Source: Promethearchaeota archaeon (GTDB lineage Archaea > Asgardarchaeota > Lokiarchaeia > Sigyniarchaeales > SOKP01). Taken from it: DNA of 64,000 nt. Within the stretch, counting starts at the first letter, position 1, and the number at the start of each line of letters is the position of its first letter. The notes below the pieces were generated by a model. The model was not told where the DNA came from. It made no database searches and worked only from the letters and a program-made list of their open reading frames with translations. The translations under genes and the position numbers were made by a program. Below are positions 1 through 64,000 of this stretch, in pieces. The DNA lies in NCBI GenBank assembly GCA_048938025.1, contig JBHLMP010000005.1, positions 1 to 64,000 of the forward strand, given 5' to 3'.

Positions 1-147
1 AAAGATTTTTCAGATGCTAAATTAACAAAAGTTATTCATATTGCAAGGAGAATTTTACAAAATCCTACTAAAAAAGCAATTCAAAAATTAGGTCAAGATT
101 TAATCGCGGAAACTGGTTTTGATGAACATCTTTACTTTACTGATTAA
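1..147 (+). CDS. 3' end of a CDS truncated by the window edge (KDFSDAKLTKVIHIARRILQNP...HLYFTD*)
   Basis: Frame 1 is open from base 1 to TAA at 145-147; not in the ORF track; product unknown. Confidence 0.55.
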   Translation, partial: KDFSDAKLTKVIHIARRILQNPTKKAIQKLGQDLIAETGFDEHLYFTD

Positions 148-328
148 TATCTTTAACCTACTCTTCTTATATCCCTGTAAAGATTAAAAAAGTTAAAAAA
201 AAGACATAATGTAAATTTTTACGTGTCAAAACATTATTGATTATATTGGGATTAAATCTAAAAGTGAAATTTTAAATAAAATTGAATCATTTTTATTAGC
301 TTATCAAAGGTAAGAGTTGAATTTTAAA

Positions 329-1126
329 ATGAGCAAGGAACTAGAAATTTATCAGGAATATGGAAAAAAAATTGAGGAATATTTAAGACCTTCTACTTAT
401 CCAATAGCAATAAAATTGATCAAAAACGAAGCAGAAATCCCAATTAGGAGTAGAAGACCTAAATCAAACTTAAAATTGCGAACTTACTTATGCCAAAACT
501 TTCTTATGGCTCGCTCTTATGGTTGGACAGTGGCAGTCACAGCTGAGGATTGCGCCTGCCCAATGGTTAGAGGAATTTTTGGCTGGGACCCTATGACGGA
601 GAGCGGATTAAATATGATGCATCAATTCTTCGTTGGTCGTTATGCAAAGAATCTCGAAATTTCAAAAACATTTGAAAAACATATGAATTTTTTAAACGAT
701 GATTTTATTGGTCTTGTGATTTCTCCATTAACTCGAACTAAAATAGAACCAGATGTAGTTCAAATATATGGTTTACCAGCTCAAATAATGCGTTTAATCC
801 ATGGTTATCTTTTTTTTCAAGGAGAAGTTCTTGAATTCAAGTCTTCAGGAAGGCAAGCTTCTTGTAATGAAGGTTTAGCTAAAACTTTCTTAACCGATCA
901 ACCTCAGTTAGTAATTTTAGGAAATGGGGATAGAGTATGGGGCGGTGCTGAAGATTCAGAACTTATGTTTTCTATTCCAAAAAGTAAGTTGGAACTTGTT
1001 ATAAAAGGTTTAGAAGCAAGTCATAAAGGAGGAATAAGATACCCAATACCGAAATATATGAATTACACACCAGACCTTTTAGCAGGTTTTACAAGAAGGC
1101 CTAAAAAAAGAGATAAAAAGCAATAA
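329..1126 (+). CDS. DUF169 family protein
   Basis: LRPSTYPIAIK, LCQ..AR.YGW, CACP, EPDVVQIYG.PAQ.MRL, ASC, GNGDR..GG...ELMFSIP pattern; ATG at 329 preferred over TTG 317. Confidence 0.8.
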   Translation: MSKELEIYQEYGKKIEEYLRPSTYPIAIKLIKNEAEIPIRSRRPKSNLKLRTYLCQNFLMARSYGWTVAVTAEDCACPMVRGIFGWDPMTESGLNMMHQFFVGRYAKNLEISKTFEKHMNFLNDDFIGLVISPLTRTKIEPDVVQIYGLPAQIMRLIHGYLFFQGEVLEFKSSGRQASCNEGLAKTFLTDQPQLVILGNGDRVWGGAEDSELMFSIPKSKLELVIKGLEASHKGGIRYPIPKYMNYTPDLLAGFTRRPKKRDKKQ

Positions 1127-1149
1127 ATTAGCCGAGGAAAATTAAATAT

Positions 1150-2772
1150 TTATTTAAACTCTTTTTTATATACTGTTTTACCTCGAATAATCGTCTCAAG
1201 AACCTGAATTTCTCTAATTTTACCCATTGGGACTTCAAGGGGATTTTTATCTAATATGACTAAATCAACTAATTTTCCGATTTCTATACTTCCCTTTATA
1301 TCATCTTCAAATGATGCATAAGCACCATTGATTGTATACGTTTTTAATGCTTCATACATTGTTAAACATTCTTCAGGAATAAAACCATTCCGAGTTACTA
1401 AACAGTGAAGACCTAGAATAGGATCAGGATTTTCAACGGGGCAATCAGAACCAGCAGCAAGAATTACTCCAGCATCTACTATAGATTTGAAAGGATATGT
1501 ATTATTACATCTTTCTTTTCCTAATCTTTTTTCAAGCCAGTTAGTTTCTGAATGAATAAACGGTGGTTGACATGATGCTATTATTCCATACTCTTTCATA
1601 TCTTTTATTATATCTTCTGTCAATATGGAGGCATGTTCGATTCGGTGTCTATGATTTTCCCTAGGGAATTTCTTTAAAAGTTTTTTATATAAATTCACTA
1701 CAATTCTGTTAGCTTCATCACCAATTGCATGAATTGCTATTTGAAACCCTAGATTATGAGCAATTTTCATTCGTTCATATAGCTCATCTTGATTTATTAC
1801 ACCATATCCACGATTTTCGGGTTGATCTGAATAAGCATCATGCATAAGAGCTGTAGATGCTCCCAATGCACCATCCATCCAAGCTTTAATACACCCCACT
1901 TTAAATTTACCATCTCTTTTACCTTCATCCAATGGTGGCTTTTTGAGTTTTTTTAGTCTTTTTGGATTTGCTGTAAAGACTATGCTATAATAATTCTGTA
2001 AAATATTTTCTCGTATTGTTCTTAAAATAGGAATGGCAATTCCACCTAAATTTGATACTCCTCCTTTTCTATCCAGTTCAATTACTCCATGAATTGAGGT
2101 TATTCCTTTTGCTGCCAGACCTCTAAAAAATTCTGAAGCTATTTTTTTAATTGCATCTGAATCTGGGAGTGTAATAATTGATAATATCAAATTTGTAGCA
2201 TTTTCTGTTAAAATACCTGTTGGCTCACCTTTCTCATTTCGTTGGATTTCCCCTCCTTCGGGTGATACTGTACTATTATTGATTCCTACCAATTCTAACG
2301 CTTTACTATTAGCAACTCCTAAATGAACATCATGGCGAAAAATAAATACAGGATTGTTAGGACTTACTCGATCTAAATCCCATCGTGTAGGTAATACAGG
2401 ATTGTCAAATCTTAGTTCATCTAATTTAAATCCTAAAATTAATTCATTAGGGCTTTTAGCCTTAATAAGTTCCTTCAAAAATAGTATTAGTTCCTTTAAA
2501 CTTCTTATTTTAGAAAAATCAGGGTAAAGTAAAAGAAATAATGCTCCAATTGCATGCATATGACAGTCTATAAATCCAGGAAGGAGAGTTTTTCCTTTTA
2601 AATCTACTAATTCAAAATTATCTTTTAAATTTGCTTGAATATCGTCAAATGATCCAACAGCAATAATCTTTTCTCCTTCAATGCAGACAGCATCAACAAA
2701 AGGCTGTGTTTCGTTCATTGTAATGATCGAACCACCATAATAAATTTTTTTTTTTAATTTATCTTCACTCAA
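1150..2772 (-). CDS. amidohydrolase 3 family (YtcJ-like) metal-dependent hydrolase
   Basis: PGFIDCHMH, HAIGD, RIEHAS, GSDCPV, YTINGAYA, GSIEIGK motifs. Confidence 0.9.
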   Translation of the reverse strand: MSEDKLKKKIYYGGSIITMNETQPFVDAVCIEGEKIIAVGSFDDIQANLKDNFELVDLKGKTLLPGFIDCHMHAIGALFLLLYPDFSKIRSLKELILFLKELIKAKSPNELILGFKLDELRFDNPVLPTRWDLDRVSPNNPVFIFRHDVHLGVANSKALELVGINNSTVSPEGGEIQRNEKGEPTGILTENATNLILSIITLPDSDAIKKIASEFFRGLAAKGITSIHGVIELDRKGGVSNLGGIAIPILRTIRENILQNYYSIVFTANPKRLKKLKKPPLDEGKRDGKFKVGCIKAWMDGALGASTALMHDAYSDQPENRGYGVINQDELYERMKIAHNLGFQIAIHAIGDEANRIVVNLYKKLLKKFPRENHRHRIEHASILTEDIIKDMKEYGIIASCQPPFIHSETNWLEKRLGKERCNNTYPFKSIVDAGVILAAGSDCPVENPDPILGLHCLVTRNGFIPEECLTMYEALKTYTINGAYASFEDDIKGSIEIGKLVDLVILDKNPLEVPMGKIREIQVLETIIRGKTVYKKEFK

Positions 2773-2779
2773 TTAATTT

Positions 2780-4411
2780 CTACCTCTTACTACTTAATAA
2801 TTTCTTAAATACAGTCTTTCCTCTAATTATTGTTTCAAGAACTTTGATTGTTTGGATTTCATGATTAGAAACTTCTAACGGATTTTTATCTAAAATCACT
2901 AAATCTGCAAATTTTCCAACTTCAATGCTGCCTTTTATATCCTCTTCAAAGGCAGCATAAGCAGCATTAATAGTATATGTTTTTAATGCTTCTTCAATTG
3001 TTAAACACTCTTCAGGTATAAAATTATTTCGTGAAATTAATGCATGTAAACCCAAAATAACACTTGTATCTTCAACAGGACAATCAGAACCGGATATTAA
3101 GACTACACCGTTATTAACTAAAGATTTGAATGGATAAGTATATTTACAACGTTCTTTTCCAATCCTTTTTTCTAACCAAGTATATTCAGAATTGAGAAAT
3201 GGTGGTTGGCAAGATGCTATTATCCCATATTCTTTCATATCTTCTATCACATCTTTTGTTAACATTGAAGCATGTTCAATTCGGTGTCTATGATTACTTT
3301 TAGGAAATTCATTTAAAAGTTTTTTATATAAATCTACTGCTATTCGATTTGCTTTATCGCCAATTGCATGAATAACAATTTGAAATCCATTATTATGGGC
3401 TAATTTCATTTTTTCATATATTTCATCTTCCTCAACAATGCAAAAGCCACACATCTCAGGAGCATCAGTAAACGCTTCAAACATGCAAGCTGTTTTTGCT
3501 CCAAAACTTCCATCAAGAAATAATTTTAAACTACCAACTTTAAATTTACTATCTTTCTTTCCCTCATCCAAGGGAGGTTTTTTCAAATCTATGAGCTTTA
3601 GTGGATCTTCTGCATTTACCATGATATACCAATTTTGAAGGATTTTTTCTTGAATGGATTTTAATATTGAAACTTCTGATGAGCCAAAAAGTCCATAGTA
3701 ACTTTTCTTACCAAAGTAAACAATACCTTGTAGAGATGTAATTCCATTACTAGCAAATATCTTAAATGCTGTTGAGGCTGCTTTATCCAAATCTTCTTTC
3801 TTTGGAATGGTAATTTTAGAGAGAATAAGTGATAAGGCTTTTTCTGATAATACTCCAGTTAGTTCACCCTTCTCATTTTTCCTTATTTCACCGCCTTCTG
3901 GAATCTCCGAATTTCTATCTATTCCTGCTAATTCTAGTGCTTTACTGTTTGCTACACCTATATGTCCATCATATCTTAATATAAAAACTGGTTTATTAGG
4001 GCAAGCTTCATCTAAATCCATTCTGGTTGGCAACAGAGGATCGTCGAATTTTTCTTCAGAAAAGTTGAATCCGATTGTTAACTCATCTTTACTTTTTTTT
4101 TCTACTGCTTTTTTCAAAATTGATTGGAGATCTTTTAACCCTTTAACATTTGAAAGATCTGGGTTCAACAAGTGGAGAAGGAATTGAATAGGATGAAGGT
4201 GACAATCAATAAAACCGGGTATGAGAGTTTTTCCTTTCAAATCTATCATTTTATATTCAGCAATTAGATCTTTTTTAACTTCTCTTAACTCTCCAATAGA
4301 TACAATTTTTTCACCAACAATCCCTACTGCATTTGCAAGAGGTTGTTTAGGATTCATTGTAATAATTGAACCACCATAAAACACTTTTTTCTCTAATTCT
4401 ACTGAAATCAT
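2780..4411 (-). CDS. amidohydrolase 3 family (YtcJ-like), tandem paralog
   Basis: PGFIDCHLH, HAIGD, RIEHAS, GSDCPV, GSIEVGKFAD; colinear with the neighbouring paralog. Confidence 0.9.
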   Translation of the reverse strand: MISVELEKKVFYGGSIITMNPKQPLANAVGIVGEKIVSIGELREVKKDLIAEYKMIDLKGKTLIPGFIDCHLHPIQFLLHLLNPDLSNVKGLKDLQSILKKAVEKKSKDELTIGFNFSEEKFDDPLLPTRMDLDEACPNKPVFILRYDGHIGVANSKALELAGIDRNSEIPEGGEIRKNEKGELTGVLSEKALSLILSKITIPKKEDLDKAASTAFKIFASNGITSLQGIVYFGKKSYYGLFGSSEVSILKSIQEKILQNWYIMVNAEDPLKLIDLKKPPLDEGKKDSKFKVGSLKLFLDGSFGAKTACMFEAFTDAPEMCGFCIVEEDEIYEKMKLAHNNGFQIVIHAIGDKANRIAVDLYKKLLNEFPKSNHRHRIEHASMLTKDVIEDMKEYGIIASCQPPFLNSEYTWLEKRIGKERCKYTYPFKSLVNNGVVLISGSDCPVEDTSVILGLHALISRNNFIPEECLTIEEALKTYTINAAYAAFEEDIKGSIEVGKFADLVILDKNPLEVSNHEIQTIKVLETIIRGKTVFKKLLSSKR

Positions 4412-4515
4412 GTATAATTCTTTCTCTTTTTACTTAATTAATTTAAGCTTTATAAAAAATTTTTAATAAAAAAAAAATAGTTAATTAGATTGATGTATCT
4501 ATTGGATAAGCATTA

Positions 4516-4860
4516 TTATCCGAAAACAATAATTAATGCAAGACCGATAATTGCCACGCTTGAGGCTAAAACGCATCCTGCTCTAACTACCGGTGAAAGC
4601 GACTCGTCAATCACGGCTCCCATGAAAGTAGAGAGGGCAAAGAATAGCATCCCTAATTGAATGAAAAACACTGAGAGTGTTGTGAGTGTATAGTAAGAGT
4701 CCCAAAAATCTGAATCATGAGTTTCTTCATTTATATAATAGAGATTATATGACATAACTAGTACAATTCCTACGATAAAAAGAATCACACCCACTGCAAA
4801 AATCTTCATATAATTTTTTTCAACCATAGATCGAAATGATTGTGTTGAAATTGATCTCAC
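4516..4860 (-). CDS. small 3-TM membrane protein, hypothetical
   Basis: Three hydrophobic helices; the GTG lies inside a GGTGAG SD motif, so the true start may be ATT at 4851. Confidence 0.7.
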   Translation of the reverse strand: MRSISTQSFRSMVEKNYMKIFAVGVILFIVGIVLVMSYNLYYINEETHDSDFWDSYYTLTTLSVFFIQLGMLFFALSTFMGAVIDESLSPVVRAGCVLASSVAIIGLALIIVFG

Positions 4861-5083
4861 CTTTAAAATTGGTATTCTTATATTGTTGCGAAAATATATA
4901 AATCTTTACATATGTAAAGATATAATTCTAATCCTTCTTTCTTTGCATTGATTATCTGTTTAAGAATTTTATTTTTAGCCCTTTAAATTATTAAAATATA
5001 CATTTTAAAAAATAATAAGGTTATAAGAAAAATATTAAAATTATAAAATAATTCTTAGGATTAATAATTGGAGATTATGTAAA

Positions 5084-7423
5084 ATGAAAGCATCTATTTT
5101 GAAAAAATTAAATTTGATGATTGAAGAAGCTAATTCATTTAAAGATAAAAATAAATATCAAAAAGCAATCGACAAATTGCATGAAGCTATAGATTTTGTT
5201 AATGAAAAAGTTAAAGAACCTGAAGATAAAGAAACAGAAATAAATAATATTAAAAATGTAATCAATCAGACTTATTCTGTTGAAGTTAATGATTATATTC
5301 AACAAGCTATTCGTTTAGTCTCTCAACAAGAATTTGATAAAGCCTATGAAAATTTTCAAGAAGCATTAAAGGTAGCTGATAACATTGATGACCTAGATTT
5401 TAAGGAAACTGAAGTACAAGAAATTAATAAAATAAATAACGAGGCAAAACTGAAAGAATTAATAATAGATGCTGTAAATTTAAGAGAAAGTAAAAATTTT
5501 GATGATGCAGTTGAAACTTTCAATAAAGGATTAATTATTGCTGAGGAAATTTATGAAGGCATCCCTAAAATTGAAGAACAAGATAAAATTAAGGCTGAAA
5601 TTGATCAAACTTGTTCAACTCAAATAAAATTAATTCTTGAAAAGGGAAACCAGTTGAAACTAACTGGTAGAAGTGAAGATGCCATAAAAGAATTTGAGAA
5701 AGCTTTAAAACTCACTGATAATTTTTACAATTCTGAGCAAAAGAATAAGGAAATTACTAATATAAAAAATTTAATTAATCTAATTTATTCTAATAAGATT
5801 AAACCCATTGTTGATAAAACCAGGGAATTAGTGACTCAAAATAATATTAGTAGTGCAATTTCAGAATCAAAAAATGCTTTAGACATCGCAAATAGAATGT
5901 ATGATTCTGATTTAAAAAACCTTGAAATAAGTATAATCGCTGAAATCATAAATCCTTTCTATATTGAGAAAGTCAACCCAATAATAGAAAAAGGAAAGAA
6001 AATAACTCAACAAGATAAATTTGAGGAATCTACAACAAAAATAAATGAAGCTGTGAAAATTTTTAAAGAAGCTTTAGATGGGGCTAATTCAATGATTCCA
6101 GATATAAAAAAAGACCAAGAAATAAAAAATATTAGTGATCTAATCAACAATACCTGTTTAGCAGGAATTAATTTAATTAAAGAAAATTCAGTAAATAACA
6201 TAATGCAAAAAAAATATGAAGATGCTGTGAGTCAATTATATTCTGCAATAAGTATTGCTAAAATTATGACCTATCCAGAGGAAGAAAATGAAGAAATTGA
6301 AAATTTAAAGAATTTAGTCAATAAAGTGTATTCTGCCCAAGTAAAAGAAGTTCTAACCAGGGGAAATAAACTGGAGAATGAAGATGAATATGAGGAAGCT
6401 ATAACAGTTTACAATAAAGCCTTGGATATAACGAATAAAATGTATCTCACAGACGAGATGGAAAAGGAGGTAGGAGAGATTAAAGGTCTAATTTATCAAA
6501 CAGAGATAAAACAACTAGTAGGTAAGGGTGGTTTAGCAGAAACGCAGCAACTTAAAGAAAAAGAGATCGAAAAACTTAAAAAAAGATTAGATTACGCTAA
6601 CTCAATTGAAGATGAGAAACGTAGAATCGAAGAAATGAGTAAAATAAAAAAATTGATAGACGAGGTTCACTCTGATGAAATTAGACTTTTAATTGAACAA
6701 GGAAATCAGTTAGCTAAACAATTTAAATGGGAAGATGCTTTCAAATTTTATGAAAGAGCTCTTAAAGTAAATGAGTTAATGGAAGAACCTGATATGCAAA
6801 ATAAAAATTTAATTAGAGAACGATATAAAACGGAATTAGTTAATAAAACTAAGCAAAATTTAAGAAAAAATCCCGATATAGCAATTGAATCCTGCAATAG
6901 AGCAACTGAATTAGATGAAAACTATGTAGAGGCATATTATCATCTTGGTCTTGCCTATAATAATAAAAGGCGCTATGATGCTGCGATTCAGAATTTTAAC
7001 AAAGCTGTGAGATTAAATCCTAAACATTCTGAATCCTGGAATAACATGGGACTTGCTTATGAAGCTAAAAATGAATTGGATAGTTCCATTGATTCATATA
7101 AAAAAGCCGTTGAAATTGACCCTAATTATTCATTAGCATATTTTAATATGGCTAATGTATATAAACTTAAAAAAGAATTTGATTTAGCCATCAGTAATTA
7201 TAGAAAAGCGACTGAAATAGATCAAGAGTTTGCCAAAGCATGGTTTTTCTTGGGTTATGCTTACTTTGATATAAAAGATTACAATATGGGTATTCAACAC
7301 ATTGAAAAAGCTATTAATTTAAGCCCAGATTTGGGTGTTGAGGTAAGTTCTGATATTAAAGAATTAAAAAACTTAATAGATAAATTAGAATCAAACTTAT
7401 CTGAAAAATTTATTAATAGATAA
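5084..7423 (+). CDS. tetratricopeptide repeat protein with N-terminal ~58-aa helical repeats
   Basis: C-terminal canonical TPRs (AYYHLGLAY..AIQNFNKAVRLNP, SWNNMGLAY, AYFNMANVY, AWFFLGYAY); N-terminal A..A...K..EI..I...IN..Y repeats. Confidence 0.85.
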   Translation: MKASILKKLNLMIEEANSFKDKNKYQKAIDKLHEAIDFVNEKVKEPEDKETEINNIKNVINQTYSVEVNDYIQQAIRLVSQQEFDKAYENFQEALKVADNIDDLDFKETEVQEINKINNEAKLKELIIDAVNLRESKNFDDAVETFNKGLIIAEEIYEGIPKIEEQDKIKAEIDQTCSTQIKLILEKGNQLKLTGRSEDAIKEFEKALKLTDNFYNSEQKNKEITNIKNLINLIYSNKIKPIVDKTRELVTQNNISSAISESKNALDIANRMYDSDLKNLEISIIAEIINPFYIEKVNPIIEKGKKITQQDKFEESTTKINEAVKIFKEALDGANSMIPDIKKDQEIKNISDLINNTCLAGINLIKENSVNNIMQKKYEDAVSQLYSAISIAKIMTYPEEENEEIENLKNLVNKVYSAQVKEVLTRGNKLENEDEYEEAITVYNKALDITNKMYLTDEMEKEVGEIKGLIYQTEIKQLVGKGGLAETQQLKEKEIEKLKKRLDYANSIEDEKRRIEEMSKIKKLIDEVHSDEIRLLIEQGNQLAKQFKWEDAFKFYERALKVNELMEEPDMQNKNLIRERYKTELVNKTKQNLRKNPDIAIESCNRATELDENYVEAYYHLGLAYNNKRRYDAAIQNFNKAVRLNPKHSESWNNMGLAYEAKNELDSSIDSYKKAVEIDPNYSLAYFNMANVYKLKKEFDLAISNYRKATEIDQEFAKAWFFLGYAYFDIKDYNMGIQHIEKAINLSPDLGVEVSSDIKELKNLIDKLESNLSEKFINR

Positions 7424-7712
7424 ACCCTTGATGATTAAATTTTTTCAAAGAACTAATTTTTATAGAGATTATTATTTTTAAATTTATTCAATTATTTCAA
7501 TTTTTGTAGTATAATTTTGTCGTATTAACTTTATGAACATTGAAAAAAATTCAGTTTTTTTAAAAGATATATAAAGGATAATTTTTCATTTTGAACATTA
7601 TTTAAATAAATCTAATCTTAATGAAATTATTTCATGCTAAAGTAAGGTTTTTATATTCATTTTCATTATATATATAAATAACTGAAAAAGATTTAAAAAA
7701 AAGCGACTAAAA

Positions 7713-7916
7713 ATGCAATATTGTACGAAATGTGGTGTTAAACACAAATTCTCTACGGGTATAATTTTTGAGGATGATCGAAAGAGATATGGATGGAATT
7801 GCATGAATTATAATTCTGATTCTGAAATTGTACAAATTCAAGAAGAAATCCTGGCTAATTATATTAAGAGTTTAAAAACGGATGAAAATAAGAATCTTTT
7901 ATTGATTTACGAATAG
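7713..7916 (+). CDS. small hypothetical protein with N-terminal CxxC
   Basis: ATG start, CTKC and WNC, TATA-like tatataaa about 35 nt upstream. Confidence 0.5.
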   Translation: MQYCTKCGVKHKFSTGIIFEDDRKRYGWNCMNYNSDSEIVQIQEEILANYIKSLKTDENKNLLLIYE

Positions 7917-8303
7917 AGGAAAATAATTTTCACCTAATTCTCTTTTTAATTGAGTTATTTATTGTTAATGATTTTTATTAGTAGTTTACTTTAGTTTTTA
8001 TTTAAACCAAGGAAATAATCCTCGATAATTGTAATTCTAAAAAGCATTAAAAGTATAGGAATGCTAGAAAAAAAGTAATTCTTATAAAATATTTAGAATA
8101 TGTTGCTTGACTAGGTATTCAGTATTTTCGGTTATAAGTTGGTTCTTTTCAAGTTCAGGACATATCTGTCCTTAATTTTTAATACTAATTTTTAATGAAA
8201 AAAAATTTCAAAAAAAAATATAAAGGTACTAATATATTTCTGTTTATATCTTTTTTTTCAGTTTAATTGAATTATTGATGGATACTAAATCGAAGGATTT
8301 TTA

Positions 8304-9419
8304 ATGAAGCGGATAAAAAGCATAGATACTTTTCGCGGGTGGTGCATGTTTATGATGGTTCTTGGACATATGCTTTCTTGGTGGGTAAGACATGAAGATC
8401 ATTGGTTAACTTTCGCACTTCATTCAATTTTTGGTGATATCGTAGGTACTGGTTTCTTATTTTTTTCAGGAGTAAGTACGGTAATATATCTCCGGAGTAG
8501 ACTTACTAAAGCTGAAACGTCAGATGATAAAAATATAAAACAAGTAAATAACGAATACTTATTTCGAGCTATAATAATATTAATTTTAGCTCTACTATAT
8601 TCTAGCGCTACAGCAGTAGGAACATTAGATCCTCTGGATATTTGGAAATGGTATATACCACTTACAATAGCTATTTCACTATTATTATCATTTTTCCTAT
8701 TAAAAACTTCAAAATCATTTAGAATCATTATTGCCGTAATTTTTTGGATTAGCCATTATTATATTCTTTCAATTCTTTTACCATATGAAGGACAAGTTAA
8801 CATTTTTGGAGCCATATATCATGTTTTGTATCATGGTTTACATCCTATTCTATACTATTTCAGCTTTTTTCTAGTAGGGACGGTTGTAGGAGATGTTATG
8901 CTTGAGATATTTCTCAGAGAAGATCAAAAAGAAAGGAGATTAGCATTAAAAAATAAATTCTTGCTTCCTTCATTAATAATGGGCACAATTCTCATATTAT
9001 TTGCAGTTTTATTTCTTTTTCCTGACTTTTTAATACATGAAACTTTTGCATCAACAATATATTCACTCGGAGTAATATTAACTTCCTTTTCTGTTTTATT
9101 AATCCTTGAAGAATTCGAAGTCATAAAAGTAAAAAAAAGCTATAGATTTTTCTATTTCTACTCTTTTTATTCTTTCACCATCTATTTTTCGCATAATATC
9201 ATTTATTTTATTTTTTTAAATCAATTAAATGCATTAAACTTCTGGATTGCTGCAATAGGGACATTTATTTTGTTATCTCTATTAATTAGATTCATGTATA
9301 AGAATTATGGTGCAAAAGTTTCTTTAAAGGCCCAAATTGGCAGAGTAGCGTCAATTTTAGCGAGAAAAGTTGAAGAAAAGAAAAAAGAACAGATAGAATT
9401 ATTAAATATTAAGAAATAA
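8304..9419 (+). CDS. DUF1624 / HGSNAT-like membrane acyltransferase family protein
   Basis: N-terminal RIKSIDTFRG..MFMMVLGH, GFLFFSGVS, about 10 TM, C-terminal SFTIYFSH. Confidence 0.8.
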   Translation: MKRIKSIDTFRGWCMFMMVLGHMLSWWVRHEDHWLTFALHSIFGDIVGTGFLFFSGVSTVIYLRSRLTKAETSDDKNIKQVNNEYLFRAIIILILALLYSSATAVGTLDPLDIWKWYIPLTIAISLLLSFFLLKTSKSFRIIIAVIFWISHYYILSILLPYEGQVNIFGAIYHVLYHGLHPILYYFSFFLVGTVVGDVMLEIFLREDQKERRLALKNKFLLPSLIMGTILILFAVLFLFPDFLIHETFASTIYSLGVILTSFSVLLILEEFEVIKVKKSYRFFYFYSFYSFTIYFSHNIIYFIFLNQLNALNFWIAAIGTFILLSLLIRFMYKNYGAKVSLKAQIGRVASILARKVEEKKKEQIELLNIKK

Positions 9420-9512
9420 GGAGAAAATAATTTTTATGTGTTATTCTGTTTCTAAATTTTATTTATCTTATATCAAGAACTTAATATTTATAAGAACATC
9501 GCTTTGAAGTAT

Positions 9513-10781
9513 TTAGAGTAGCATAGCTCTAAAAAATTTTGGACTTAATGTTATTTTTGAAAGCACGGGAAGCTTCCCGAACCATCTTTCCCCAACATAT
9601 CTGTCATTACTTGTATTATGGTTTGCTAGATCATGGTTAATATATGCTTCATAAATGTACTTTCTTGCCAACCCATCTTCATTAAGCAGTTCTGTATATA
9701 AGCGCCATAAAGACTTCATATAGGAACTTTCATTATAAATCAAGTATTCAAGGGCATTTCCATTCTTAAAATAAGTCATTAAGATGCGTTTAACTTCTTG
9801 ATCATACTTTTGTAGCTCTGATCGGCTAAAATTACTACCTTTTTCAAATAATGGTTTTACAGTATTGGAAGCTATATCAGCACAAGCTACTCCAGGCAAC
9901 AATCCTTCGTAAAAGAAGGCAGTTACTATCCCGGCAGCTTCTCCTAAAACAAGAACTCGATTTTGTGAGAAGTGCTTGATTGGATGTTTAGAAATGTCTC
10001 CTACAACTGCAGTTGATAAATTATATTTTAACCCTTCGATAAATGGTTGGATATGTTTATAGTTTCTTAAAATTCTTTCAAGTTTAGAGATAATTTCCTC
10101 CCGCGATTGATTTTTTTCACCTAAAAATCCTGCAGAAATTCTCTCTTTGCCTTTATTAAAGAAAAAAGGGCCATTACTACTTATTTTAGGATTGATGTGA
10201 AAAGTATAGTTCCATTCAATATTCTCATTTATTTTATTTTCATCTCCAAATAGATGGAGATAGGTCCCTGTGTAATGATCTGGAATTTCAAATCCCAAAG
10301 ATCGCTGTAGATCAAAACCACGTGAGCCAGTTGCCAATGCCAATAGTCTTGTTGAATATGAAGCGCCCTTAGCATTGATTAGTTCTAAATGATCACTATG
10401 TCTGTTTATTTGAGAGATTTTTTCATTAGAATTAAAGTCTCCTCCTTGTTGTTCAAATTGATTTATTAATTCTCCAATGAGGTTTTCAGTATAACATATA
10501 TTTCCTAAAGGTATTCCAAATTCGGTAGAATCGATAACACCATTAAACTTATCACTCATGTAATTTGATTTCGTGTGTTTACAAGGAAAGATTGATCTAT
10601 TATCCCAATCAATCTCATTTTTTATAAAGGGTCTATTATGTTCTGGAAAAATATTTGTTCTTATTGGAATCTCTGTTTTATAATCTTGGGCTTCTATAAG
10701 AAGTGTCTTTGCATATTTCGAAATTTTGTTTGCAAAAGAAGCACCTGATACTCCAGAGCCAATGACAATAACATCATACAT
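9513..10781 (-). CDS. FAD-dependent oxidoreductase, geranylgeranyl reductase-like
   Basis: YDVIVIGSGVSG Rossmann motif, ATG motif, VLVLGEAAG...F.YEG. Confidence 0.7.
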   Translation of the reverse strand: MYDVIVIGSGVSGASFANKISKYAKTLLIEAQDYKTEIPIRTNIFPEHNRPFIKNEIDWDNRSIFPCKHTKSNYMSDKFNGVIDSTEFGIPLGNICYTENLIGELINQFEQQGGDFNSNEKISQINRHSDHLELINAKGASYSTRLLALATGSRGFDLQRSLGFEIPDHYTGTYLHLFGDENKINENIEWNYTFHINPKISSNGPFFFNKGKERISAGFLGEKNQSREEIISKLERILRNYKHIQPFIEGLKYNLSTAVVGDISKHPIKHFSQNRVLVLGEAAGIVTAFFYEGLLPGVACADIASNTVKPLFEKGSNFSRSELQKYDQEVKRILMTYFKNGNALEYLIYNESSYMKSLWRLYTELLNEDGLARKYIYEAYINHDLANHNTSNDRYVGERWFGKLPVLSKITLSPKFFRAMLL

Positions 10782-10871
10782 AATTAAGTTTCAAAATAAA
10801 TAACAATAAAAAAGGTTTTTCTTAAGACCTCCTTCTTCTTTTCTTAATGAAAAGATTAAGAATATGAAATT

Positions 10872-11624
10872 TTAAATAATGTTTTGTATTGTTTTTGAGA
10901 TTTTATCTAAATTAACTTCAGCCATTCCAAGTGGAACTGTAGAATCAAATAAAATCACGATAATTAATGGTTCTAATTTCCAAGGTATTTCAATGATTTT
11001 TGAAAATATTTTTTGATTGTTTTCTAAACTGTAAAAGGTCATGTTAAATTCATGAGCTACCTTATATCGAATTTCTAATTCTTTTAATGATGATAATAAG
11101 ATATCTTGAGGAAGAGATGAATAAATTACTTTTCCGTTAATTGAAAAAAGTGCTGCTCCAATAATTTCATTTTCAAAAACTAGGGTTTTAATGTGCTCTA
11201 TTATTTTTCGATATAACGCTCTGCTTGATGTTAATTCAGCTTCTCCTGTAATTATAGAATTAATCTTGAGATCAAATGCTCGATTTTCAATTATTTGATA
11301 AGCATCAAGATCAGCTGTTTTTAAGAATTCTCCAAATGCATCTATTATACTAGCTAATCGAGAAGTAATAAATAGTAAACTTGCACTTGAATCTGATAAG
11401 ATAGTATATATGAAATCTTTCTGTATTCTGAAAACAAACCGAAAATCACCCATTTCGATAATTTCAGGGGTTTGTTGCATTATTACATTTTCAGAGAAGG
11501 AAAAAATAGCTGAAAAGAAAGGTGTAATCAAATTTGGCTCAATATTTTCAAAATCTTCTGTGAAATTCCTACTATAAATGCAAACTCCTGCCTTTGTTAG
11601 AATAAATAAAGAATGTATTTTCAT
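10872..11624 (-). CDS. longin-like plus roadblock/LC7-like domain protein (Asgard-type ESP)
   Basis: N-terminal SLFILTKAGVCIY...LITPFFSAIFSFS (longin-like); C-terminal IIGAALFSINGKVIYSSL...IVILFDSTVPLGM (roadblock-like). Confidence 0.7.
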   Translation of the reverse strand: MKIHSLFILTKAGVCIYSRNFTEDFENIEPNLITPFFSAIFSFSENVIMQQTPEIIEMGDFRFVFRIQKDFIYTILSDSSASLLFITSRLASIIDAFGEFLKTADLDAYQIIENRAFDLKINSIITGEAELTSSRALYRKIIEHIKTLVFENEIIGAALFSINGKVIYSSLPQDILLSSLKELEIRYKVAHEFNMTFYSLENNQKIFSKIIEIPWKLEPLIIVILFDSTVPLGMAEVNLDKISKTIQNII

Positions 11625-11751
11625 TAAGATAAAAACTGTATACTTATTTTAAATTTAATTAAAGAAATTTAGTCTTATAAGTATTATTAAAAGCATATTT
11701 ATGATATTTTTGCATATTTCATCAATTAACCTTGAAAAACCTAGTTAATTT

Positions 11752-12606
11752 TTACATATTTTGAGCATTCTTAATTTCTAACTCTATTTCTTCCCATGTA
11801 GCCATTCTCTTGATGATTGGTTTTCCATTTATACGCACTCCTCTGGAAATTCCAAATTTTTCAATTGTTTTCCTTTCATCAGTATTAATGAATTTAAACG
11901 TAATTTCATGGTATTTCTTTTTTTTAACTTTAATCTCATCAACCATATATTTTGACCAAGGACATTGGCTATTAAAAAAGATTTCTACAATCATTTTTTC
12001 ATTTTTATTAAGAGATTCTGGCTTAGAACTGATAAATTTTGGTTGAATTTCAACACCTAAATTACGGTATAGTAGAATACGGCTTCCATCCCTATCAACC
12101 TCTTTAAATCCATATTTTTTAAAAAAACTTGAGGGCATATAATTTATAGAAGTTCCAAACCATCTATCACCTTCATATGAAATAACACTAGCTCCACCAA
12201 ATTTTGTTGCACTAGTGATAAATTTTTCTAAAAGTGATTTTCCTACTCCAGTTAGCCAAAAAGGTGGTAATATCCACATACAATTAATAAAAAGACCTTT
12301 ACCTTCTACTGGTTCAAGAGCGAATTTAATTGGAATACCTTCAAGCAATCCCATTGGTACCTTCCCATGTAAAGCTAAATCTGAATGTTTCATTTTACCT
12401 GCCCATTTATAATGGATTAATTGAGGTTTTGGCTTTTCCAAAGCTACAAATATTGTAAGTCCTTTCACCATCATTTTTTTAATCCATGCAATTCGATTTT
12501 TCATGGCAGGCTGCATTTTTTTTCTTTCTTGTCTACCGATACTAGGATCAAGGCAAATTGCTCCCACGTAATCAAGCTTATCTTCCGATATTTTCTCAAC
12601 ATTCAC
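11752..12606 (-). CDS. GNAT acetyltransferase with C-terminal YoaP/thioredoxin-like domain
   Basis: FINCMWI...GVGKSLL, FFKKYGF, C-terminal SQCPW and GVRINGKP; GTG at 12606 follows an AGAGGG SD. Confidence 0.7.
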   Translation of the reverse strand: MNVEKISEDKLDYVGAICLDPSIGRQERKKMQPAMKNRIAWIKKMMVKGLTIFVALEKPKPQLIHYKWAGKMKHSDLALHGKVPMGLLEGIPIKFALEPVEGKGLFINCMWILPPFWLTGVGKSLLEKFITSATKFGGASVISYEGDRWFGTSINYMPSSFFKKYGFKEVDRDGSRILLYRNLGVEIQPKFISSKPESLNKNEKMIVEIFFNSQCPWSKYMVDEIKVKKKKYHEITFKFINTDERKTIEKFGISRGVRINGKPIIKRMATWEEIELEIKNAQNM

Positions 12607-12786
12607 AAATTTTTCCCTCTTTATCAAAAAATTAATGAAAAAAATAACTAGTTCCAAAAATTTTTAATTTATTTAGTAATTTAAAAAATGAATTTTTATG
12701 TAAATTTGTACTTTAGTTATGAATTTTTTTTCATAATAAAGACGTTTAAATATCAATTTTTATTTAATTTAAATATAAAAGTTATG

Positions 12787-12804
12787 AGTTGTATGTTCAC
12801 AACT
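12787..12804. promoter_or_regulatory. inverted repeat AGTTGT-N6-ACAACT, putative operator
   Basis: Lies between the TATA-like tttaaatataaa (~12768-12780) and the thioredoxin start. Confidence 0.45.
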
Positions 12805-12833
12805 TTCGATAAATAAAAGAAGAATGTTGAAAA

Positions 12834-13235
12834 ATGTCTGATGATGAATTAGAAAAAATAAGACAGAGAAAGGTAGAAATGTTATTAAAACAGCAATCAA
12901 TACCAAATGAAATTATAAAACTTCATGATATTAACGATTTGAATAAATTGACAAAGGATTTTCCAGATAAGATCGTAATAATAGATCTCTGGGCGGTATG
13001 GTGCGGACCCTGTAAGATCTTTGCCCCAATTTTTGAGAAATTACAAAAAGAATATTCTAATGATTTCATATTTGCTAAAGATAATGTTGATGAAAATCCG
13101 TCTATTGCACAATATTTTGGCGTTACAGCAATTCCAACCACTCTCTTTATTAAGAACGGGAAACTTGTAAGGAAATTTGTTGGAGTAATGAATTATGATA
13201 CCTTAAAACAAATTCTCGAAAAACTTAAATCTTAA
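12834..13235 (+). CDS. trxA: thioredoxin
   Basis: WAVWCGPC active site, AIPT cis-Pro motif, archaeal N-terminal DDELEKIR helix. Confidence 0.92.
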   Translation: MSDDELEKIRQRKVEMLLKQQSIPNEIIKLHDINDLNKLTKDFPDKIVIIDLWAVWCGPCKIFAPIFEKLQKEYSNDFIFAKDNVDENPSIAQYFGVTAIPTTLFIKNGKLVRKFVGVMNYDTLKQILEKLKS

Positions 13236-13305
13236 ACCAGCTCAATTGTGCAATTTATCCTTTTTATTTTAATTTTTCAAAAAAAAGTACAAATAGTGAA
13301 ATCTC

Positions 13306-13752
13306 TTGGAAAGTATTTCTAACCAATTAAAAAACATGTTAGAAGATAAAAACATTTATAGAAGTGATAATTTGTTTAAATGCATTCTTGGTCTTAACGA
13401 ATTAGAATCAGCCATTTTTTCCTATTTATTAAAAAATAAAAAAGTTAGTACATCAGAATTAAAAGAAGTATTTAATAGAGATAGAAGTTCAATTCAGAGG
13501 GCACTACTAAATTTAATTGAACTCAAAATTATTAGGAGAGAATCGATGTCTAGAAAAGAATTCTTTGAATTGAAAGGAAAAAAAGATATAAATAAACGGG
13601 GATATCTATACATTTATAGTGCAAAGGACTTAGAAGTTGTAAAAAAGCAATTTCGCGAATTATTAGATAAATGGTATCATTCCATGATAAATTATATTGG
13701 AAATTTAGATAGTACTTTTGATTGCTATAAAAATGAAGGACGACTATGTTAA
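13306..13752 (+). CDS. winged-helix transcriptional regulator (TrmB-like/COG3355-like)
   Basis: KCILGLNELE, DRSSIQRALLNL, RGYLYIY; co-oriented with trxA. Confidence 0.75.
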   Translation: MESISNQLKNMLEDKNIYRSDNLFKCILGLNELESAIFSYLLKNKKVSTSELKEVFNRDRSSIQRALLNLIELKIIRRESMSRKEFFELKGKKDINKRGYLYIYSAKDLEVVKKQFRELLDKWYHSMINYIGNLDSTFDCYKNEGRLC

Positions 13753-13874
13753 TTCTTAACTATTCATTAGCTTCATTCTAAACATATGAATATATTATTT
13801 AAATTCATTTAATATTTGCCTTGTTTTTACTTTTTAAAAGATTTTAATATTTTAGTATATATTTTAAGTTAATT

Positions 13875-14636
13875 ATGAAAGAAATTGATAATGTTACATA
13901 TTTTAATATTAATGATATTAGCGATATGTTCCATAAAAAGATAAGTGCAAATGAAATAAGAGGATATTTTGAAGAGGGTAAAATTAAAGGAAAAAAAATA
14001 GAAAATAAGTGGCATGCGACTCAAGATGCTATTGATAATTTTATGAAAGTATTATCTGAAGAAAGGGCTGTGATGGTAGGACCCCAGGAAATTGATTTGT
14101 CAAATCTTGGATTAAAGGGGAGAATTTTAGATATTGGAGGGGGTGGGGAAGGAATCATAGGACAAGTTAAAGGTGAACAAGTTATTGCGATCGATCACTC
14201 TAAAAGAGAATTAGAAGAAGCTCCTGATACTGGAGAATTAAAAATAATAATGGATGCTAAAGATTTACAATTTTTAGATAATACATTTAATACAGTCTCA
14301 GTATTTTTTACCATGATGTATATCCCTATTGCTGATCACAAAAAAATATTTGAAGAAATTTATAGAGTTTTAAAAGAAAATGGAGAATTTATGCTCTGGG
14401 ATTTGATTATACCAAGGAAAGGTAAAGAGAAAAGAGATATTTATGGTATATATCTTAAAGTAAAAATCTATGATAAAATAATAGATTCCGGTTATGGAGT
14501 ATTATGGGATAAAGAACAAGATATGAAGCACTACTTAGACTTGGCTAAAGAAGTTGGGTTTGAAATAATCAAGAAAAAGGAAGAAAAAGATCATTTCTTT
14601 GCAAGATTCAGAAAAGTTGAATCAGTAAAAAGTTGA
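13875..14636 (+). CDS. N-terminal excisionase-like HTH fused to class I SAM methyltransferase
   Basis: EIRGYFEEGKIKGKKIENKW (HTH_17-like); ILDIGGGGEG, MDAKDLQF, EIYRVLKENG. Confidence 0.75.
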   Translation: MKEIDNVTYFNINDISDMFHKKISANEIRGYFEEGKIKGKKIENKWHATQDAIDNFMKVLSEERAVMVGPQEIDLSNLGLKGRILDIGGGGEGIIGQVKGEQVIAIDHSKRELEEAPDTGELKIIMDAKDLQFLDNTFNTVSVFFTMMYIPIADHKKIFEEIYRVLKENGEFMLWDLIIPRKGKEKRDIYGIYLKVKIYDKIIDSGYGVLWDKEQDMKHYLDLAKEVGFEIIKKKEEKDHFFARFRKVESVKS

Positions 14637-14691
14637 GAATTTGACTTAAAAAACATAGCTTACGTTAAACTAATAAAAAAGCTAAAGAAAA

Positions 14692-15048
14692 TTGAAATGT
14701 TTTATCTCTATGCTGAATGGTTTAAAATTGCTTGGAATTATTTTATTTAGTTTTACAACAGATCTATTATTTGCATCAATAATATTGTTCTTTTGGAGTT
14801 TCTATTTCCCCCTAATTAATGTTGCTTATTGGACTGTCCTGCAAGAAAGAGTACCTCATGAGGAACTTGGTAAAATTACTGGAGTTATATTTACTTTAAC
14901 TTCAGCTTTAGGTCCAGTTTCTACAATGATGACCGGATATTTGATGGAATTTGTATCAATTACACTCCCCTTTTTACTTTTTGGCATAGCTTTTATAGTC
15001 TGTTTTATTTTAGTTTATTTAAGTAAAGAAACAAGAGTCCTAAGATAA
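14692..15048 (+). pseudogene. C-terminal fragment of an MFS transporter
   Basis: LQERVPHEELGKITG and about 4 TM match the C-terminal part of an MFS; no N-terminal half upstream. Confidence 0.6.
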
Positions 15049-15152
15049 TCTTTGGATAATAGTAGTTCTTATATTTATAATAGTTCATCACCCATTATTT
15101 TATTAAGTAAATATCTTTTAATTTTATTGATAAGATTTTAAAGGGATTAATA

Positions 15153-16058
15153 GTGAGTAAAAGTTCTTTTTCTGAGCATTTATTCCAATATCGGTCTGTA
15201 GAAAGGAAGAAACTCTATATCTCTCTGATTATTACTACGACTGTTATGGTTTTAGAAATTATAGGTGGTTTAATTACAAATAGTATTGCGTTACTCAGTG
15301 ATGCGGGTCATATGTTCACTCATAGTTTCGCTATTGGAATAAGTTTATTAGCTATTAATATTGCATGTAAACCTCCTTGTCATCATAAAACTTTTGGTTT
15401 ATATCGAGCTGAGGTGTTGGCAGCTTTCATTAATGGTTTATTTCTTATTCCTATTGTAGGGATAATGATATATGAAGCTATTCTTAGGTTTTTAAATCCT
15501 AAAGAAGTATTTGGTTTTTATATGTTATTAATTGCTCTTATAGGTCTTTTTGTAAATCTAACAAGTATTGGAATCCTACAAGGAAGCCGGAATAACAATT
15601 TGAATGTTAAAAGTGTGTTTTATCATATGATTGGAGATGCCGCATCGTCTATAGGAATTGTAGTGGCTTCGATTATTATACTTTATACTAATCTCAATAT
15701 ACTTGATCCTATTGTAAGTATCGGGATATCAATGGTAATTCTTTATTGGGCTTGGAGTGTATTAAAAGAATCTACAAGAATATTACTTGAAATGGCACCA
15801 AAGGGATTGAATATCGATACTATTAATGATGATTTGAAAAGTACCTTTAAAGAGATTAAGGAAATTTATAATGTGCATCTTTGGACAATCACACCTGATA
15901 TGCTCATGTTTTCTGCTTATATAAAAATTGATGATGAGATAAAAGCTAATCAAGACTTAATTCCTGAAATTAATATCTTTTTATTCAAAAAATATAATAT
16001 AATTGAATCAACGATACAAGTAATGCCTAAAAATGCCATAGAGGCCTGTAATATTTAA
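15153..16058 (+). CDS. czcD: cation diffusion facilitator (CzcD/ZitB-like) transporter
   Basis: SIALLSDAGHM, TFGLYRAEVLAAFIN, HMIGDAASS, LDPIVS, VHLWTIT. Confidence 0.9.
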   Translation: MSKSSFSEHLFQYRSVERKKLYISLIITTTVMVLEIIGGLITNSIALLSDAGHMFTHSFAIGISLLAINIACKPPCHHKTFGLYRAEVLAAFINGLFLIPIVGIMIYEAILRFLNPKEVFGFYMLLIALIGLFVNLTSIGILQGSRNNNLNVKSVFYHMIGDAASSIGIVVASIIILYTNLNILDPIVSIGISMVILYWAWSVLKESTRILLEMAPKGLNIDTINDDLKSTFKEIKEIYNVHLWTITPDMLMFSAYIKIDDEIKANQDLIPEINIFLFKKYNIIESTIQVMPKNAIEACNI

Positions 16059-16165
16059 GAACTCCTTTTTGATTATAAAATAAATATTTAAATAATATTA
16101 TATCGATTCTATTTATTATTAGCAATTTATAAAAAAAATAATGAGGTATTAAAGAGGTGTTTTAA

Positions 16166-16621
16166 ACGTCATCTGAGAGAAAAGTAGATCCTTTTTCTGC
16201 TTTGATATTGGTAATTAGCGTAATTGGAATTATTATGGTAGCAGCTCTTTTATTTGCTGGTTTTTATTTACCAGGTTATGGAAATAGATTTGCATGTTTT
16301 GGCTGTGAATATAGTACTACCGGTGATGCAGCAGCACGAATTATTATGATAATCCTATTAATTGCTCAAATAGTTCTGGCTATAAATGAATTGCTCCCTG
16401 AAAAATTTATTAACATTGAATTTATAAATATCAATGTAATTGGCATGATTTTATCTGGTTTAACGATCCTCTTTGCTCTTATAGGGCTTGGTGCATTTGG
16501 AATAAATTATGGAGCAATAGATGGATATGAATGGTGGCCTGAGGCAGGATTTTATGGTGGAATCATAGCAGGAATTGTCAACGTCATTTTGTTTACCTTA
16601 AAATTTTTAAACAAAATTTAA
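16166..16621 (+). CDS. 4-TM membrane protein, hypothetical; probable ACG start
   Basis: Frame open upstream of TTG 16202 to ACG 16166, preceded by in-frame TAA and GAGGTG at 16154-16159; CxxC in the first loop. Confidence 0.6.
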   Translation, partial: TSSERKVDPFSALILVISVIGIIMVAALLFAGFYLPGYGNRFACFGCEYSTTGDAAARIIMIILLIAQIVLAINELLPEKFINIEFININVIGMILSGLTILFALIGLGAFGINYGAIDGYEWWPEAGFYGGIIAGIVNVILFTLKFLNKI

Positions 16622-16678
16622 AATCTCTTTTTCTTTTTATTGAGTTTAATAGAATAAATAACTTTATTTTCTCTTTTT

Positions 16679-17335
16679 TTAAGTAATTATTATTGTTATT
16701 AAAGTCAATAATCCAATAATTATAAAAACAGATGAGGAAATTAGTTTAAGATGAAATTTCGATATTTTTTTAGCTATTATTGCTCCAAAAAAAATACCTA
16801 TCCATGCTACGCAAACAAGAGCGAAAAAGGCACCCATCCATACCTCAATTGGACGATTAAATCGAGAAGCCATAGTAATTGTTAAAATTTGAGTTTTATC
16901 ACCTAACTCCATTAAAAATATGAAAATAAATCCAGCTAAATAGGGATTTCTTCTTAATTTTACGAGTCTATTTTTTAATTTATTTGTATCTTCATTATCA
17001 TCAATTTCAATATATCCTTCCAAACGTTCTCCAGATTTTGAAATTTTTCTCGCTAAATAGAGTTTTTTGAGAGAACGAGCCTCTAAGATTCCAATTAAAA
17101 TGAATATTATTGCAGACACTAAAGATATTATTATGAGTGGAATAAAACGAGTTATTATTATTCCAAAAATTACCCCAATTGTTACAATTAATGCAAAACC
17201 AATTGTAACGCCTATTCCAACTTTATAAAATTTTTCATATTCTAAGGCAAGATTAAAAACAATTAATTGGGTTTTATCACCTAATTCTCCAAGGAATAAA
17301 ATCCCAAAGGTTATAAAAAGTACAATTAAATCCAT
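16679..17335 (-). CDS. TMEM165/GDT1 (UPF0016) Mn/Ca transporter
   Basis: Two ELGDKTQ signature motifs. Confidence 0.92.
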   Translation of the reverse strand: MDLIVLFITFGILFLGELGDKTQLIVFNLALEYEKFYKVGIGVTIGFALIVTIGVIFGIIITRFIPLIIISLVSAIIFILIGILEARSLKKLYLARKISKSGERLEGYIEIDDNEDTNKLKNRLVKLRRNPYLAGFIFIFLMELGDKTQILTITMASRFNRPIEVWMGAFFALVCVAWIGIFFGAIIAKKISKFHLKLISSSVFIIIGLLTLITIIIT

Positions 17336-17518
17336 TGATATAAAAAAATCAGGTTCTGATTAAAATTTACTGATTTTACTATTTCATTTCCCTATTTTTT
17401 AGAAGGTTAACCAATATAGATATTGAAAATCAATATTGTTTTTTATTTATATTTTAAGTTATTAATTTTATTAAAGATAATAAATTGATTTAAATTTCGA
17501 ACTGAAAAATCACTTATA

Positions 17519-17532
17519 TTAGATAAGCCTAA
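17519..17532. promoter_or_regulatory. DtxR/MntR-like operator TTAGATAAGCCTAA
   Basis: 12/14 identity to TTAGGTTAGCCTAA; between divergent UPF0016 and FTR1 genes. Confidence 0.55.
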
Positions 17533-17606
17533 AATTTAATATTCACAAATTTTTTAATAGATCATAGGATTAAATTAAGGTTATGATTATAAAAGAGAGG
17601 AGTTAA

Positions 17607-18527
17607 TTGGTATCGATAATTGATTTAATAGTACCCTCACTTTTAGCATTTCGAGAAGGTTTAGAAGCAATATTAGTGATAGTTATAATACTCTTATATT
17701 TAAAGAGTACCAATCAGCGAATTTATTACAAATATGTGTTCATTGGGAGTATTTTAGCAATTATTTCAAGTATTGTATTCGCTATTATATTTACAGCAAT
17801 ATTAGGCGGATTTAGTGGTACTCTTGAAGAAACTTTTGAGGGCTACACTTTCATAATTTCTGGAGTTTTTATTATAACATTAATCTTATGGATTAGTAAA
17901 GAAGGTCCGAAAATGAAAAAAACATTAGAAGAAAAAGTAGAATTTTCAATTGAAACGGGGAAGATTATATCCATCTCTATTCTTACTTTTATAATAATTC
18001 TAAGAGAAGGAATAGAATTGGTACTTTTGCTAATTGGAGCCACATCAGTCGGATCTCTTAATCAAGCAGAAGTGATATTAGGATCTTCTATTGGTTTAAG
18101 CATTTCAGTCGGAATCGGTTTGTTATTTTTTTATGGCATTAAAACCATTAATCTATCAAAATTCTTTAAAATTTCTAATGTAGTTTTAATTTTATTTGCA
18201 GCTGGTTTGATTACCTATGGAATTCATGAACTTATAGAAGCGGGCGTTACAAATCCAATTGTCGAAAATGTGTGGAATATGAAAAATATATTACCAGAAA
18301 GCTACCCTGACGGTAACCCAGCAACTCCAGTATGGCTTGAAATTATAGGTTCACTATTAAAAGCATTATTTGGTTATAACGCGAATCCCTCTTTGTTAGA
18401 AATAATAATTTATCCGACATTGTTAATTTCAATAGGTTTGATTTCAATGAAATTATGGAAACGAAATAATATCATAATTTTAAACCAATATCCCCAGAAT
18501 GAAATTCAGGAACAGAAAAATCAATAA
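17607..18527 (+). CDS. FTR1/EfeU family iron permease
   Basis: Two REGxE motifs (FREGLEA, LREGIEL), GIHELIEAG. Confidence 0.92.
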   Translation: MVSIIDLIVPSLLAFREGLEAILVIVIILLYLKSTNQRIYYKYVFIGSILAIISSIVFAIIFTAILGGFSGTLEETFEGYTFIISGVFIITLILWISKEGPKMKKTLEEKVEFSIETGKIISISILTFIIILREGIELVLLLIGATSVGSLNQAEVILGSSIGLSISVGIGLLFFYGIKTINLSKFFKISNVVLILFAAGLITYGIHELIEAGVTNPIVENVWNMKNILPESYPDGNPATPVWLEIIGSLLKALFGYNANPSLLEIIIYPTLLISIGLISMKLWKRNNIIILNQYPQNEIQEQKNQ

Positions 18528-19454
18528 AAATATTGTTAAGATAATTCCCTCTTTCCAATAGATCTGCTTCTTTTTTGCAGTATAATTGAAATAGATTAAT
18601 AATATAAAGAGAATAAACCAATTCCATAAGATGATTAAAGAAAAATTGAAATTTACGATAATAATTCCACTTATGCCAAATGTTATTGCTAAATTCCAAA
18701 AAACCTTACCAATCATCCCTCCTAAACCTATTTCTATACTTTTCTTTCTTATTGATTTGAAAACTAGAGTTAATTCCTCTACATTCGTGACAAAAGCAAT
18801 TATAACAAGTCCAAAAAAAGCTTCTGGAATATTAGTAAGTTTAATTATTTGTTCTGCAGAATAGATGAGCAATTCTCCTCCTAGAAGTATGAAAACAAAC
18901 CCAATAATAGTTAATATAACTTTCTTTCTTTTCAAATTTTGCGAAAATTTTTGAATAACAACATTTTGAAGCTCATTTGTATCTAAATTAATTCCTATAT
19001 CGCTATCTTGTTTTAATTGTTTTAAATTCAAGTTAAGATAAATAAAATAGATGATTATTACGATAAAACCAACCACAATAAATCCATAATTGACTAAGAA
19101 CCCAATTGCAATGAAAATCATACAAATATATAGTAAAAGGAAATAATATTGAGGAACTGATTTAAAACTAATTTTATAGAAAAAGGCGGGAATAGCAAAA
19201 CTAATTGTTAAAGCGATTATGGAATTGCCGATTACATTTCCTACAGCTATATAAGGGAATCCATTTACTGCTGCAATAATCGAAGCTATTGATTCTTCTG
19301 GGTCAATTCCAAGAATCAATGAACCAATTATAAAGGGAGATAATCCATAAATGAAACATATTTCCTTTAAGTTGTCCAGGAAGAGATCAGCAGCAAAAAA
19401 TATTACTAAATAACCAATGATAAATAACAAAATAAATATTAATAGAACCAGCAT
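18480..19454 (-). CDS. Na+/Ca2+ antiporter (CaCA, YrbG-like)
   Basis: Alpha-repeats GIDPEES..AVGNVIGNS and FVTNVEEL..GGMIGK; two repeated TM halves. Confidence 0.8.
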   Translation of the reverse strand: MLVLLIFILLFIIGYLVIFFAADLFLDNLKEICFIYGLSPFIIGSLILGIDPEESIASIIAAVNGFPYIAVGNVIGNSIIALTISFAIPAFFYKISFKSVPQYYFLLLYICMIFIAIGFLVNYGFIVVGFIVIIIYFIYLNLNLKQLKQDSDIGINLDTNELQNVVIQKFSQNLKRKKVILTIIGFVFILLGGELLIYSAEQIIKLTNIPEAFFGLVIIAFVTNVEELTLVFKSIRKKSIEIGLGGMIGKVFWNLAITFGISGIIIVNFNFSLIILWNWFILFILLIYFNYTAKKKQIYWKEGIILTIFLLIFLFLNFILGILV

Positions 19455-19482
19455 TTTAATTTGAAATTAATAGATAATTTCA

Positions 19483-21183
19483 TTATTCTTCTTTTTTTAA
19501 TGCTTTTTCTCTTAACTTTCTACGGAAGATTTTACCTACAGTAGTGCGTGGTAATATATTAATAAATTCTATTTTTCTGGGGTATTTATATCCTGCGAGT
19601 TTTTCCTTTGACCATTCAATAATGTCCCGTTCTGTAATTTTATCTTTATATTCTGGTTTAAGCACAACATAAGCTTTAATAGTTTCCCCAACATTTGGAT
19701 CAGGAGCAGATACTACACCTACTTCTAATATTGCTGGATGTTCAATTAATTTTTCTTCAACTTCACGAGGCATTACTTTATAACCCTTATATTTAATGAT
19801 ATCCTTCGTCCGTCCCTCAATATAGAAATAACCTTGCTCATCCATTTTTGCTAAATCACCTGTTCTTAACCAGTCACCTTGTACAAATGTTTTTTTAGTA
19901 TCTTCAAGCCTTTTCCAATATCCCTTCATTACTTGGGGTCCATGGATTAATAATTCTCCTACTTCTCCTATGGGAAGCTCTGCTAAAGAATCAGGATTTA
20001 CGATTTTTGCGTCTGTATCAATACAAGGAATTCCAATACTCTCCGTTTTTATTTCAGGCAACCACTGTGGTTGGTGATGAGTAACTGGTGATGTTTCAGT
20101 TAATCCATAACCTTGACCTACTTTAAATCCAACAATTTCTTCCCACCTTTTATTTATTTCTGGAGCCAATGCAGCTGAACCAGAAGTCGCTGACTCAAGA
20201 CTTGAAAGATCTCGTTCTGTAAAGTCAGGCGAATTGACTAACATTTGAAACATTACTGGTACACCTATAAACATATCACATTTATAATATTCAATTGCTT
20301 CTAAGACTTCAGAAGGATTAAATGATTCAAACATTACTAACATTGAGACTAAAATTGAAGTTATAATTAAGACTTGAAAACCAAAAGAATGACAAATAGG
20401 GAGAACTGTTAGACTTACTCTCTCTCCATAGGCTACATCTGCATCATCTCTCGACTCACGCATATTATACATAGTACAAAGAGCATCAGCTACTAAATTG
20501 TTATGAGTTAACATCACTCCTTTAGGTAGACCTGTAGTACCACCAGTATATAGCAATGCTGCAAGGTTATTAATAGGATCTATATCCACTTCAGGAGGTT
20601 TAGGCATTTTACCATCAATAAATTCTTCTAAAGTAATTGTTTCAGGTTTTGCTTCTTCAGTTTGAAGTAATATCACGTTCTCTAATTCTATTTCTTTTCT
20701 AACTTTTTTAATAGTTCTAAAATTGTTTTTATGGACAAAAATAGTGGTTATATTTCCAGCATCCCTAATTATGTGAGATACATCAGCTTCTTTAAGAAGA
20801 GGATTTATTGGGACCACTGCTGCGCCAGTTTCCATTATTCCTAAACAACAAAATAAAAATTCAGGACAGTTACCTGTCATAATCCCTACAGCATCTCCTC
20901 TCTTCACACCCAACTCATATAATGCATTTGCGATCTTATCTGATGTATAGATCATTTCACGATATGTATACTTCTTATCAGTAGGTTTGTAATATACACA
21001 AACATTATTAAGATAATCCTTCACTCTTCGCTTTATAAGCTCATGAACGGGTATAGGTTCAAACTTTAGTGATTTTGCTATATAATCCGGTCTTAATTTT
21101 AACCATGGACGATTATGATTTTCTAAATAAGGAGATTCGTTATCATAATCTGGGATCAGTTCCCAATCTGAATAATCTTTCAT
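19483..21183 (-). CDS. long-chain fatty acid-CoA ligase (AMP-binding)
   Basis: YTGGTTGLPKG, QGYGLTE, WLRTGD, GRTKD, VGKI. Confidence 0.9.
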   Translation of the reverse strand: MKDYSDWELIPDYDNESPYLENHNRPWLKLRPDYIAKSLKFEPIPVHELIKRRVKDYLNNVCVYYKPTDKKYTYREMIYTSDKIANALYELGVKRGDAVGIMTGNCPEFLFCCLGIMETGAAVVPINPLLKEADVSHIIRDAGNITTIFVHKNNFRTIKKVRKEIELENVILLQTEEAKPETITLEEFIDGKMPKPPEVDIDPINNLAALLYTGGTTGLPKGVMLTHNNLVADALCTMYNMRESRDDADVAYGERVSLTVLPICHSFGFQVLIITSILVSMLVMFESFNPSEVLEAIEYYKCDMFIGVPVMFQMLVNSPDFTERDLSSLESATSGSAALAPEINKRWEEIVGFKVGQGYGLTETSPVTHHQPQWLPEIKTESIGIPCIDTDAKIVNPDSLAELPIGEVGELLIHGPQVMKGYWKRLEDTKKTFVQGDWLRTGDLAKMDEQGYFYIEGRTKDIIKYKGYKVMPREVEEKLIEHPAILEVGVVSAPDPNVGETIKAYVVLKPEYKDKITERDIIEWSKEKLAGYKYPRKIEFINILPRTTVGKIFRRKLREKALKKEE

Positions 21184-21390
21184 TTAAATTTCCTCTGATA
21201 TCTTTTAATAATGATTTAACTATTTTTTTTATTGTTATAAGTTAGAAATAAACTCAGTAATAGATAAGTTGATTTTAAAGATATAAAAGTCTTTTCGTAC
21301 AATATGATTTGGCTTGATGATTCTGTATTTAAAAAAAGTTAAATACTAATCATACTAAATTAGATAAAAGCTAAAATTTACTAATCAAAA

Positions 21391-22296
21391 GTGAAAATAT
21401 TGAAAGAATTGAAAGGAAAGAATTGTTTTATTACTGGAGCTGCTAGTGGAATAGGACGATCGTTTGCTATAGCTTTAGCTAATGAAGGAATGAACTTATT
21501 TATTACTGATATTAATATGGGGGATTTAAAAAGAGTAAAAGAGGAAATTGATAAAGTTGGAGTAAAAGTATATACTGGAAAATGTGATGTTGCTAATTTC
21601 AGTGATTGGGAAAACATTTCCAAGGATTTTTTCTCAAAATTTAAAGAACTTGACTTATTAATCAATAATGCCGGGACTGCAATCGGAGGAGATATATTAG
21701 AACTTGAATTAGAAGATTGGAAAAGAGTACTTGACATCAATTTATGGAGTATAATTTATTCCCTTAAAGTATTTTTACCTCATATGTATAATAAGCGCTC
21801 GGGGCATATTGTGAATGTTGCTTCTGGAGCGGGTGTCTTTGGTTCAGCAGAACCTGCCTCATATATTGCTTCGAAATTTGCTGTTGTGGGACTCTCAGAA
21901 GCACTTTTTGGGCAATTGTATAGTCAAAATATAAAAGTTTCAGTAGTAATTCCTTCATATGTAAAAACAAATATCTTTTCTAATGCCAAAATAAAATACT
22001 CTAAAGAATTAATAGAGAAATATGGTGAAGAAAAGCTAGAAGAAATTTATCGTTCATTCTTAGATGCAAGTATCAGAAATGCAATACCGCCAGATAAAGC
22101 TGTAAAGAGATACATAAGGGGGATAAAGAAGGATCAATTATATGTATATGATGTGAGAAGTGTTTTAGGACCTTTGTCGTTAAAAGCAAATCCTCAATTA
22201 TATGAAAAATTCTTGATAAATTATCATGTGAATGCTTTAAAGACAATGAAAGAACATTTTTTGAAATTTGGGATAAATGTTGATGATCATAAATAA
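21391..22296 (+). CDS. short-chain dehydrogenase/reductase
   Basis: TGAASGIG, NNAG, YIASK. Confidence 0.9.
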   Translation: MKILKELKGKNCFITGAASGIGRSFAIALANEGMNLFITDINMGDLKRVKEEIDKVGVKVYTGKCDVANFSDWENISKDFFSKFKELDLLINNAGTAIGGDILELELEDWKRVLDINLWSIIYSLKVFLPHMYNKRSGHIVNVASGAGVFGSAEPASYIASKFAVVGLSEALFGQLYSQNIKVSVVIPSYVKTNIFSNAKIKYSKELIEKYGEEKLEEIYRSFLDASIRNAIPPDKAVKRYIRGIKKDQLYVYDVRSVLGPLSLKANPQLYEKFLINYHVNALKTMKEHFLKFGINVDDHK

Positions 22297-22338
22297 GATC
22301 TCAAAAATATTAAAGTATAAAAATTAAGGTAGAAAATA

Positions 22339-23187
22339 ATGAAAGATTTTAAAGGAAAAGTGGCTGTAATTACTGGAGCTGGTAGCGGAATAGGTCTTGC
22401 ATTAGTAAATAAATGCATTAAAGAAGGACTGAAGGTAGTTCTTGCAGATATAGATGAAAGAGCTTCAAGAAGAGTCGAAAGAAAGTTAAATAAAGCAGGA
22501 GCAGAAGTATTAACAGTTGTAACAGACGTATCAAAACCTAAGGATGTTGATATGTTAGCTGCTAAAACAATTGATACTTTTGGAGAAGTCCATTTGTTAT
22601 TCAATAATGCTGGTGTTGGTAATACCAAATATACATGGAATTATACATTGAAAGATTGGGAATGGCAACTTGGAGTAAATCTTTTTGGTGTAATTTATGG
22701 AATACGAACATTTGTTCCCATAATGTTAAAACAGAATAATGAATGCTTGATAGTAAATATCGCATCTTTAGAAGGTTTAATATCCGGTTCAGGCCCCGGT
22801 GGTGCAATTTATGGAGTATCTAAACATGGTATTATTTCTTTAAGCGAAACATTAAGAATGGAATTAAACCAAATAAATGCTAAAGTTAAAGTTGCTGTAG
22901 TCTGTCCTGGTTGGGTTCACACAAAAATTTTCAGAATAAATAGAAATCGTCCAACAGAACTTAAAAATAAGCCAAATGATGAAATTGAAGATTCTAAATT
23001 AAATGATTCAGCAGAATTATTTCAAGAACTATTTGATAAATCTCCACCTATACTGCCTGAAACCGCAGCAGATAAAATATTTCAAGGTATTAAAGAAAAT
23101 GAATTCTATATCTTAACTCATAAAGATCTGGTTTTAAAAGAAAGAATAAACACGCGTTTTGATGAGATATTAAAAGCATTCGATTAA
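22339..23187 (+). CDS. short-chain dehydrogenase/reductase
   Basis: TGAGSGIG, NNAG, YGVSK. Confidence 0.9.
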   Translation: MKDFKGKVAVITGAGSGIGLALVNKCIKEGLKVVLADIDERASRRVERKLNKAGAEVLTVVTDVSKPKDVDMLAAKTIDTFGEVHLLFNNAGVGNTKYTWNYTLKDWEWQLGVNLFGVIYGIRTFVPIMLKQNNECLIVNIASLEGLISGSGPGGAIYGVSKHGIISLSETLRMELNQINAKVKVAVVCPGWVHTKIFRINRNRPTELKNKPNDEIEDSKLNDSAELFQELFDKSPPILPETAADKIFQGIKENEFYILTHKDLVLKERINTRFDEILKAFD

Positions 23188-23220
23188 TTACAAGCTCATT
23201 TTAAAAAAAAGTGAGATATT

Positions 23221-24018
23221 TTATATCTCAATATCCCATTTTAAAAAGGAATAGGGTTCAAATTTCTTTGGTTCCATCTCAGCTACAAAAGAACCTCTTA
23301 ACATGGAATTATTACCCTTTAGATAAAGTGCACCTAAAATTCGTACGATTTCAACCTCACCCCACGGATCACTGTCAGAAGATCGTAATGTTATTTCAGT
23401 GCTTCCTAGCTTGAACTCAGTAGGACGTAATACTGTTTCCTGTTGCACTAAACGAGGGGTATAATCGTAATACTGACCATCAGGTGAGGGAAAATGTTTG
23501 TAATTAAAGGATATACTTGGGATCTCTGTCACAGCACCACCACCAGTTCGTTCTGTAAATAATTGAATAAAATCAGGTGAATTAGGTCTCCCATTTAGTT
23601 TAGCTGTAACTTCAAAGAAACGTGTTCCGAGACGCTCTACCCAACCTTCAGCATCTCTTTTTTCACGTTTAAAATGGATATTAGCTATTTTTTTCGGGAA
23701 CCCAAATACTTCTCGACCACCAGCCATTGCCATATCATTGGTAACTGGCATTGCTAAGCAATAACCTCCTTCTACACCTTCAAATTCACAAGTTAGAAAT
23801 AATGCAGCTTCATTATAAGTAACACCAAAATTTGTTTTTGGATAATGTGCAACAAATGCATAAACAAATGGGGTATCGAGTGGTTTTAAAGGGGAGGGAA
23901 GTAATTTTTTAATAATTTCCGGTTTCGTTTCCCACCATACAGTTAACATCTCAGCATCATAGAAATCAGCAGTTTCTCTGCTACTCATAAATCCTCCTGA
24001 ATCTCTTAAAAAACTCAT
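23221..24018 (-). CDS. acetoacetate decarboxylase family protein
   Basis: YNEAAL, GGREVFGFPKK (Schiff-base Lys motif). Confidence 0.85.
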   Translation of the reverse strand: MSFLRDSGGFMSSRETADFYDAEMLTVWWETKPEIIKKLLPSPLKPLDTPFVYAFVAHYPKTNFGVTYNEAALFLTCEFEGVEGGYCLAMPVTNDMAMAGGREVFGFPKKIANIHFKREKRDAEGWVERLGTRFFEVTAKLNGRPNSPDFIQLFTERTGGGAVTEIPSISFNYKHFPSPDGQYYDYTPRLVQQETVLRPTEFKLGSTEITLRSSDSDPWGEVEIVRILGALYLKGNNSMLRGSFVAEMEPKKFEPYSFLKWDIEI

Positions 24019-24092
24019 AAATTTTCATCTTGGAATAATTTTTTAAAATTAATAATATTAAAACATTTCATAATAAAAGAATATCTATATAT

Positions 24093-25319
24093 TTATGATA
24101 ACGCTTGATTTAACAACTCCATTAAATCAATCATTTTAATATCAGAATTTAGCTCTTTTATTGCATCATATAGATTCCTATAACAAAAAGGGCAAATACT
24201 AACAAGATATTGTGCCCCTGTGTCTTCAGCTTCTTTCACTCTAGATTTCGCAATTTCTAATGATAGTCTGGGGAAACCTTTTTTAACTCCTCCCCCAGCA
24301 CCACAGCATTTGGTATTTTCTTTAATGGTTTTCATTTCGACTAAGTTTACGATTTTCCTTAGAATTTCTCTCGGTTCTTCATAAAGAGGATTAAATCCTT
24401 CCTTAATTCCAATATTTCGTCCTGTATGGCAAGGATCATGATAAGTTGCTGTTATGCCTAAATGATTTAACTTAATATCTTGTTTGATTGTAATTTTATG
24501 GATAAATTCAATAGAATGAAGAACTTCAATTCCTAAATCTTTCAAATAATCAATGTAATCAATTTTTAAAGTTCGATAACACCCTGCACAACTAGTTATT
24601 ATTGTTTTTACACCACTTTTTTTAAATAATTCATAATTTTTTGTAGCAACGGAGTTAAAAGCATTAAGATCCCCTGTTCTTTTCGCTACACTTCCACAAC
24701 AAACTTCAAATTCTCCATATACATTAAAATCAATATCCAATTTTTTGAGAACTTTTGCGGTATTAATAGCTACAGCCTGAATTTCTGGAGTTAACGCGGC
24801 AGTACACCCCACAAAATAAAGAATATCTGCCTTCTCTTTAGCAGCATCTTTAATTTTGAAATCTAACTTTTCTAACCAATCCCTCTTCTGTTTGTTATCT
24901 CTTTCATATGGATTTAAAAGTTCAACCATCGCTTTATTCATTGGTATATGTGCCTCCAAACCACATCCAGCATCTATTAATTCCGCTCTTAACGCCTCAT
25001 AAATAGTTGCATTATCCATATCATATGCACATGTTTCAGCACAAGCATTACACGTTGGACATTGGTACATTACTTCACCTAAATCTTTACTTAATATGAG
25101 CCTCCCTTGCCATATTGATCGTATGATCTGCATTTTTCCTCTTCCAAAAAAAGCTTCAAAACCAGACGTGTGATCTCTTGCCACACAGACACCCCACTTT
25201 TCTGGTTCTGAAGTATAGTCAGTTGCTTCTCTACAATCTCCACAACTAATACATTGTAAAATTATATCTCCTAATTTATTTAAGTGCTTGTATTTTTCTT
25301 TTGGTTTGAATTCAGTCAT
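24093..25319 (-). CDS. Fe-S oxidoreductase with CCG domains (GlcF/HdrD-like)
   Basis: CISCGDC, CPTCNACAETC, EVCCG, YHDPCH, CCGAGGG, CPFC. Confidence 0.88.
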   Translation of the reverse strand: MTEFKPKEKYKHLNKLGDIILQCISCGDCREATDYTSEPEKWGVCVARDHTSGFEAFFGRGKMQIIRSIWQGRLILSKDLGEVMYQCPTCNACAETCAYDMDNATIYEALRAELIDAGCGLEAHIPMNKAMVELLNPYERDNKQKRDWLEKLDFKIKDAAKEKADILYFVGCTAALTPEIQAVAINTAKVLKKLDIDFNVYGEFEVCCGSVAKRTGDLNAFNSVATKNYELFKKSGVKTIITSCAGCYRTLKIDYIDYLKDLGIEVLHSIEFIHKITIKQDIKLNHLGITATYHDPCHTGRNIGIKEGFNPLYEEPREILRKIVNLVEMKTIKENTKCCGAGGGVKKGFPRLSLEIAKSRVKEAEDTGAQYLVSICPFCYRNLYDAIKELNSDIKMIDLMELLNQALS

Positions 25320-25328
25320 TTTTCACAG

Positions 25329-26858
25329 CTACTCTTTTTCTTTTACAATATGTGTTGAAATATCATGATCATAACTATACATATGAAATTTCTTAGGACT
25401 TAATAGAAAATTTGGATCTACTGCTTTTTTCATATCTTTAAAGAATTTAATAAATTCTGGTGTGTAAGCATCCGCTTCTACAATTGATTGTGATATTGCT
25501 TCTCCCAGCCAATAGTGAACGCCGCCATATTTGACTTGATGTCGCAATTTCTTGTGCCATAGTTCCATAGATTTTTCACGTTGTTCATCTACATTATCAG
25601 CATTAAAACCCCCTACAATAATACAATTTCCATTAGGTAGCAGAAAAATAACAGTAGCAAATAATGAGATACTTCCAAGTGGAAGTTCACTTCTATATTT
25701 ATTGTCAAATTCTGCACTCTGTTGAGCTATTTTAGGTAGATCTGAAATTGGAATTTTATGACAGGTAGTACATGAAATTTTTGGTGGAGCAATTGAGATA
25801 TATTTATTAAAGTAGTTATATGCATATTTCAATTCAAACTTCCAATCCTTTGAGAGCTTTACTTCAGTATCTACTTCTTGCCATTCAAATGGTCGAGTAT
25901 CCTCCTTCATGATTTCGTCTATTTTTTCAAGATATATATCGAGAATTCGCACATCCATAGCTTCAACCATGATTGAAAATACATGACCTTTCAATCTTGG
26001 TCTTTTAATAGGTTTGGTCTCAACCATACCTGCCAAAAGTTGTACAACAATGAGAGGGACAACAAGTACATCATGCAATCCATCTCTTACTTCTTTTCGT
26101 AATTTGTTCATAAGTTCATATACTTTATTGTAATCATTTTTATGAAGCATATAATATCGTTGAGCTTTAAATGGAGTTTCTGGATATATTTTTAAGAATG
26201 CTTTAGTTTTAATACCCATATTTCCAACATCTCCCATAAATAGCCCCGTAAAATCTGGTGCAACTCCATATCTACAAAATGGTTTAGCATATTTATTTGC
26301 AGCAGCTCCAGTTCTTATTATTGTACCCTGTGGATTTGGTAATACAACCTCAACACCTAAACAGATATCTGGGACTAATCCATATTTAGTAGAACCAAAG
26401 CCAGCTGTACTATTTGAAAGACCTCCTCCTATAGTGGCTGAAAATCCACTTCCAGGACCTAATACCCCCGTTGTTAATCCTTTTGAATGCAATTGAGAAA
26501 TTAAATTTCCCCATGTTATTCCACACTCAACTACGCAGTAGAAATCTGTTTCATTGATTTCTATTATCTTATTCATTCTTGTCAAATCTACGAGAATACC
26601 CCCTTCTGTTACTGAACCTCCTACTAAATCTGCTCCTCCACCCCTCGGAACCATATGAATTTTGTATTTATTAGCTATTTTAACAATTTCAGAAACTTCT
26701 TCAGTGCTTTCTGGTCTTACTATCATATCTGCCCATCGATCTGGGAAGGCAGGATCAACATTACGAGAATATGCGGCCTTCATAAAATCTTTCTCTGTAA
26801 TATAATCTGATCCTACAACCTCCTCTATTTCTTTGTAAGCATTTTTTACATTCGACAT
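25329..26858 (-). CDS. FAD-binding oxidoreductase (GlcD / D-lactate dehydrogenase-like)
   Basis: VRPESTEEVSEIVK, PRGGG, ATIGG, C-terminal DPNFLLSP; operon with the CCG protein. Confidence 0.85.
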   Translation of the reverse strand: MSNVKNAYKEIEEVVGSDYITEKDFMKAAYSRNVDPAFPDRWADMIVRPESTEEVSEIVKIANKYKIHMVPRGGGADLVGGSVTEGGILVDLTRMNKIIEINETDFYCVVECGITWGNLISQLHSKGLTTGVLGPGSGFSATIGGGLSNSTAGFGSTKYGLVPDICLGVEVVLPNPQGTIIRTGAAANKYAKPFCRYGVAPDFTGLFMGDVGNMGIKTKAFLKIYPETPFKAQRYYMLHKNDYNKVYELMNKLRKEVRDGLHDVLVVPLIVVQLLAGMVETKPIKRPRLKGHVFSIMVEAMDVRILDIYLEKIDEIMKEDTRPFEWQEVDTEVKLSKDWKFELKYAYNYFNKYISIAPPKISCTTCHKIPISDLPKIAQQSAEFDNKYRSELPLGSISLFATVIFLLPNGNCIIVGGFNADNVDEQREKSMELWHKKLRHQVKYGGVHYWLGEAISQSIVEADAYTPEFIKFFKDMKKAVDPNFLLSPKKFHMYSYDHDISTHIVKEKE

Positions 26859-26967
26859 TTCTCTTTACATTTTTCAAATTTAATAATAATACAAATGAAT
26901 TTGTGAATTAATAAAATTTTACTTAATGTTTTCATTTTTTAAATTAATAAGAAGGAGGAATATCAAA

Positions 26968-27414
26968 ATGAAAACCTTAAGAGATTCAATAGAGATAAAT
27001 ACTAAACCCGAAAAAATTTTTCAATGGTTAAAAAATTTGGATAATAATTACAAAAAATGGCATAAAGATCATGTTAATTCTATTAAATTAACTGCCACAA
27101 GGGAATTAGAAATAGGAGATGTTTTTTGTTATGAAGAATATCTGCATGGGGAATTGCATAAGCTAAAGTTAAAGCTCACTAATGTTGAAGAAAATAGAGT
27201 TATTGAATTTAAGACTTTATTTCCTGCCTCTTTGATTTGTCCAAAGGGATCATTCTTAATAGAGCCTAAAAATGATAATTCCATTTTTACAGCAACTCTA
27301 ACCTTTAGAATGGGTAATATCTTCTCAAAATTTGCTAAATCTCGTGTAGAAGCTATTAAAAAACACATGAAAGAAGAAGGAGAAAACTTGAAAAGATTAT
27401 TAGAAACTGAATAA
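26968..27414 (+). CDS. SRPBCC (START-like) family protein
   Basis: SIEINTKPEKIFQWL, C-terminal HMKEEGENLKRLLE; ATG after AGGAGG. Confidence 0.75.
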   Translation: MKTLRDSIEINTKPEKIFQWLKNLDNNYKKWHKDHVNSIKLTATRELEIGDVFCYEEYLHGELHKLKLKLTNVEENRVIEFKTLFPASLICPKGSFLIEPKNDNSIFTATLTFRMGNIFSKFAKSRVEAIKKHMKEEGENLKRLLETE

Positions 27415-27477
27415 TAATTTTTTATTTATATGAATAAATCAGAAATTATTCAATTATATTTTTATTTAAAAAGAAAA

Positions 27478-28695
27478 TTATGGAAAATAAGCAGTAGGTT
27501 TCTTTTCTTCTGGAAACTTATTTACGTAACATTGAAGGGGAAAATTGCTTGGTATAGCAGCAAGACATCGATTACAAGAAATACATGCTACCTTATCTTG
27601 CTTCTCTTCCTTAAAATTTTTTACAAGTAAAGGTTCCCTGATAAAAGGACGTGCCATGGATATTAAATCAATATACTTTTTTTCTATTATTTCTTCCATG
27701 AAAGATTTATGTCTTAAACCTCCCACCAAAATTAGGGGGATATCTCCAATTATAGGTTTAATCATCTTTGCAGCTTCAAGATTATATCCTTCATCAATAT
27801 TATATTTTCCTACCATATCTTGATATATCCCTTCTACCATTGCTTTCATATAACCTGGAACAGTTTGTACAATTTCTTGTACTGGAATGTCTCCCCTACA
27901 CATATTGAATATTGAGTAAGTTGCTGAACCACAACTTATTTCTATAGCATCAATTCCTAGTTTTACTAACCACTCAGAATATTTTGCTGCCATTGATGGA
28001 GTTATACCTTCTTTTGGAGTATAATCATTGGTATTTAATTTTATCAAAAGTGGTGTGTCTGCTGGTAAAATTTTTTTGGTTTTAGTTATTATTTCCTTCA
28101 AGTATCGAAACCTTTTTTCATCAGAACCACCCCAATCATCTTGCCTGCGATTATAAAAAGGAGATAAAAATTGATTGATTAAATATCCATGAGCAGCATG
28201 TAATTGAACCGCATCTGCACCAGCTTCAACTGCACGTCTTGTAGCGATGATAAAAGCTTCTATAGATTCTTGAATATCTTCTTCAGTCATTTCTCTTGAA
28301 TAATCCATTGAAATAGGATTTATTATATCTCCAGAGGGTCCCATAGGAGTTGTTTCTATTAATCTACTAAATGTTTGCAACCCAGCGTGTACTATCTGAA
28401 ATGCAACCTTCCCTTCTTTTTCATGTATGGCATCAACAATCTTTTTCAGGCCAGGAATTAAGTCATCCTTATATATTCCTGTTTGATGTTTATATGCTTG
28501 GCCTAAAGGATGAATATACATATATCCAGGAATAATTAATCCAATTTCTCCCTTAGCAAGGGTTCTGAAGAATTTTATAAGCTCACCAGTTACTTCGCCA
28601 TCTTCTTTTGCTAGATTTTCTATTGTGGCTGACCGCACAAATCTATTATTAACTTCCATTTGTCCAATTTTCATTGGTTCGAATAAAATAGATAT
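27478..28695 (-). CDS. NADH:flavin oxidoreductase (old yellow enzyme family); probable ATA start
   Basis: NRFVRSAT, QIVHAG, QLHAAHGYL..QFLSP..N.R.D.WGG, ARPFIREP, CISCNRC; upstream in-frame ATA gives the family-typical (M)SILFEPMKIG. Confidence 0.88.
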   Translation of the reverse strand: MSILFEPMKIGQMEVNNRFVRSATIENLAKEDGEVTGELIKFFRTLAKGEIGLIIPGYMYIHPLGQAYKHQTGIYKDDLIPGLKKIVDAIHEKEGKVAFQIVHAGLQTFSRLIETTPMGPSGDIINPISMDYSREMTEEDIQESIEAFIIATRRAVEAGADAVQLHAAHGYLINQFLSPFYNRRQDDWGGSDEKRFRYLKEIITKTKKILPADTPLLIKLNTNDYTPKEGITPSMAAKYSEWLVKLGIDAIEISCGSATYSIFNMCRGDIPVQEIVQTVPGYMKAMVEGIYQDMVGKYNIDEGYNLEAAKMIKPIIGDIPLILVGGLRHKSFMEEIIEKKYIDLISMARPFIREPLLVKNFKEEKQDKVACISCNRCLAAIPSNFPLQCYVNKFPEEKKPTAYFP

Positions 28696-28834
28696 AATAC
28701 ATCACCAAATTCAATTATTTTTTAAATAATTAATAATTGATAATCATTCTTACATTTTGAATGATTATGATTTCATTAATGATGCTCAAGAAAAACTCAG
28801 AAAAAAGATAAAAAATTAAAATTTGTTATAGATA

Positions 28835-29176
28835 CTACATCCAGGATACTATTTTCGGCGTATCTATTAGAATGTCTACTAGTTCTTTATAATCTATTCC
28901 CTCAATTTTATTCCGTAAATTCATTGGATCTAAACCTCGAGCTATAATATCAGGAATCATTGCATATATGGTTATAGGCAAGTTTAATAATTCTACTAAG
29001 GATGGTGGAATTTTACTTTTTTTTGAGGTGCCTAGAACCCCGTCATGAATGAAAACAAGAATTATATTTATATATGTTTTGGATTGTACTTTTAAAATTT
29101 TAAGGAGATTGCCCAATTTATAAACAAACCTTATACTAAAACCATACAAATAAACAATAGAATCATTTTCCACCAT
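28835..29176 (-). CDS. dsrH: DsrH/TusB-like sulfur relay subunit
   Basis: IHDGV, YAMIPDIIARGL, IDYKELVDIL...VSW; third gene of an E-F-H operon. Confidence 0.75.
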   Translation of the reverse strand: MVENDSIVYLYGFSIRFVYKLGNLLKILKVQSKTYINIILVFIHDGVLGTSKKSKIPPSLVELLNLPITIYAMIPDIIARGLDPMNLRNKIEGIDYKELVDILIDTPKIVSWM

Positions 29177-29196
29177 AATTAATCTACCTTCTAAAC

Positions 29197-29565
29197 TTAA
29201 TATCTAAAACACATATCTGCTTCCATGATAAGGTTAGAAATCTCACTAACGTTAACTATTTTCAAATTATCGTATTGAATTAAATCTGAGTGAACCATTC
29301 CTGCAACTTTGAGAGCTTCATCTAGAACATATATCTCTATGTCAGAAAAATCTATTAATCTCATAATGTCTGCATAACTATCAATATTTAAAACCTCGGG
29401 ATTTAAATTTCTGTTCAAAAAGTAAATAGCATCACCCATTAAAATTACCTTAGATTTTTCAATATCTCCTACAGCTAAGATACCAGTAGCCATACGAATA
29501 GATTCGATTACGGAATTTTTTCCAATTGGAGAATCTTCACAAATAATTACAATTGACTTTACCAT
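29197..29565 (-). CDS. dsrF: DsrF/TusC-like sulfur relay subunit
   Basis: SPIG..SVIESIRMA, LMGDAIYFL, IYVLDEAL, LIMEAD. Confidence 0.75.
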   Translation of the reverse strand: MVKSIVIICEDSPIGKNSVIESIRMATGILAVGDIEKSKVILMGDAIYFLNRNLNPEVLNIDSYADIMRLIDFSDIEIYVLDEALKVAGMVHSDLIQYDNLKIVNVSEISNLIMEADMCFRY

Positions 29566-29569
29566 CGCT

Positions 29570-29938
29570 TTAACCCCCAGAACCAAAAAAAATTATTTTA
29601 TCAGATCTTGCAATCAAATCAGAAAGTCCTCCTAGGCCTTCTTGGCATGCTTCTTGAATAAATTCAGATTTCTTAATTCCTGTAAAGCTTATCCAAGTAC
29701 TGCATGCCGTAAGTTTAGCGTTATACTTTTTACAAAAATTATTAAGACGTTCTGATAAATTTCGAGTAGAAGTACCTTTAATTGATCGCTCTTTAATAGC
29801 ATGCACTCCACTTCCATATAGAAAGATACCTAAAATCTGATGACCTTTTTGTATAATAGCCTCACCTAAATTGATTAATGTATCTATAGCTTCATATTTA
29901 TAAGGCTCTGCACATATAATGAATGAAAATGTAACCAT
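29570..29938 (-). CDS. dsrE: DsrE/TusD-like sulfurtransferase subunit
   Basis: PY, GIFLYGSGV, conserved Cys in LTACST, GLGGLSDLIARSDKIIFF. Confidence 0.8.
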   Translation of the reverse strand: MVTFSFIICAEPYKYEAIDTLINLGEAIIQKGHQILGIFLYGSGVHAIKERSIKGTSTRNLSERLNNFCKKYNAKLTACSTWISFTGIKKSEFIQEACQEGLGGLSDLIARSDKIIFFGSGG

Positions 29939-30047
29939 CTTAGCGTTTTCTCTATTTCGACTAATTTATTTAAAATATTATAAATATTTGATATAATACA
30001 ATAATTAATGATAAATATTCTTAAATTTTAAATAATTAAAATTTAAT

Positions 30048-30458
30048 ATGCCAAAAACATTTCCATTGAATATTAAAGGATTTAATCCATTTGGGGATTT
30101 AATTGGTTTGAATTTTACACAATTCGAGAAAGGATATTCTCAATGTGTTTTGGAAGCTAATGAAAAGTTATTTAATCCACATAAAGTATTACATGGTGGT
30201 GTAATTTACTCAATGGCAGACACTGGTATGGGAGCCGCACTTTTTTTACATTTAGAAAAAAACGAATTATGCGCTACTATAGAAATCAAAATTATCTATT
30301 TTAAATCAATTAAATCTGGAAGTGTTACATGTAATACAAAAGTGATTCACGTGGGTAGAAAAATTGCCACATTAGAATCTGAAATTTTAAACAATAACCA
30401 ACTTGTGGCTAAGGCAATTGGAACATATTCCATCTTTAAAATCAAAAATAAACCTTAA
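30048..30458 (+). CDS. PaaI family (hotdog-fold) thioesterase
   Basis: NPHKVLHGGVIYSMADT, TIEIKI.YF. Confidence 0.9.
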   Translation: MPKTFPLNIKGFNPFGDLIGLNFTQFEKGYSQCVLEANEKLFNPHKVLHGGVIYSMADTGMGAALFLHLEKNELCATIEIKIIYFKSIKSGSVTCNTKVIHVGRKIATLESEILNNNQLVAKAIGTYSIFKIKNKP

Positions 30459-30477
30459 ATTATGAAAAAAAATTAAA

Positions 30478-30846
30478 TTAAAACCATTGAGTTGCATCTG
30501 CTTCTAAAACTAAATCATTTAGAGTCGCAGCACCCACGATTTTTACACCTGGAATCAAATCTACTTTTTCCCAACCCAGCATTCTCTTTGATGCCTCACA
30601 TACTAAGATTTCAATACCAGATTCCAGTGTTTGATCAATCATCTCTTTCACAGTTGGAAAATTACCTAATTTTATTCTATCTGCCTCTCCTGGTTTTAAT
30701 ATTCTTAATCCTGTTCCTAAATAATATACCGTAGCTTTAAGATTCATAGCCTTAGCTGTCTGTGCTAACACTAATGGAGAATATTGACGTTCGGGATCGT
30801 CACTTGTTTGTACATACAAAATATATTTTTCTTCGATTTTACTCAA
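30478..30846 (-). CDS. DsrE family protein (stand-alone)
   Basis: PLVLAQTA, YYLGTG, GIEILVCEAS, VGAATL. Confidence 0.8.
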   Translation of the reverse strand: MSKIEEKYILYVQTSDDPERQYSPLVLAQTAKAMNLKATVYYLGTGLRILKPGEADRIKLGNFPTVKEMIDQTLESGIEILVCEASKRMLGWEKVDLIPGVKIVGAATLNDLVLEADATQWF

Positions 30847-30888
30847 CCTCCTCTTTTTATTATTTGTTTTAACTTCCTATATAATATG

Positions 30889-31146
30889 CTAAATTAAAAC
30901 TTCAAATATACTAACTCTTTTGTCTTTGTCATCTTTAAATTTCTTTATAAACCTAATTTGTTGAAGATTTTTTAAAGAGTATGCTACTGTGCGTTTTGGT
31001 AGGAGTGTTTTACTCAAAATTTGTTTTTGATTCAATGGTCCCCTTTGTTTTAATATATATAATATGAATTTACATGAGGGGGATAATGAGAATAAATCCA
31101 TTTTTTCTTCATAAGTATTAACAAAATATTTATCTTCAACAATCAT
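30889..31146 (-). CDS. small MarR-like winged-helix regulator
   Basis: LSPSCKFILYIL..GPL.QK.I...TLLPKRTVAYSL..L, DKR. Confidence 0.8.
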   Translation of the reverse strand: MIVEDKYFVNTYEEKMDLFSLSPSCKFILYILKQRGPLNQKQILSKTLLPKRTVAYSLKNLQQIRFIKKFKDDKDKRVSIFEVLI

Positions 31147-31291
31147 AAAAATGTGCTTAATACGATTTGAAAGATCTAAATTATTACTTAATTCATAAAA
31201 TGGAATAATCTTATTAAATATTTTGGTTAACTGGTAAATTTAAACGAACAATTCAGTTTTAGTTTCAAAATAAAGCTAGATTTTATATTAA

Positions 31292-31306
31292 GTTTCAATT
31301 TGAAAC
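31292..31306. promoter_or_regulatory. palindrome GTTTCA-ATT-TGAAAC
   Basis: Perfect 6-bp arms upstream of the small MarR-like gene; partial copy GTTTCAAAATAAAGC at 31262-31276. Confidence 0.4.
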
Positions 31307-31334
31307 GAATAAAATCTTATAAAAAATAAATCTC

Positions 31335-31898
31335 TTAAAAATTCCCACATCCGTCACATTTACCATCCAAGAAAGCCTCACAATCTCTACAGATATTTCC
31401 ACAATTAGATTCTCGACTTTCTTTACTAAAGAGGTTAAGTGGAAGAAATTTTGGTGTTTCTATATTAGAAATAAATATAATTTCAGAGTGTAATATCCCC
31501 TTTTTATTGGTAGGACCACAATAATTTATATACCTGTGTAAAACATCTATATTTTGTCCTACAATTCCCATAACTAAATTGTATTGACCCGTAATCTGTG
31601 CTAACAAAAAGACTCTTGGACATTCAGAATAAGCTTTAATGATGTTCTTTACTTCATCATAATTTTTCATTTCTAGAAGAATCAAGCAAGCCCGATAATT
31701 TAAAGCATTTATATTAATATTACCTTGTACTTTTAGTATCTCTGATTCCTCTAATTTTACAATCCTTTTTCTAACTCCAGCGTGGCTCATTATCTCTTGA
31801 TCAGGTTTAACTACTTTTTCACCTATACTGATTAAACTTTCACGACCTTTTGTAAATAAAGCATTAATGATTTGTTTATCGATATTATCTAATAGCAT
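31335..31898 (-). CDS. Lrp/AsnC family regulator with Cys-rich C-terminal tail
   Basis: LDNIDKQII, SHAGVRKRIVKLEE, CPRV...ITGQYNL; tail CGNICRDC...CDGC; ATG at 31898 lies about 24 nt from a TATA-like ttttataaaa. Confidence 0.85.
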   Translation of the reverse strand: MLLDNIDKQIINALFTKGRESLISIGEKVVKPDQEIMSHAGVRKRIVKLEESEILKVQGNININALNYRACLILLEMKNYDEVKNIIKAYSECPRVFLLAQITGQYNLVMGIVGQNIDVLHRYINYCGPTNKKGILHSEIIFISNIETPKFLPLNLFSKESRESNCGNICRDCEAFLDGKCDGCGNF

Positions 31899-31965
31899 AA
31901 TAATAAAAAAAGAAATCCTTTTATAAAAAAGTACTAAAATTGCTTTCATCATCAATTTTTTTAGG

Positions 31966-31978
31966 TGCAAATTTTGCC
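31966..31978. promoter_or_regulatory. Lrp-type operator copy 1 (TGCAAATTTTGCC)
   Basis: Near-palindrome upstream of the Lrp gene; one of five related sites. Confidence 0.6.
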
Positions 31979-32232
31979 TTTAACTATATAAATAATACTT
32001 GGAAGAATTTTCTTAAAGAATTTAGATTCAATTAAAATATTGAATTCGCCCTTAATAAAACTGTGGTTTTATTATTCCCTCTAATTTTGATTAAAAGATT
32101 GAATAAATCTCCTTTTCTCTTTCTTTTAAAACCTATTTCAATTAATCTTTTAAGACTTTATTAACTTCTTTTAAGAGAAAATGAACTCAATAAAGCAAAA
32201 TATAATAGCTTTTCTATATATTTTTAATTAGG

Positions 32233-32245
32233 TGCAATAATTGCA
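32233..32245. promoter_or_regulatory. Lrp-type operator copy 2 (TGCAATAATTGCA)
   Basis: Palindrome just upstream of TATA-like tattaaata (32251) of the Cys-rich membrane gene. Confidence 0.7.
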
Positions 32246-32318
32246 TATACTATTAAATAGATTTTTGTTAGAGTGACTCTATACACTTCAAAAACTAAAT
32301 ATTTAACAAGAAGGTAAG

Positions 32319-32921
32319 TTGACTAGTCAAATGGAAGAGAGATCTAATGAAACTTCTTTTGAAACTAAAGATTCAAAACCCAAAGCTAAATTGTATAAAA
32401 AATATTCATTTTTGAGAGTATCTATTTATGAAATTTCAACAATTCTCCATTATTTAATAGGAGGATTGGGATTAATTATAGGGTATGCATTTTTATGGTT
32501 GGGCTACCTATTTGGTTTAATTTATATTATTTTTGCATTTCTACAAATGTACATTCTTATGCCATTAACTGTGTGCCCAAATTGTGTGTATTACAGAATG
32601 GAAGGTTCACGCTGTGTATCAGGCTTAAATAAGATCTCACGAAAAATAGCAAAGGAAGGAAAACCTGAAGTTTTTCCAAAACGAGCAGAGGGAGTATTTT
32701 GCTACAATAATATATATATGGCTGCTTTATTTTTCCCAATCGTGGCATTAATCCCTGCTTTAATCTTAAATTTTTCTCTATTGTTGTTATTAATATTTTT
32801 GATAGTTTTGGGCTTGCTGGTCTTTCGTTTTTTTGTAATTTTTCCTAAGATAGCATGTTTGCACTGTAACGCAAAATTTACATGCCCTATCGGTGAAAAA
32901 ATTGGCGTTCGAGATAAATGA
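32319..32921 (+). CDS. 4-TM membrane protein with two Cys clusters, hypothetical
   Basis: TM pairs each followed by CPNC..C and CLHC...C; ATG at 32331 is an alternative start. Confidence 0.75.
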   Translation: MTSQMEERSNETSFETKDSKPKAKLYKKYSFLRVSIYEISTILHYLIGGLGLIIGYAFLWLGYLFGLIYIIFAFLQMYILMPLTVCPNCVYYRMEGSRCVSGLNKISRKIAKEGKPEVFPKRAEGVFCYNNIYMAALFFPIVALIPALILNFSLLLLLIFLIVLGLLVFRFFVIFPKIACLHCNAKFTCPIGEKIGVRDK

Positions 32922-33007
32922 TGCGAACAATATTTAATAATCACCAATAGAGATTTCACTCTTAATAAAAATCAGAATATAATTATTTCCTTCCTCTCTT
33001 ATTCTTT

Positions 33008-33958
33008 CTAATCCATGGAATAATGTTCTGGTTCTGGATGTAGTTTATTAATAAACCTATAATTAAAAATATCTTGTATTTTTAGATTTTTTTTTATATA
33101 TCCCAAATTATAAAGAGTCTTTACGAATTTCATTGTTGCTCTTATGTAGCCCTCTGAGAGAGCAATACAATATTTTGGGGATATTTTCAGAACAGCCTCA
33201 GCATAATTTTTATCAATTATTTTAAATGATTTTACAATTTTCTCTGCTGCGACTGCTGGTGATTCTCGAAGCAGATTTGATGCATTTTTATGATGGGTGA
33301 GAAATTTTAAAATTAATTCAGGATTGTTTTGAATGAGTTTTTTATGGACAAATATTCCATAGCTAGGATTATTTGGCCATAGCTCTTTAGCTTCGATAAT
33401 TAAATGAGATTCTAAAATTGTTGATGTAAATACAGCTAACGCAGGAGTTCCAACACCTGCTTCTAAAAGACCTTCTCTCATATCCAAAGCTATGAATTCT
33501 GCTTGCTCATAGTTCTTGATCTGAATTTCCTCTAACAAGTTGTATTTTTCTAAATAAAAATTTAATATAACATCATGAATAGAACCTTTACTCGGAACTC
33601 CTATTGTTTTTCCTTTAAACTGGGAAAAGACCCTATTTAAATCATTATCTAATTGTTGTTGTGTGTTGTATACTCTTTTAGCAACTACAATTGTTCCCTC
33701 AACATGTCCTCCAGCGACACATATGATTGGAACACTTTCAGCAATTCCTATTATAGCAGGAGGTAAACCCATATAACCGATATCTAGTTTATTTTCCTTG
33801 AATGCTTTAACCATAGCAGGTCCGGTTCCAAAAAGAACCCAATTTATATCTGCCTTTAAATCTTTGTTTAAATCTTCAGATTCCATCAAAATATAATTAG
33901 TATGATATGCAGTTGAAAGGTGTCCTATATTTAATCTATTTTTTTTAATATAAATCAC
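33008..33958 (-). CDS. SsuA/NMT1-THI5-like substrate-binding-fold protein without signal peptide
   Basis: F.TGPAM..AF...LDIGYMGLPPAI, GGHVEG, KGKTIGVP..GSIHD; no N-terminal hydrophobic anchor. Confidence 0.75.
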   Translation of the reverse strand: MIYIKKNRLNIGHLSTAYHTNYILMESEDLNKDLKADINWVLFGTGPAMVKAFKENKLDIGYMGLPPAIIGIAESVPIICVAGGHVEGTIVVAKRVYNTQQQLDNDLNRVFSQFKGKTIGVPSKGSIHDVILNFYLEKYNLLEEIQIKNYEQAEFIALDMREGLLEAGVGTPALAVFTSTILESHLIIEAKELWPNNPSYGIFVHKKLIQNNPELILKFLTHHKNASNLLRESPAVAAEKIVKSFKIIDKNYAEAVLKISPKYCIALSEGYIRATMKFVKTLYNLGYIKKNLKIQDIFNYRFINKLHPEPEHYSMD

Positions 33959-33979
33959 CTTTTTGAGTACCTGATATTC

Positions 33980-33992
33980 TGCAAAAATTGCA
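33980..33992. promoter_or_regulatory. Lrp-type operator copy 3 (TGCAAAAATTGCA)
   Basis: Palindrome in the divergent intergenic region between the SBP-like and SAMP genes. Confidence 0.7.
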
Positions 33993-34082
33993 CTAATATT
34001 TAACTATTATAAACTAAATAAATAAATGCTATTTTTATTGACATAATATAGACACTTGTTATAAATTAAAATTAAAACACTA

Positions 34083-34382
34083 ATGATTTCCGCATTGATA
34101 AATATAAAAATCTTATTCTTTTCTTTATTGGCAGATAAATTTGGTAAAGATGAATTCACTTTAAATGTTGAACATGTTATAACTTTAAGAGATTTGCTAA
34201 ATCAACTGAGTTCTTTACTTGGAAGAGAATTTGAGGAGATGAATATTGTATCTGAGGATAAATTAAATAAATACGTAATTATAGGTTTAAATGGGAGAGA
34301 TATTCGACAATTTAATGGTTTAGATACTATTATTAAAGATAATGATGTGCTATCTTTTCTACCAGCTATTGCAGGTGGATAA
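34083..34382 (+). CDS. MoaD/ThiS/SAMP ubiquitin-like sulfur carrier
   Basis: Beta-grasp pattern, LNGRDI...GLDT.IKDND..SFLPAIAGG ending in Gly-Gly. Confidence 0.9.
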   Translation: MISALINIKILFFSLLADKFGKDEFTLNVEHVITLRDLLNQLSSLLGREFEEMNIVSEDKLNKYVIIGLNGRDIRQFNGLDTIIKDNDVLSFLPAIAGG

Positions 34383-34406
34383 TGAACTTTTTTTTTTATA
34401 TTTAGA

Positions 34407-34419
34407 TGAAAAAATTGCA
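34407..34419. promoter_or_regulatory. Lrp-type operator copy 4 (TGAAAAAATTGCA)
   Basis: One mismatch to copy 3; upstream of cysE. Confidence 0.6.
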
Positions 34420-34483
34420 CTTAATTATTTATTTCACTAAATTATTTTCTCCAAGATAGAATATTAAAAATGGATAACTGACA

Positions 34484-35323
34484 ATGGAAGATTTTTTAAA
34501 CTGTCTAAATTGTGGCAAGACTTTAGGGGATAAAGAGAGAAATCATTATAATTTTTGTGCTGAATGTATTTTAAAATTAGACTTTCGATTAGAAGAGCTA
34601 AATCGTGAAGAGATAGATCAAAATTTACAAAAAATTTTAAATTTCTTTGTCTCTGATGTTAGTGCTGCCTTTAATAAGGATCCAGCTGCTCAATCTCTAT
34701 TGGAAGTTTTAACAAGTTATCCGGGAATTAAAGCAATTTTGTTACATCGTATTGCTCATTTTTTCTGGAAAATTAAAATGCCATTTGTGCCAAGGTATCT
34801 TTCAGAAATTACCCGGGAACTTACTGGAATAGAAATTCATCCTGGCGCTGAAATTGGAAAGGATTTTTTTATTGATCATGGAGGCGGTGTTGTTATTGGA
34901 GAGACTGCAAAGATTGGTGATAATGTAACTATTTATCAAGGCGTGGTCTTAGGAGGAACAATGACAGATCCAATCAAGAGACACCCAACCTTAGGAAACA
35001 ATATTGTTGTCGGCACAGGAGCAAAGTTATTAGGACCAATAACAATTGGAGACAATGTGAGAATTGGAGCAAATTCTGTAGTTGTTCAAGATATACCTCC
35101 TAATTCGGTAGTAGTCGGTGTTCCTGGAAAAATTATATCTCGTGATGGAAAAAAAATTAAAAAAATCGATCTTTCACATGGAGATTTACCCGATCCAATG
35201 TCAATAACTCTTTCTTCAATAAATCGAAGAATAGAATTCCTTGAAAAGCATTTAAAAATTAAATCGGATATAAAAAGAAATGATATTGAAATATATTTTG
35301 GTATCAATGGAGGAGGTATTTAA
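34484..35323 (+). CDS. cysE: serine O-acetyltransferase with N-terminal zinc-finger-like extension
   Basis: DPAA, YPG..A...HRIAH, TGIEIHPGAEIG, FIDHG.GVVIGET, KRHPTLG, IGANSVV, DLPDP; N-terminal CLNC...CAEC. Confidence 0.92.
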   Translation: MEDFLNCLNCGKTLGDKERNHYNFCAECILKLDFRLEELNREEIDQNLQKILNFFVSDVSAAFNKDPAAQSLLEVLTSYPGIKAILLHRIAHFFWKIKMPFVPRYLSEITRELTGIEIHPGAEIGKDFFIDHGGGVVIGETAKIGDNVTIYQGVVLGGTMTDPIKRHPTLGNNIVVGTGAKLLGPITIGDNVRIGANSVVVQDIPPNSVVVGVPGKIISRDGKKIKKIDLSHGDLPDPMSITLSSINRRIEFLEKHLKIKSDIKRNDIEIYFGINGGGI

Positions 35324-35354
35324 TTAATACAATATAGAGAGGAGGTGAAAAGAC

Positions 35355-36284
35355 TTGGGAAGAATATTTAATAATATTATTGAAACCATTGGGAATACAC
35401 CGTTAGTAAGACTTAATAGGATTACTGAAAGAATTGAACCAAATATTTTTGTAAAAATTGAGGGTTTCAACCCTGGCGCAAGTGTTAAGGACCGAATTTG
35501 TATGTCGATGATTGATGCTGCTGAAAAAGCGAAAATCATTAAAAAGAATACAATAATTGTCGAACCCACCTCAGGTAATACAGGTATTGGTTTAGCATTA
35601 GTCTGTGCTGCTAAAGGGTACAAATTAATTCTTACAATGCCAGATAGTATGACAATTGAAAGAAGAAAAATATTAAAAGCATATGGTGCGGAATTAGTAT
35701 TAACTCCTGCTGATAAAGGAATGAAGGGAGCCATTGAAAAGGCTGAAGATTTAGCGAAAGACAACGATAAAGTTTTTATTCCTCAACAGTTTAAAAATGA
35801 AGCAAATCCTGAAATTCATCGTAAAACAACCGCAGAAGAGATATATAATGATTTAGATGGAAAAATTGACGGATTTGTGTCAGGAATAGGCACAGGTGGA
35901 ACTATAACAGGAGTAGGGGAAATACTTAAACAGAGAATTGGCAATCATGTGAAAATATATGCTGTAGAACCAAAAGATTCTCCTGTATTGTCAGGAGGTG
36001 AACCAGGATCACATAAAATCCAAGGAATTGGTGCCGGATTTGTACCTGATGTATTGAATACTGAAATTTATGATGATGTAATTCAAGTTAATTATGAGGA
36101 TGCTGTACAAACATCAAGAAAATTAGCTAAATTAGAAGGGATTTTTGTAGGGATTTCTGCGGGAGCAGCAGCGTGGGCAGGAATTTACATAGTTTCAAAA
36201 GAATTTAAAAAAGGAGATAATTTAGTTATAATTTTACCAGATACAGGAGAAAGATATTTATCTACAGATCTATTTGAAACATGA
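35355..36284 (+). CDS. cysK: cysteine synthase A (O-acetylserine sulfhydrylase)
   Basis: IGNTPLV, NPGASVKDR (PLP Lys), PTSGNTG, GTGGT, HKIQGIG, PDTGERYLST. Confidence 0.95.
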   Translation: MGRIFNNIIETIGNTPLVRLNRITERIEPNIFVKIEGFNPGASVKDRICMSMIDAAEKAKIIKKNTIIVEPTSGNTGIGLALVCAAKGYKLILTMPDSMTIERRKILKAYGAELVLTPADKGMKGAIEKAEDLAKDNDKVFIPQQFKNEANPEIHRKTTAEEIYNDLDGKIDGFVSGIGTGGTITGVGEILKQRIGNHVKIYAVEPKDSPVLSGGEPGSHKIQGIGAGFVPDVLNTEIYDDVIQVNYEDAVQTSRKLAKLEGIFVGISAGAAAWAGIYIVSKEFKKGDNLVIILPDTGERYLSTDLFET

Positions 36285-36299
36285 TTTAAATTTTGATTG

Positions 36300-36569
36300 T
36301 TAAAGTTTCTTTAGTTTCATAAGCCAAACATCTTTTTCTGAATCTAATTCCTTTATTTCTAATAATTCCGCTAAAGATTGTCGTTTACAATTTTCAGGAA
36401 TATTTTTAAGAGCAGCAGGAAAGTCTAAAAGAACCTCTAAAATATCCCCTCTATCAAGTTCTTCAAGTTTTAATTTTGTGTAAACAAATGTCATTGGACA
36501 TACTTTCCCCCTTATGTCTAAATACTTCATAATTTCTTTTTCAGATCCTCTTAAAATGTTTATTGACAA
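36300..36569 (-). CDS. tusA: TusA family sulfurtransferase
   Basis: LDIRGKVCPMTFVYTKLKLEEL..GDILEVLLD. Confidence 0.85.
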   Translation of the reverse strand: MSINILRGSEKEIMKYLDIRGKVCPMTFVYTKLKLEELDRGDILEVLLDFPAALKNIPENCKRQSLAELLEIKELDSEKDVWLMKLKKL

Positions 36570-37366
36570 ACGTCATCAATCCCATATTGTATAATTTCAA
36601 CTATATCTTTTGCATCATCCCCACATGCGATGCATCTTTCATTCCTATGAAGATCTATAAAATTAAAGGTATTTCTTAAAAGATCTATATATAAGATTTT
36701 ATTTTTTATTAAATCCCCGATACCTAGAATATATTTTAATGCTTCATTTGCTTCTATGCAGCCTAAAATTCCTGGTACAAATCCGATTACTCCAGCTTCG
36801 GAACATGACATTCCAGTTGGTCCTTCAATTATATCACCAAAAATGCATCGATAGCACGCAGTTTTTTCTTCAGGAATTACTGTCATAATTTGTCCATGAA
36901 ATCTTAAAACACCTGCTATTGTAAATGGTATTTTTAAATAAATGCATGTATCATTAACTAGCATCTTAGTTGGAAAATTATCAGACCCTTCTATAACAAA
37001 ATCGGAGTCCTTAAGAATTTCTTTAGCATTCTTAGCTGTAATTTTTTCATTTATGATTTCAATAATGGAATCAGGATTTAGCATATTTAACTTTTCAATT
37101 GCACTTTCTGTTTTCTTCCTATCGATATCTTTTGTGAAATGTAGAATCTGTCTATGCAAATTAGATGGCTCTACTTTATCATAGTCAATTAGTTTTAAAT
37201 GCCCAATTCCGGCTGCTGTTAGATAATATGCAACAGGGGATCCAAGAGCTCCTAGACCAACTAAAGAGATTTTTGACTTTAATAATTTCTTTTGACCTAT
37301 ACCCCCAACTTCTTTTAGGACGATTTGACGAGAATATCTCTTAATTTGCTCTTCAGTTAAATTCAT
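36560..37366 (-). CDS. moeB: MoeB/ThiF/UbaA E1-like adenylyltransferase
   Basis: RYSRQ, GQKKL, GLGALGS, D.D.VE.SNLHRQ, DNF, CYRC, SCSEAG (catalytic Cys), CIAC. Confidence 0.9.
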   Translation of the reverse strand: MNLTEEQIKRYSRQIVLKEVGGIGQKKLLKSKISLVGLGALGSPVAYYLTAAGIGHLKLIDYDKVEPSNLHRQILHFTKDIDRKKTESAIEKLNMLNPDSIIEIINEKITAKNAKEILKDSDFVIEGSDNFPTKMLVNDTCIYLKIPFTIAGVLRFHGQIMTVIPEEKTACYRCIFGDIIEGPTGMSCSEAGVIGFVPGILGCIEANEALKYILGIGDLIKNKILYIDLLRNTFNFIDLHRNERCIACGDDAKDIVEIIQYGIDDVCQ

Positions 37367-37427
37367 TTTTTACCATTTAAATTACAATAACTAACATAGA
37401 AATATCTTTAGTTTATATAAAATAAGA

Positions 37428-37440
37428 TGCAAAAATTGCA
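37428..37440. promoter_or_regulatory. Lrp-type operator copy 5 (TGCAAAAATTGCA)
   Basis: Extends to ATGCAAAAATTGCAT; just upstream of TATA-like tttatataa (37412-37420) of moeB-tusA. Confidence 0.7.
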
Positions 37441-37470
37441 TTGAAATCTACTATAAGGTCTAAGAGGATC

Positions 37471-38016
37471 TTATTTACGAATTAATATTCCAATTTTTCC
37501 ACCTATTTTTTGAATAGAATTACCCTCAGCACCAATCAATACTTCTTCTTTAATTAAATTGATGATAGCTCGAGTTATCATGCTTAACGGATATTGTTGT
37601 ATTTCTTTAATGCCAATTAGCTCATCAATAGTTAAAGCTTCTCCAGGCACTATCATTGAAATTATTGCTCTTTTTACGTGATCTAAATTACTCACATTTT
37701 CTATTAATTCACGTGTTCCTCCCTTTTTGCTACTTTGTTTAAGTTCAGTTAAGGTAGATGTTAATAATTTAACTTGTTCTTCAAGTTTAGTAATACGTAT
37801 TTCTAATTCTCTTTTGGAACTTCTATTTATTTTACTTGGTTCTTCCTTTTCAGCTAAGAATTTAATTACAAGTTTTTCAAGGTGTTCTTTTGGAATATTA
37901 GCTTTTTTTATTTGTTGTATTTTTTCTGTTTTAGTGCTACTTTTCTTTAAGTTAATATTACATTCTTTTGCTAATTTTTCCAGGTAGTGCACTGTGAGAT
38001 CATTTAGATCTGCCAT
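37471..38016 (-). CDS. hypothetical protein: SAP/Rho-N-like helix, coiled coil, winged-helix-like C-terminus
   Basis: LNDLTV..L..LAK...I....TK.E.I; heptad region; LTIDEL....I..L...L. Confidence 0.6.
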   Translation of the reverse strand: MADLNDLTVHYLEKLAKECNINLKKSSTKTEKIQQIKKANIPKEHLEKLVIKFLAEKEEPSKINRSSKRELEIRITKLEEQVKLLTSTLTELKQSSKKGGTRELIENVSNLDHVKRAIISMIVPGEALTIDELIGIKEIQQYPLSMITRAIINLIKEEVLIGAEGNSIQKIGGKIGILIRK

Positions 38017-38144
38017 ATCTAACCTCAATTGAAGAAATTTTTATGTAGTTTTAAAATCTTTTAAGAGGAATATTAATTAATTAAAAATTGATACAGCAAT
38101 TATTAAAAATATCATTATTAACCTCAAAATCAGAGTTGATTTAA

Positions 38145-38612
38145 ATTAATATAATTGAATTAGATGAATCAAATATCCCTGAAATTCTAGAACTATGGAA
38201 GGAACTTATTGATTTTCAAGCAAATTTGGATCTATTCTTTATTAGAAGAGAGGATGCGCATCTAAATTATGAATCATATATAAAAGAGTTAATGAAATCA
38301 GGAGATACAAAAATCTTTGGAGCATTAGAAGATAAGAATTTACTAGGTTTTATTGTAGCAAAATTAAGTTATTATCCTCCTATATATTTACAAGAAAAGT
38401 ATGGTTCAATTGATGATATTATAATCACTTCATCTTATAGGAGAATGGGAGTAGGTAGTATGTTATTGGAGAGAGCTTTTGGCTGGTTTAATTCTCGAGG
38501 ATTAATACGCGTTGAGTTAAATGTAGTAAAACAGAATCAAGGGGCATACTCCTTTTATTTAAAACACGGTTTTAAGGATTATATGCATAAATTATTTCTT
38601 GAAATTAAATAA
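38145..38612 (+). CDS. GNAT acetyltransferase; probable ATT start
   Basis: YRRMGVGSMLL, N..A..FY.K.GF; frame extends 27 codons upstream of TTG 38226 giving NIIELDESNIPEILELWKEL. Confidence 0.8.
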   Translation: MNIIELDESNIPEILELWKELIDFQANLDLFFIRREDAHLNYESYIKELMKSGDTKIFGALEDKNLLGFIVAKLSYYPPIYLQEKYGSIDDIIITSSYRRMGVGSMLLERAFGWFNSRGLIRVELNVVKQNQGAYSFYLKHGFKDYMHKLFLEIK

Positions 38613-38684
38613 TTTCTTTTCTTTCAAAAGTAACTTTAAATATTTGTTAATATTGCCATAATAAATATTATTAAGGGGATAGAT

Positions 38685-40553
38685 ATGGAATTTGGTTATA
38701 CAGGGAATATCCTTAGAGTCAATTTATCTAAAGGAGATATATTTATTGAACATCCTGATGAAATTTTTTACCGCCGATATATCGGAGGTGAAGGTTTCGT
38801 AGCATACTATCTTTTAAAAGAAGTCCTGACAGGAATTGATCCATTAAGTTCTGAAAATAAATTGATTTTTGCTACAGGTCCATTAACTGGATTTGCAATT
38901 CCGGGAACAGGTAGAAATAGTGTAGGTGCAAAGTCTCCTTTAACAGGAGGATTTGGTGAAGCGGAAGTTGGTGGTCATTGGGGAGCCGAGTTAAAGCACG
39001 CAGGATTTGATGCAATAATAGTAGAGGGAAAAGCAAAAAAGCCTGTCTATTTATGGATTAAAGATGGAGAAATAGAAATAAAGGATGCAACTCATCTCTG
39101 GGGTAAAATTACTGGTGAAGCCGAGGTAATTATTAAAGAAGAATTAGGTGATAAATTTATCCGCGTCGCTCAAATTGGCCCTGGAGGAGAACGTTTAGTT
39201 CGTTATGCATGTGTTATTAATGATTTAAGAAATGCTGCAGGGCGTGGTGGAATGGGTGCTGTAATGGGATCTAAAAATCTAAAAGCTGTGGCTGTTAGAG
39301 GTCATAAAAGACTTGAAGTCAATAATAAAGAGAAATTGAGAGGACTAATAAAAGAGTACCATGATGTAGCGTACAAACCATATGCAAGTTATTTTGAGCA
39401 TGGTACAGGAGGGGGAATAATGGAGATGTTTGCGGAATCCGGAAACCTTCCAACAAGAAATTTTAGGGATGGTGATTTTTTGGGGGCAAAAGCTTTAGAT
39501 CCCAGTGTTATGAAGGAAGTAATTAACCTTAAAATGGATGCTTGCTATGCGTGTTCACTTCGGTGTAAAAAAGTTGTACAAATTGGAGAACCTTGGAATG
39601 TTGATCCAATATATGGAGGTCCTGAATATGAATCTATAGCTGCTTTTGGATCGAATTGTGGAGTAGATGATATAAAAGCTGTTTGTAAAGCAAATGAGCT
39701 CTGTAACAAATATTCATTAGATACAATATCTACTGGCGTTTCGATCGGATTTGGGATGGAATGTTATGAGAATGGAATATTGACCGATAAAGACACTAAT
39801 GGACTATCATTAAATTTTGGAAATAAAGAAGCAATGCTAGAGATGGTAAAAATGATTGCTAACCGAGAAGGTTTAGGAGATATTTTAGCTGATGGTGTCA
39901 AAAGAGCAGCTGAAAAAATACAAAATGGAGCAAAAGACTATGCTATGCATGTTAAAGGACAGGAGATTCCTATGCATGAACCACGTTTGAAGCAAGGAAT
40001 GGGTGTTGGTTATTCTGTTTCACCAACTGGTGCTGAACATATGGCAAATATTCATGATACTTCTTTTACTAGTGAAAGGGCAATGAGTCCTCATAATGCT
40101 ATAGGTTTATTAGAACCTCTTGAAACGAACGATTTGAGTGCGAAAAAAATTCGTATTTTAACTTATTATAGTAATTGGCAAAATGCATCTAATGCTATAT
40201 TAGTATGTTATTTTTTACCATGGGACTATAATGATATACCAGAAATTCTTAAAGCTGTAACTGGTTGGAATATAAATACATGGGAGATTATGAAATTAGG
40301 AGAACGGATTACAACTATGGCTAGAGCATTTAATATTAGGGAGGGTTTTTCTAAAGATGATGACTGGCTTCCTAAACGATTTTTCCAACCTACTACTTCA
40401 GGTGCTTTATCTAAAACTGCAATAAATCCCGATGAATTCAAGAATGCTCGATCTACCTATTACAGAATGATGGGCTGGGATGATAATGGAATTCCAACTA
40501 AAGCAAAACTAGAGGAATTAGATATCGAGTGGGTTTCTAAAATGCATCCATAA
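38685..40553 (+). CDS. aor: aldehyde ferredoxin oxidoreductase (tungsten/molybdopterin AOR family)
   Basis: ILRVNLS, KSPLTG, GRGGMGAVMGSKNLKA, CYACSLRC, GPEYE, DTIS, YY..MGWD. Confidence 0.93.
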   Translation: MEFGYTGNILRVNLSKGDIFIEHPDEIFYRRYIGGEGFVAYYLLKEVLTGIDPLSSENKLIFATGPLTGFAIPGTGRNSVGAKSPLTGGFGEAEVGGHWGAELKHAGFDAIIVEGKAKKPVYLWIKDGEIEIKDATHLWGKITGEAEVIIKEELGDKFIRVAQIGPGGERLVRYACVINDLRNAAGRGGMGAVMGSKNLKAVAVRGHKRLEVNNKEKLRGLIKEYHDVAYKPYASYFEHGTGGGIMEMFAESGNLPTRNFRDGDFLGAKALDPSVMKEVINLKMDACYACSLRCKKVVQIGEPWNVDPIYGGPEYESIAAFGSNCGVDDIKAVCKANELCNKYSLDTISTGVSIGFGMECYENGILTDKDTNGLSLNFGNKEAMLEMVKMIANREGLGDILADGVKRAAEKIQNGAKDYAMHVKGQEIPMHEPRLKQGMGVGYSVSPTGAEHMANIHDTSFTSERAMSPHNAIGLLEPLETNDLSAKKIRILTYYSNWQNASNAILVCYFLPWDYNDIPEILKAVTGWNINTWEIMKLGERITTMARAFNIREGFSKDDDWLPKRFFQPTTSGALSKTAINPDEFKNARSTYYRMMGWDDNGIPTKAKLEELDIEWVSKMHP

Positions 40554-40576
40554 GATGATAAAAATAATAAAAAACT

Positions 40577-41218
40577 TTATAATTCAAATTCTTCGCCAAT
40601 TGCCAAGAATTTCGAATTGATCTTATTTTCTTTTAAAAATTCTGCTAATTTTTTAGCGCTTTCATCTTTTTCTGTTGCGAAATGATAAGGAATTGCTGTA
40701 TTTGGTTTAAGATTCTTTAAAAATCCTAAATAATCATAAAAATTATCTTCAAAACATGCTACAAAACAATAATTAATCTCATGCTTAATTCTGTTCAATT
40801 CTCCGGAATAATCTGCTGAATCTGCTGTGTGCAGTATTTTTTTACCTTCAATTTCTACTAAATAAGCTACACACCCTTCAGCTTTCCAACAATTATTTTC
40901 AAAAACTTCTACAGAGCCATTATTAAGATCAATTTTTGAACCTGGTAAAATTAGGGTGAAATCAAGGTTAAACTCATCATGAATACATTCTGGACCGTAA
41001 ATCTCTAATTCCTTACCTTCTTTTAAAAAATTTATCCTGATTTCATTAATTTTTTCAAGGTTAACGTGATCTGAATGATGATGTGTCAAAAAGATTGATT
41101 CAATTCCTTTATTTGGTTGAGAGATAAATACTGGATCAATAATAATATGATCTTTTTCACTGATAAGCTCCAAACACGCATTTCCTAAAAATCGACACAA
41201 TACCATAGATTTTATCAT
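40577..41218 (-). CDS. metallo-beta-lactamase fold hydrolase
   Basis: LGNAC, IIDP, THHHSDH, IPYHF. Confidence 0.8.
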   Translation of the reverse strand: MIKSMVLCRFLGNACLELISEKDHIIIDPVFISQPNKGIESIFLTHHHSDHVNLEKINEIRINFLKEGKELEIYGPECIHDEFNLDFTLILPGSKIDLNNGSVEVFENNCWKAEGCVAYLVEIEGKKILHTADSADYSGELNRIKHEINYCFVACFEDNFYDYLGFLKNLKPNTAIPYHFATEKDESAKKLAEFLKENKINSKFLAIGEEFEL

Positions 41219-41266
41219 TTTAACTTTTTCTTTAAAATATAAATCATTTAATATTATAAAATAATT

Positions 41267-41611
41267 ATGGAAAAACATTATTGCCGAATCATTGAAGGGT
41301 ATAAAGCAGCTTACCCGGATCCACTAAGATTTACTAAAGGAGAGATTTTAAAAATTGAAATGAAAGAGAGTAAATGGAGTGGTTGGGTATGGTGCATAAA
41401 TGAATTGGGAAAAGGCCGTTGGATACCAGAAAATTATCTCGAAATTTATGAGGATACTTGTAAAGTTTTGAGAGATTATGAAGCTACCGAACTTACGGTA
41501 AAAGAAGGTGATAAATTAGAAATTAAAGAAATAGAAAGTGATTGGATTTGGGCTGTTAATAAGGAAGGGAAACAGGGCTGGGTTCCCTTAAAATGTGTCC
41601 AATTACTTTAA
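41267..41611 (+). CDS. tandem SH3 domain protein
   Basis: Two SH3 units: Y....PDPL.F.KGE....GWVW......G.WIPENYL and DY...EL.VKEGD....WIW....GWVP..V. Confidence 0.85.
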   Translation: MEKHYCRIIEGYKAAYPDPLRFTKGEILKIEMKESKWSGWVWCINELGKGRWIPENYLEIYEDTCKVLRDYEATELTVKEGDKLEIKEIESDWIWAVNKEGKQGWVPLKCVQLL

Positions 41612-41662
41612 AAATAAAGATATAGTAATTTTAAAAAGAAAATAAAAAGAAATTTATAATGT

Positions 41663-42496
41663 TTAACATACTATAGGTGGTTCTGGAGGATTACCTAACA
41701 GTTCCATCATCATCTGTTGGAAATTATCAAAATGCCCTGGTAGTGTTTTTTGGACAAAAAATGCCTCGGCTGCCTTTAGATTAACTTTCCTCCCTAGAGT
41801 AGTTGATATTGATTTTAAGAGTCGTTCAGCATAGTTAGTAAGTTTCTTTAATTCTTCTGGAGACACATTAGAAGGATCAATGTCAGATATAAATAATCGA
41901 GCTAAAAGTTCAAATGTAGCTTCAAATTTAAGTGCTGCTTTAACTTTTATTTCAATGGTCGAAGAAATGTCAACAAAACAGTTTGGTACATGCCCAAGTA
42001 ATCCCATAAACCAGACTTCAGAACAAGCATAAGGAATGATATCATTTTTAATTTGCTCGGAATATAATAATGGAAATGCCGCAAAAGCACCAGCTTCTGC
42101 TGCCATACGTCCTACTATTACATGATCTGGATGAACTTCATAAGAAACCCATGGATCAAAAGTAACAATTCTATCTGCTTTTAGTTTCCTAACATAATAA
42201 ACCAGTCTTTCACGTAATTTGGCACCATCTATAAATCCGGCATCTGGATAACCAAGCATTATAGTATCTTTCACTCCGAGTATCTCATTTGCAGCTCTTA
42301 GTTCCTTTTCTCTCATTTCAGCAACATCTTTCTTAGTTAAATCTGTTCTTAATGTACCCACATCGCCAGTGGTGACACAAAGGGTGTATATATTATGCCC
42401 CTCTTCTGCCCATTTGGCTATTGTTCCTGCACAGAATAAGGTTAAATCATCAGGATGAGCAAAAATGGCAAGAATATTCAATGGTTTTGGTTCTAT
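41663..42496 (-). CDS. PIG-L/LmbE family N-acetyl deacetylase; probable ATA start
   Basis: AHPDD, T.GD.G, RE.E...A, HPDH; ATA at 42496 lies 4 nt after GGTGAT. Confidence 0.88.
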   Translation of the reverse strand: MEPKPLNILAIFAHPDDLTLFCAGTIAKWAEEGHNIYTLCVTTGDVGTLRTDLTKKDVAEMREKELRAANEILGVKDTIMLGYPDAGFIDGAKLRERLVYYVRKLKADRIVTFDPWVSYEVHPDHVIVGRMAAEAGAFAAFPLLYSEQIKNDIIPYACSEVWFMGLLGHVPNCFVDISSTIEIKVKAALKFEATFELLARLFISDIDPSNVSPEELKKLTNYAERLLKSISTTLGRKVNLKAAEAFFVQKTLPGHFDNFQQMMMELLGNPPEPPIVC

Positions 42497-42618
42497 TTAA
42501 ATCACCTTTTTTTAAATTAAATTAAAGATCTATGAATGAAATAAAAATACTTTATAGATTTATAAATAATTATACTTGGGTACTTACAAATTATAGCAAA
42601 ATATACTATAATAAAAGT

Positions 42619-43362
42619 ATGAATAATAGCAATATTAAAGCTCTAATTAGTACATCAGGTTGGATGTATAATCATTGGAAAGGTCCTTTTTATCCAGAAA
42701 AATTTCCTAATAATAAAATGCTCAAATATTATGTAAATCATTTTGAAACTGTTGAAGTTAATAGTACATTCTATAGACTCCCGTCTATAAATACTGTCCA
42801 AAAATGGATGAATGAAACTCCAGAACATTTTATTTTTGCTATAAAAGCTAATCAATTTATTACACATAGAAAGTATCTTAAGGATGGCCAAGAAACTACT
42901 AAAAAATTTTTTGATGTTATTAAAATATTGAACCATAAGCTAGGGCCTATTTTATTCCAGCTCCCACCAAATTGGAGAATTAATATTGAAAGGTTAAAAG
43001 AGTTTATTGAAATTCTTCCAAAACAGTATTTATATACCTTCGAAATTAGGCATACAAGTTGGTATTTTCAAGAGGTCTTTGATTTATTTAAAAAACATAA
43101 CATTGCATTATGTATTCATGATTTTACAGGGGATTTATTACTAGAAAAAATTACTGCTGATTTTGTTTATATAAGATTTCATGGACCAATCAGTTACTAT
43201 TACGGGAAATATTCTCCTGATCATCTTAATCAATGGGCTGAGAAAATTTATGAATGGTTAAAACAAAAGATCAAAGTATTTGCTTACTTTAATAATGATG
43301 CTCATGGATGGGCTGTAGAAAATGCCTTAGAGATAAATAAAATACTAAATAAATATAGCTGA
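42619..43362 (+). CDS. DUF72 family protein
   Basis: TSGWMY.HW.G.FYP, VEVNSTFY, LFQLPP, FEIRH.SW, YIRFHG, YFNND. Confidence 0.9.
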   Translation: MNNSNIKALISTSGWMYNHWKGPFYPEKFPNNKMLKYYVNHFETVEVNSTFYRLPSINTVQKWMNETPEHFIFAIKANQFITHRKYLKDGQETTKKFFDVIKILNHKLGPILFQLPPNWRINIERLKEFIEILPKQYLYTFEIRHTSWYFQEVFDLFKKHNIALCIHDFTGDLLLEKITADFVYIRFHGPISYYYGKYSPDHLNQWAEKIYEWLKQKIKVFAYFNNDAHGWAVENALEINKILNKYS

Positions 43363-43466
43363 AGTTATAAAAGCATGTTATGAAGAATAAGAGTAAATAT
43401 ATTTACATAATTGTTAAAAGCGTAAAAAACCATAACCTTTTATAAAAGAAAAAACGAGAAAAAGTT

Positions 43467-44306
43467 ATGTTAGAAAAATTGAAAGAAACCTCTTTAACTA
43501 AATTATTATTGATAATAATACTTACCTGGATTATTTTAGCAATTATCTTCGGATTTACAGATTTAGAAATTTCTAAAGCAGTTGTAGATAGAGATTTCTT
43601 ATTAGCGAAATTCTTATATTTTTTTGAAGCCCCAGGTTGGGGTTTAGCCTTTGCAACTGGAGCACTATTGATAGGAAGCTATATTGAAGATATAAAAAAG
43701 CAAAAAATTCCAGCAATTGTATTTATTGGGATTGGATTGATCATAATCACAATTTCTATATTTCTTTGGAATTCGTGGTTGCTTAATTTGAGTGCAGGAA
43801 TGGCAATCGCCAATCTAATCCTTCTAATTATATTTCTAAATAAAGATTATAGAGAATATAGAAAAATTGCTACAATATTCGTAGCACTTTCTATTATCAA
43901 CTCATTATTATTTGTACAGGTTACTAAACTATTATGTGGAAGGATTCGTTTTAATAATTTAGCATCTGGTTATAACGATTATACTCCTTGGTTTCTTCCT
44001 CCCGGACCAGGTTTTGGTAATTTTAGTTTTCCAAGCGGTCATACTGCTCAAGCTTGGTTATTCTTACCTTTCTTAATCTTAGTAAAAGATCGAAAGTGGA
44101 AAGATCCTCTTAGAATTATTGTTACAATACTTACAATGACATGGGGCTCGTTAGTGGGGGTTAGTACCATTATAATTGGTGCTCATTTTGCATCAGATGT
44201 CCTATTTTCAACGGGAGTAGCAGCAGTTTTGACGATTTTACTCTATAGTAAATTTTATATTGCAAAAGGAAAAATATCTCAAATTATAAATGAAAAATCC
44301 AAATAG
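43467..44306 (+). CDS. PAP2 family membrane phosphatase
   Basis: K...GR.R, SFPSGH, GAHFASDV. Confidence 0.88.
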   Translation: MLEKLKETSLTKLLLIIILTWIILAIIFGFTDLEISKAVVDRDFLLAKFLYFFEAPGWGLAFATGALLIGSYIEDIKKQKIPAIVFIGIGLIIITISIFLWNSWLLNLSAGMAIANLILLIIFLNKDYREYRKIATIFVALSIINSLLFVQVTKLLCGRIRFNNLASGYNDYTPWFLPPGPGFGNFSFPSGHTAQAWLFLPFLILVKDRKWKDPLRIIVTILTMTWGSLVGVSTIIIGAHFASDVLFSTGVAAVLTILLYSKFYIAKGKISQIINEKSK

Positions 44307-44314
44307 ATATATAA

Positions 44315-45421
44315 TTAAAGTTTTACCATCGTCCCACATTGGGGACAAGTATTTACTTTCTCTGTTAATTTCATCCCACAAAATCTACAGGTATAAGAAA
44401 ATTCTTTAGGTACTTCTTCTTCCTCTTTTATATGAGAAACCTCAATTATTGGCTTTTTTTCCTCTTTTTTTGAAATTGGTGGAGTAGGTTGCATTTCTAC
44501 AGTTTTTTTTTGAGGAACTTCTGTTATCACATTCTCTACTTTTGAGATTGGCGAAGTTGGTTGTACATCGTCAGTTTTTATCTGTGGGACTTCCATTATT
44601 GGCTTCTTTTCCTCTTTTTCTAAAAGTGGTGGAGTGGGTTGTATTTCTTCAAATTTTACACCACAATTATTACAAAATTTTGACTCTAAGGGTATTTTCT
44701 GTCCACAGTGAGGACAAGTTTTCATTGGTTTCTCTTCTATTTTCTCTGGGATTGATGGAATCGGTTCTAGCTCTTCTGCTTTTTTTTGATAAACATCAGC
44801 TACAAAATAATGAAGTTCTTCATTACGTAAAGTTGAATCTATTTTTCCATTGGTTATCAAATTATTTAAAATCATTCGAAGATTTTCTCTGATATATTTT
44901 CTTTCATTATGTGTTATTACAGAATTTTCTAATCTTACACCCAAAGCAGAAACTGTGAGCGCAGATCCTTTATTTTCTTTTAAATAATTATATACAATAT
45001 TTTCGATGTTTTTCATAGAGATTTCAGATTTTTGTTCTTGGCTTATAGGTGGTTTTGCACTTACAGCAGCAATAAATGTTACTATAGCACTCAAGACCCA
45101 AATTATTGTTTCCATACTATAATATAATCCCCCATAAGAATTAAAAAAAAAGAGAAATGATACAATAAGAATCACACCATTTATAAAATATAACATACGT
45201 GCGTTCCAAGGTAAATCTCTTCCTGTATCAAAAATGTTTTTACTAGTATATGCATAATCTGTAGAATCCCAATAAATCGCAATAAATTGTATGATAATAC
45301 AGACTATATATAATGTAATTACTGTGTTGATAATTGGGATATAATACAACAAATATTGTAAAAAAATTAAAATAAATAGTAGAAGAATGCCATAAAAAGC
45401 AAATTTAATTGATTCCTTAAT
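44315..45421 (-). CDS. membrane protein with zinc ribbons and Pro-rich repeats; probable ATT/ATA start
   Basis: N-terminal TMs; CPHC..CNNC and CRFC..CPQC; QPTPP repeats; frame extends 23 codons upstream of TTG 45352, completing a TM helix. Confidence 0.7.
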   Translation of the reverse strand: MKESIKFAFYGILLLFILIFLQYLLYYIPIINTVITLYIVCIIIQFIAIYWDSTDYAYTSKNIFDTGRDLPWNARMLYFINGVILIVSFLFFFNSYGGLYYSMETIIWVLSAIVTFIAAVSAKPPISQEQKSEISMKNIENIVYNYLKENKGSALTVSALGVRLENSVITHNERKYIRENLRMILNNLITNGKIDSTLRNEELHYFVADVYQKKAEELEPIPSIPEKIEEKPMKTCPHCGQKIPLESKFCNNCGVKFEEIQPTPPLLEKEEKKPIMEVPQIKTDDVQPTSPISKVENVITEVPQKKTVEMQPTPPISKKEEKKPIIEVSHIKEEEEVPKEFSYTCRFCGMKLTEKVNTCPQCGTMVKL

Positions 45422-45586
45422 TATAAGTCAACTTTTATTATTTTGATTGTAGTCTATTTATATAATTACATTTTATATATCGAACGTTTTAGTATATAAA
45501 TTTTTATTAGGAGTAGTAAGTCATTGAGAAAAATATGTAAAAAAAAAATGACTTTTATTTAAATCAATAGATCGTGATTGATTACT

Positions 45587-46051
45587 TTATTTGTCTGTAA
45601 TTATATCGAATTCTATTAGATTTTCTAGTATTTTTTCTAAATAATTCTCGAAATCATCTATTTCTTCGTCGCTAAATTTGTTGTAGAATAATTTTCCCAT
45701 TTCACGAGAAACATCTACATATTTATCTTGTAATAATCTATTCTTTTCTGTTAAAGCAATTAGAATTTCTCGCCTATCTTTTTTTGATGGAACTCGTTTA
45801 ATAAATCCTGCCATTTCAAGATTATCCAGCATCGATGTTAAGGTAGATTTACTATATTGCGTTTTCTCTACAAGTTCATGAATAGGTATATTATCCTTCT
45901 GCCAAAGAACAAACATAATTCTACCTTGAGCAGGATTAAATTCATCAAGTTTATGATCCTTTAGAATCCTAGCAAATATTCTCTGAGATAATTGATGAAT
46001 TTTAGATATCAGAAAGCCGCCTTGTCGTTGTTGTTTCATTGTTTCCTTCAT
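45587..46051 (-). CDS. MarR family transcriptional regulator
   Basis: NPAQGRIMFVLW, KSTLTSMLD.LE..G.I.R....DRR. Confidence 0.92.
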   Translation of the reverse strand: MKETMKQQRQGGFLISKIHQLSQRIFARILKDHKLDEFNPAQGRIMFVLWQKDNIPIHELVEKTQYSKSTLTSMLDNLEMAGFIKRVPSKKDRREILIALTEKNRLLQDKYVDVSREMGKLFYNKFSDEEIDDFENYLEKILENLIEFDIITDK

Positions 46052-46509
46052 AATTCAAAATTAACTAGATTTAATTTGTAATAAAATCTGGCATGTTTTG
46101 GATTTAATATGAGTAATGTGTAATCTGGATCATCCACTCCCTCTTTATAATATCTTGTCCACCAATCAAGCCATATGGTTCTTTTAAGTTCTTTATCATT
46201 AACGATTTCCACTAATCCTCTGAACATAACCCCTTTAAAATCTTCTGGATCACAATAATAAACGTTAATTTTGGGGTTATTTTTTATATGAGCAACCTTG
46301 GACGACGATGTATTAGTTCCAATATAGATTGCAAATTTGTTTTCTTGCTCTTGAAAAAAAGTAGAAAATTCTGGAAATTGTTCCTTATTTCTAAGATTAA
46401 ACATTGCCCTTGTTATAGGAAAACCATCAGAATCGATTGTTGTAAGATATGCCGCTTTAGATGTTTCCATCAACTCTAAACTCTGTTTTTTTACTTCTTC
46501 AATATCCAT
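46048..46509 (-). CDS. pyridoxamine 5'-phosphate oxidase-like (split-barrel FMN-binding) protein
   Basis: LTTID.DGFP.TRAM, TNTSS.KV.HI..NPK, GVDDPDY. Confidence 0.85.
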   Translation of the reverse strand: MDIEEVKKQSLELMETSKAAYLTTIDSDGFPITRAMFNLRNKEQFPEFSTFFQEQENKFAIYIGTNTSSSKVAHIKNNPKINVYYCDPEDFKGVMFRGLVEIVNDKELKRTIWLDWWTRYYKEGVDDPDYTLLILNPKHARFYYKLNLVNFEL

Positions 46510-46536
46510 TTAAATTGCCTCCCAATTAAATAATTT

Positions 46537-46875
46537 TCATAGATTTTTTCGAATTTCTTCTAGATTTTGCTTGGCTGAAGGGCTTTTTTCAAAACACTTT
46601 TTTAAATTATCGCAGACGTACTCCTCGCAATAAGCACAATTTTCATAACCTTTCTCCCTACAGCAATTTCTTATATCGCATTCATTACACCAACTAAAAA
46701 TTCTTCCTTCACTATTACAACCGTCACAATAGATATCCTCTGGTTTAAAAGACATCGTCTCACCAGACCATTCTTTAGCAATTCTTTTTATTTCTTCTTT
46801 ATCTCCTTTTTGAGTAGCTATGTATGCGGGACATTCAGCACAATTAAGTCCGCAATATACTATTATTTTATCCAT
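46537..46875 (-). CDS. DUF3795 Cys-rich protein
   Basis: CGLNCAECP, CDGC, C..C.IR.CC, CAYC...C. Confidence 0.85.
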   Translation of the reverse strand: MDKIIVYCGLNCAECPAYIATQKGDKEEIKRIAKEWSGETMSFKPEDIYCDGCNSEGRIFSWCNECDIRNCCREKGYENCAYCEEYVCDNLKKCFEKSPSAKQNLEEIRKNL

Positions 46876-46907
46876 AATTCTATTCCTCTTTTTTTTTCTA
46901 TTTTTTA

Positions 46908-47474
46908 TTATTTTGTTTTATAACTATTTCCTATATCATAGGCATTTGCGAGATATTCTCCAACTCTCAAATACGGACCATCAGGCATTAAGAATATAAA
47001 TAAATCCATTTTTTTAAAATCTGGTTTATTTTCAGTTAGATATTTCTCTTCTGTGTAAACTTCAACAATTTCCCCTATAAATAATTCTGTTCTTTCAAGT
47101 TCTATTGTTCTAACCAATTTACACTCTATATTCAAAGGACAATCTTTTATCATCGGTGCCCTTTTAAGATCTCCATAAAATACTTCAAATACTTCGGATT
47201 TATCAACTTCAGAACCTGAATGTAAACCAACATAGTCGGTTACCATAACCATATCAGCAGAAGGTATATTAATGCTAAAAGCTTCATTTTCCTTAATACC
47301 CTTATTAGTATAATGTCTTTTTGACATTGCAACGCCAATCTGAGAAGGTGGAGAATTCAAAAGGTTAAACCAAACTATCGTGTTAAAATTTGGTTTACCA
47401 TCAACATGAGCCCCTATTATACATACTGGCAGTGGTAAAAGGGGCAATTCCATTCCTGTTTTTATCTTATTGAT
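46908..47474 (-). CDS. flavin reductase family protein; possible ATC start
   Basis: HYTNKGI, FSINIP, G..SG..DK, APMI..CP..IEC, FIGEIV; ATG at 47453 is the canonical alternative. Confidence 0.85.
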   Translation of the reverse strand: MNKIKTGMELPLLPLPVCIIGAHVDGKPNFNTIVWFNLLNSPPSQIGVAMSKRHYTNKGIKENEAFSINIPSADMVMVTDYVGLHSGSEVDKSEVFEVFYGDLKRAPMIKDCPLNIECKLVRTIELERTELFIGEIVEVYTEEKYLTENKPDFKKMDLFIFLMPDGPYLRVGEYLANAYDIGNSYKTK

Positions 47475-47632
47475 TTTTCACACCTTAATCTATTATTAAC
47501 ATTGACTCTTGTCTTTTCAAACAGTTCAGAAACCCTTTTTCTCCTTATTTCAGTATCATTATCTTTCTGAGTTCTTCCATTATTGAGAAACTCAAAATAA
47601 ATATTTTCACAAGAATATCTAGTCTTATCCAT
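47462..47632 (-). CDS. unlisted 56-aa ORF leading the MarR operon (MDKTRYSCENIYFEF...CEKSIR)
   Basis: ATG at 47632, TAA at 47462-47464; sits between the operator palindromes and the flavin reductase; no recognised domain. Confidence 0.35.
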   Translation of the reverse strand: MDKTRYSCENIYFEFLNNGRTQKDNDTEIRRKRVSELFEKTRVNVNNRLRCEKSIR

Positions 47633-47654
47633 TTTTTTGATCTATTTTAATAAT

Positions 47655-47683
47655 GTTCTATATCGAACTGTTCTATATAGAAC
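47655..47683. promoter_or_regulatory. tandem 14-bp palindromes GTTCTATATCGAAC / GTTCTATATAGAAC, putative MarR operator
   Basis: Two copies 1 nt apart, the second perfect; downstream of a TATA-like element (~47700-47710) on the minus strand. Confidence 0.65.
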
Positions 47684-47758
47684 TATATTATACTTTCATA
47701 TTTAAATATATCGATCTAAAAGGGAAAAACTCTTATATTCTACTTTGCTTTTTAGCAT

Positions 47759-49279
47759 TCATTTGAGAAAGTTTTCCCCATCCTTTAAAAGTAAAGTTTT
47801 ATCAAAATTTTCCGCAAACCACTCTGGATTATCCGTGTGTACTGGAATAATAACATCAGGATCAATTGTCTCAATTGCCCATCTAATGTCATTTTGTGAT
47901 GCATGTCCAGAAGCGTGAAATCCTCTACTGAATTCAGGTTTTAATCGACCTTCTTCTTTAATAATCTCAAACCCGAATATTTTAAATCCAAAGTGCTCAA
48001 GCCATTTACCTAATCTTATAAAATCAAATTCAGATTCTTCCTCAAATGCTTCACTTGAAGAATAGATATAAGTACCATTTGTTGGTTTTATGTCCAATAA
48101 GTTTTTTAAATCATAAAGAGAGAAACATAATATATATCTATTAGGCTCTTTCGCAACATTTATTGGGTTTATGTAATTAATATCTTCCTTATTTTTAAGA
48201 TATTTTTCCTCCCAATTCTGAGATTTTACTTTTAATGTATTAAAAATTAAGACATCTTTTAACCTTTTTATCCCATCAACCATCTCAAGAGCTTTTAGTA
48301 AGAAAGCATTCTTTGCGGTTATTACTAATTTTTTTTCTACTTTATTTGCTATCTCTCGAAAAGTTTCTAATCGTTCGAAATTCCTAGCAGAAAAATCTGC
48401 AACGATGAGATCTTTTGAATTTTCAACAACATCTAGGCAATTATTAAAAACTATATTTTCAGATTCATTAATATCTTCTCTCGTTGCTCTTGTTCCTTCA
48501 ATAATTAAAATTGAAGCATCCTTTGCGCTTTTAATGAAATTCTTGCTTTTATCACCCATTTTACCATGTAAGCGAAAATCACCAGTATAAGCAATAGAAT
48601 TATCCCCACTGACTATGAACCCTGTTGCCCCATAAATAGAATGATCCACCTCAAAAGCTTTAATTTCGAATGTAGTAGAGAGTTCATCTAAATAATATAG
48701 CTCTCCTCTTTCAAAATCTTTTCCTTTTTTAATACAAGTAGATAAGAACTTTTCCATAGAATCCAAATAATTATAAGTACTGTAAAATGTTCTACATTTT
48801 CCTGGTTTACTACCTGATTTTAAAATTCTATCATCATCTGCTGGAACTCTTTCAAAAAAATAAGTAACTTCATTATTCAGACTAGCTTTTGAGCTATCTA
48901 ATATACCCTTAAGTAATACTATAGTTGTAGGTGACGCAACAATGGGAATATTAGGATCAAGCAAAGAAATATTGCCAAAATGATCCATATGTGCATGGCT
49001 GAGTAAAACCGCATCAATTTTTAGTGAAGGATATAATGATACATTAAGATCAGAAGGAATGAGATCTTTTCGATAAATATTTAGCTTAGGAATAAGATCC
49101 AAATGGACAAGATCATGAATCCCGCGTGTAGGACGTTCTTTGAGAAATTCTTGAAAATATTCGCCATATTTCTTAAAATTCATACCGAAATCAAGAAATA
49201 AACCATTATCTCTTTCCTGCACATAAATCTTTGTCCCTCCAATTGTTTCTGACCCATCAAATACAGTTATTGATGTCAT
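47759..49279 (-). CDS. beta-CASP / RNase J-like metallo-beta-lactamase fold nuclease
   Basis: IGGTKI, LDFG, SHAHMDH, VDHS, YTGDFRLHG, IIEGT, HASGH, IPVHT. Confidence 0.8.
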   Translation of the reverse strand: MTSITVFDGSETIGGTKIYVQERDNGLFLDFGMNFKKYGEYFQEFLKERPTRGIHDLVHLDLIPKLNIYRKDLIPSDLNVSLYPSLKIDAVLLSHAHMDHFGNISLLDPNIPIVASPTTIVLLKGILDSSKASLNNEVTYFFERVPADDDRILKSGSKPGKCRTFYSTYNYLDSMEKFLSTCIKKGKDFERGELYYLDELSTTFEIKAFEVDHSIYGATGFIVSGDNSIAYTGDFRLHGKMGDKSKNFIKSAKDASILIIEGTRATREDINESENIVFNNCLDVVENSKDLIVADFSARNFERLETFREIANKVEKKLVITAKNAFLLKALEMVDGIKRLKDVLIFNTLKVKSQNWEEKYLKNKEDINYINPINVAKEPNRYILCFSLYDLKNLLDIKPTNGTYIYSSSEAFEEESEFDFIRLGKWLEHFGFKIFGFEIIKEEGRLKPEFSRGFHASGHASQNDIRWAIETIDPDVIIPVHTDNPEWFAENFDKTLLLKDGENFLK

Positions 49280-49380
49280 TTTTATAAAATCTTATAATCT
49301 TTAATTAAAAAATAAAATTAAAGAAATAAAAATTAAACCCTAAATTATTATTAATTTACAAATCTTATGGATGGGTAATT

Positions 49381-50184
49381 TTACTCTAAACCTTTAATTT
49401 CTTTCGGAGTTCGTGGTGGAGAGCGAACAAACTTAACGGCAGGATATCCTATTATGAAAGCCCCGATTCTTTTTCCATCAATATTAGCTAACTTTTTAAT
49501 TTCAGAATTAGAATTCATTGCAATTTGAGACCAACCATTCCAGCACGTACCTAGGCCAAGTGCTTGAGCAGCTAATCTTCCATATGTAATAATAATTCCT
49601 ATATTATTTGCCTCTACTTCATGATCATTGGGAGAATCTATGAAAATTACATGGGGAGCATCAAAAAATATAGGACTGCGAAATGCTTTTCCAAGAATTC
49701 GAAGAATTCGTGCGTCTCTTTCCTTTGTTAAAGGATGATTAGATAATTCTTCTTGAATAGCATCAGAAAGCTTTTTTATTAGTTCACTATCTGATATAAT
49801 CGAAAAGTTCTCTGTTCTTCTATTATCTCCAGTAGGAGCATTTTCCATTGCTTGAAAAACTTTCTTCAGTATTTCAAGTGGAACCTTTTTCTTTTTATAA
49901 AGCCGAACTGATCTATTCGCTCTAAGAAATTTATAAATAGTATCGTATGAAGCTATTGTTTCAGGTTTAGCAACACCTTCATATTCAAATGCTTCTCCCA
50001 TACCTTCGTGCTGAACAGCATCCTCAGGACATCTAGCAATGCAATGAGCGCATAAATTACATAAGTTATAAGGATCACTAAAGATAACTTTTTCTTGCTC
50101 CTTATCCCATCTAAACATATAGCATGTAGTTAAGCAGATTCTACAATTACTACATTTCTCATAATCTATTCCTAATATTGACAT
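49381..50184 (-). CDS. nitroreductase family protein with N-terminal 4Fe-4S ferredoxin domain
   Basis: CSNCRIC...C, CNLCAHCIARCP, RSVRLY, APTG.N, GLGTCW. Confidence 0.88.
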   Translation of the reverse strand: MSILGIDYEKCSNCRICLTTCYMFRWDKEQEKVIFSDPYNLCNLCAHCIARCPEDAVQHEGMGEAFEYEGVAKPETIASYDTIYKFLRANRSVRLYKKKKVPLEILKKVFQAMENAPTGDNRRTENFSIISDSELIKKLSDAIQEELSNHPLTKERDARILRILGKAFRSPIFFDAPHVIFIDSPNDHEVEANNIGIIITYGRLAAQALGLGTCWNGWSQIAMNSNSEIKKLANIDGKRIGAFIIGYPAVKFVRSPPRTPKEIKGLE

Positions 50185-50328
50185 AATTATTGAATTTTAA
50201 TTTTAAAATATAAAAATGAAAATCATACTTTAAATTAGTATTTTTACATCAAATAAATATTTTAATGAACCTGCTTATGACATGTGTTGTTGGTAATTAT
50301 ATTAGTCTAAAATTCTGAAAATTTCCTT

Positions 50329-50368
50329 TTTGATATATTCCTATTTGATATATTCTTATTTGATATAC
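50329..50368. repeat. 15-bp tandem direct repeat TTTGATATATTCYTA (~2.7 copies)
   Basis: tttgatatattccta tttgatatattctta tttgatatac in a divergent intergenic region. Confidence 0.75.
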
Positions 50369-50473
50369 TAAAATAAGCCTTATTGAATATTTATTAATTT
50401 TTTTAGCTAATTTTAATAAGATTAATAAATTAGCAAGAATAGTTAAATACTTAATAGAGGAAAAGGTGTTTCC

Positions 50474-51745
50474 ATGGAAAAAGAACAAGTTTTTTTGAAA
50501 CTATTTGGAAGGAACCTCATAAGCTTCAAAATGCTCGACGATGGCGAGATTATTGGTACGGGCATTTTAAATCCTCTCATTAAAAAATTGCGTTTGCTTG
50601 TAATGCTTATTTTACAAGCAGGATTTTACAAGAACTATAATCTTGGAAGATGGAAAGGAAAAATAGTTCCAAATACCTTTGCACCTCCTGTTGGAAGTCG
50701 TCCGCAATTTCGTGCACTTAGAGGGCTTATAAAATCTCATTTATTACCATGGCGCGTTCCGATTGCAATGACATTCGCAGTAACTTATAGATGCCAGTGT
50801 AAGTGCGTTCATTGTAGTGCAGGAAAGAATTTAAGAAAAGATATACCAGAACTCACGACAGAAGAAGCAAAAAAACTCATTGATGATAGTCAAAAACTTG
50901 GTATAGCAATTTTGGCCTTCACGGGAGGAGAGCCTTTGTTAAGGGAGGACATTTTCGAACTTATTTCATATGTAGACAAGCGAAAGACTATGCCTATCAT
51001 GTTTACAAATGGACAATTTCTCACAGATGAAAATGTGGAAAAATTGGTAGATGCAGGGCTTTATTCAATATTTGTAAGTATTGATAGCCCCCTTCCTGAA
51101 GAACATGATAGTGTGAGAGGTGTGCCAGGAATTTTTGAAGCTGCTATAAAGGGACTAAAGAAATTGAAAGAAAGAGGAGTGTTTGTAGGTCTCTCTTCTT
51201 ATGCTATTCGTTCTAATACAGAACAAGGAATGTACAAAAAACTGCATGAACTTGGTCAGAAACTTGGTGTTCATAATATAATCCTTTTTGATGGTGTCCC
51301 CACAGGAAATATGTTGCATAATACAGACGAGTTGCTGACTTGGAAGCTGCGTGATGAAATTTTTGAATTTTCCGCTAATATATTCAGAAATAAGATAGTA
51401 CCTCCCTTGTCATCTCAATCATGGCAAAACTCTATAGAGGCAAATCTCGCAGGTATTGGGTGTTTAGCAGCAAATATCCAGTACTATGCCTCCGCTTATG
51501 GAGATATAGCACCATGTGATTTTACCCCAATATCATTTGGAAACATCCGTAAAGAGTCCCTAAAAAAGATCTGGATCAGAATGACGAAACATCCTGCCTA
51601 TAATCATCGAAGCACATTTTGCAGGATGCAGCATCATAAATTCCGTCATTTTTATATCGATCCGATTCCTGATGATGCAACACTTCCATACTCGATAGCA
51701 AAACTTCCAAATGTAGACTATCGAAAAGTTGAAATTTCTAAGTAG
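50474..51745 (+). CDS. radical SAM protein with SPASM/Twitch-type C-terminus
   Basis: CQCKCVHC, FTGGEPLL, FTNG, VSID, GCLA...YGDIAPC...GNI. Confidence 0.9.
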   Translation: MEKEQVFLKLFGRNLISFKMLDDGEIIGTGILNPLIKKLRLLVMLILQAGFYKNYNLGRWKGKIVPNTFAPPVGSRPQFRALRGLIKSHLLPWRVPIAMTFAVTYRCQCKCVHCSAGKNLRKDIPELTTEEAKKLIDDSQKLGIAILAFTGGEPLLREDIFELISYVDKRKTMPIMFTNGQFLTDENVEKLVDAGLYSIFVSIDSPLPEEHDSVRGVPGIFEAAIKGLKKLKERGVFVGLSSYAIRSNTEQGMYKKLHELGQKLGVHNIILFDGVPTGNMLHNTDELLTWKLRDEIFEFSANIFRNKIVPPLSSQSWQNSIEANLAGIGCLAANIQYYASAYGDIAPCDFTPISFGNIRKESLKKIWIRMTKHPAYNHRSTFCRMQHHKFRHFYIDPIPDDATLPYSIAKLPNVDYRKVEISK

Positions 51746-51769
51746 AACTTTCAAAACCTATAACACTTT

Positions 51770-52414
51770 TCAACTTTCCTGGTGTTCTTCTAATACCCAT
51801 TTAACAGCTCTTTTTATTACTATTTGCAATATTTCTTCTTCTAATGATTTTGATTTATGTCCTAATGCACAGAAGAAAATTCTTCCTTTTCCATAAGTTT
51901 TAGTCCACATTATAGGGTTAGATTTAGGATCAACCTCATCATGATAATCAGCTTCAGCTAAAATATGAATATTTTCACCCATTGATAAATCATGCTGATA
52001 TTGCTCTTCTTTAATTATAAAATCTTCTAAACCTTGAGTTATTGGATGACTTTTATCAACGATTTTAACATGATAATCTTTAACTTTTTTATGACCAATA
52101 AATCGCCCCCCAAGCATTTCATAATATTTCGGATGAGCTTTAAAAGAAGCAGATGCTCCATGGATTCCTACGAATCCTTTTCCACTCGCAACAAAATCTA
52201 ATACATTTTTCTCTTGTACGTCAGTAATTTCATCAAACTGAGTAAAAAAAATAGTTGTATCATATTCAAAAAAGTCTCTATCACTAAATATTTTGGTATC
52301 TTCATATTTATCAACAATATAATCGCTTAAGATATTTCTAAAAGAAGCATTAATCTTATCTCTAAATAAATATCTACCTCTTTGTAACAGCAAAATTCTC
52401 TTTATGATTTTCAT
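51770..52414 (-). CDS. ThuA-like (class I GAT-fold) protein
   Basis: FVASGKGFVGIH, LGG.F..H, HPIT.GL, W...YGKGRIF..ALGH. Confidence 0.85.
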   Translation of the reverse strand: MKIIKRILLLQRGRYLFRDKINASFRNILSDYIVDKYEDTKIFSDRDFFEYDTTIFFTQFDEITDVQEKNVLDFVASGKGFVGIHGASASFKAHPKYYEMLGGRFIGHKKVKDYHVKIVDKSHPITQGLEDFIIKEEQYQHDLSMGENIHILAEADYHDEVDPKSNPIMWTKTYGKGRIFFCALGHKSKSLEEEILQIVIKRAVKWVLEEHQES

Positions 52415-52499
52415 AAATCATCATAAGAAAAAATGAAAAGTTCTTTATTAAGGGTTCTCTCTTATTACTGGGAAATTAGCAACTTTAATTTTGATTAAT

Positions 52500-53423
52500 A
52501 TGTCTGTTAAAAAAGGTGATGATTCTCTTTATCATATCGATTTAGAACAACCAAGAGCAGGTTTTAGGAATTTCATAAGTACATGGGTTTATAAAGATAA
52601 AAATTTATGTTTCATAGTGGATCCAGGCCCAACATCAACAATAAATTTTTTAAAGGAGAAGTTAGAATCTATTGGGATTAATAATAAGAATCTGAATTAC
52701 ATTCTTTTAACTCATGTTCACATTGACCATGCAGGAGGAACGGGAAAACTCCTCTCATTTTTCCCAAGAACTCAGATTATATGCCATCCACGAGGTATGA
52801 GACATCTTATTAACCCCAAGAATTTATGGAATGCTAGTAAGAAAGTGCTAGGTGAAGTAGCAGATATGTATGGTGAAATTATACCAGTACCAGAAAATAA
52901 AATAAAATTTCAGGAAGAAATCGGGAGACAAGAAATTAAAGCAATAGAAACAATAGGACATGCATCACATCATCTTTCTTATATGTTCAAAAAATATCTC
53001 TTTATAGGAGATGCGGCGGGCGTTCATTTTCCAATAAAAAATAATTTCTACATTAGACCAGCAACTCCACCCATCTTTAATTATGATAGTGCTATAACCT
53101 CAATTGACAAACTTCTTTCATTAAATTTAAAAGATTTTAAGATTTGTTATGCTCATTACGGAATTAGAAATAATGCGGAGAAAATGCTTAAAATAGCGAA
53201 AGAACAATTAACAATATGGAAGCAAGTTATAGAGAGTACATTAAGTGAATGCAGACAATTGGATTTTGAAGATCATGTAATTAAAGAATTAATGAAAAAA
53301 GATGTTTATTTTAGTAATGTAATCCTATTTGATGAAGAAATTAAGAATAGAGAAAAAAAATTTATATCAAATAGTATAAAAGGATTCAAGGAATATATTC
53401 AAAAATCTCTTAAAGAGGAATAA
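52500..53423 (+). CDS. metallo-beta-lactamase fold hydrolase
   Basis: VDPG, THVHIDHAGG, GHASHH, GDAAG, AHYG. Confidence 0.88.
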   Translation: MSVKKGDDSLYHIDLEQPRAGFRNFISTWVYKDKNLCFIVDPGPTSTINFLKEKLESIGINNKNLNYILLTHVHIDHAGGTGKLLSFFPRTQIICHPRGMRHLINPKNLWNASKKVLGEVADMYGEIIPVPENKIKFQEEIGRQEIKAIETIGHASHHLSYMFKKYLFIGDAAGVHFPIKNNFYIRPATPPIFNYDSAITSIDKLLSLNLKDFKICYAHYGIRNNAEKMLKIAKEQLTIWKQVIESTLSECRQLDFEDHVIKELMKKDVYFSNVILFDEEIKNREKKFISNSIKGFKEYIQKSLKEE

Positions 53424-53493
53424 TTTTATTTTTTATGGTTTTTCACAAAAATATAAGATTTAAATATTAAAAAATTAAAAAGAAATAACTATT

Positions 53494-54243
53494 TTATACA
53501 TATTGAACTTCTGTTCTTAAGTTTACTAATTTATCAGGAAAGTTTGTGAAGATTCCATCAACTGTATATCCCTTATAACTCAAATTAATGTATTTCTTCA
53601 TGAAATATTTAAAAAGCACAGCCCAAAGATAAAATTTAAAACCTGCTTTTTTAACTTGTTTAAAAACCTCAAGATTAAATCGATGGTGACTTAAATTTAC
53701 AATCTGAACATTTAATCCTTTCAGCTGTTTTAATACAGCATAATTGTTTTCCATTATTTGTTTTTCAGAATAGAAAGAGTTTACTAGAGTTACATCTTTG
53801 CTTTTCTCCCGTAAGGGTCTAAAAAAGGCATCAATTGAGCCTCTATCAGTTGCGGGCTTAGTAATCTCAATTCTTTCAAGTAGACCATATTCTTCTGCTA
53901 ATTCTATTATTTTTATCCCTGTTTCAACCTCTTTTATGTCAAAGGAATAAATTATTCTATTTTTAAATTCTTCAAACATTTCACGAAGGGTAGGAATCTC
54001 ATCACCATTCTCCAGCTTAACTTGTTTAATCTCTTTAAGGGTTAAATCTTTAATCGAAATTTTATTGTTATTGATTATTAGAAATGGTAAGAATTGAAGG
54101 ATTATTTCTCCATCTTTTGATAAATGAGCTTCTGTTTTAATACCATCAACTCCCATTTCAACAGCTTTTCTGAACGATGTTAATGTATTTTCAACTTCTC
54201 TTAATCCTGCACCCCTATGACCCCAAATTATTATATTTCTCAT
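53494..54243 (-). CDS. glycerophosphodiester phosphodiesterase family
   Basis: GHRGA, ENT..SF..A, SKDG, IPTL.E, DIK, DGIFTNFP. Confidence 0.85.
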   Translation of the reverse strand: MRNIIIWGHRGAGLREVENTLTSFRKAVEMGVDGIKTEAHLSKDGEIILQFLPFLIINNNKISIKDLTLKEIKQVKLENGDEIPTLREMFEEFKNRIIYSFDIKEVETGIKIIELAEEYGLLERIEITKPATDRGSIDAFFRPLREKSKDVTLVNSFYSEKQIMENNYAVLKQLKGLNVQIVNLSHHRFNLEVFKQVKKAGFKFYLWAVLFKYFMKKYINLSYKGYTVDGIFTNFPDKLVNLRTEVQYV

Positions 54244-54395
54244 TTGTATCACTTAGATTATTAGCTAATTAAATTGATATTAAGGAGGTATTTAAATAAA
54301 TCGTTAAGATCTCAAAAAAGAACATTTCAAATGGGTTATACTTAATTTGGTTTTAAAGATAAAAATTTATAATCAATAAAAAATGTGATTTGGGA

Positions 54396-55214
54396 TCATG
54401 TAGAATTTATGATTTTTAGGAATTCCTCACGAAGATTTCCGTCTTCATCAAAAAACTTATATTTTCGTTTTCCAGCAGTCATAAATTTATACATAGCCTT
54501 ACTAAATTTAAGAAATCTAATATGTTTATTGGTTCCTTTAATATTTCTCATTCGAGGAACAAGGAACTTAACAACAGTTTCAGGGAGCTCCGCCAAAATA
54601 TTAAATATTTTTATTGCTTCAGGTGGAATATCTTGAACTAAAAGATCTGTAATAACCATACTGGGATTAATTGTATGAATACCAATCATAGTTCCCTCTA
54701 CTTCCTTGCTTAAGGTTTTCGTTAATTGAGGAATTGCTGCCTTTGTAGATCCATAAGCCAAAGCCATAAGAGTTACTCTCCCTTGTGAACCATATCCTTC
54801 TACATTGAATATTTTACCATGATTTTGAGGAAGCATTAGCTTAAGCGCTGCTTTACATCCATAAATAGTTCCTAATAAGTTAGTATCGACTATTTCTCTT
54901 AAAGCTTCGGGATCAAAATCTACCAAATATGCATTGATATAAGCATTAGTTCCCGCATTATTGACCCAAATATCAATTGTTTTAAAAAATTCTTGAGAAA
55001 ATTCTGCTAATTTTTTAACCTCTTGGTAATTTGTTACATCACATGAAATACCGTTGATCCTATTATTAGGAAATAACTCCTTTAATTTTTGTATTGCATT
55101 TCTGACTCTTTCCTCATTGCGGGAAGAAATGATTACATTATCACCCAGTTTTAAAAACTCTTTTGCTAAAGCAAATCCTATACCTTTCGTGCTTCCTGTT
55201 ATAACAATATTCAA
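54396..55214 (-). CDS. SDR resembling chlorophyll(ide) b reductase NOL/NYC1-like family
   Basis: ITGSTKGIG.ALA.EFL..GDNV, IDIWVNNAG.NAY, IFN..G.GS.GR, YGSTK, P.MV.TDLL, NILAE..ETV...LVP. Confidence 0.75.
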   Translation of the reverse strand: MNIVITGSTKGIGFALAKEFLKLGDNVIISSRNEERVRNAIQKLKELFPNNRINGISCDVTNYQEVKKLAEFSQEFFKTIDIWVNNAGTNAYINAYLVDFDPEALREIVDTNLLGTIYGCKAALKLMLPQNHGKIFNVEGYGSQGRVTLMALAYGSTKAAIPQLTKTLSKEVEGTMIGIHTINPSMVITDLLVQDIPPEAIKIFNILAELPETVVKFLVPRMRNIKGTNKHIRFLKFSKAMYKFMTAGKRKYKFFDEDGNLREEFLKIINST

Positions 55215-55341
55215 CTTAATTCTCCTGCTTTTATAATATAATATAATTTTATTGAAACATCATAATTAACAATTAGCCTTATAAATTCTAATATAATCTT
55301 TATAACTATGTATTTTTAATTAAAAAAAGTGATATGATTAA

Positions 55342-56223
55342 ATGACTGCTAATAGAACACCAGGAAAAGTTAATAAGGATACAACATTAATCGACGCTGA
55401 GATGATGGGAATTCCAGGAATAATGTCTATATATTTTATAGAAGCAGGAAAAACATGTTTAATTGATTCAGGAACTCATATTGAAGCACGTAAAACTCTC
55501 AGAAAGTTAAAGGAATTGAATATTTTCCCCCCTGATATAATTATTATTACCCATTCCCATTGGGATCATGTTCAAGCGATACCTTTTCTAAGCCAGAGAG
55601 CTAAGAAGTTAGGAAAAAAAATTGAAATATATGCATCTGAAGCAGCAATTCCCAACTTAAGGGATCAATCCTTTAACAACGTTTTTGAAACTGGTCCTTT
55701 CAATAATATCGAAGAAGATATTATAACTCTTAAAGAAGGTGATACTGTCGATTTAGATGGTTTAATATTGAAAATTTTTGAGACACCAGGTCATATGAAT
55801 GATGATATTTCCATTCTTGATGAAAAAAATAAAAATTTGTTCGTAGGAGACATACTTGGGATGAAAGTTGCAGATAATGTATTCATCCCTCCATTTATGC
55901 CCCCTAAATGCAATCCTGAGGTTTATTTTAAAGCAATCGATAAACTCAAAAAAATTGATTATGAGACCATAAGTTTACATCATTTTGGATACATTTATGA
56001 AGAGGAGGCTAGAAGTATTCTTGACGAATCTCTAGCAAATAATGAGCTTTATTGGAAAGCATATGAGGAGAATACAGATCATATGGATGATATTCCTTAT
56101 TTAATTGAAAATGTTATTGAAAAATTAATTCCTAAATCTGCAATTGAAGGATATCCTGAAATGTTAGTTACAGGAGTTACATATTGGCTTAGCCAAGGCT
56201 TTAAAATCTATAAAGGTTTATAA
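55342..56223 (+). CDS. metallo-beta-lactamase fold hydrolase
   Basis: IDSG, THSHWDH, TPGH, GD, HHFG. Confidence 0.85.
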   Translation: MTANRTPGKVNKDTTLIDAEMMGIPGIMSIYFIEAGKTCLIDSGTHIEARKTLRKLKELNIFPPDIIIITHSHWDHVQAIPFLSQRAKKLGKKIEIYASEAAIPNLRDQSFNNVFETGPFNNIEEDIITLKEGDTVDLDGLILKIFETPGHMNDDISILDEKNKNLFVGDILGMKVADNVFIPPFMPPKCNPEVYFKAIDKLKKIDYETISLHHFGYIYEEEARSILDESLANNELYWKAYEENTDHMDDIPYLIENVIEKLIPKSAIEGYPEMLVTGVTYWLSQGFKIYKGL

Positions 56224-56273
56224 AAAAATTTATTTTCTAATTTTTCTGATTTTCTCATCAATTTTAGATATAG

Positions 56274-56750
56274 TCACCAACAGCTAGGATCAAAATATTC
56301 CTTGTATTTTCTTGCCCAGCTACAAAGGGTATATTTTGAGTAATCCTCGGTAATTTCCTCTCCTGGTTGAATGTCTCTTTGAGCTATGGCACAAAATCCA
56401 TTCTTATCTTCAGAAGCACCAGAATTCGCATTTGTGGAATGATTTACAAATTTTGAATTATCCAAGCAAAAAATTAGCGCATCAAGCTCTCTCTCATAAT
56501 AGGAATAAGTGAGCAAAATTTTCATAAAATTATCTATTAAAGGTGATTTTAGGGAATTATCAAGATTGAGAAATTGATCTTTTGTTATAATTAACACATC
56601 TTGTGGACGGGCATGCCACCATTTCGTACCCTTTGGAATAAATCTCTTGGCATACAATCCCGTTCCATGAATCTTGCTTGGTCGTACTTCAGTATATTCT
56701 TCAATTGGATTAATTGTAGTGAAATTGTTAATCAAATCGGTATTTATCAT
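56274..56750 (-). CDS. SET domain protein (putative lysine methyltransferase)
   Basis: S.IHG.GLYA...I.KG, FVNHS..AN, A.RDI..GEEIT.DY. Confidence 0.88.
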   Translation of the reverse strand: MINTDLINNFTTINPIEEYTEVRPSKIHGTGLYAKRFIPKGTKWWHARPQDVLIITKDQFLNLDNSLKSPLIDNFMKILLTYSYYERELDALIFCLDNSKFVNHSTNANSGASEDKNGFCAIAQRDIQPGEEITEDYSKYTLCSWARKYKEYFDPSCW

Positions 56751-56885
56751 TAATTACATTCAAATTTAAATAATTATTTATATTTTGAGTTAATACCTAA
56801 TTTTTTCTAATTTAAATTTGTGTTTTTTTTTTTTTGAAAAGGGAGGAAAAATCTAATTGAATAAAAGATGAAATTTAACATTCCA

Positions 56886-57629
56886 TTATATTACTAATTC
56901 TAAATCATCTGAAGCAGCAATTGTATTTTGAAATACTATTTTTGCCTTTTCCTCGGCACTTTTTCTGTCTTGGATTTTAATGTAAGAACTCGCATCAAAA
57001 TGAGTTAAAATTAATTTCTTTACATTTGATTTTATAGCAACCTCAGCAGCTTCTTCAGGTTTAAGGTGTGGCCATCCCCACTCTTCCTGTCCTAACTTAT
57101 ATGAACATTCTGTTATAAATATATCTGCATATTTAGCAAGTTCATATAAATTGGGACATATCCCTGTATCAGTACAGTATGTAATAATTTTATTTTCAAC
57201 CTTTATTCTATATCCCAAACATAGATCTGCATGAACTAAAAGTTTACATGTTATTGGGAACCCGATATTATGCTCGCCTTCCATTAAATCATGAATTTGT
57301 ATAGCTAATGGTAAATCTGCCAATAGGGAGGTATATGGATGTTTAATTATATTTTTTATTCCATTTTTCGTGCCTTTATATCCATATATGATTATCTCTT
57401 GATTAAAATGGAATTTTGCGAATGAGTGAAACCCTATTATATGATCAAGATGAAGATGACTTAGTAATATGATTATTGGTTTTTCTTTATCAATATATTG
57501 ATCAATTTTATAAATTCCATCACCCGCATCTAAAATAATATAATAATTTTCAGTTTCAATGAGAGTAGAAATCGTATTCCCTGAATCCGTCGCATACCAC
57601 CCATTTGTACCTAAAAATACAATACGCAT
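56886..57629 (-). CDS. RNase Z-like metallo-beta-lactamase fold hydrolase
   Basis: FLGTNG, LDAG, SHLHLDH, GYR, TDT, ITEC, H, LTHF. Confidence 0.82.
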   Translation of the reverse strand: MRIVFLGTNGWYATDSGNTISTLIETENYYIILDAGDGIYKIDQYIDKEKPIIILLSHLHLDHIIGFHSFAKFHFNQEIIIYGYKGTKNGIKNIIKHPYTSLLADLPLAIQIHDLMEGEHNIGFPITCKLLVHADLCLGYRIKVENKIITYCTDTGICPNLYELAKYADIFITECSYKLGQEEWGWPHLKPEEAAEVAIKSNVKKLILTHFDASSYIKIQDRKSAEEKAKIVFQNTIAASDDLELVI

Positions 57630-57786
57630 ATTTTTTCTCAACCTCTTATCATAGAATTAACTTTAATATGAAAAATTTGTTTATAATAAAATATTAATTT
57701 CTAATGAAATTATGTTATAGTCTAAAATGAATTAAAACCAAATTAATTTTTTAAGAAAATCTGTAAAAAGATTTGATTATTAAGAG

Positions 57787-58722
57787 TTAGTTATCTTTAA
57801 AAAACACACTTAAATTTCGCGGGAATACTTCGAGATATTCTACTAAGTCATAATCTTTCAATTTTTTGACTGTATCTTCTGGAAGTTGTCCAATATTTTT
57901 TCTATCTAATAATAGTTTCGTTTCTCTTTCCGAAAATTCAGGACCTTGTTCAATCCAATTAAAAACTTTTTTATTTGCAGGGCAAACTCTTTGACAGTGA
58001 AGACATCCAACAAGACAGTTATGCCAAGAAGAATCCAACCATTCTGGGAAGGGTATATCTCCTCCATGCTCATTATGATAAGTGATACACCGTTCACCAT
58101 GTAATAAAAAACGATCAGATGCTATTGCTCCAGTAGGGCAATTTTGTCTACAAGCTGAGCAATTTTCACAAAGATCCATCATTTGTAAATCATGCCACTT
58201 ATCTTTCTTTATAGGAAAATCAGAGAAGAATCCTGCCAGACGATAAAAACTACCCATCTTTGGTATGTAACTAATGTTATTTTTCCCAAATTTCGCTAAT
58301 CCACTACGTACTGCTAAAGTTTTGAAAGGTATCCGTGCGTATACTACCTTATATCCTTCTGGTTTTAAAATATTTGTTAGGGTCTCCTCAACCTCATCAA
58401 TTACTTTTTGACCATACAAATACGTAGGGGGTATAAGTAAAGAGAGACTGTCATTCTGCCAATGGAAAATTGCTTTAAAACTAGGCTGTGGAACCGCAAC
58501 AATAAAGATTGATTTCATTTCAGTTAAATCTAATTCCGATTCGTAATCAAAATAGGAAAAACACTCTTCGTAAAAATCGGGGTCAAAAAGTCCTTGTTCA
58601 TGATGCTTTTCAATATCATTCCATAAATCGAATAAATGGCTAGCAGAAATAATTTTTGCTTTATATCTTTTTAACTCAAATTCTGAATATATTTTTTTTT
58701 CAAGTTTATCTCTATCAATCAT
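57787..58722 (-). CDS. QueG-like (epoxyqueuosine reductase family) double 4Fe-4S protein
   Basis: K.LA..SGL...GKN, GSF, CENCSACRQNCPTGAI, RCIT, GCLHCQRVCP. Confidence 0.75.
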   Translation of the reverse strand: MIDRDKLEKKIYSEFELKRYKAKIISASHLFDLWNDIEKHHEQGLFDPDFYEECFSYFDYESELDLTEMKSIFIVAVPQPSFKAIFHWQNDSLSLLIPPTYLYGQKVIDEVEETLTNILKPEGYKVVYARIPFKTLAVRSGLAKFGKNNISYIPKMGSFYRLAGFFSDFPIKKDKWHDLQMMDLCENCSACRQNCPTGAIASDRFLLHGERCITYHNEHGGDIPFPEWLDSSWHNCLVGCLHCQRVCPANKKVFNWIEQGPEFSERETKLLLDRKNIGQLPEDTVKKLKDYDLVEYLEVFPRNLSVFFKDN

Positions 58723-58976
58723 TTCTTAACATCTTAGTGAATGTATCTTAATTAAGGTAATTAACTATTAAAAAATCTTTTCTTTTGTTTTATTTAATAA
58801 ATTAATAAAATCCATAATCATCTTTATATATCCTATGTTAAATGAAGAATTTAGAAAGAAATACATAGATACAATTCCTTCTAATACTATATTACCATTT
58901 AAAATGTAATTTTAAAATTGAAATTCCTAATTATCTAAATTTATTAAAGAAAGAATTTTTTTGATTAATTTCAAAA

Positions 58977-60146
58977 TTAATCATCGTGTTTTAGCGCAAT
59001 TGCAGAATCTGGTGCGACTTCTTTTTGGAGCATTTTAAATGCGTTGTTCGAAGTTGAGAAGGTTTTTGCATTATAATTTTTAACCAAATCAATGAGTTCT
59101 TCATCAAAGATTCGCACATATACCTCAATGTGGGGATAGCGTAAGTTAAGCTTAGATGTTAGATAAAGTAATTCATCGAATTCGGACTCACGTTTCCAAC
59201 AAATAAATACTTGAGTAACTTCTTCTAAATTCACATGAGCACGTAAATCACTTAAAAAACACGCAAACTCGTTTATGATATGTAATTGTTCATTAATTAC
59301 AAACCCGATCCCATCATGCACATCATCAAAAAGAAAAACTTCACGTCCTGGCTGTTGAGAAACATGATAAGCAATTCGATGAGTTAAGCTGTCACGTCCA
59401 ATTACAATGACATTTCCCGTTTTAGCTTCAGTCCATCTTAGAATGCCCTCCATCGCCCATTTTGATGTGGAAAATGGGAATGCATTTAATGGGGGTTGTC
59501 TAAGATATTCCTGTACATGATCTTCAAATGCACGAACATAGATTTGACATTTTGGATTCACCTTACGGATCTTTTCTGTACAGATTATTGCAACTCTAAC
59601 GTCATCACTAATAATAAAAACTTCTTTAGCCCATTTTATATTTGCAAAATTAAGGTTAGTTGTCTCGGTTGCATCACCAACAACTATTGGATAACCTGCG
59701 TTGATTAAATCTTCTACTAATTCTTCATTATCCTCAATAAGACAGAATTGTTCGTTATTTTCAACACAATATTCTATAATCCTTTCAGAAAGATGATGAT
59801 GCCCGATAATTACTGTATGATTCCTTTTATGGCTAGCGAGAATTCTACTCGTAATAATAGGATTAAATTTTTCTAATAATTCTCCTATGATAAACCCAAA
59901 GACAATTACTTCTAATAAAATAGGCCACAATAAAGAATAAAGATTAGTAAAATCTCTAGCAGGCTCTGGACGTCGTACAGTCCATGAAAACAAAAATATT
60001 TCCCATAAATTGTAATCGGGTTCTATAATAAGAAAAGTAAGAAAACCACCAAACCAAAATAAAAAGAGAAATAGAAATGCTAATTTGTATTGCTTAAGTT
60101 TAAGATGAATTTCAATAAAAAAATTCAGGATATTCATACCATACAA
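58977..60146 (-). CDS. membrane protein with tandem TrkA-N/RCK domains (channel-like)
   Basis: Two TMs, NHTVIIG, VVGDAT, second RCK NVIVIG. Confidence 0.75.
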   Translation of the reverse strand: MYGMNILNFFIEIHLKLKQYKLAFLFLFLFWFGGFLTFLIIEPDYNLWEIFLFSWTVRRPEPARDFTNLYSLLWPILLEVIVFGFIIGELLEKFNPIITSRILASHKRNHTVIIGHHHLSERIIEYCVENNEQFCLIEDNEELVEDLINAGYPIVVGDATETTNLNFANIKWAKEVFIISDDVRVAIICTEKIRKVNPKCQIYVRAFEDHVQEYLRQPPLNAFPFSTSKWAMEGILRWTEAKTGNVIVIGRDSLTHRIAYHVSQQPGREVFLFDDVHDGIGFVINEQLHIINEFACFLSDLRAHVNLEEVTQVFICWKRESEFDELLYLTSKLNLRYPHIEVYVRIFDEELIDLVKNYNAKTFSTSNNAFKMLQKEVAPDSAIALKHDD

Positions 60147-60309
60147 TAAAACACTCCAATATAAAAAAAATTTGATCTAATGAGGATAATTCTAACGTTT
60201 CTTTTAAAAAAATTTTTAATGTATAGTTGTCAATTTTTAAATTAATCAAAAAATTCAATTTAATTTTATAGAATTCTATAGGTAAAATTTTAATTATTAG
60301 GGTAAGTCA

Positions 60310-61545
60310 ATGGCAATTGTAATGATTTGGGATCCCTTAGAGCGTCTCCTTTGGGGAATTGGTATCGCATTTGCACTAATGTGTGGAGTATATTTTATAT
60401 ATAAAGGGAGAAAGAGAGAAATTTTTAATGAAAGAATTATTATGTTTGGACTAGCAAGTCTACCCTTCAGTTTCGCATTTGGTTTACTTTTTACTTTTCT
60501 TCAGGTTTTTCAAGTTCAAGGGACTTTTGTTAATAATATTTTTTACGGCGATTATGATAATTATATATCACTTTATGAGCATCTTGGTAGAGCAAGTTAT
60601 ATTTCAATCGGAATTGGGGGTATATTCTTCATATTAGCCTTTGATATAGTAGTAAAACGTACGAAATATCTTCTTACAATAGCATTCATAATATTAACAG
60701 GAATAGAAATTTCTTCTCCGACCATATCAATGGCGAAAATTGTGTTTAATTTACCTATATTACTTGGATTATTAATATTAGTCCCACTTGTATTATATCT
60801 TTATACAAGATGGTCTCATCTAGAGTTTAAGGCCGTTTCTTCATTTCTATTGTTCGGTTTCTTATTATTCATAATGTCATTAAATCTCGCAAAAAGTGTC
60901 CATAAGGAGTTAAATGCATACCCATTAATTTTGGGTCCACTTTTTTTAATTTTAGGTTGTTGTATCACCATACTTCCAACAATTATTAACCCTAAAGTAG
61001 TTTCTCGAGCTTTAATTTATTGGGTAGGATATGCAATTATAACTTTTCCCTTATTCATAGTTATAATATATGTTGATATTGTCAAAGGCTTAAATCCTAT
61101 CTTTGTCGTTGAATTTTTTATAGCATTTGTATATATATACACATTGTTTTTTCTCGTTATAAGGGATATACGATCTGAAATAATAATTTCAGTAAAGCAT
61201 GAAGAAGATAAAGAAATACAATCCGATATTTTAGGAATATTCACCAGACCACTAGAAGTTACTGAAGAAGATGTAATATTTCATAGGGAACAAAAAATTT
61301 GCTTGGTATGTAAGGGAAAAACATTAAGAACGATATATCTTTGTCCAGAGTGTGATGCGCTCTATTGTAATAAATGTTCAACTGCACTAAGTAATTTAGA
61401 AAATGCGTGCTGGGCATGTAATACCCCATTTGACCCATTAAAACCCGTGAAACCATACAAGGGAGTAGAAGAAGCACTAATGAAAAAAGGATCGAAAAAA
61501 TCCCCGAAAAAGCATAAGATTCGTGATATTCCTCCTATGACATAA
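60310..61545 (+). CDS. multi-TM protein with C-terminal zinc-finger cluster
   Basis: About 9 TM; CLVC, CPEC, C..C, CWAC. Confidence 0.75.
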   Translation: MAIVMIWDPLERLLWGIGIAFALMCGVYFIYKGRKREIFNERIIMFGLASLPFSFAFGLLFTFLQVFQVQGTFVNNIFYGDYDNYISLYEHLGRASYISIGIGGIFFILAFDIVVKRTKYLLTIAFIILTGIEISSPTISMAKIVFNLPILLGLLILVPLVLYLYTRWSHLEFKAVSSFLLFGFLLFIMSLNLAKSVHKELNAYPLILGPLFLILGCCITILPTIINPKVVSRALIYWVGYAIITFPLFIVIIYVDIVKGLNPIFVVEFFIAFVYIYTLFFLVIRDIRSEIIISVKHEEDKEIQSDILGIFTRPLEVTEEDVIFHREQKICLVCKGKTLRTIYLCPECDALYCNKCSTALSNLENACWACNTPFDPLKPVKPYKGVEEALMKKGSKKSPKKHKIRDIPPMT

Positions 61546-61615
61546 ATCGGATTTTTCGAAATTTTTATCCAATAATATTTATATTTTAGTACAAACTAAG
61601 TACAATAGGAACATG

Positions 61616-61629
61616 CGACAATATTGTCG
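61616..61629. promoter_or_regulatory. perfect 14-bp palindrome CGACAATATTGTCG
   Basis: About 24 nt upstream of ORF 61653. Confidence 0.35.
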
Positions 61630-61652
61630 AATGCGAAGAAAGAATATATATT

Positions 61653-62084
61653 ATGTATAGTAATATAGATGATCCTGAATCCGATTATGAGACTATAATC
61701 GATAAATTATCAAAGCAAATCACAAAATTATACAATCAAATTCAATATTATCAAGTACTTGTTACTCAACAAGAGAATCAAATAACAAAATTACTAAATG
61801 AGAACAATCAATTAAAAGCCCAAATTCAAAATATATCACTCCAACCAACAGCACCATCTTACCCAAGCCAGCAATCTTACACCCCTTCAGTGCCTAAACA
61901 ACAAACAACCTCTACTTCTCCTTCCGGTATAGTTACTAGCACGCTGAAAAGGGTATGTCCTAACTGTGGTGCGTCGGGGTTTGCTATTAGAGAAGAGGAT
62001 GATAAATCTAAGATTATTAGCTATATCCCAAGACGCATCTATGCAAAAAAGAGAGTATGTACTAAGTGTAGGTTTGAATTTTAA
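61653..62084 (+). CDS. coiled-coil, Pro/Ser/Thr linker and C-terminal zinc ribbon protein
   Basis: Heptad Q/L/I region; CPNC...CTKC. Confidence 0.75.
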   Translation: MYSNIDDPESDYETIIDKLSKQITKLYNQIQYYQVLVTQQENQITKLLNENNQLKAQIQNISLQPTAPSYPSQQSYTPSVPKQQTTSTSPSGIVTSTLKRVCPNCGASGFAIREEDDKSKIISYIPRRIYAKKRVCTKCRFEF

Positions 62085-62107
62085 TTCAGATTCATAATTG
62101 ACTCATT

Positions 62108-62905
62108 TTAATTATCTTTAAGAAATTTAATTATTTCATCGATAAACTTTCTAGGTTCTTCCATAAATATCATATGTGCAACATTCTCAAAATAAATGAG
62201 TTTTGCACCAATTATTTTTTCTGCAAGTAATTCAGCATTTCCAGGGGGGAGAAGAATATCTTCCTTACCATGTAATATTAATGTGGGCACTTTAATGTTT
62301 TTCAATCGCCTATAGGAATTAAATCCAGTACTTATTTGCCGCATAAAAACTTCTGGTTCTGTTGGAATTGTGAGGATATCCTCTATTTTCTTCTTTATAT
62401 ATTCAGAATTATTCTTTATGAAATCTTCTGAGAACATATGTGACATCCCTTCTTCAATCACTTTTCTTGTATGCTCTCGTCGAGACAATTTCATTAAAAA
62501 ACGCATCGTTTTAGGATTTATTAGAGGTGCTTTTGATCCACCAAAACCTGAAGAACAAAGAATAAGCTTTTCAACTCGTTCAGGATAATTAAGAACTAAC
62601 TCTTGAGCGATAAATCCGCCCATAGAATGACCAAAAATATGTGCTTTATTGATATCTAAAGCATCCATTAATCCATCTGTATCATCAGCCATCATTTTAC
62701 AGGTAAATTCACCCTCCGTTCTGTCACTCCGCCCAACGTCTCTATTATCAAATATAATTATTTTAAAACTCTTTGAAAGTTCTTCTATAAGCGGAGGATC
62801 CACCCAGTAAATATTTTCAGACAAACCTAGAATCATTAAAAGTGGAAAACCGTTACCATGGATTTCGTAATATAAATTAAAACCATTAACTTTAGCTTTT
62901 GGCAT
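62108..62905 (-). CDS. alpha/beta hydrolase
   Basis: DNR..G.S, GHSMGG nucleophile, HG..D, AH. Confidence 0.9.
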   Translation of the reverse strand: MPKAKVNGFNLYYEIHGNGFPLLMILGLSENIYWVDPPLIEELSKSFKIIIFDNRDVGRSDRTEGEFTCKMMADDTDGLMDALDINKAHIFGHSMGGFIAQELVLNYPERVEKLILCSSGFGGSKAPLINPKTMRFLMKLSRREHTRKVIEEGMSHMFSEDFIKNNSEYIKKKIEDILTIPTEPEVFMRQISTGFNSYRRLKNIKVPTLILHGKEDILLPPGNAELLAEKIIGAKLIYFENVAHMIFMEEPRKFIDEIIKFLKDN

Positions 62906-63074
62906 ATCATATCAATTTTAATCCTTAACTCTATTTTAAATAAATTAATGTAATATATAATTCTTATTCATAGAATTTTTTTACTAATGGATTTAAAATT
63001 TCTCTTGTGGCATTAACATCAAGGAGTTAATTAAATCGTCTTGAATCAATAGAAAAAAGATAAAAAGCATGTCT

Positions 63075-63998
63075 TTAAGGATTAAATTCTTGGGTTCTAA
63101 CTCCAAGTTCTTCTAATAATGGTATTAGGAACTCCTTATAAAACTCTCTTATAGGTAGCACGTTCCCTAAATATAAATGCAAAAACTCTTGAATTTCATA
63201 ATTAATTTTATTTATGTCAATAAAGGAATATTCAGGTTCAATCTCAATCTTATTCAAATTTAGAGGTTTTAATTGTTTCATTACCAAATAATGCATAAAT
63301 TGAATAAATGTTCTTTCCACTAAATTCTCCTCTTCCTCATTTAGTTCATAAACTTCATGAGCTATTTTATTCCTTAATTCTCCTACTTTTTTAATTAATA
63401 ATTCCAGACTTTTAGGTAAATTTAATTCCTCTATTTTCTGTACCACTGTTTTATTATTATAATCATTAACTTGGGAGTCTAAATAGTCTAATAAAATTGA
63501 ATAAAAGTGTATTAAGAATTTGAATGAGTCAATAGATTTATCCCCTTTCCATGTACTATAGGAACTTCCCCATTGGGCAAAATTCACTTCATCTAAAGCA
63601 TTTTTAATATCTTTTTTAATATTATCAACTTTTTCTATAAAATAATCTGAAAAATCCATATAGGGTTTCTCACGGCGGTCAAACTTATATTTATATGATT
63701 TCCCAAATTCCTTAAATGACCCCCATTTTTTTATTCGAGATGGTTCTTCTACTATTTCTTTTCTACCAATTTCTGCTGCAAATTTTATCAGATATCCACA
63801 TTGAGGACAATATGTTACAAATGAACCCTGGATAGAAGTAAATGGCTTAACTTCAAGTTGATGTGAGCCCTTTGGAAATTCAACAACCTCTCCTTTGGAT
63901 TCTATATGATCAAAACTCGTTTTTTCAAAATGAAATGATTCTGGAATAAACTTAGAATTACATACAGGACATTTGACTTTTTCTTTTTTTAGTGTCAT
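63075..63998 (-). CDS. zinc-ribbon protein with HEPN-like RxxxxH motif
   Basis: CPVC...CPQC; LRNKIAH in a helical C-terminal half; start sits at the window edge. Confidence 0.6.
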   Translation of the reverse strand: MTLKKEKVKCPVCNSKFIPESFHFEKTSFDHIESKGEVVEFPKGSHQLEVKPFTSIQGSFVTYCPQCGYLIKFAAEIGRKEIVEEPSRIKKWGSFKEFGKSYKYKFDRREKPYMDFSDYFIEKVDNIKKDIKNALDEVNFAQWGSSYSTWKGDKSIDSFKFLIHFYSILLDYLDSQVNDYNNKTVVQKIEELNLPKSLELLIKKVGELRNKIAHEVYELNEEEENLVERTFIQFMHYLVMKQLKPLNLNKIEIEPEYSFIDINKINYEIQEFLHLYLGNVLPIREFYKEFLIPLLEELGVRTQEFNP

Positions 63999-64000
63999 AT

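Follow-up and report, generated by a model that had tools for sequence, protein, structure and literature searches.

The window, a 64,000-nucleotide stretch from a Promethearchaeota archaeon, holds a candidate sulfur-trafficking island. The genes listed there by a first-pass annotation, from DsrE-F-H through to MoeB/E1, were each found as an intact ORF in its place, with family support from Pfam and NCBIfam, which is only weak for the Lrp/AsnC-like regulator and absent for the Cys-rich membrane protein. On the left, three minus-strand genes encode a DsrH/TusB-like subunit without cysteines (28835–29176; PF04077, 39.1 bits; TIGR03011, 42.4, below the cut-off of 49.2), a DsrF/TusC-like subunit (29197–29586; PF02635, 40.1 bits) and a DsrE/TusD-like subunit with a single cysteine (29570–29938; PF02635, 43.3 bits; TIGR03012, 43.9, below the cut-off of 89.25), the last two genes overlapping by 17 nt. 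They are followed by an accessory hotdog-fold thioesterase gene that was absent from the first list (30048–30458, plus strand; PF03061, 60.3 bits), and by minus-strand genes for a single-domain DsrE2-like persulfide-carrier candidate (30478–30846; PF13686, 55 bits), a short MarR-type winged-helix regulator (30889–31146; PF01047, 33 bits) and an Lrp/AsnC-like regulator with a Cys-rich C-terminal tail (31335–31970). The match of this last protein to HTH_AsnC is weak (E 2.9e-4), and its NCBIfam Lrp-family matches are all below the cut-offs; its real start is probably Met25 (31898), and its copy on contig C58 begins at the Met equivalent to Met25.

An accessory Cys-rich membrane protein (32319–32921, plus strand) gave no family match in Pfam or NCBIfam. 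Beside it lies the gene of a cytoplasmic TauA/SsuA-fold protein (NMT1_2/SsuA-like, hereafter NMT1-like; 33008–33958, minus strand; PF13379, 63.9 bits), which stays below the cut-off of the SsuA_fam model (98.4 against 163.5), and divergent from it is the gene of a ubiquitin-like sulfur carrier ending in ...LPAIAGG (Ubl; 34083–34382, plus strand; PF02597, 47.6 bits; TIGR01687 moaD_arch, 58.4 with a cut-off of 49.5). Co-directional with Ubl, at gaps of 101 and 31 bp, are the genes of serine O-acetyltransferase CysE (34484–35323, plus strand; TIGR01172, 228.1, above the cut-off of 210.65), which has an N-terminal CxxC...CxxC extension and ends in ...GGGI, and O-acetylserine sulfhydrylase CysK (35355–36284, plus strand; TIGR01139, 455.3 with a cut-off of 350.95). 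On the minus strand, the gene of the sulfur-transfer protein TusA (36300–36569; PF01206, 65.8 bits) overlaps by 10 nt that of a MoeB/UbaA-type E1 adenylyltransferase (36560–37366; PF00899, 245.9 bits), a 268-aa protein without a rhodanese domain that falls below the cut-offs of the MoeB and UbaA NCBIfam models. Upstream of E1-TusA we found a conserved 185-aa protein, also missing from the first list (37471–38028, minus strand; no family match in Pfam or NCBIfam), and an AOR gene (38685–40553, plus strand) lies 1.3 kb from the carrier genes. Among the 70 of 71 window ORFs covered with Pfam (all but the ORF at 63075–63998), the earlier statement that desulfurase, JAMM and sulfate-reduction genes are absent is borne out.

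Five copies of a palindromic operator with the consensus TGCAA-N3-TTGCA had been overlooked in the island. These are the operator-like TGCAAATTTTGCC (31966–31978; one mismatch) upstream of the Lrp/AsnC-like regulator, TGCAATAATTGCA (32233–32245), ending 74 bp upstream of the membrane-protein start, TGCAAAAATTGCA within the divergent NMT1-like/Ubl promoter region (33980–33992) and again 62 bp upstream of E1 (37428–37440), and TGAAAAAATTGCA (34407–34419; one mismatch), ending 65 bp upstream of CysE. The window contains nine sites versus 3.36 ± 1.94 expected, a number reached in none of 100 shuffles. The 3.5-Mb genome has 12 exact sites, and the four that are intergenic all fall in the two module copies it carries. 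In related loci the operator precedes E1 in 23 of 44 and CysE, by 200 bp or less, in 11 of 15 (a site also precedes CysE on C58), but NMT1-like in only 8 of 50 and Ubl in only 10 of 51; the background density is 0.17 sites per kb. Judged from these sites, CysE-CysK shares a module-specific operator with the carrier genes, and the region would be a locally co-regulated sulfur-trafficking island, in which CysE, having its own operator, is probably a separate transcription unit.

Core and optional parts in related genomes

Neighbourhoods were counted in 31 fully flanked Asgard-type loci (6 kb or more on both sides). The constant unit is the GG-ended Ubl divergent from the NMT1-like gene, plus E1-TusA: Ubl lies within 6 kb of the NMT1-like gene in 30 loci, and E1 and TusA are present in 27. 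A97, G98 and G99 of Ubl are invariant in 38 aligned rows. CysE-CysK, DsrEFH and the DsrE2-like gene are optional parts that are variably present, with CysE in 8/31 loci, DsrEFH near the module in 9/31 and the DsrE2-like gene in 8/31. The MarR-type regulator occurs in 15 loci, the Lrp/AsnC-like regulator in 16, the 185-aa gene (at the same position) in 10, the Cys-rich membrane protein in two and the hotdog thioesterase near the module in only two. With regard to the conserved neighbourhood that the first-pass annotation had asked about, the core is widespread but the exact combination is rare, the full gene set being found in a single locus (L028).

A second, diverged module copy is present in the same assembly on contig C58, in the order DsrE2-like, MarR, AsnC-like, NMT1-like / Ubl, CysE; copies of the DsrE2-like gene, 85% identical, lie on C58 and C28. 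The module has a patchy distribution, occurring in 48 of 251 Asgard genomes, and this and the other genome counts span related, non-independent genomes, many of them incomplete MAGs. Among the 120 matches listed for NMT1-like homologues, the only organism names were Promethearchaeota and other Asgard lineages, which supports the Asgard origin of the DNA.

The NMT1-like protein and its genomic context

The AF2 model of the NMT1-like protein (pLDDT 93.5) had TauA and SsuA as its best Foldseek matches (TM 0.76–0.80), with Thi5 at 0.74, and its profile is also nearest to TauA and SsuA. As in TauA/SsuA, Thi5 and DszB, which have the same fold, the cleft is expected to hold a small anionic ligand. 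Unlike these proteins, it has invariant Cys and His residues and predicted docking of a Ubl tail in the cleft, and it has neither an N-terminal export extension nor ABC partner genes. The residues invariant in 50 aligned rows include C80, G83, G84, H85, T171, P198-G201, S260 and Y263, while H128, N197 and C264 are conserved in at least 90% of rows. The predicted Ubl/NMT1-like complex scored 0.71, against 0.03 for the best of three controls; 58 of 80 solved complexes scored at least this high, as did 2 of 110 mismatched pairs, in a benchmark that is only approximate because custom alignments were used. Contact agreement between runs was at least 98%, with a partner pLDDT of at least 81. The predicted interface includes Ubl residues 93–99 and NMT1-like residues 14–17, 42–46, 122, 126, 128 and 170–171, and conservation at the cleft positions is 0.95 in Ubl-linked and 0.89 in cs-comDE-linked members. 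This model predicts docking of the Ubl tail in the cleft of the NMT1-like protein, and that protein, a proposed sulfur-accepting enzyme, seems to be the carrier's real partner.

The gene context of the family points to coenzyme M. According to Chadwick 2025 (PMC12068725), MMP16/ComF is the COG1900 coenzyme M synthase of methanogens, and the M. acetivorans operon is cs-comDE-MMP16. In L082, L083, L084, L085 and L092 the NMT1-like gene adjoins cysteate synthase and ComDE, and none of these five genomes contains MMP16; it also lies next to or close to comDE in two closed Asgard genomes, G023 and G012. Among the 251 Asgard genomes, a strong ComE match was obtained in 41 of 48 NMT1-like-positive versus 23 of 203 negative genomes, and families f13, f14 and f20 combine ComE and NMT1-like with MMP16 in 0/19, 0/3 and 1/6 genomes. 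ComE is present in 25 of 28 genomes of other lineages, including 6/6 Nitrospirota, and a sample of the Methanoperedens family had NMT1-like in 40/41, ComE in 39/41 and MMP16 in 0/41. A passage in Arshad 2015, which states that a Methanoperedens-like genome has 'ComDEF', counts against the proposed coenzyme M role. Use of Ubl is not family-wide, because no Ubl adjoins the NMT1-like gene in the five cs-comDE-linked loci and a GG-ended ORF lies within 3 kb of it in only one of four Methanoperedens loci.

The source genome has ComD and ComE above cut-offs and a bona fide MMP16 (491 bits, cut-off 364), so a second coenzyme M synthase would be redundant there; NMT1-like and MMP16 occur together in 19 of 64 ComE-positive Asgard genomes. 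Neither cysteate synthase nor ComA, as a source of sulfopyruvate, nor MCR was found in the source genome. Seven of the 48 module-bearing Asgard genomes have no strong ComE (8 of 37 in another count), and six of these eight carry DsrEFH-linked loci, so sulfoacetaldehyde cannot be the universal substrate.

The SsuA-fold protein could instead be a non-enzymatic cytoplasmic sulfonate/thiol sensor or chaperone, which binds a small sulfonate as well as Ubl and thereby gates the carrier system. Its nearest solved relatives, TauA and SsuA, are ligand-binding proteins and not enzymes, which counts against an enzymatic role; no cofactor domain is predicted in it, and its gene belongs to a regulon with two regulators. 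We nevertheless consider the sensor or chaperone role unlikely, since the conserved residues listed above persist across archaea and bacteria, enzymes of the same fold are known (Thi5, DszB), and the gene takes the place by cs-comDE that MMP16 has in Methanosarcina and occurs in nearly all Methanoperedens, where MMP16 is lacking.

CysE-CysK and housekeeping alternatives

The first-pass annotation had read the island as a sulfur-relay-coupled cysteine unit, a CysO/CysM-like route in which Ubl thiocarboxylate, fed by TusA and the DsrE proteins, supplies CysK. One part of this stands, namely the dedicated E1/GG-carrier/TusA set and the coupling of CysE-CysK to it by co-directional arrangement, common operator and recurrent linkage (18 of 54 tree rows, in several arrangements). 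This linkage changed state at least eight times on the tree, five of them forced, so that CysE-CysK was gained or lost at least 5–8 times. The order Ubl then CysE is kept in the C58 copy, CysK gave a single tblastn match genome-wide and is the sole copy found, no sulfite reductase was found in the genome, and Ubl + E1 + SirA sulfur-assimilation operons in a table of Iyer, Burroughs and Aravind (2006) are related. Transfer of sulfur from Ubl to CysK is, however, improbable in our judgement. The constant neighbour of Ubl is the SsuA-fold protein, to which its tail is predicted to bind, and in 21 of 39 Asgard-clade rows no CysE/CysK lies within 10 kb, yet Ubl is still beside the NMT1-like gene. 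By sequence, CysK is canonical and not CysM-type; the latter identity was rejected, as CysK failed the CysM model (288.2, below 394.2) and passed the CysK equivalog model, and its best PDB relatives are CysK enzymes. In the ordinary cysteine synthase complex, a CysE tail of the ...GGGI type found here plugs the active site of CysK. CysE moreover has a separate operator and a place in only a minority of loci, and the cluster offers no JAMM protease for cysteine release. The first interpretation is partly supported overall.

A housekeeping carrier, serving Moco or a tungsten cofactor for AOR, tRNA thiolation or SAMP-type modification beside genes that are mere neighbours, is very unlikely: although Ubl passes the archaeal MoaD subfamily model, E1 resembles MoeB and UbaA, the AOR is close by, and the genome has several JAB proteases and eight ThiS-family genes (three of these beside AORs), its Moco cluster MoaA-MoaD-MoaE-MoeA is on contig C56, another MoeB-type E1, 44% identical to that of the island, is on C33, the module is patchy, unlike universal housekeeping functions, and the operator is exclusive to the module. 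The suggested delivery of sulfur to the pterin cofactor of the AOR fails because the only MoaE adjoins its own MoaD in the C56 cluster and just 3 of 31 loci have an AOR no more than 6 kb from the module. The evidence supports island E1, GG-carrier and TusA being a dedicated set, distinct from the C56 MoaD-MoaE and the C33 E1. The genome also contains eukaryote-type Ub-E1-E2-JAB clusters, a further sign of its Asgard origin.

Known systems and the proposed pathway

CysO-CysM-MoeZ-Mec of Mycobacterium tuberculosis reportedly carries out thiocarboxylate-dependent cysteine synthesis. The island likewise has a GG-ended ThiS/MoaD-fold carrier and an E1 beside a PLP sulfhydrylase, and sulfur would travel as protein thiocarboxylate; it differs in its CysK-type sulfhydrylase with CysE (O-acetylserine route), in a rhodanese-less E1 with TusA beside it instead, in having no JAMM protease, and in the TauA/SsuA-fold protein as the carrier's constant partner. 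ThiS-ThiF-ThiG and the BexX 2-thiosugar system use a Ubl thiocarboxylate to transfer sulfur to the carbonyl carbon of a small metabolite that a dedicated enzyme holds. Such a transfer is proposed here too, but the acceptor enzyme differs in fold, its substrate would be a C2 sulfonate aldehyde, and the reaction would further require a two-electron reduction. TusA, DsrE-family proteins and the DsrE-F-H gene order recall the TusA-DsrE2-DsrEFH-DsrC and TusA-TusBCD-TusE relays; unlike in these, no DsrC/TusE acceptor was found in the genome, none of the NCBIfam equivalog models reaches its cut-off, E1/Ubl is the likely acceptor and the DsrE-family genes are optional in relatives.

HcyS-HcyF-HcyD-MetY of Wolinella is said to be the experimental counterpart of a further group of operons. 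These form row 4e in Table 1 of Iyer, Burroughs and Aravind (2006) and, as that row gives them, combine a Ubl, a rhodanese-less E1 and SirA/TusA with sulfur amino-acid genes, a neighbourhood that the island shares. Set against that row and Wolinella, the island is without JAB peptidase, sulfate/sulfite reduction genes and O-acetylhomoserine sulfhydrylase, and has in addition the SsuA-fold protein, carriers of the DsrE family and a dedicated operator. The resemblance to MMP16/ComF (Chadwick 2025, PMC12068725) is one of context, since the NMT1-like gene flanks cs-comDE and co-occurs with ComE genome-wide; the differences are the class II binding-protein fold versus COG1900 plus ferredoxin, and the pairing of the Asgard protein, whose activity is putative, with a protein thiocarboxylate carrier.

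The reading we prefer, at about even chances, is that a thiocarboxylate system supplies a novel sulfonate-thiolating enzyme, which may be an alternative coenzyme M synthase, and that cysteine synthesis is regulated along with it. The island would be built round a conserved four-gene core of Ubl, NMT1-like, E1 and TusA. Following family chemistry, TusA, to which the optional persulfide carriers (DsrE2-like, DsrEFH) possibly pass sulfur, would hand persulfide sulfur to E1, and the GG end of Ubl would be adenylated by E1 and then become a thiocarboxylate. Synteny and the complex model support entry of the Ubl tail into the cleft of the TauA/SsuA-fold protein in the cytoplasm, which would be the carrier's real consumer. 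Comparative genomics alone supports a small sulfonate as the substrate of this protein, most likely ComDE-made sulfoacetaldehyde, which would be converted to a thiol (coenzyme M or a relative), making it a non-orthologous counterpart of MMP16/ComF. CysE-CysK would be the ordinary cysteine pathway, drawn into the operator regulon in some lineages, as the co-regulation supports; it probably ties cysteine supply, as ultimate sulfur source or co-substrate, to the carrier system, and probably does not take sulfur from Ubl. [quoted passage not shown]

Gene content of the island and conservation of its core

The island (28835-38028) is a real feature of the contig, and its first reading is partly supported. 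Searches with Pfam and NCBIfam profiles recovered all ORFs of the first-pass annotation in place and in the expected families. The island begins with dsrH, dsrF and dsrE genes on the minus strand (28835-29938; PF04077, PF02635 and PF02635), followed by a hotdog thioesterase gene on the plus strand that the annotation had not listed (30048-30458; PF03061, 60.3 bits) and by minus-strand genes for a DsrE2-like protein (30478-30846; PF13686, 55 bits), a MarR regulator (30889-31146; PF01047, 33 bits) and an Lrp/AsnC-like regulator with a Cys-rich tail (31335-31970; weak matches, all under the cut-offs). A Cys-rich membrane protein without family (32319-32921, plus strand) precedes a divergent gene pair encoding an NMT1_2/SsuA-like protein, here called NMT1-like (33008-33958, minus strand; PF13379, 63.9 bits), and a ubiquitin-like carrier (Ubl) ending in AIAGG (34083-34382, plus strand; PF02597, 47.6 bits; moaD_arch, 58.4, cut-off 49.5). 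CysE (34484-35323; TIGR01172, 228.1, cut-off 210.65) and CysK (35355-36284; TIGR01139, 455.3, cut-off 350.95) follow on the plus strand, and TusA (36300-36569; PF01206, 65.8 bits) and a rhodanese-less E1 (36560-37366; PF00899, 245.9 bits), whose genes overlap by 10 nt, on the minus strand. As the annotation had stated, desulfurases, JAB/JAMM proteins and sulfate- or sulfite-reduction enzymes were not found among the 70 of 71 window ORFs scanned. Upstream of the island (24093-28674) lie genes for an FAD-binding oxidase (PF01565), a CCG-domain HdrD-like protein and an Old Yellow Enzyme-type flavoprotein.

To determine which of these genes belong together, we examined the neighbourhood of NMT1-like in relatives. 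The protein has 2258 homologues at E <= 1e-5, the best 120 of which are all at least 63% identical, and among the matches listed the organism names are exclusively those of Asgard lineages. At 50% clustering the family is small, with 35 representatives at E <= 1e-30 and full-length members aligned from their first residues. A scan of GTDB species genomes gave 477 relatives, from which 80 loci were retained and annotated by phmmer with the window's proteins, and neighbours were counted in the 31 Asgard-type loci whose flanks extend at least 6 kb to either side of NMT1-like. Ubl was present in 30 of these 31 loci and E1 together with TusA in 27, followed by AsnC-like (16), MarR (15), a 185-aa gene located upstream of E1 in the window (37471-38028; 10), DsrEFH (9), DsrE2-like (8), CysE (8), aldehyde:ferredoxin oxidoreductase (AOR; 3), the hotdog thioesterase (2) and the membrane protein (2). 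The full gene set was seen in L028 alone, a locus whose NMT1-like is 93% identical to that of the window. An apparent count of 12/31 for CysK was discarded, being inflated by PALP enzymes of the threonine/serine-dehydratase type located 5-8 kb upstream in several loci, and we therefore relied on CysE and on matches above 150 bits. Strong CysE/CysK matches within 10 kb occurred in 18 of the 54 rows of a maximum-likelihood NMT1-like tree, all inside its 39-row Asgard clade, and their distribution takes no fewer than 8 changes to explain, of which well-supported branches force 5 (shuffled mean 15.3). A locus from Methanobacteriota (L081), left off the tree because of its short NMT1-like ORF, carries CysE-CysK about 4 kb from the Ubl-NMT1-like pair. 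In L048 (Promethearchaeota 9R3_44), CysK lies beside Ubl, about 1.6 kb from NMT1-like, and no CysE ORF was detected. Taken together, the neighbour counts and the tree define Ubl/NMT1-like plus E1-TusA as the core, with CysE-CysK as a recurrent but dispensable recruit; the conservation expected of the neighbourhood thus holds for the core but not for the complete set.

The assembly (3.52 Mb, 96.7% complete, 5.1% contamination), of which the window is C52:1-64000, contains a second copy of the module on the 7.3-kb contig C58, where DsrE2-like, MarR, AsnC-like and NMT1-like are encoded on one strand and Ubl followed by CysE, the latter cut by the contig end, on the other. Identities to the window proteins are 85% (DsrE2-like), 72% (MarR), 76% (AsnC-like), 68% (NMT1-like), 40% (Ubl) and 86% (CysE). 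In the tree the C58 NMT1-like is sister to that of L052 and not to the window copy, and this genome is alone among 48 positive genomes in having two NMT1-like copies. The C58 copy may be a paralogue or derive from a co-binned relative; whichever its origin, it is an independent instance of the module gene order. The end of contig C28 (L110:2576-4109) carries an MtbC-like methylamine-type corrinoid protein, a second TusA and, at the contig end, a third DsrE2-like gene, which shares 85% identity with the one in the window; this group may link methyl-corrinoid metabolism with sulfur carriers.

A shared operator and the specificity of the sulfur carriers

The palindrome TGCAA-N3-TTGCA, with at most one mismatch, occurs 9 times in the window against 3.36 +/- 1.94 expected, a number reached in 0 of 100 shuffles. 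Five of the nine sites belong to the module, one each ahead of AsnC-like, the membrane protein, CysE and E1 and one in the divergent NMT1-like/Ubl promoter; their distance to the gene downstream is 62-91 bp, and 22 bp to the start of NMT1-like. With regard to AsnC-like, the listed TTG start is probably wrong, as the C58 copy begins at a Met equivalent to residue 25; from this probable Met25 start the operator lies about 70 bp upstream of the gene and not over its start. The whole genome holds 12 exact sites, of which only 4 are intergenic, all within the two module copies, and when one mismatch is allowed 8 of the 21 intergenic sites fall in these copies, one of them upstream of the C58 CysE. 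No site was found upstream of the sulfopyruvate decarboxylase genes comDE (C41), MMP16 (C84), the TusA gene on C28 or the desulfurase genes of this genome. Among 52 Asgard-type loci (background 139 sites in 826 kb), a site within 200 bp upstream was found for E1 in 23/44, CysE in 11/15, Ubl in 10/51, NMT1-like in 8/50 and CysK in 2/15. The shared sites wire CysE-CysK, which is probably its own transcription unit, into a module-specific regulon. The first-pass annotation had proposed that persulfide or sulfide passes through DsrE/TusA and Ubl to CysE/CysK; the operator is the strongest support for coupling these genes to the carriers, but it is not evidence of sulfur flow from Ubl to CysK.

CysK itself passes the cysK model and fails the cysM model (TIGR01138, 288.2, cut-off 394.2). 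Among solved structures its best matches, M. tuberculosis CysK1 (2q3b) included, are CysK enzymes, with no entry named CysM among the best 60, and no further CysK was found in the genome. The C-terminus of CysE reads ...GGGI; in the ordinary cysteine synthase complex, the C-terminal Ile of CysE docks in CysK. The island resembles the CysO-CysM-MoeZ-Mec system in having a GG-ended carrier upstream of CysE-CysK on the same strand, but its sulfhydrylase is of CysK type and not CysM type by profile models, its E1 (268 aa) has ThiF as the sole real domain and scores 204.3 with the MoeZ model (cut-off 647), and no JAB/Prok-JAB counterpart of Mec was found in 70 of 71 window ORFs. With row 4e of Iyer 2006 the island shares the combination of Ubl, rhodanese-less E1 and SirA/TusA but differs in that no JAB peptidase or sulfate/sulfite assimilation gene was found among the scanned window ORFs. 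Likewise, the scores with the models of the archaeal SAMP1 (44.4, cut-off 60) and UbaA (254.3, cut-off 450) are below equivalog level. By analogy, the island appears to resemble known Ubl-thiocarboxylate pathways in its working, and lacking JAMM and rhodanese and having CysK instead of CysM, it stands outside both CysO/CysM/MoeZ/Mec and row 4e. Of the DsrE family members, the three adjacent genes follow the order DsrE-DsrF-DsrH as in DsrEFH/TusBCD, but their scores for TusD (43.9, cut-off 89.25), TusC (34.2, cut-off 94.15) and TusB (42.4, cut-off 49.2) are below equivalog level, and the genome is without a DsrC/TusE acceptor (PF04358, 0 matches). With regard to an active-site cysteine in the DsrE/TusD subunit, the DsrE-like protein contains one cysteine; the DsrH-like protein has none.

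The genome encodes eight ThiS/MoaD-family proteins, seven of them GG-ended, and five E1 proteins above the family cut-off. Its single MoaE is encoded on C56 with a MoaD of its own alongside, in a cluster of MoaA-MoaD-MoaE-MoeA-MoaB type, and C33 carries a second MoeB-type E1, 44% identical to the window's, so that the window Ubl and E1 are extra copies and not the Moco pair. Supply of the pterin cofactor of AOR by the carrier, which the first-pass annotation had considered possible, is accordingly rejected, since MoaE has its own MoaD elsewhere and AOR is a neighbour of NMT1-like in so few loci. The other three E1 genes lie in ubiquitin-type clusters with E2 and JAB, and eukaryote-like ubiquitin modules were seen on C8 (ubiquitin-E1-E2-JAB; L025:5517-8613), C13 (JAB-E1-E2; L027:5354-7469) and C20 (a 530-aa E1 and an E2 fragment; L026:4890-6822). 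GG-ended ThiS/MoaD-type genes adjoin AOR genes on C87 (L017:5998-8282), C6 (L022:1900-6222) and C23 (L023:2580-6258); AOR-linked MoaD-like proteins were noted in Iyer 2006. JAB proteases (9 Prok-JAB matches) and class V aminotransferases/desulfurases (9 matches) are found exclusively on other contigs, and no NIR_SIR sulfite reductase was found in the genome.

The NMT1-like protein and its predicted contact with the carrier

The AlphaFold model of NMT1-like (pLDDT 93.5, pTM 0.91) has a fold that begins at residue 9. In Foldseek comparisons the nearest structures were TauA (6ssy; taurine) and SsuA (3e4r/2x26; alkanesulfonates), with TM 0.75-0.80, and the same-fold enzymes Thi5 (TM 0.74) and DszB ranked after them; a profile search of solved-structure sequences agreed, matching 6ssy and 2x26. 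A protein atlas search returned only generic clusters named 'ABC transporter substrate-binding protein'. An importer binding protein is rejected, NMT1-like being without N-terminal extension and without ABC partner genes: close members align from residue 2-10 and distant transporter-type relatives from residue 25-100 of their own sequence, no permease or ATPase gene was found at 24-42 kb of the window, and the score with the NCBIfam SsuA_fam model (98.4) is below its cut-off (163.5). A Thi5-like role in thiamine synthesis has in its favour a match to PF09084 (26.5, cut-off 20.5), but it is judged unlikely because TauA and SsuA match better than Thi5 and because no thiamine gene was seen among the ORFs scanned, neither those of the window nor 102 of the 148 neighbouring ones. 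Thi5, an HMP-P synthase, uses a catalytic Lys and His.

In 50 members of the family, C80, G83, G84, H85, G88, T171, P172, P198-G201, S260, Y263 and Y313 are invariant, and at H19, S126, H128, N197, H223 and C264 the residue is retained in no fewer than 90% of rows. In the associated Ubls, which end in ...PAIAGG in Asgard-type rows, A97, G98 and G99 do not vary. The complex of Ubl and NMT1-like, predicted with both alignments, scored 0.71 (best control 0.03). As a rough guide only, own alignments being used, 58 of 80 solved complexes attain this mark, compared with 2 of 110 mismatched pairs. The runs agreed in at least 98% of contacts, with partner pLDDT of at least 81, and the predicted interface joins Ubl 93-99 to NMT1-like 14-17, 42-46, 122, 126, 128 and 170-171. 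The model thus supports binding of the Ubl tail in the NMT1-like cleft. Conservation of the cleft contacts was 0.95 in Ubl-linked members and 0.89 in members linked to cysteate synthase and comDE (five rows only), and at 93% of positions the two groups agree in their majority residue; on the surface facing the Ubl body, where the groups differ, they do so at 38%, compared to 54% elsewhere, the second group again being five rows.

A candidate link to coenzyme M

In five loci, L082 and L085 (Hydrothermarchaeales), L083 (Bathyarchaeia), L084 (Nitrospirota) and L092 (Hecatella), NMT1-like adjoins cysteate synthase (TIGR03844, 470-540 bits, cut-off 325) and a fused ComDE, and no MMP16 or other COG1900 match was found in any of the five genomes. 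According to Chadwick 2025 (PMC12068725), the corresponding operon of M. acetivorans is cs-comDE-MMP16, with MMP16 as the primary coenzyme M (CoM) synthase. NMT1-like has NMT1-type domains only and no COG1900 domain (PF01837), so that its likeness to MMP16/ComF is one of genomic role and not of family. Among closed Asgard genomes, G023 has a fused comDE directly 5' of NMT1-like, with Ubl convergent, and in G012 comDE and NMT1-like are 4 kb apart; in both, a 390-aa multi-CBS-domain protein is encoded divergently from comDE (L112:11451-12623 and L113:6064-7236) and may regulate the sulfonate branch as a ligand sensor.

Across 251 Asgard genomes, strong ComE was found in 41 of 48 NMT1-like-positive and 23 of 203 negative genomes, counts that come from related and hence not independent genomes and from incomplete MAGs. 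In these 64 ComE-positive genomes, NMT1-like was present in 19 and absent in 14 of those with MMP16, and present in 22 and absent in 9 of those without. Beyond the core Asgard clade (28 loci), 25 genomes have ComE, including 6/6 Nitrospirota, and only 3 have MMP16 above cut-off, with fragments in a fourth. Moreover, a 41-genome sample of the Methanoperedens family had NMT1-like in 40 and ComE in 39 (on one contig in G319); at E <= 1e-20, 0/41 matched MMP16 or another COG1900 protein. The main text of Chadwick 2025 (PMC12068725) mentions neither Methanoperedens nor ANME.

The genome studied here encodes ComD (203 bits, cut-off 148) and ComE (242, cut-off 221.5) on C41:1081-2134 (L108), MMP16 on C84 (L116:1216-2505; 491 bits, cut-off 364) and an L-ASST-like COG1900 and ferredoxin pair on C9 (L115:1047-2917); MCR (alpha), ComA and cysteate synthase were not found in genome searches. 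MMP16 occurs in 57 of the 251 sampled Asgard genomes; for the family to which the window belongs the count is 44 of 54. ComD/ComE and MMP16 in a non-methanogenic Asgard genome imply a CoM-type thiol outside alkane metabolism. C20 also carries a phosphonate cluster (L109:4241-10112) with PEP mutase, Fe-alcohol dehydrogenase, nucleotidyltransferase, phosphonopyruvate decarboxylase (437 bits, cut-off 312.5) and sugar epimerase.

We tentatively propose, as a reading that is possible rather than probable, that NMT1-like founds a new binding-protein-fold family of CoM synthases, which would turn sulfoacetaldehyde into 2-mercaptoethanesulfonate and be non-orthologous to MMP16/ComF; the sulfur would come, in Asgard archaea, from a dedicated Ubl thiocarboxylate (E1 and TusA), with CysE-CysK in the same regulon, and the same family would make CoM in Methanoperedens (ANME-2d) and in some MMP16-less Methanosarcinales and Nitrospirota. 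Judging from family knowledge, persulfide would be loaded on TusA, optionally relayed by DsrE2-like and DsrEFH, and E1 would adenylate Ubl to yield Ubl-COSH. Synteny and the structural model suggest that the Ubl tail would then enter the NMT1-like cleft, and comparative genomics hints at transfer of sulfur to the carbonyl of a bound C2 sulfonate, followed by reduction to the thiol, possibly through C80 and C264. ThiG and BexX chemistry provides precedent for sulfur transfer to a carbonyl. CysE-CysK might supply cysteine, which would serve as co-substrate or, by way of desulfurases whose genes lie elsewhere, as the source of sulfur; more speculatively, CysK might make cysteate from O-acetylserine and sulfite and so fill the missing front end. 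Cysteate synthase was found in 0 of 37 module-bearing genomes, so that CysE/CysK-linked and unlinked genomes do not differ in this respect.

It should be underlined that several observations speak against sulfoacetaldehyde as the substrate. Strong ComE is missing in 7/48 and 8/37 module-bearing Asgard genomes (overlapping samples), the cs-comDE-linked and Methanoperedens members are mostly without adjacent Ubl, and the present genome has MMP16 too, which would make a second CoM synthase redundant here. Furthermore, Arshad 2015 credits a Methanoperedens-like genome with 'ComDEF'.

The island is thus of the known Ubl-thiocarboxylate kind with new features, and its extension to CoM is bold but testable. 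Ubl thiocarboxylate carriers feed thiamine, Moco, tRNA, cysteine and methionine synthesis, and a carrier with a cytoplasmic binding-protein-fold protein as fixed partner would represent a new acceptor type. The best-ranked literature matches contained nothing tying a thiocarboxylate carrier or an NMT1/SsuA-fold protein to CoM, nor a binding-protein-fold partner, a dedicated operator or a ComDE link. Hundreds of genes annotated as 'ABC transporter substrate-binding protein' are probably misnamed. If NMT1-like thiolates sulfoacetaldehyde, this would address the question of a non-orthologous CoM route without MMP16, posed as open in Chadwick 2025 (PMC12068725), and would explain synthesis of an essential cofactor in Methanoperedens, MMP16-less in all sampled genomes. 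It would also mean CoM-type thiols in non-methanogenic Asgard archaea: ubiquitin-like systems are of special evolutionary interest in these closest archaeal relatives of eukaryotes, which would then combine a CoM-type thiol with tightly regulated, protein-bound sulfur delivery.

Follow-up and report, generated by a model that had tools for sequence, protein, structure and literature searches.

Described regulators and the cluster

The closest described counterpart of the site reported here is that of the Lrp-type regulator Ss-LrpB of Sulfolobus solfataricus. Its consensus is given as TTGCAAAATTTGCAA (PMC1802622), which an earlier note on this DNA had quoted correctly, and its SELEX optimum as TTGCAA[AAT/ATT]TTGCAA (PMC2715240). 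The latter source also describes a contact pattern for FFRPs, in which Thr36 pairs with T at base b and Ser36 with G/A, and Arg at residue 39 is matched to a G at base c, the G of TGCAA (PMC2715240). Furthermore, a review of archaeal Lrp regulators describes a site just upstream of the BRE/TATA as characteristic of activators, namely Ptr2, LysM and Ss-LrpB, and the targets it lists for Ss-LrpB are the pyruvate-ferredoxin oxidoreductase operon and permease genes (PMC2995911).

We compared these systems with a cluster of sulfur-carrier and cysteine genes in a stretch of 64,000 nucleotides (the window) from a Promethearchaeota (Asgard) archaeon, whose genome we call G000 (Table 1). The cluster contains five copies of a palindrome, R-TGCAAWWWTTGCA-Y (box B), a second palindrome (P2) and two candidate regulators.

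Table 1. Genes and sequence elements of the cluster, with positions in the window.
Feature	Positions	Strand	Remarks
DsrE-like sulfur-relay protein	30478..30846	-	downstream of MarR-like gene
Winged-helix (MarR-like) protein, 85 aa	30889..31146	-	Pfam MarR; second candidate regulator
P2 GTTTCAAWTTGAAAC	31292..31306		between Lrp stop and MarR-like start
Cys-tailed Lrp/AsnC-type regulator, 187 aa	31335..31898	-	HTH and RAM-like domain
Weak box-like site TACTAAAATTGCT	31932..31944	-	3 mismatches
Box B TGCAAATTTTGCC	31966..31978		1 mismatch; 22.2 bits; centre 74 nt 5' of Lrp ATG (31898)
Box B TGCAATAATTGCA	32233..32245		exact; 23.6 bits, best match of the genome
Membrane protein with Cys motifs	32319..32921	+	no family match
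NMT1/SsuA-like binding-protein fold	33008..33958	-	
Box B TGCAAAAATTGCA	33980..33992		exact; divergent NMT1/SAMP intergenic space; centre 28 nt 5' of NMT1 start, 97 nt 5' of SAMP start
MoaD/SAMP-type small sulfur carrier	34083..34382	+	TIGR01687, above cut-off
Box B TGAAAAAATTGCA	34407..34419		1 mismatch; centre 71 nt 5' of cysE ATG
Serine O-acetyltransferase CysE	34484..35323	+	TIGR01172, above cut-off; N-terminal CxxC...CxxC extension
Cysteine synthase CysK	35355..36284	+	TIGR01139, above cut-off
TusA-like sulfurtransferase	36300..36569	-	
MoeB/UbaA-type E1 adenylyltransferase (ThiF family)	36560..37366	-	
TATA-like TTTTATATAAA	37412..37422	-	moeB-tusA promoter; 5 nt downstream of box 37428..37440
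Box B TGCAAAAATTGCA	37428..37440		exact; centre 68 nt 5' of moeB ATG

Box B has the same 13-bp core as the Ss-LrpB site, TGCAA-WWW-TTGCA, in which two TGCA halves flank five bases (TGCA-N5-TGCA) and the centre is A/T, and in both systems a dimer site lies near the promoter. On the other hand, the outer positions are T...A for Ss-LrpB and R...Y for box B, and the targets differ, being sulfur-carrier and cysteine genes here. Of the six contact positions, only two are alike in Ss-LrpB and the local Lrp and four differ (L,P,I,S,T,R in the former, L,S,H,A/T,G,R in the latter), although this mapping is uncertain because the loop that precedes the recognition helix of the local Lrp contains an insertion of 6 residues. 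Moreover, Ss-LrpB is itself an Lrp, whereas the comparative evidence below suggests that the binder of box B may not be one.

The general FFRP form abcdeWWWedcba fits both box B and P2. P2 (GTTTCA-AWT-TGAAAC) shares G-T-T...A with the optimum described for FL10 of Pyrococcus, GTTCGA[AAT/ATT]TCGAAC; FL10 has Thr at position 36, which is also the most common residue at the aligned position of the local Lrp. None of the matched structures has a counterpart of the C-terminal tail of the local Lrp, in which five cysteines are invariant (C-x3-C-x2-C-x7-C-x2-C; this Lrp has seven invariant cysteines in total). As described for Ptr2 and LysM, box B is found just 5' of predicted TATA-like elements, but the box at 33980 covers the place where the NMT1 transcript is expected to start, so that its role may be a dual one.

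Regulators dedicated to sulfur or cysteine genes include SurR of the Thermococcales, which is sulfur-responsive and has a CxxC switch, and the bacterial CymR and CysB. They resemble the present case in working only, with cysteines as a possible sensor, and belong to other protein families with other DNA motifs.

Distribution and conservation of box B

The earlier note had described five intergenic boxes, one ahead of each transcription unit, and a weak sixth at 31932-31944. All five were verified with their exact sequences and intergenic positions, one before each transcription unit, and the weak site is present as well. The Lrp box is followed on the + strand by the TATA-like run ttaactatataaat, and the box at 32233 by the TATA-like tatactattaaata and then the membrane-protein gene. 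The cysE box is preceded by a T-run behind the SAMP stop codon and followed by cttaattatttattt. The weak site lies directly 5' of the Lrp-proximal TATA cttttttataaaagg (- strand), and orthologous promoters have TTGYA + TTTTTAT at its position. The activator-type position proposed for the boxes at 32233 and 37428 is supported: in front of moeB, of cysE and of the membrane-protein gene, a T-rich TATA-like element (assigned by eye and by conservation) follows the box after 5-7 nt; the NMT1 TATA, on the other hand, lies upstream of its box. No separate box precedes cysK, which we take to be co-transcribed with cysE.

Searching the window for TGCAAWWWTTGCA with at most one mismatch gave 6 matches against 1.27 +/- 1.16 expected, a count that none of 100 shuffles reached. 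The sixth match, at 2906, is within an ORF, and the claim that the window holds no other full intergenic copy stands. In the whole assembly (3,523,697 bp) there are 7 exact matches and, with one mismatch allowed, 100 sites, of which 14 are intergenic by a crude ORF mask (85.6% coding). Five of these 14 belong to the cluster, three to its second copy on contig C58, and six lie elsewhere; that is, the other intergenic DNA holds 6 sites per roughly 0.5 Mb, compared with 5 in less than 1 kb at the cluster. With a weight matrix built from 50 unique sites of other genomes only, the top four matches in G000 are all within the two cluster copies, as are 8 of the 9 intergenic matches of at least 17.4 bits. 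Box B is thus enriched far beyond chance and confined essentially to the cluster and its second copy, and it is not equally frequent in unrelated intergenic DNA.

To what extent is the box conserved? Across 43 related loci, we found 48 sites in 46.0 kb of intergenic DNA flanking cluster genes, 8 in 52.2 kb of other intergenic DNA and 26 in 577.6 kb of coding DNA. We then counted boxes within 150 bp upstream of start codons in related Promethearchaeota (at most one mismatch unless stated); note that these genomes share ancestry, so that the counts overstate independence, and that several are incomplete. The box precedes moeB in 15 of 19 loci (18 with up to two mismatches), with its centre at -68 in 11 of them, and cysE in 11 of 16 (14 with up to two mismatches); in these relatives the centres at both genes lie at about -68 to -71. 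The membrane-protein gene (3/4), NMT1 (8/23) and SAMP (4/16) also have upstream boxes, as compared with 20 of 555 for all remaining genes, and no box was found within 150 bp upstream of the operon-internal genes cysK (0/16), tusA (0/18) and DsrE (0/8). At orthologous promoters the position and sequence of the box are kept while the flanks diverge, and the moeB TATA is retained in G006, G008 and G021 though the box is replaced.

In a genome of 29% G+C, boxes with an A/T-only centre might have arisen by chance, belong to a mobile element or repeat, or form part of an RNA structure, rather than being protein sites. This is very improbable in view of the shuffles, the scarcity of sites in other intergenic DNA and the conservation amid diverging flanks. 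Furthermore, an Rfam search of 30000-39000 at E up to 0.1 gave no match, and repeats around the boxes reach only the T-rich promoter flanks (71-83% identity), with no longer element. We conclude that box B is a real, conserved cis-element and a predicted regulator-binding site, and the local sulfur regulon proposed earlier is supported by its near confinement to the two cluster copies and its conservation in relatives.

Candidate binders of box B and P2

The earlier note had assigned box B to the adjacent Cys-tailed Lrp, which would autoregulate and activate the whole cluster. In a fuller version of this model, the Lrp would bind the box as a dimer, paralogous Lrps would act in trans where the gene is lost, and P2 would be the operator of the MarR-like protein. 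The shared core and 13-bp FFRP format by themselves point to an Lrp, and so does the position of the box, known from Lrp-type activators. The local protein indeed has the Lrp/AsnC fold: its best solved relative in a profile search is FL11/PH1519 (E 4e-10, residues 2-142), and the top 40 structural matches all belong to this family. Aligned to residue 39 of the FFRPs, the window Lrp has Arg and the C58 copy Lys, which suits G at base c. Where residue 43 is R/K, box B precedes 9 of 24 Lrp genes, as autoregulation predicts; where it is A/S/G, box B precedes 0 of 30 paralogous Lrp genes. The 150 bp ahead of the MarR-like gene contained no box B in any of 27 cases.

Other residues and P2 speak against this assignment. 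At the position aligned to residue 36, the local Lrp has A/T and not the Ser that pairs with G at base b, which fits P2 (TTTCA) better than box B (TGCAA); the paralogs, which on this model must recognise the same box, carry Ala where residue 39 aligns. P2, which in the window is followed by TTAATATAAAA, precedes 22 of the 31 Lrp genes that encode A/S/G at residue 43 and is found in the Lrp/MarR-like intergenic space of 16 of 27 loci. Exact copies of the 15-mer were found in 21 of 154 genomes, 19 of which carry the Lrp, and 16 of its 24 sites adjoin an Lrp or MarR-like gene. It is kept beside the Lrp in G155 (97% complete), G089 (94%) and G100 (84%), and between the Lrp pair of G022 (88%; L071, on the same contig as L034). 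Since the MarR-like gene was not found in any of these four genomes, P2 appears to be independent of its product, and the Cys-tailed Lrp is the more likely binder of P2, upstream of the MarR-like/DsrE unit.

Gene content gives a similar picture. All eight genomes with the MarR-like gene have box B at moeB (G000, G014, G016, G015, G024, G007, G017 and G011). Two of them, G017 and G011, have no Lrp gene inside the cluster and yet keep their boxes (both exact in G017, one mismatch each in G011). On the other hand, three genomes (G155, G089 and G068) combine an Lrp of this family and moeB with the absence of the MarR-like gene, and none of the three has box B at moeB; the Lrp gene of G155 immediately precedes moeB, and the space separating the two holds a P2-like element. 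Their moeB is more distant (63-67% identity), and the box may never have been present in these promoters, as an alternative to its loss. Among six genomes with neither regulator, only G010 (83% complete, 4-kb contig) has the moeB box; G006, G008, G021, G002 and G019 have none. Note that G017 and G011 carry paralogous Lrp pairs and that every box-B genome has some Lrp of the window family, so that paralogs may serve the boxes in these two genomes.

Taken as it was stated, the assignment to the adjacent Lrp is not supported by G017 and G011, by G155, G089 and G068, or by the association of P2 with the Lrp family, and we consider it rather unlikely, though by no means implausible, that the Lrp binds box B. 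We tentatively favour the 85-aa winged-helix protein, for which the chances seem close to even; against it, a protein of this length presumably lacks the usual MarR dimerisation helices.

A factor encoded elsewhere, or a mixed complex of both regulators, could also bind box B, the adjacent regulator genes then being targets. Some related clusters indeed have an extra canonical AsnC-type gene (Pfam HTH_24/HTH_AsnC) between tusA and cysK (L036, L037, L068), some have a winged-helix/MerB-like 286-aa gene with its own box in front, and box-like sites occur 5' of a CcmF-like gene in paralogous clusters. But both extra genes are absent from the window, the moeB box tracks the Lrp/MarR pair across genomes, and the G000 regulon does not extend beyond the two copies of the cluster, which is what a locally encoded regulator would predict. 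We regard this explanation as improbable.

A possible two-tier circuit

In the model that we favour, box B would be the operator of a locally encoded transcription factor controlling moeB-tusA, SAMP, cysE-cysK, the Lrp-MarR-DsrE unit, the NMT1-like gene and the membrane protein. Four promoters, those of moeB, cysE and the membrane-protein gene and the distal one of the Lrp, have a single dimer site whose end is 5-7 bp 5' of the TATA-like element, and the bound factor may help TBP/TFB to load onto weak promoters. At these four, activation is somewhat favoured over repression. At the NMT1 promoter, where the box is downstream of the TATA, it might cause repression or serve the divergent SAMP promoter.

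Both regulators are inherited together with the cluster, and the winged-helix protein would act on box B and the Lrp on P2. The Lrp, perhaps through its cysteine tail, would then be the sensor of a two-tier circuit, passing the signal to the winged-helix protein and from there to the cluster. As a whole, with box B as operator, the winged-helix protein as its binder, activation, and a cascade from the Lrp through P2, the model is given a little less than an even chance of being right.

Distribution of the palindrome in the window and beyond

All five copies of the 13-bp palindrome that an earlier note had placed in this cluster of sulfur genes (box B) were confirmed in the sequence, as was a weak sixth site with three mismatches, and the gene map of the window agrees that there is one box ahead of each transcription unit. 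When one mismatch to TGCAAWWWTTGCA was allowed, the window held six sites against 1.27 +/- 1.16 expected, a number that none of 100 dinucleotide-preserving shuffles of the window reached; the sixth of these matches lies within an ORF.

The whole assembly (G000; 3.52 Mb, 88 contigs, 29% G+C, the window being on contig C52) contains 7 exact matches and 100 sites at no more than one mismatch. By a crude ORF mask (85.6% coding), 14 of these 100 are intergenic: the five boxes, three sites on contig C58 and six scattered ones. For a further scan of G000, we trained a weight matrix exclusively on 50 unique sites from other genomes. The four top matches all fall within the two cluster copies (that of the window and that of C58), and so do eight of the nine intergenic matches of at least 17.4 bits. 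The sole strong intergenic box-like match outside both copies, on contig C73, falls where a membrane-protein frame of 642 aa, cut off by the contig end, begins; 100 nt downstream is a 189-aa gene of unknown function.

At no more than one mismatch, the 43 related loci have 48 sites in 46.0 kb of intergenic DNA adjoining a cluster gene versus 8 in 52.2 kb of other intergenic DNA; their coding DNA has 26 in 577.6 kb. Exact-box counts over the whole genomes of 41 relatives, in which coding matches dominate, gave no discrimination. A reversed-pattern control in these 41 relatives was close to zero, and we suspect CpG scarcity behind this. A chance origin of the box was rejected on the shuffles and the genome-wide intergenic counts, an RNA element was rejected as well (no Rfam match in 30000-39000 at E <=0.1), and so was a repeat or mobile element.

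The second cluster copy on C58 (7.25 kb; 7254 bp), outside the window, is diverged and comprises DsrE (85% identical to the window), the MarR-like gene (72%), Lrp (80%), the NMT1-like gene (68%), SAMP (40%) and the start of cysE (86%). Its boxes are at positions matching those of the window cluster, and a second palindrome, P2, stands in the same place in both copies. C58 could be either a genuine paralog or a contig mis-binned from a relative; contamination of the assembly is estimated at 5.14%.

Coordinates of palindromes, genes and related sites (window positions unless a contig is named)
Feature	Position	Strand	Remarks
Match to box B (<=1 mismatch)	2906		within ORF
MarR-like (winged-helix) gene	30889..31146	-	85 aa
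P2	31292-31306		GTTTCAAWTTGAAAC, perfect palindrome between Lrp stop and MarR-like start; then TTAATATAAAA, a TATA-like run
Lrp gene	31335..31898	-	187 aa; true ATG at 31898
Weak sixth site	31932-31944		TACTAAAATTGCT; 3 mismatches
Box B	31966
Box B	32233
Membrane-protein gene	32319-32921	+	200 aa
NMT1/SsuA-like gene	33008-33958	-	protein begins VIYIKKNRLNIGH
Box B	33980
Box B	34407
CysE N-terminal extension	34484-34580		CxxC...CxxC (MEDFLNCLNCGK...NFCAEC)
Box B	37428
P2 on C58	C58:4447-4461
Sites on C58	C58:5138, 6387, 6724		intergenic, <=1 mismatch
Match on C73	C73:1921-1933		TGCAATTTTTACA; 17.4 bits
Long Lrp-like frames in relatives (examples)	G016:C4:59087-59620; G014:C140; G023:C1:1284751		360-380 aa

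Promoter position and conservation of the box

Phylogenetic footprinting bears out the boxes of moeB and cysE, which are kept in most loci.

Conservation of box B within 150 bp upstream of each ortholog (window, C58 and 43 related loci; <=1 mismatch unless stated)
Gene	Loci with box	At <=2 mismatches	Centre of box
moeB	15/19	18/19	-68 in 11
cysE	11/16	14/16	-65 to -71 in 12
Membrane-protein gene	3/4
NMT1-like	8/23		-25 to -28
SAMP	4/16
Lrp, R/K at residue 43	9/24
Paralogous Lrp, A/S/G at residue 43	0/30
MarR-like	0/27
DsrE	0/8
cysK	0/16
tusA	0/18
All other genes	20/555

Across the related loci the half of the box nearest the promoter, TTGCA(C/T), is nearly invariant, and the distal half is variable (TGCAA, TGTAA, TGAAA, GGTAA). 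A T-rich TATA-like element, assigned by sequence only like the other TATA boxes, starts 5-7 nt past the box at moeB (for example, TTGCA-tctta-TTTTATATAA), cysE, the membrane-protein gene and the distal Lrp promoter. An activator-type position, immediately upstream of the BRE/TATA, is therefore found at these four promoters, for two of which the earlier note had proposed it; it is not found at the NMT1-like gene. Here a conserved TTATAA sits upstream of the box, so that the box, past the TATA and centred 25-28 nt before the start, covers the expected transcript start; alternatively, it may belong to the divergent SAMP promoter. Taken relative to the TATA, the box is where an activator site would be expected at moeB, cysE and the membrane-protein gene. 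No RNA run was among the 17 runs that contain part of the stretch. A T-run left of the cysE box, directly after the SAMP stop codon, is probably the SAMP terminator.

In some relatives (locus L024 on G007:C7, and L114/L115) the cluster gains genes that each have their own box upstream, namely a flavin reductase-like gene, a DUF998 membrane protein and a 286-aa winged-helix plus MerB-like gene; regulon membership therefore varies between genomes. In the window, DsrE follows the MarR-like gene, and the cluster further encodes a MoaD/SAMP-type carrier, TusA, a MoeB/UbaA-type E1, and CysE and CysK, both above NCBIfam cut-offs. The N-terminal extension of CysE, ahead of the acetyltransferase domain (from about residue 57), looks like a zinc ribbon. 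The NMT1/SsuA-like binding-protein homolog may be cytoplasmic, since no signal peptide or lipobox was seen by eye, and there are no transporter genes beside its gene. The Cys-rich membrane protein (motifs CPNC...C...C and CLHC...C) has no family match; its gene, present in four related loci only, has the best-scoring box of the genome upstream.

Candidate binders of the two palindromes

Two small regulators are encoded in the cluster. The larger has the N-terminal HTH and C-terminal RAM domain of Lrp/AsnC proteins by profile, model and Foldseek. FL11/PH1519 is its best solved relative (profile search, E 4e-10, residues 2-142), the AlphaFold model (mean pLDDT 65, pTM 0.40) has three helices and then a beta-alpha-beta-beta-alpha-beta domain, and the top 40 PDB matches of that model in Foldseek are all Lrp/AsnC proteins. 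Its scores are below the curated cut-offs of Pfam (HTH_AsnC-type 21 bits vs 27; AsnC_trans_reg 14.6 vs 25) and NCBIfam (best match LysM, 41 bits vs 180). Judged by these comparisons, it is a divergent Lrp/AsnC subfamily with an added Cys tail. Every aligned homolog has 187 aa, and seven cysteines (C93, C127, C166, C170, C173, C181, C184) are invariant in 55/55 of them. The tail, C-x3-C-x2-C-x7-C-x2-C-G-N-F, is unmodelled (pLDDT <50), and a family search with it gave DUF6171 alone, below threshold (16.7 bits vs a cut-off of 27). There are 256 relatives at E <=1e-5, nearly all of 187 aa; those with a source name are annotated as Lrp/AsnC regulators or as hypothetical proteins and come from Asgard archaea, mostly Promethearchaeota. 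An Atlas search returned generic archaeal Lrp clusters alone (177-204 aa). The long frames in relatives such as G016, G014 and G023 match the whole 187-aa protein at 38-46% identity and may be fused or duplicated forms of it.

Paralogs of the Lrp in loci L026-L034 and L053-L076 are 60-69% identical, have Ala at residue 43 and form divergent pairs. They are flanked by cytochrome c maturation genes (CcmF/B/E-like) and by [NiFe]-hydrogenase small and large subunits with HdrC/B-like genes; the CcmF-like gene of several such loci has box-like sites upstream.

The smaller regulator passes the Pfam MarR cut-off (PF01047, 33 bits vs 24.6, residues 27-78). Full-length MarR proteins have about 140-150 aa with N- and C-terminal dimerisation helices, an architecture that its 85 residues do not provide. 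Its NCBIfam matches are short winged-helix proteins (Lrs14, Sta1, the N-terminus of MsvR), all below cut-offs. Its sole cysteine is not conserved, being Ser in the C58 copy.

The earlier note had inferred that the adjacent Cys-tailed Lrp binds box B, regulates its own gene and activates the cluster. The box does match a known Lrp site. With the form TGCAA-WWW-TTGCA, and W alone at the three central positions by position frequencies, it has the 13-bp FFRP format and is exactly the 13-bp core of the Ss-LrpB SELEX optimum, TTGCAA[AAT/ATT]TTGCAA, whose general form is given as abcdeWWWedcba in PMC2715240; a passage of PMC1802622 gives the Ss-LrpB consensus as TTGCAAAATTTGCAA. In the FFRP contact pattern of PMC2715240, Arg at residue 39 goes with G at base c, and at residue 36 Ser goes with G/A and Thr with T at base b. 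A HMMER alignment that crosses a 6-residue insertion equates R43 of the local Lrp with residue 39 and A/T40 with residue 36; by this alignment R/K43 fits the G at base c of the box, and A/T40 predicts T at base b, not G. On this alignment, box B would agree with one contact rule and conflict with the other.

A comparison of genomes by their regulators bears on the same question.

Regulators and the box upstream of moeB in related genomes (moeB identity >=76%: same-genus genomes)
Genomes	moeB identity	Regulators	Box
G000, G014, G016, G015, G024, G007	>=76%	adjacent Lrp and MarR-like	moeB box 6/6
G017, G011	>=76%	adjacent Lrp missing from contiguous cluster; paralogous Lrp pairs and MarR-like present	boxes kept
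G006 (one contig), G008, G021	>=76%	neither	replaced (>=3 mismatches); TATA and leader kept
G010 (83% complete, 4-kb contig)	>=76%	neither found	present
G155 (97% complete), G089 (94%), G068 (86%)	63-67%	Lrp, no MarR-like	no box
G002, G019	63-67%	neither	no box

The moeB box is found in 8/8 genomes with a MarR-like gene, in 0/3 with Lrp and no MarR-like gene, and in 1/6 with neither. The gene order in G017 and G011 is MarR-like, P2, a 286-aa gene, box, NMT1, SAMP, tusA, moeB, box; both boxes are exact in G017 and have one mismatch each in G011. We looked among the genomes for a MarR-like gene without Lrp and found it only in G001, as a pseudogene with two stop codons. The five clusters without an adjacent MarR-like gene are uninformative on the binder, because each of these genomes carries one elsewhere.

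P2 follows the Lrp family more widely. Its 13-bp core (<=1 mismatch) lies upstream of the MarR-like gene in 16/27 loci, and also inside the intergenic space common to divergent paralogous Lrp pairs. Exact copies of the 15-mer number 24 and are spread over 21 of the 154 genomes of the order; 19 of these 21 carry Lrp (55/154 overall) and 17 a MarR-like gene, and 16 of the 24 copies adjoin one of the two genes. P2 is kept beside Lrp genes in four genomes without a MarR-like gene: G155, where a P2-like element separates the Lrp from moeB directly downstream; G089, with an exact core ahead of its Lrp; G100; and G022 (locus L071, same contig as L034). Lrps with R/K at residue 43 go with box B in 13/24 and with P2 in none, those with A/S/G in 1/31 and 22/31, respectively. 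We rejected this covariation as evidence since it is confounded: P2 also adjoins Lrp genes of the R/K type, in front of the MarR-like gene, and divergent gene pairs have one common intergenic space.

The simplest assignment is that the Lrp family would bind P2 and the winged-helix protein box B, and we would give it close to an even chance. Several points keep us from placing it higher: no box-carrying genome lacks an Lrp of this family, the three Lrp-only genomes come from a more distant clade, the genomes compared are relatives of one another with several of them incomplete, and box B matches a known Lrp site. On binding of the box by a dimer of an Lrp/AsnC-family protein the comparative evidence is split (footprint, G017 and G011, Lrp-only genomes), and we consider the Lrp a less likely binder of box B than the winged-helix protein. 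It is conceivable, though less probable, that the binder is encoded elsewhere; some relatives carry an AsnC-type gene, or a winged-helix/MerB-like gene with its own box, but these genes are absent from the window.

A possible two-tier circuit

A thiol or Fe-S sensor, if there is any, would be the Lrp, because the MarR-like protein does not keep its single cysteine. This suggests a cascade from the Lrp to the winged-helix protein. In a first tier, the 187-aa Lrps would read GTTTCAAWTTGAAAC, and their tail, C-x3-C-x2-C-x7-C-x2-C, together with the two further invariant cysteines, might hold an Fe-S cluster or form a thiol/persulfide switch. In a second tier, the minimal 85-aa winged-helix activator would read TGCAAWWWTTGCA at promoters of the SAMP/MoeB/TusA/CysE/CysK pathway. 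We consider it unlikely that this two-palindrome circuit, specific to Promethearchaeota and with the Lrp family as a general Asgard sensor, is correct in full.

Local regulators paired with their own operators are familiar, and this one would be a new case in the phylum; less usual are the subfamily of Cys-tailed Lrps and the layout with two palindromes. A literature search, with supplementary files outside its scope, found no description of the motif, the regulon or the Cys-tailed Lrp. To our knowledge, specific gene regulation in Asgard archaea is almost uncharted, with hardly any regulons described in the phylum. The present system is compact and open to bench tests, as it comprises five nearly identical operators, a second palindrome and two small regulators. 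The boxes add an independent line of evidence that moeB-tusA, the SAMP-type carrier, cysE-cysK, the NMT1-like gene and the membrane protein function together, in favour of a sulfur-carrier route to cysteine. As a candidate sensor, the Lrp subfamily with its seven invariant cysteines deserves biochemical study. Its paralogs lie between cytochrome c maturation and [NiFe]-hydrogenase/Hdr-like genes, and if the two-tier circuit is true, the family would sense sulfur, iron or redox state generally in Asgard archaea.
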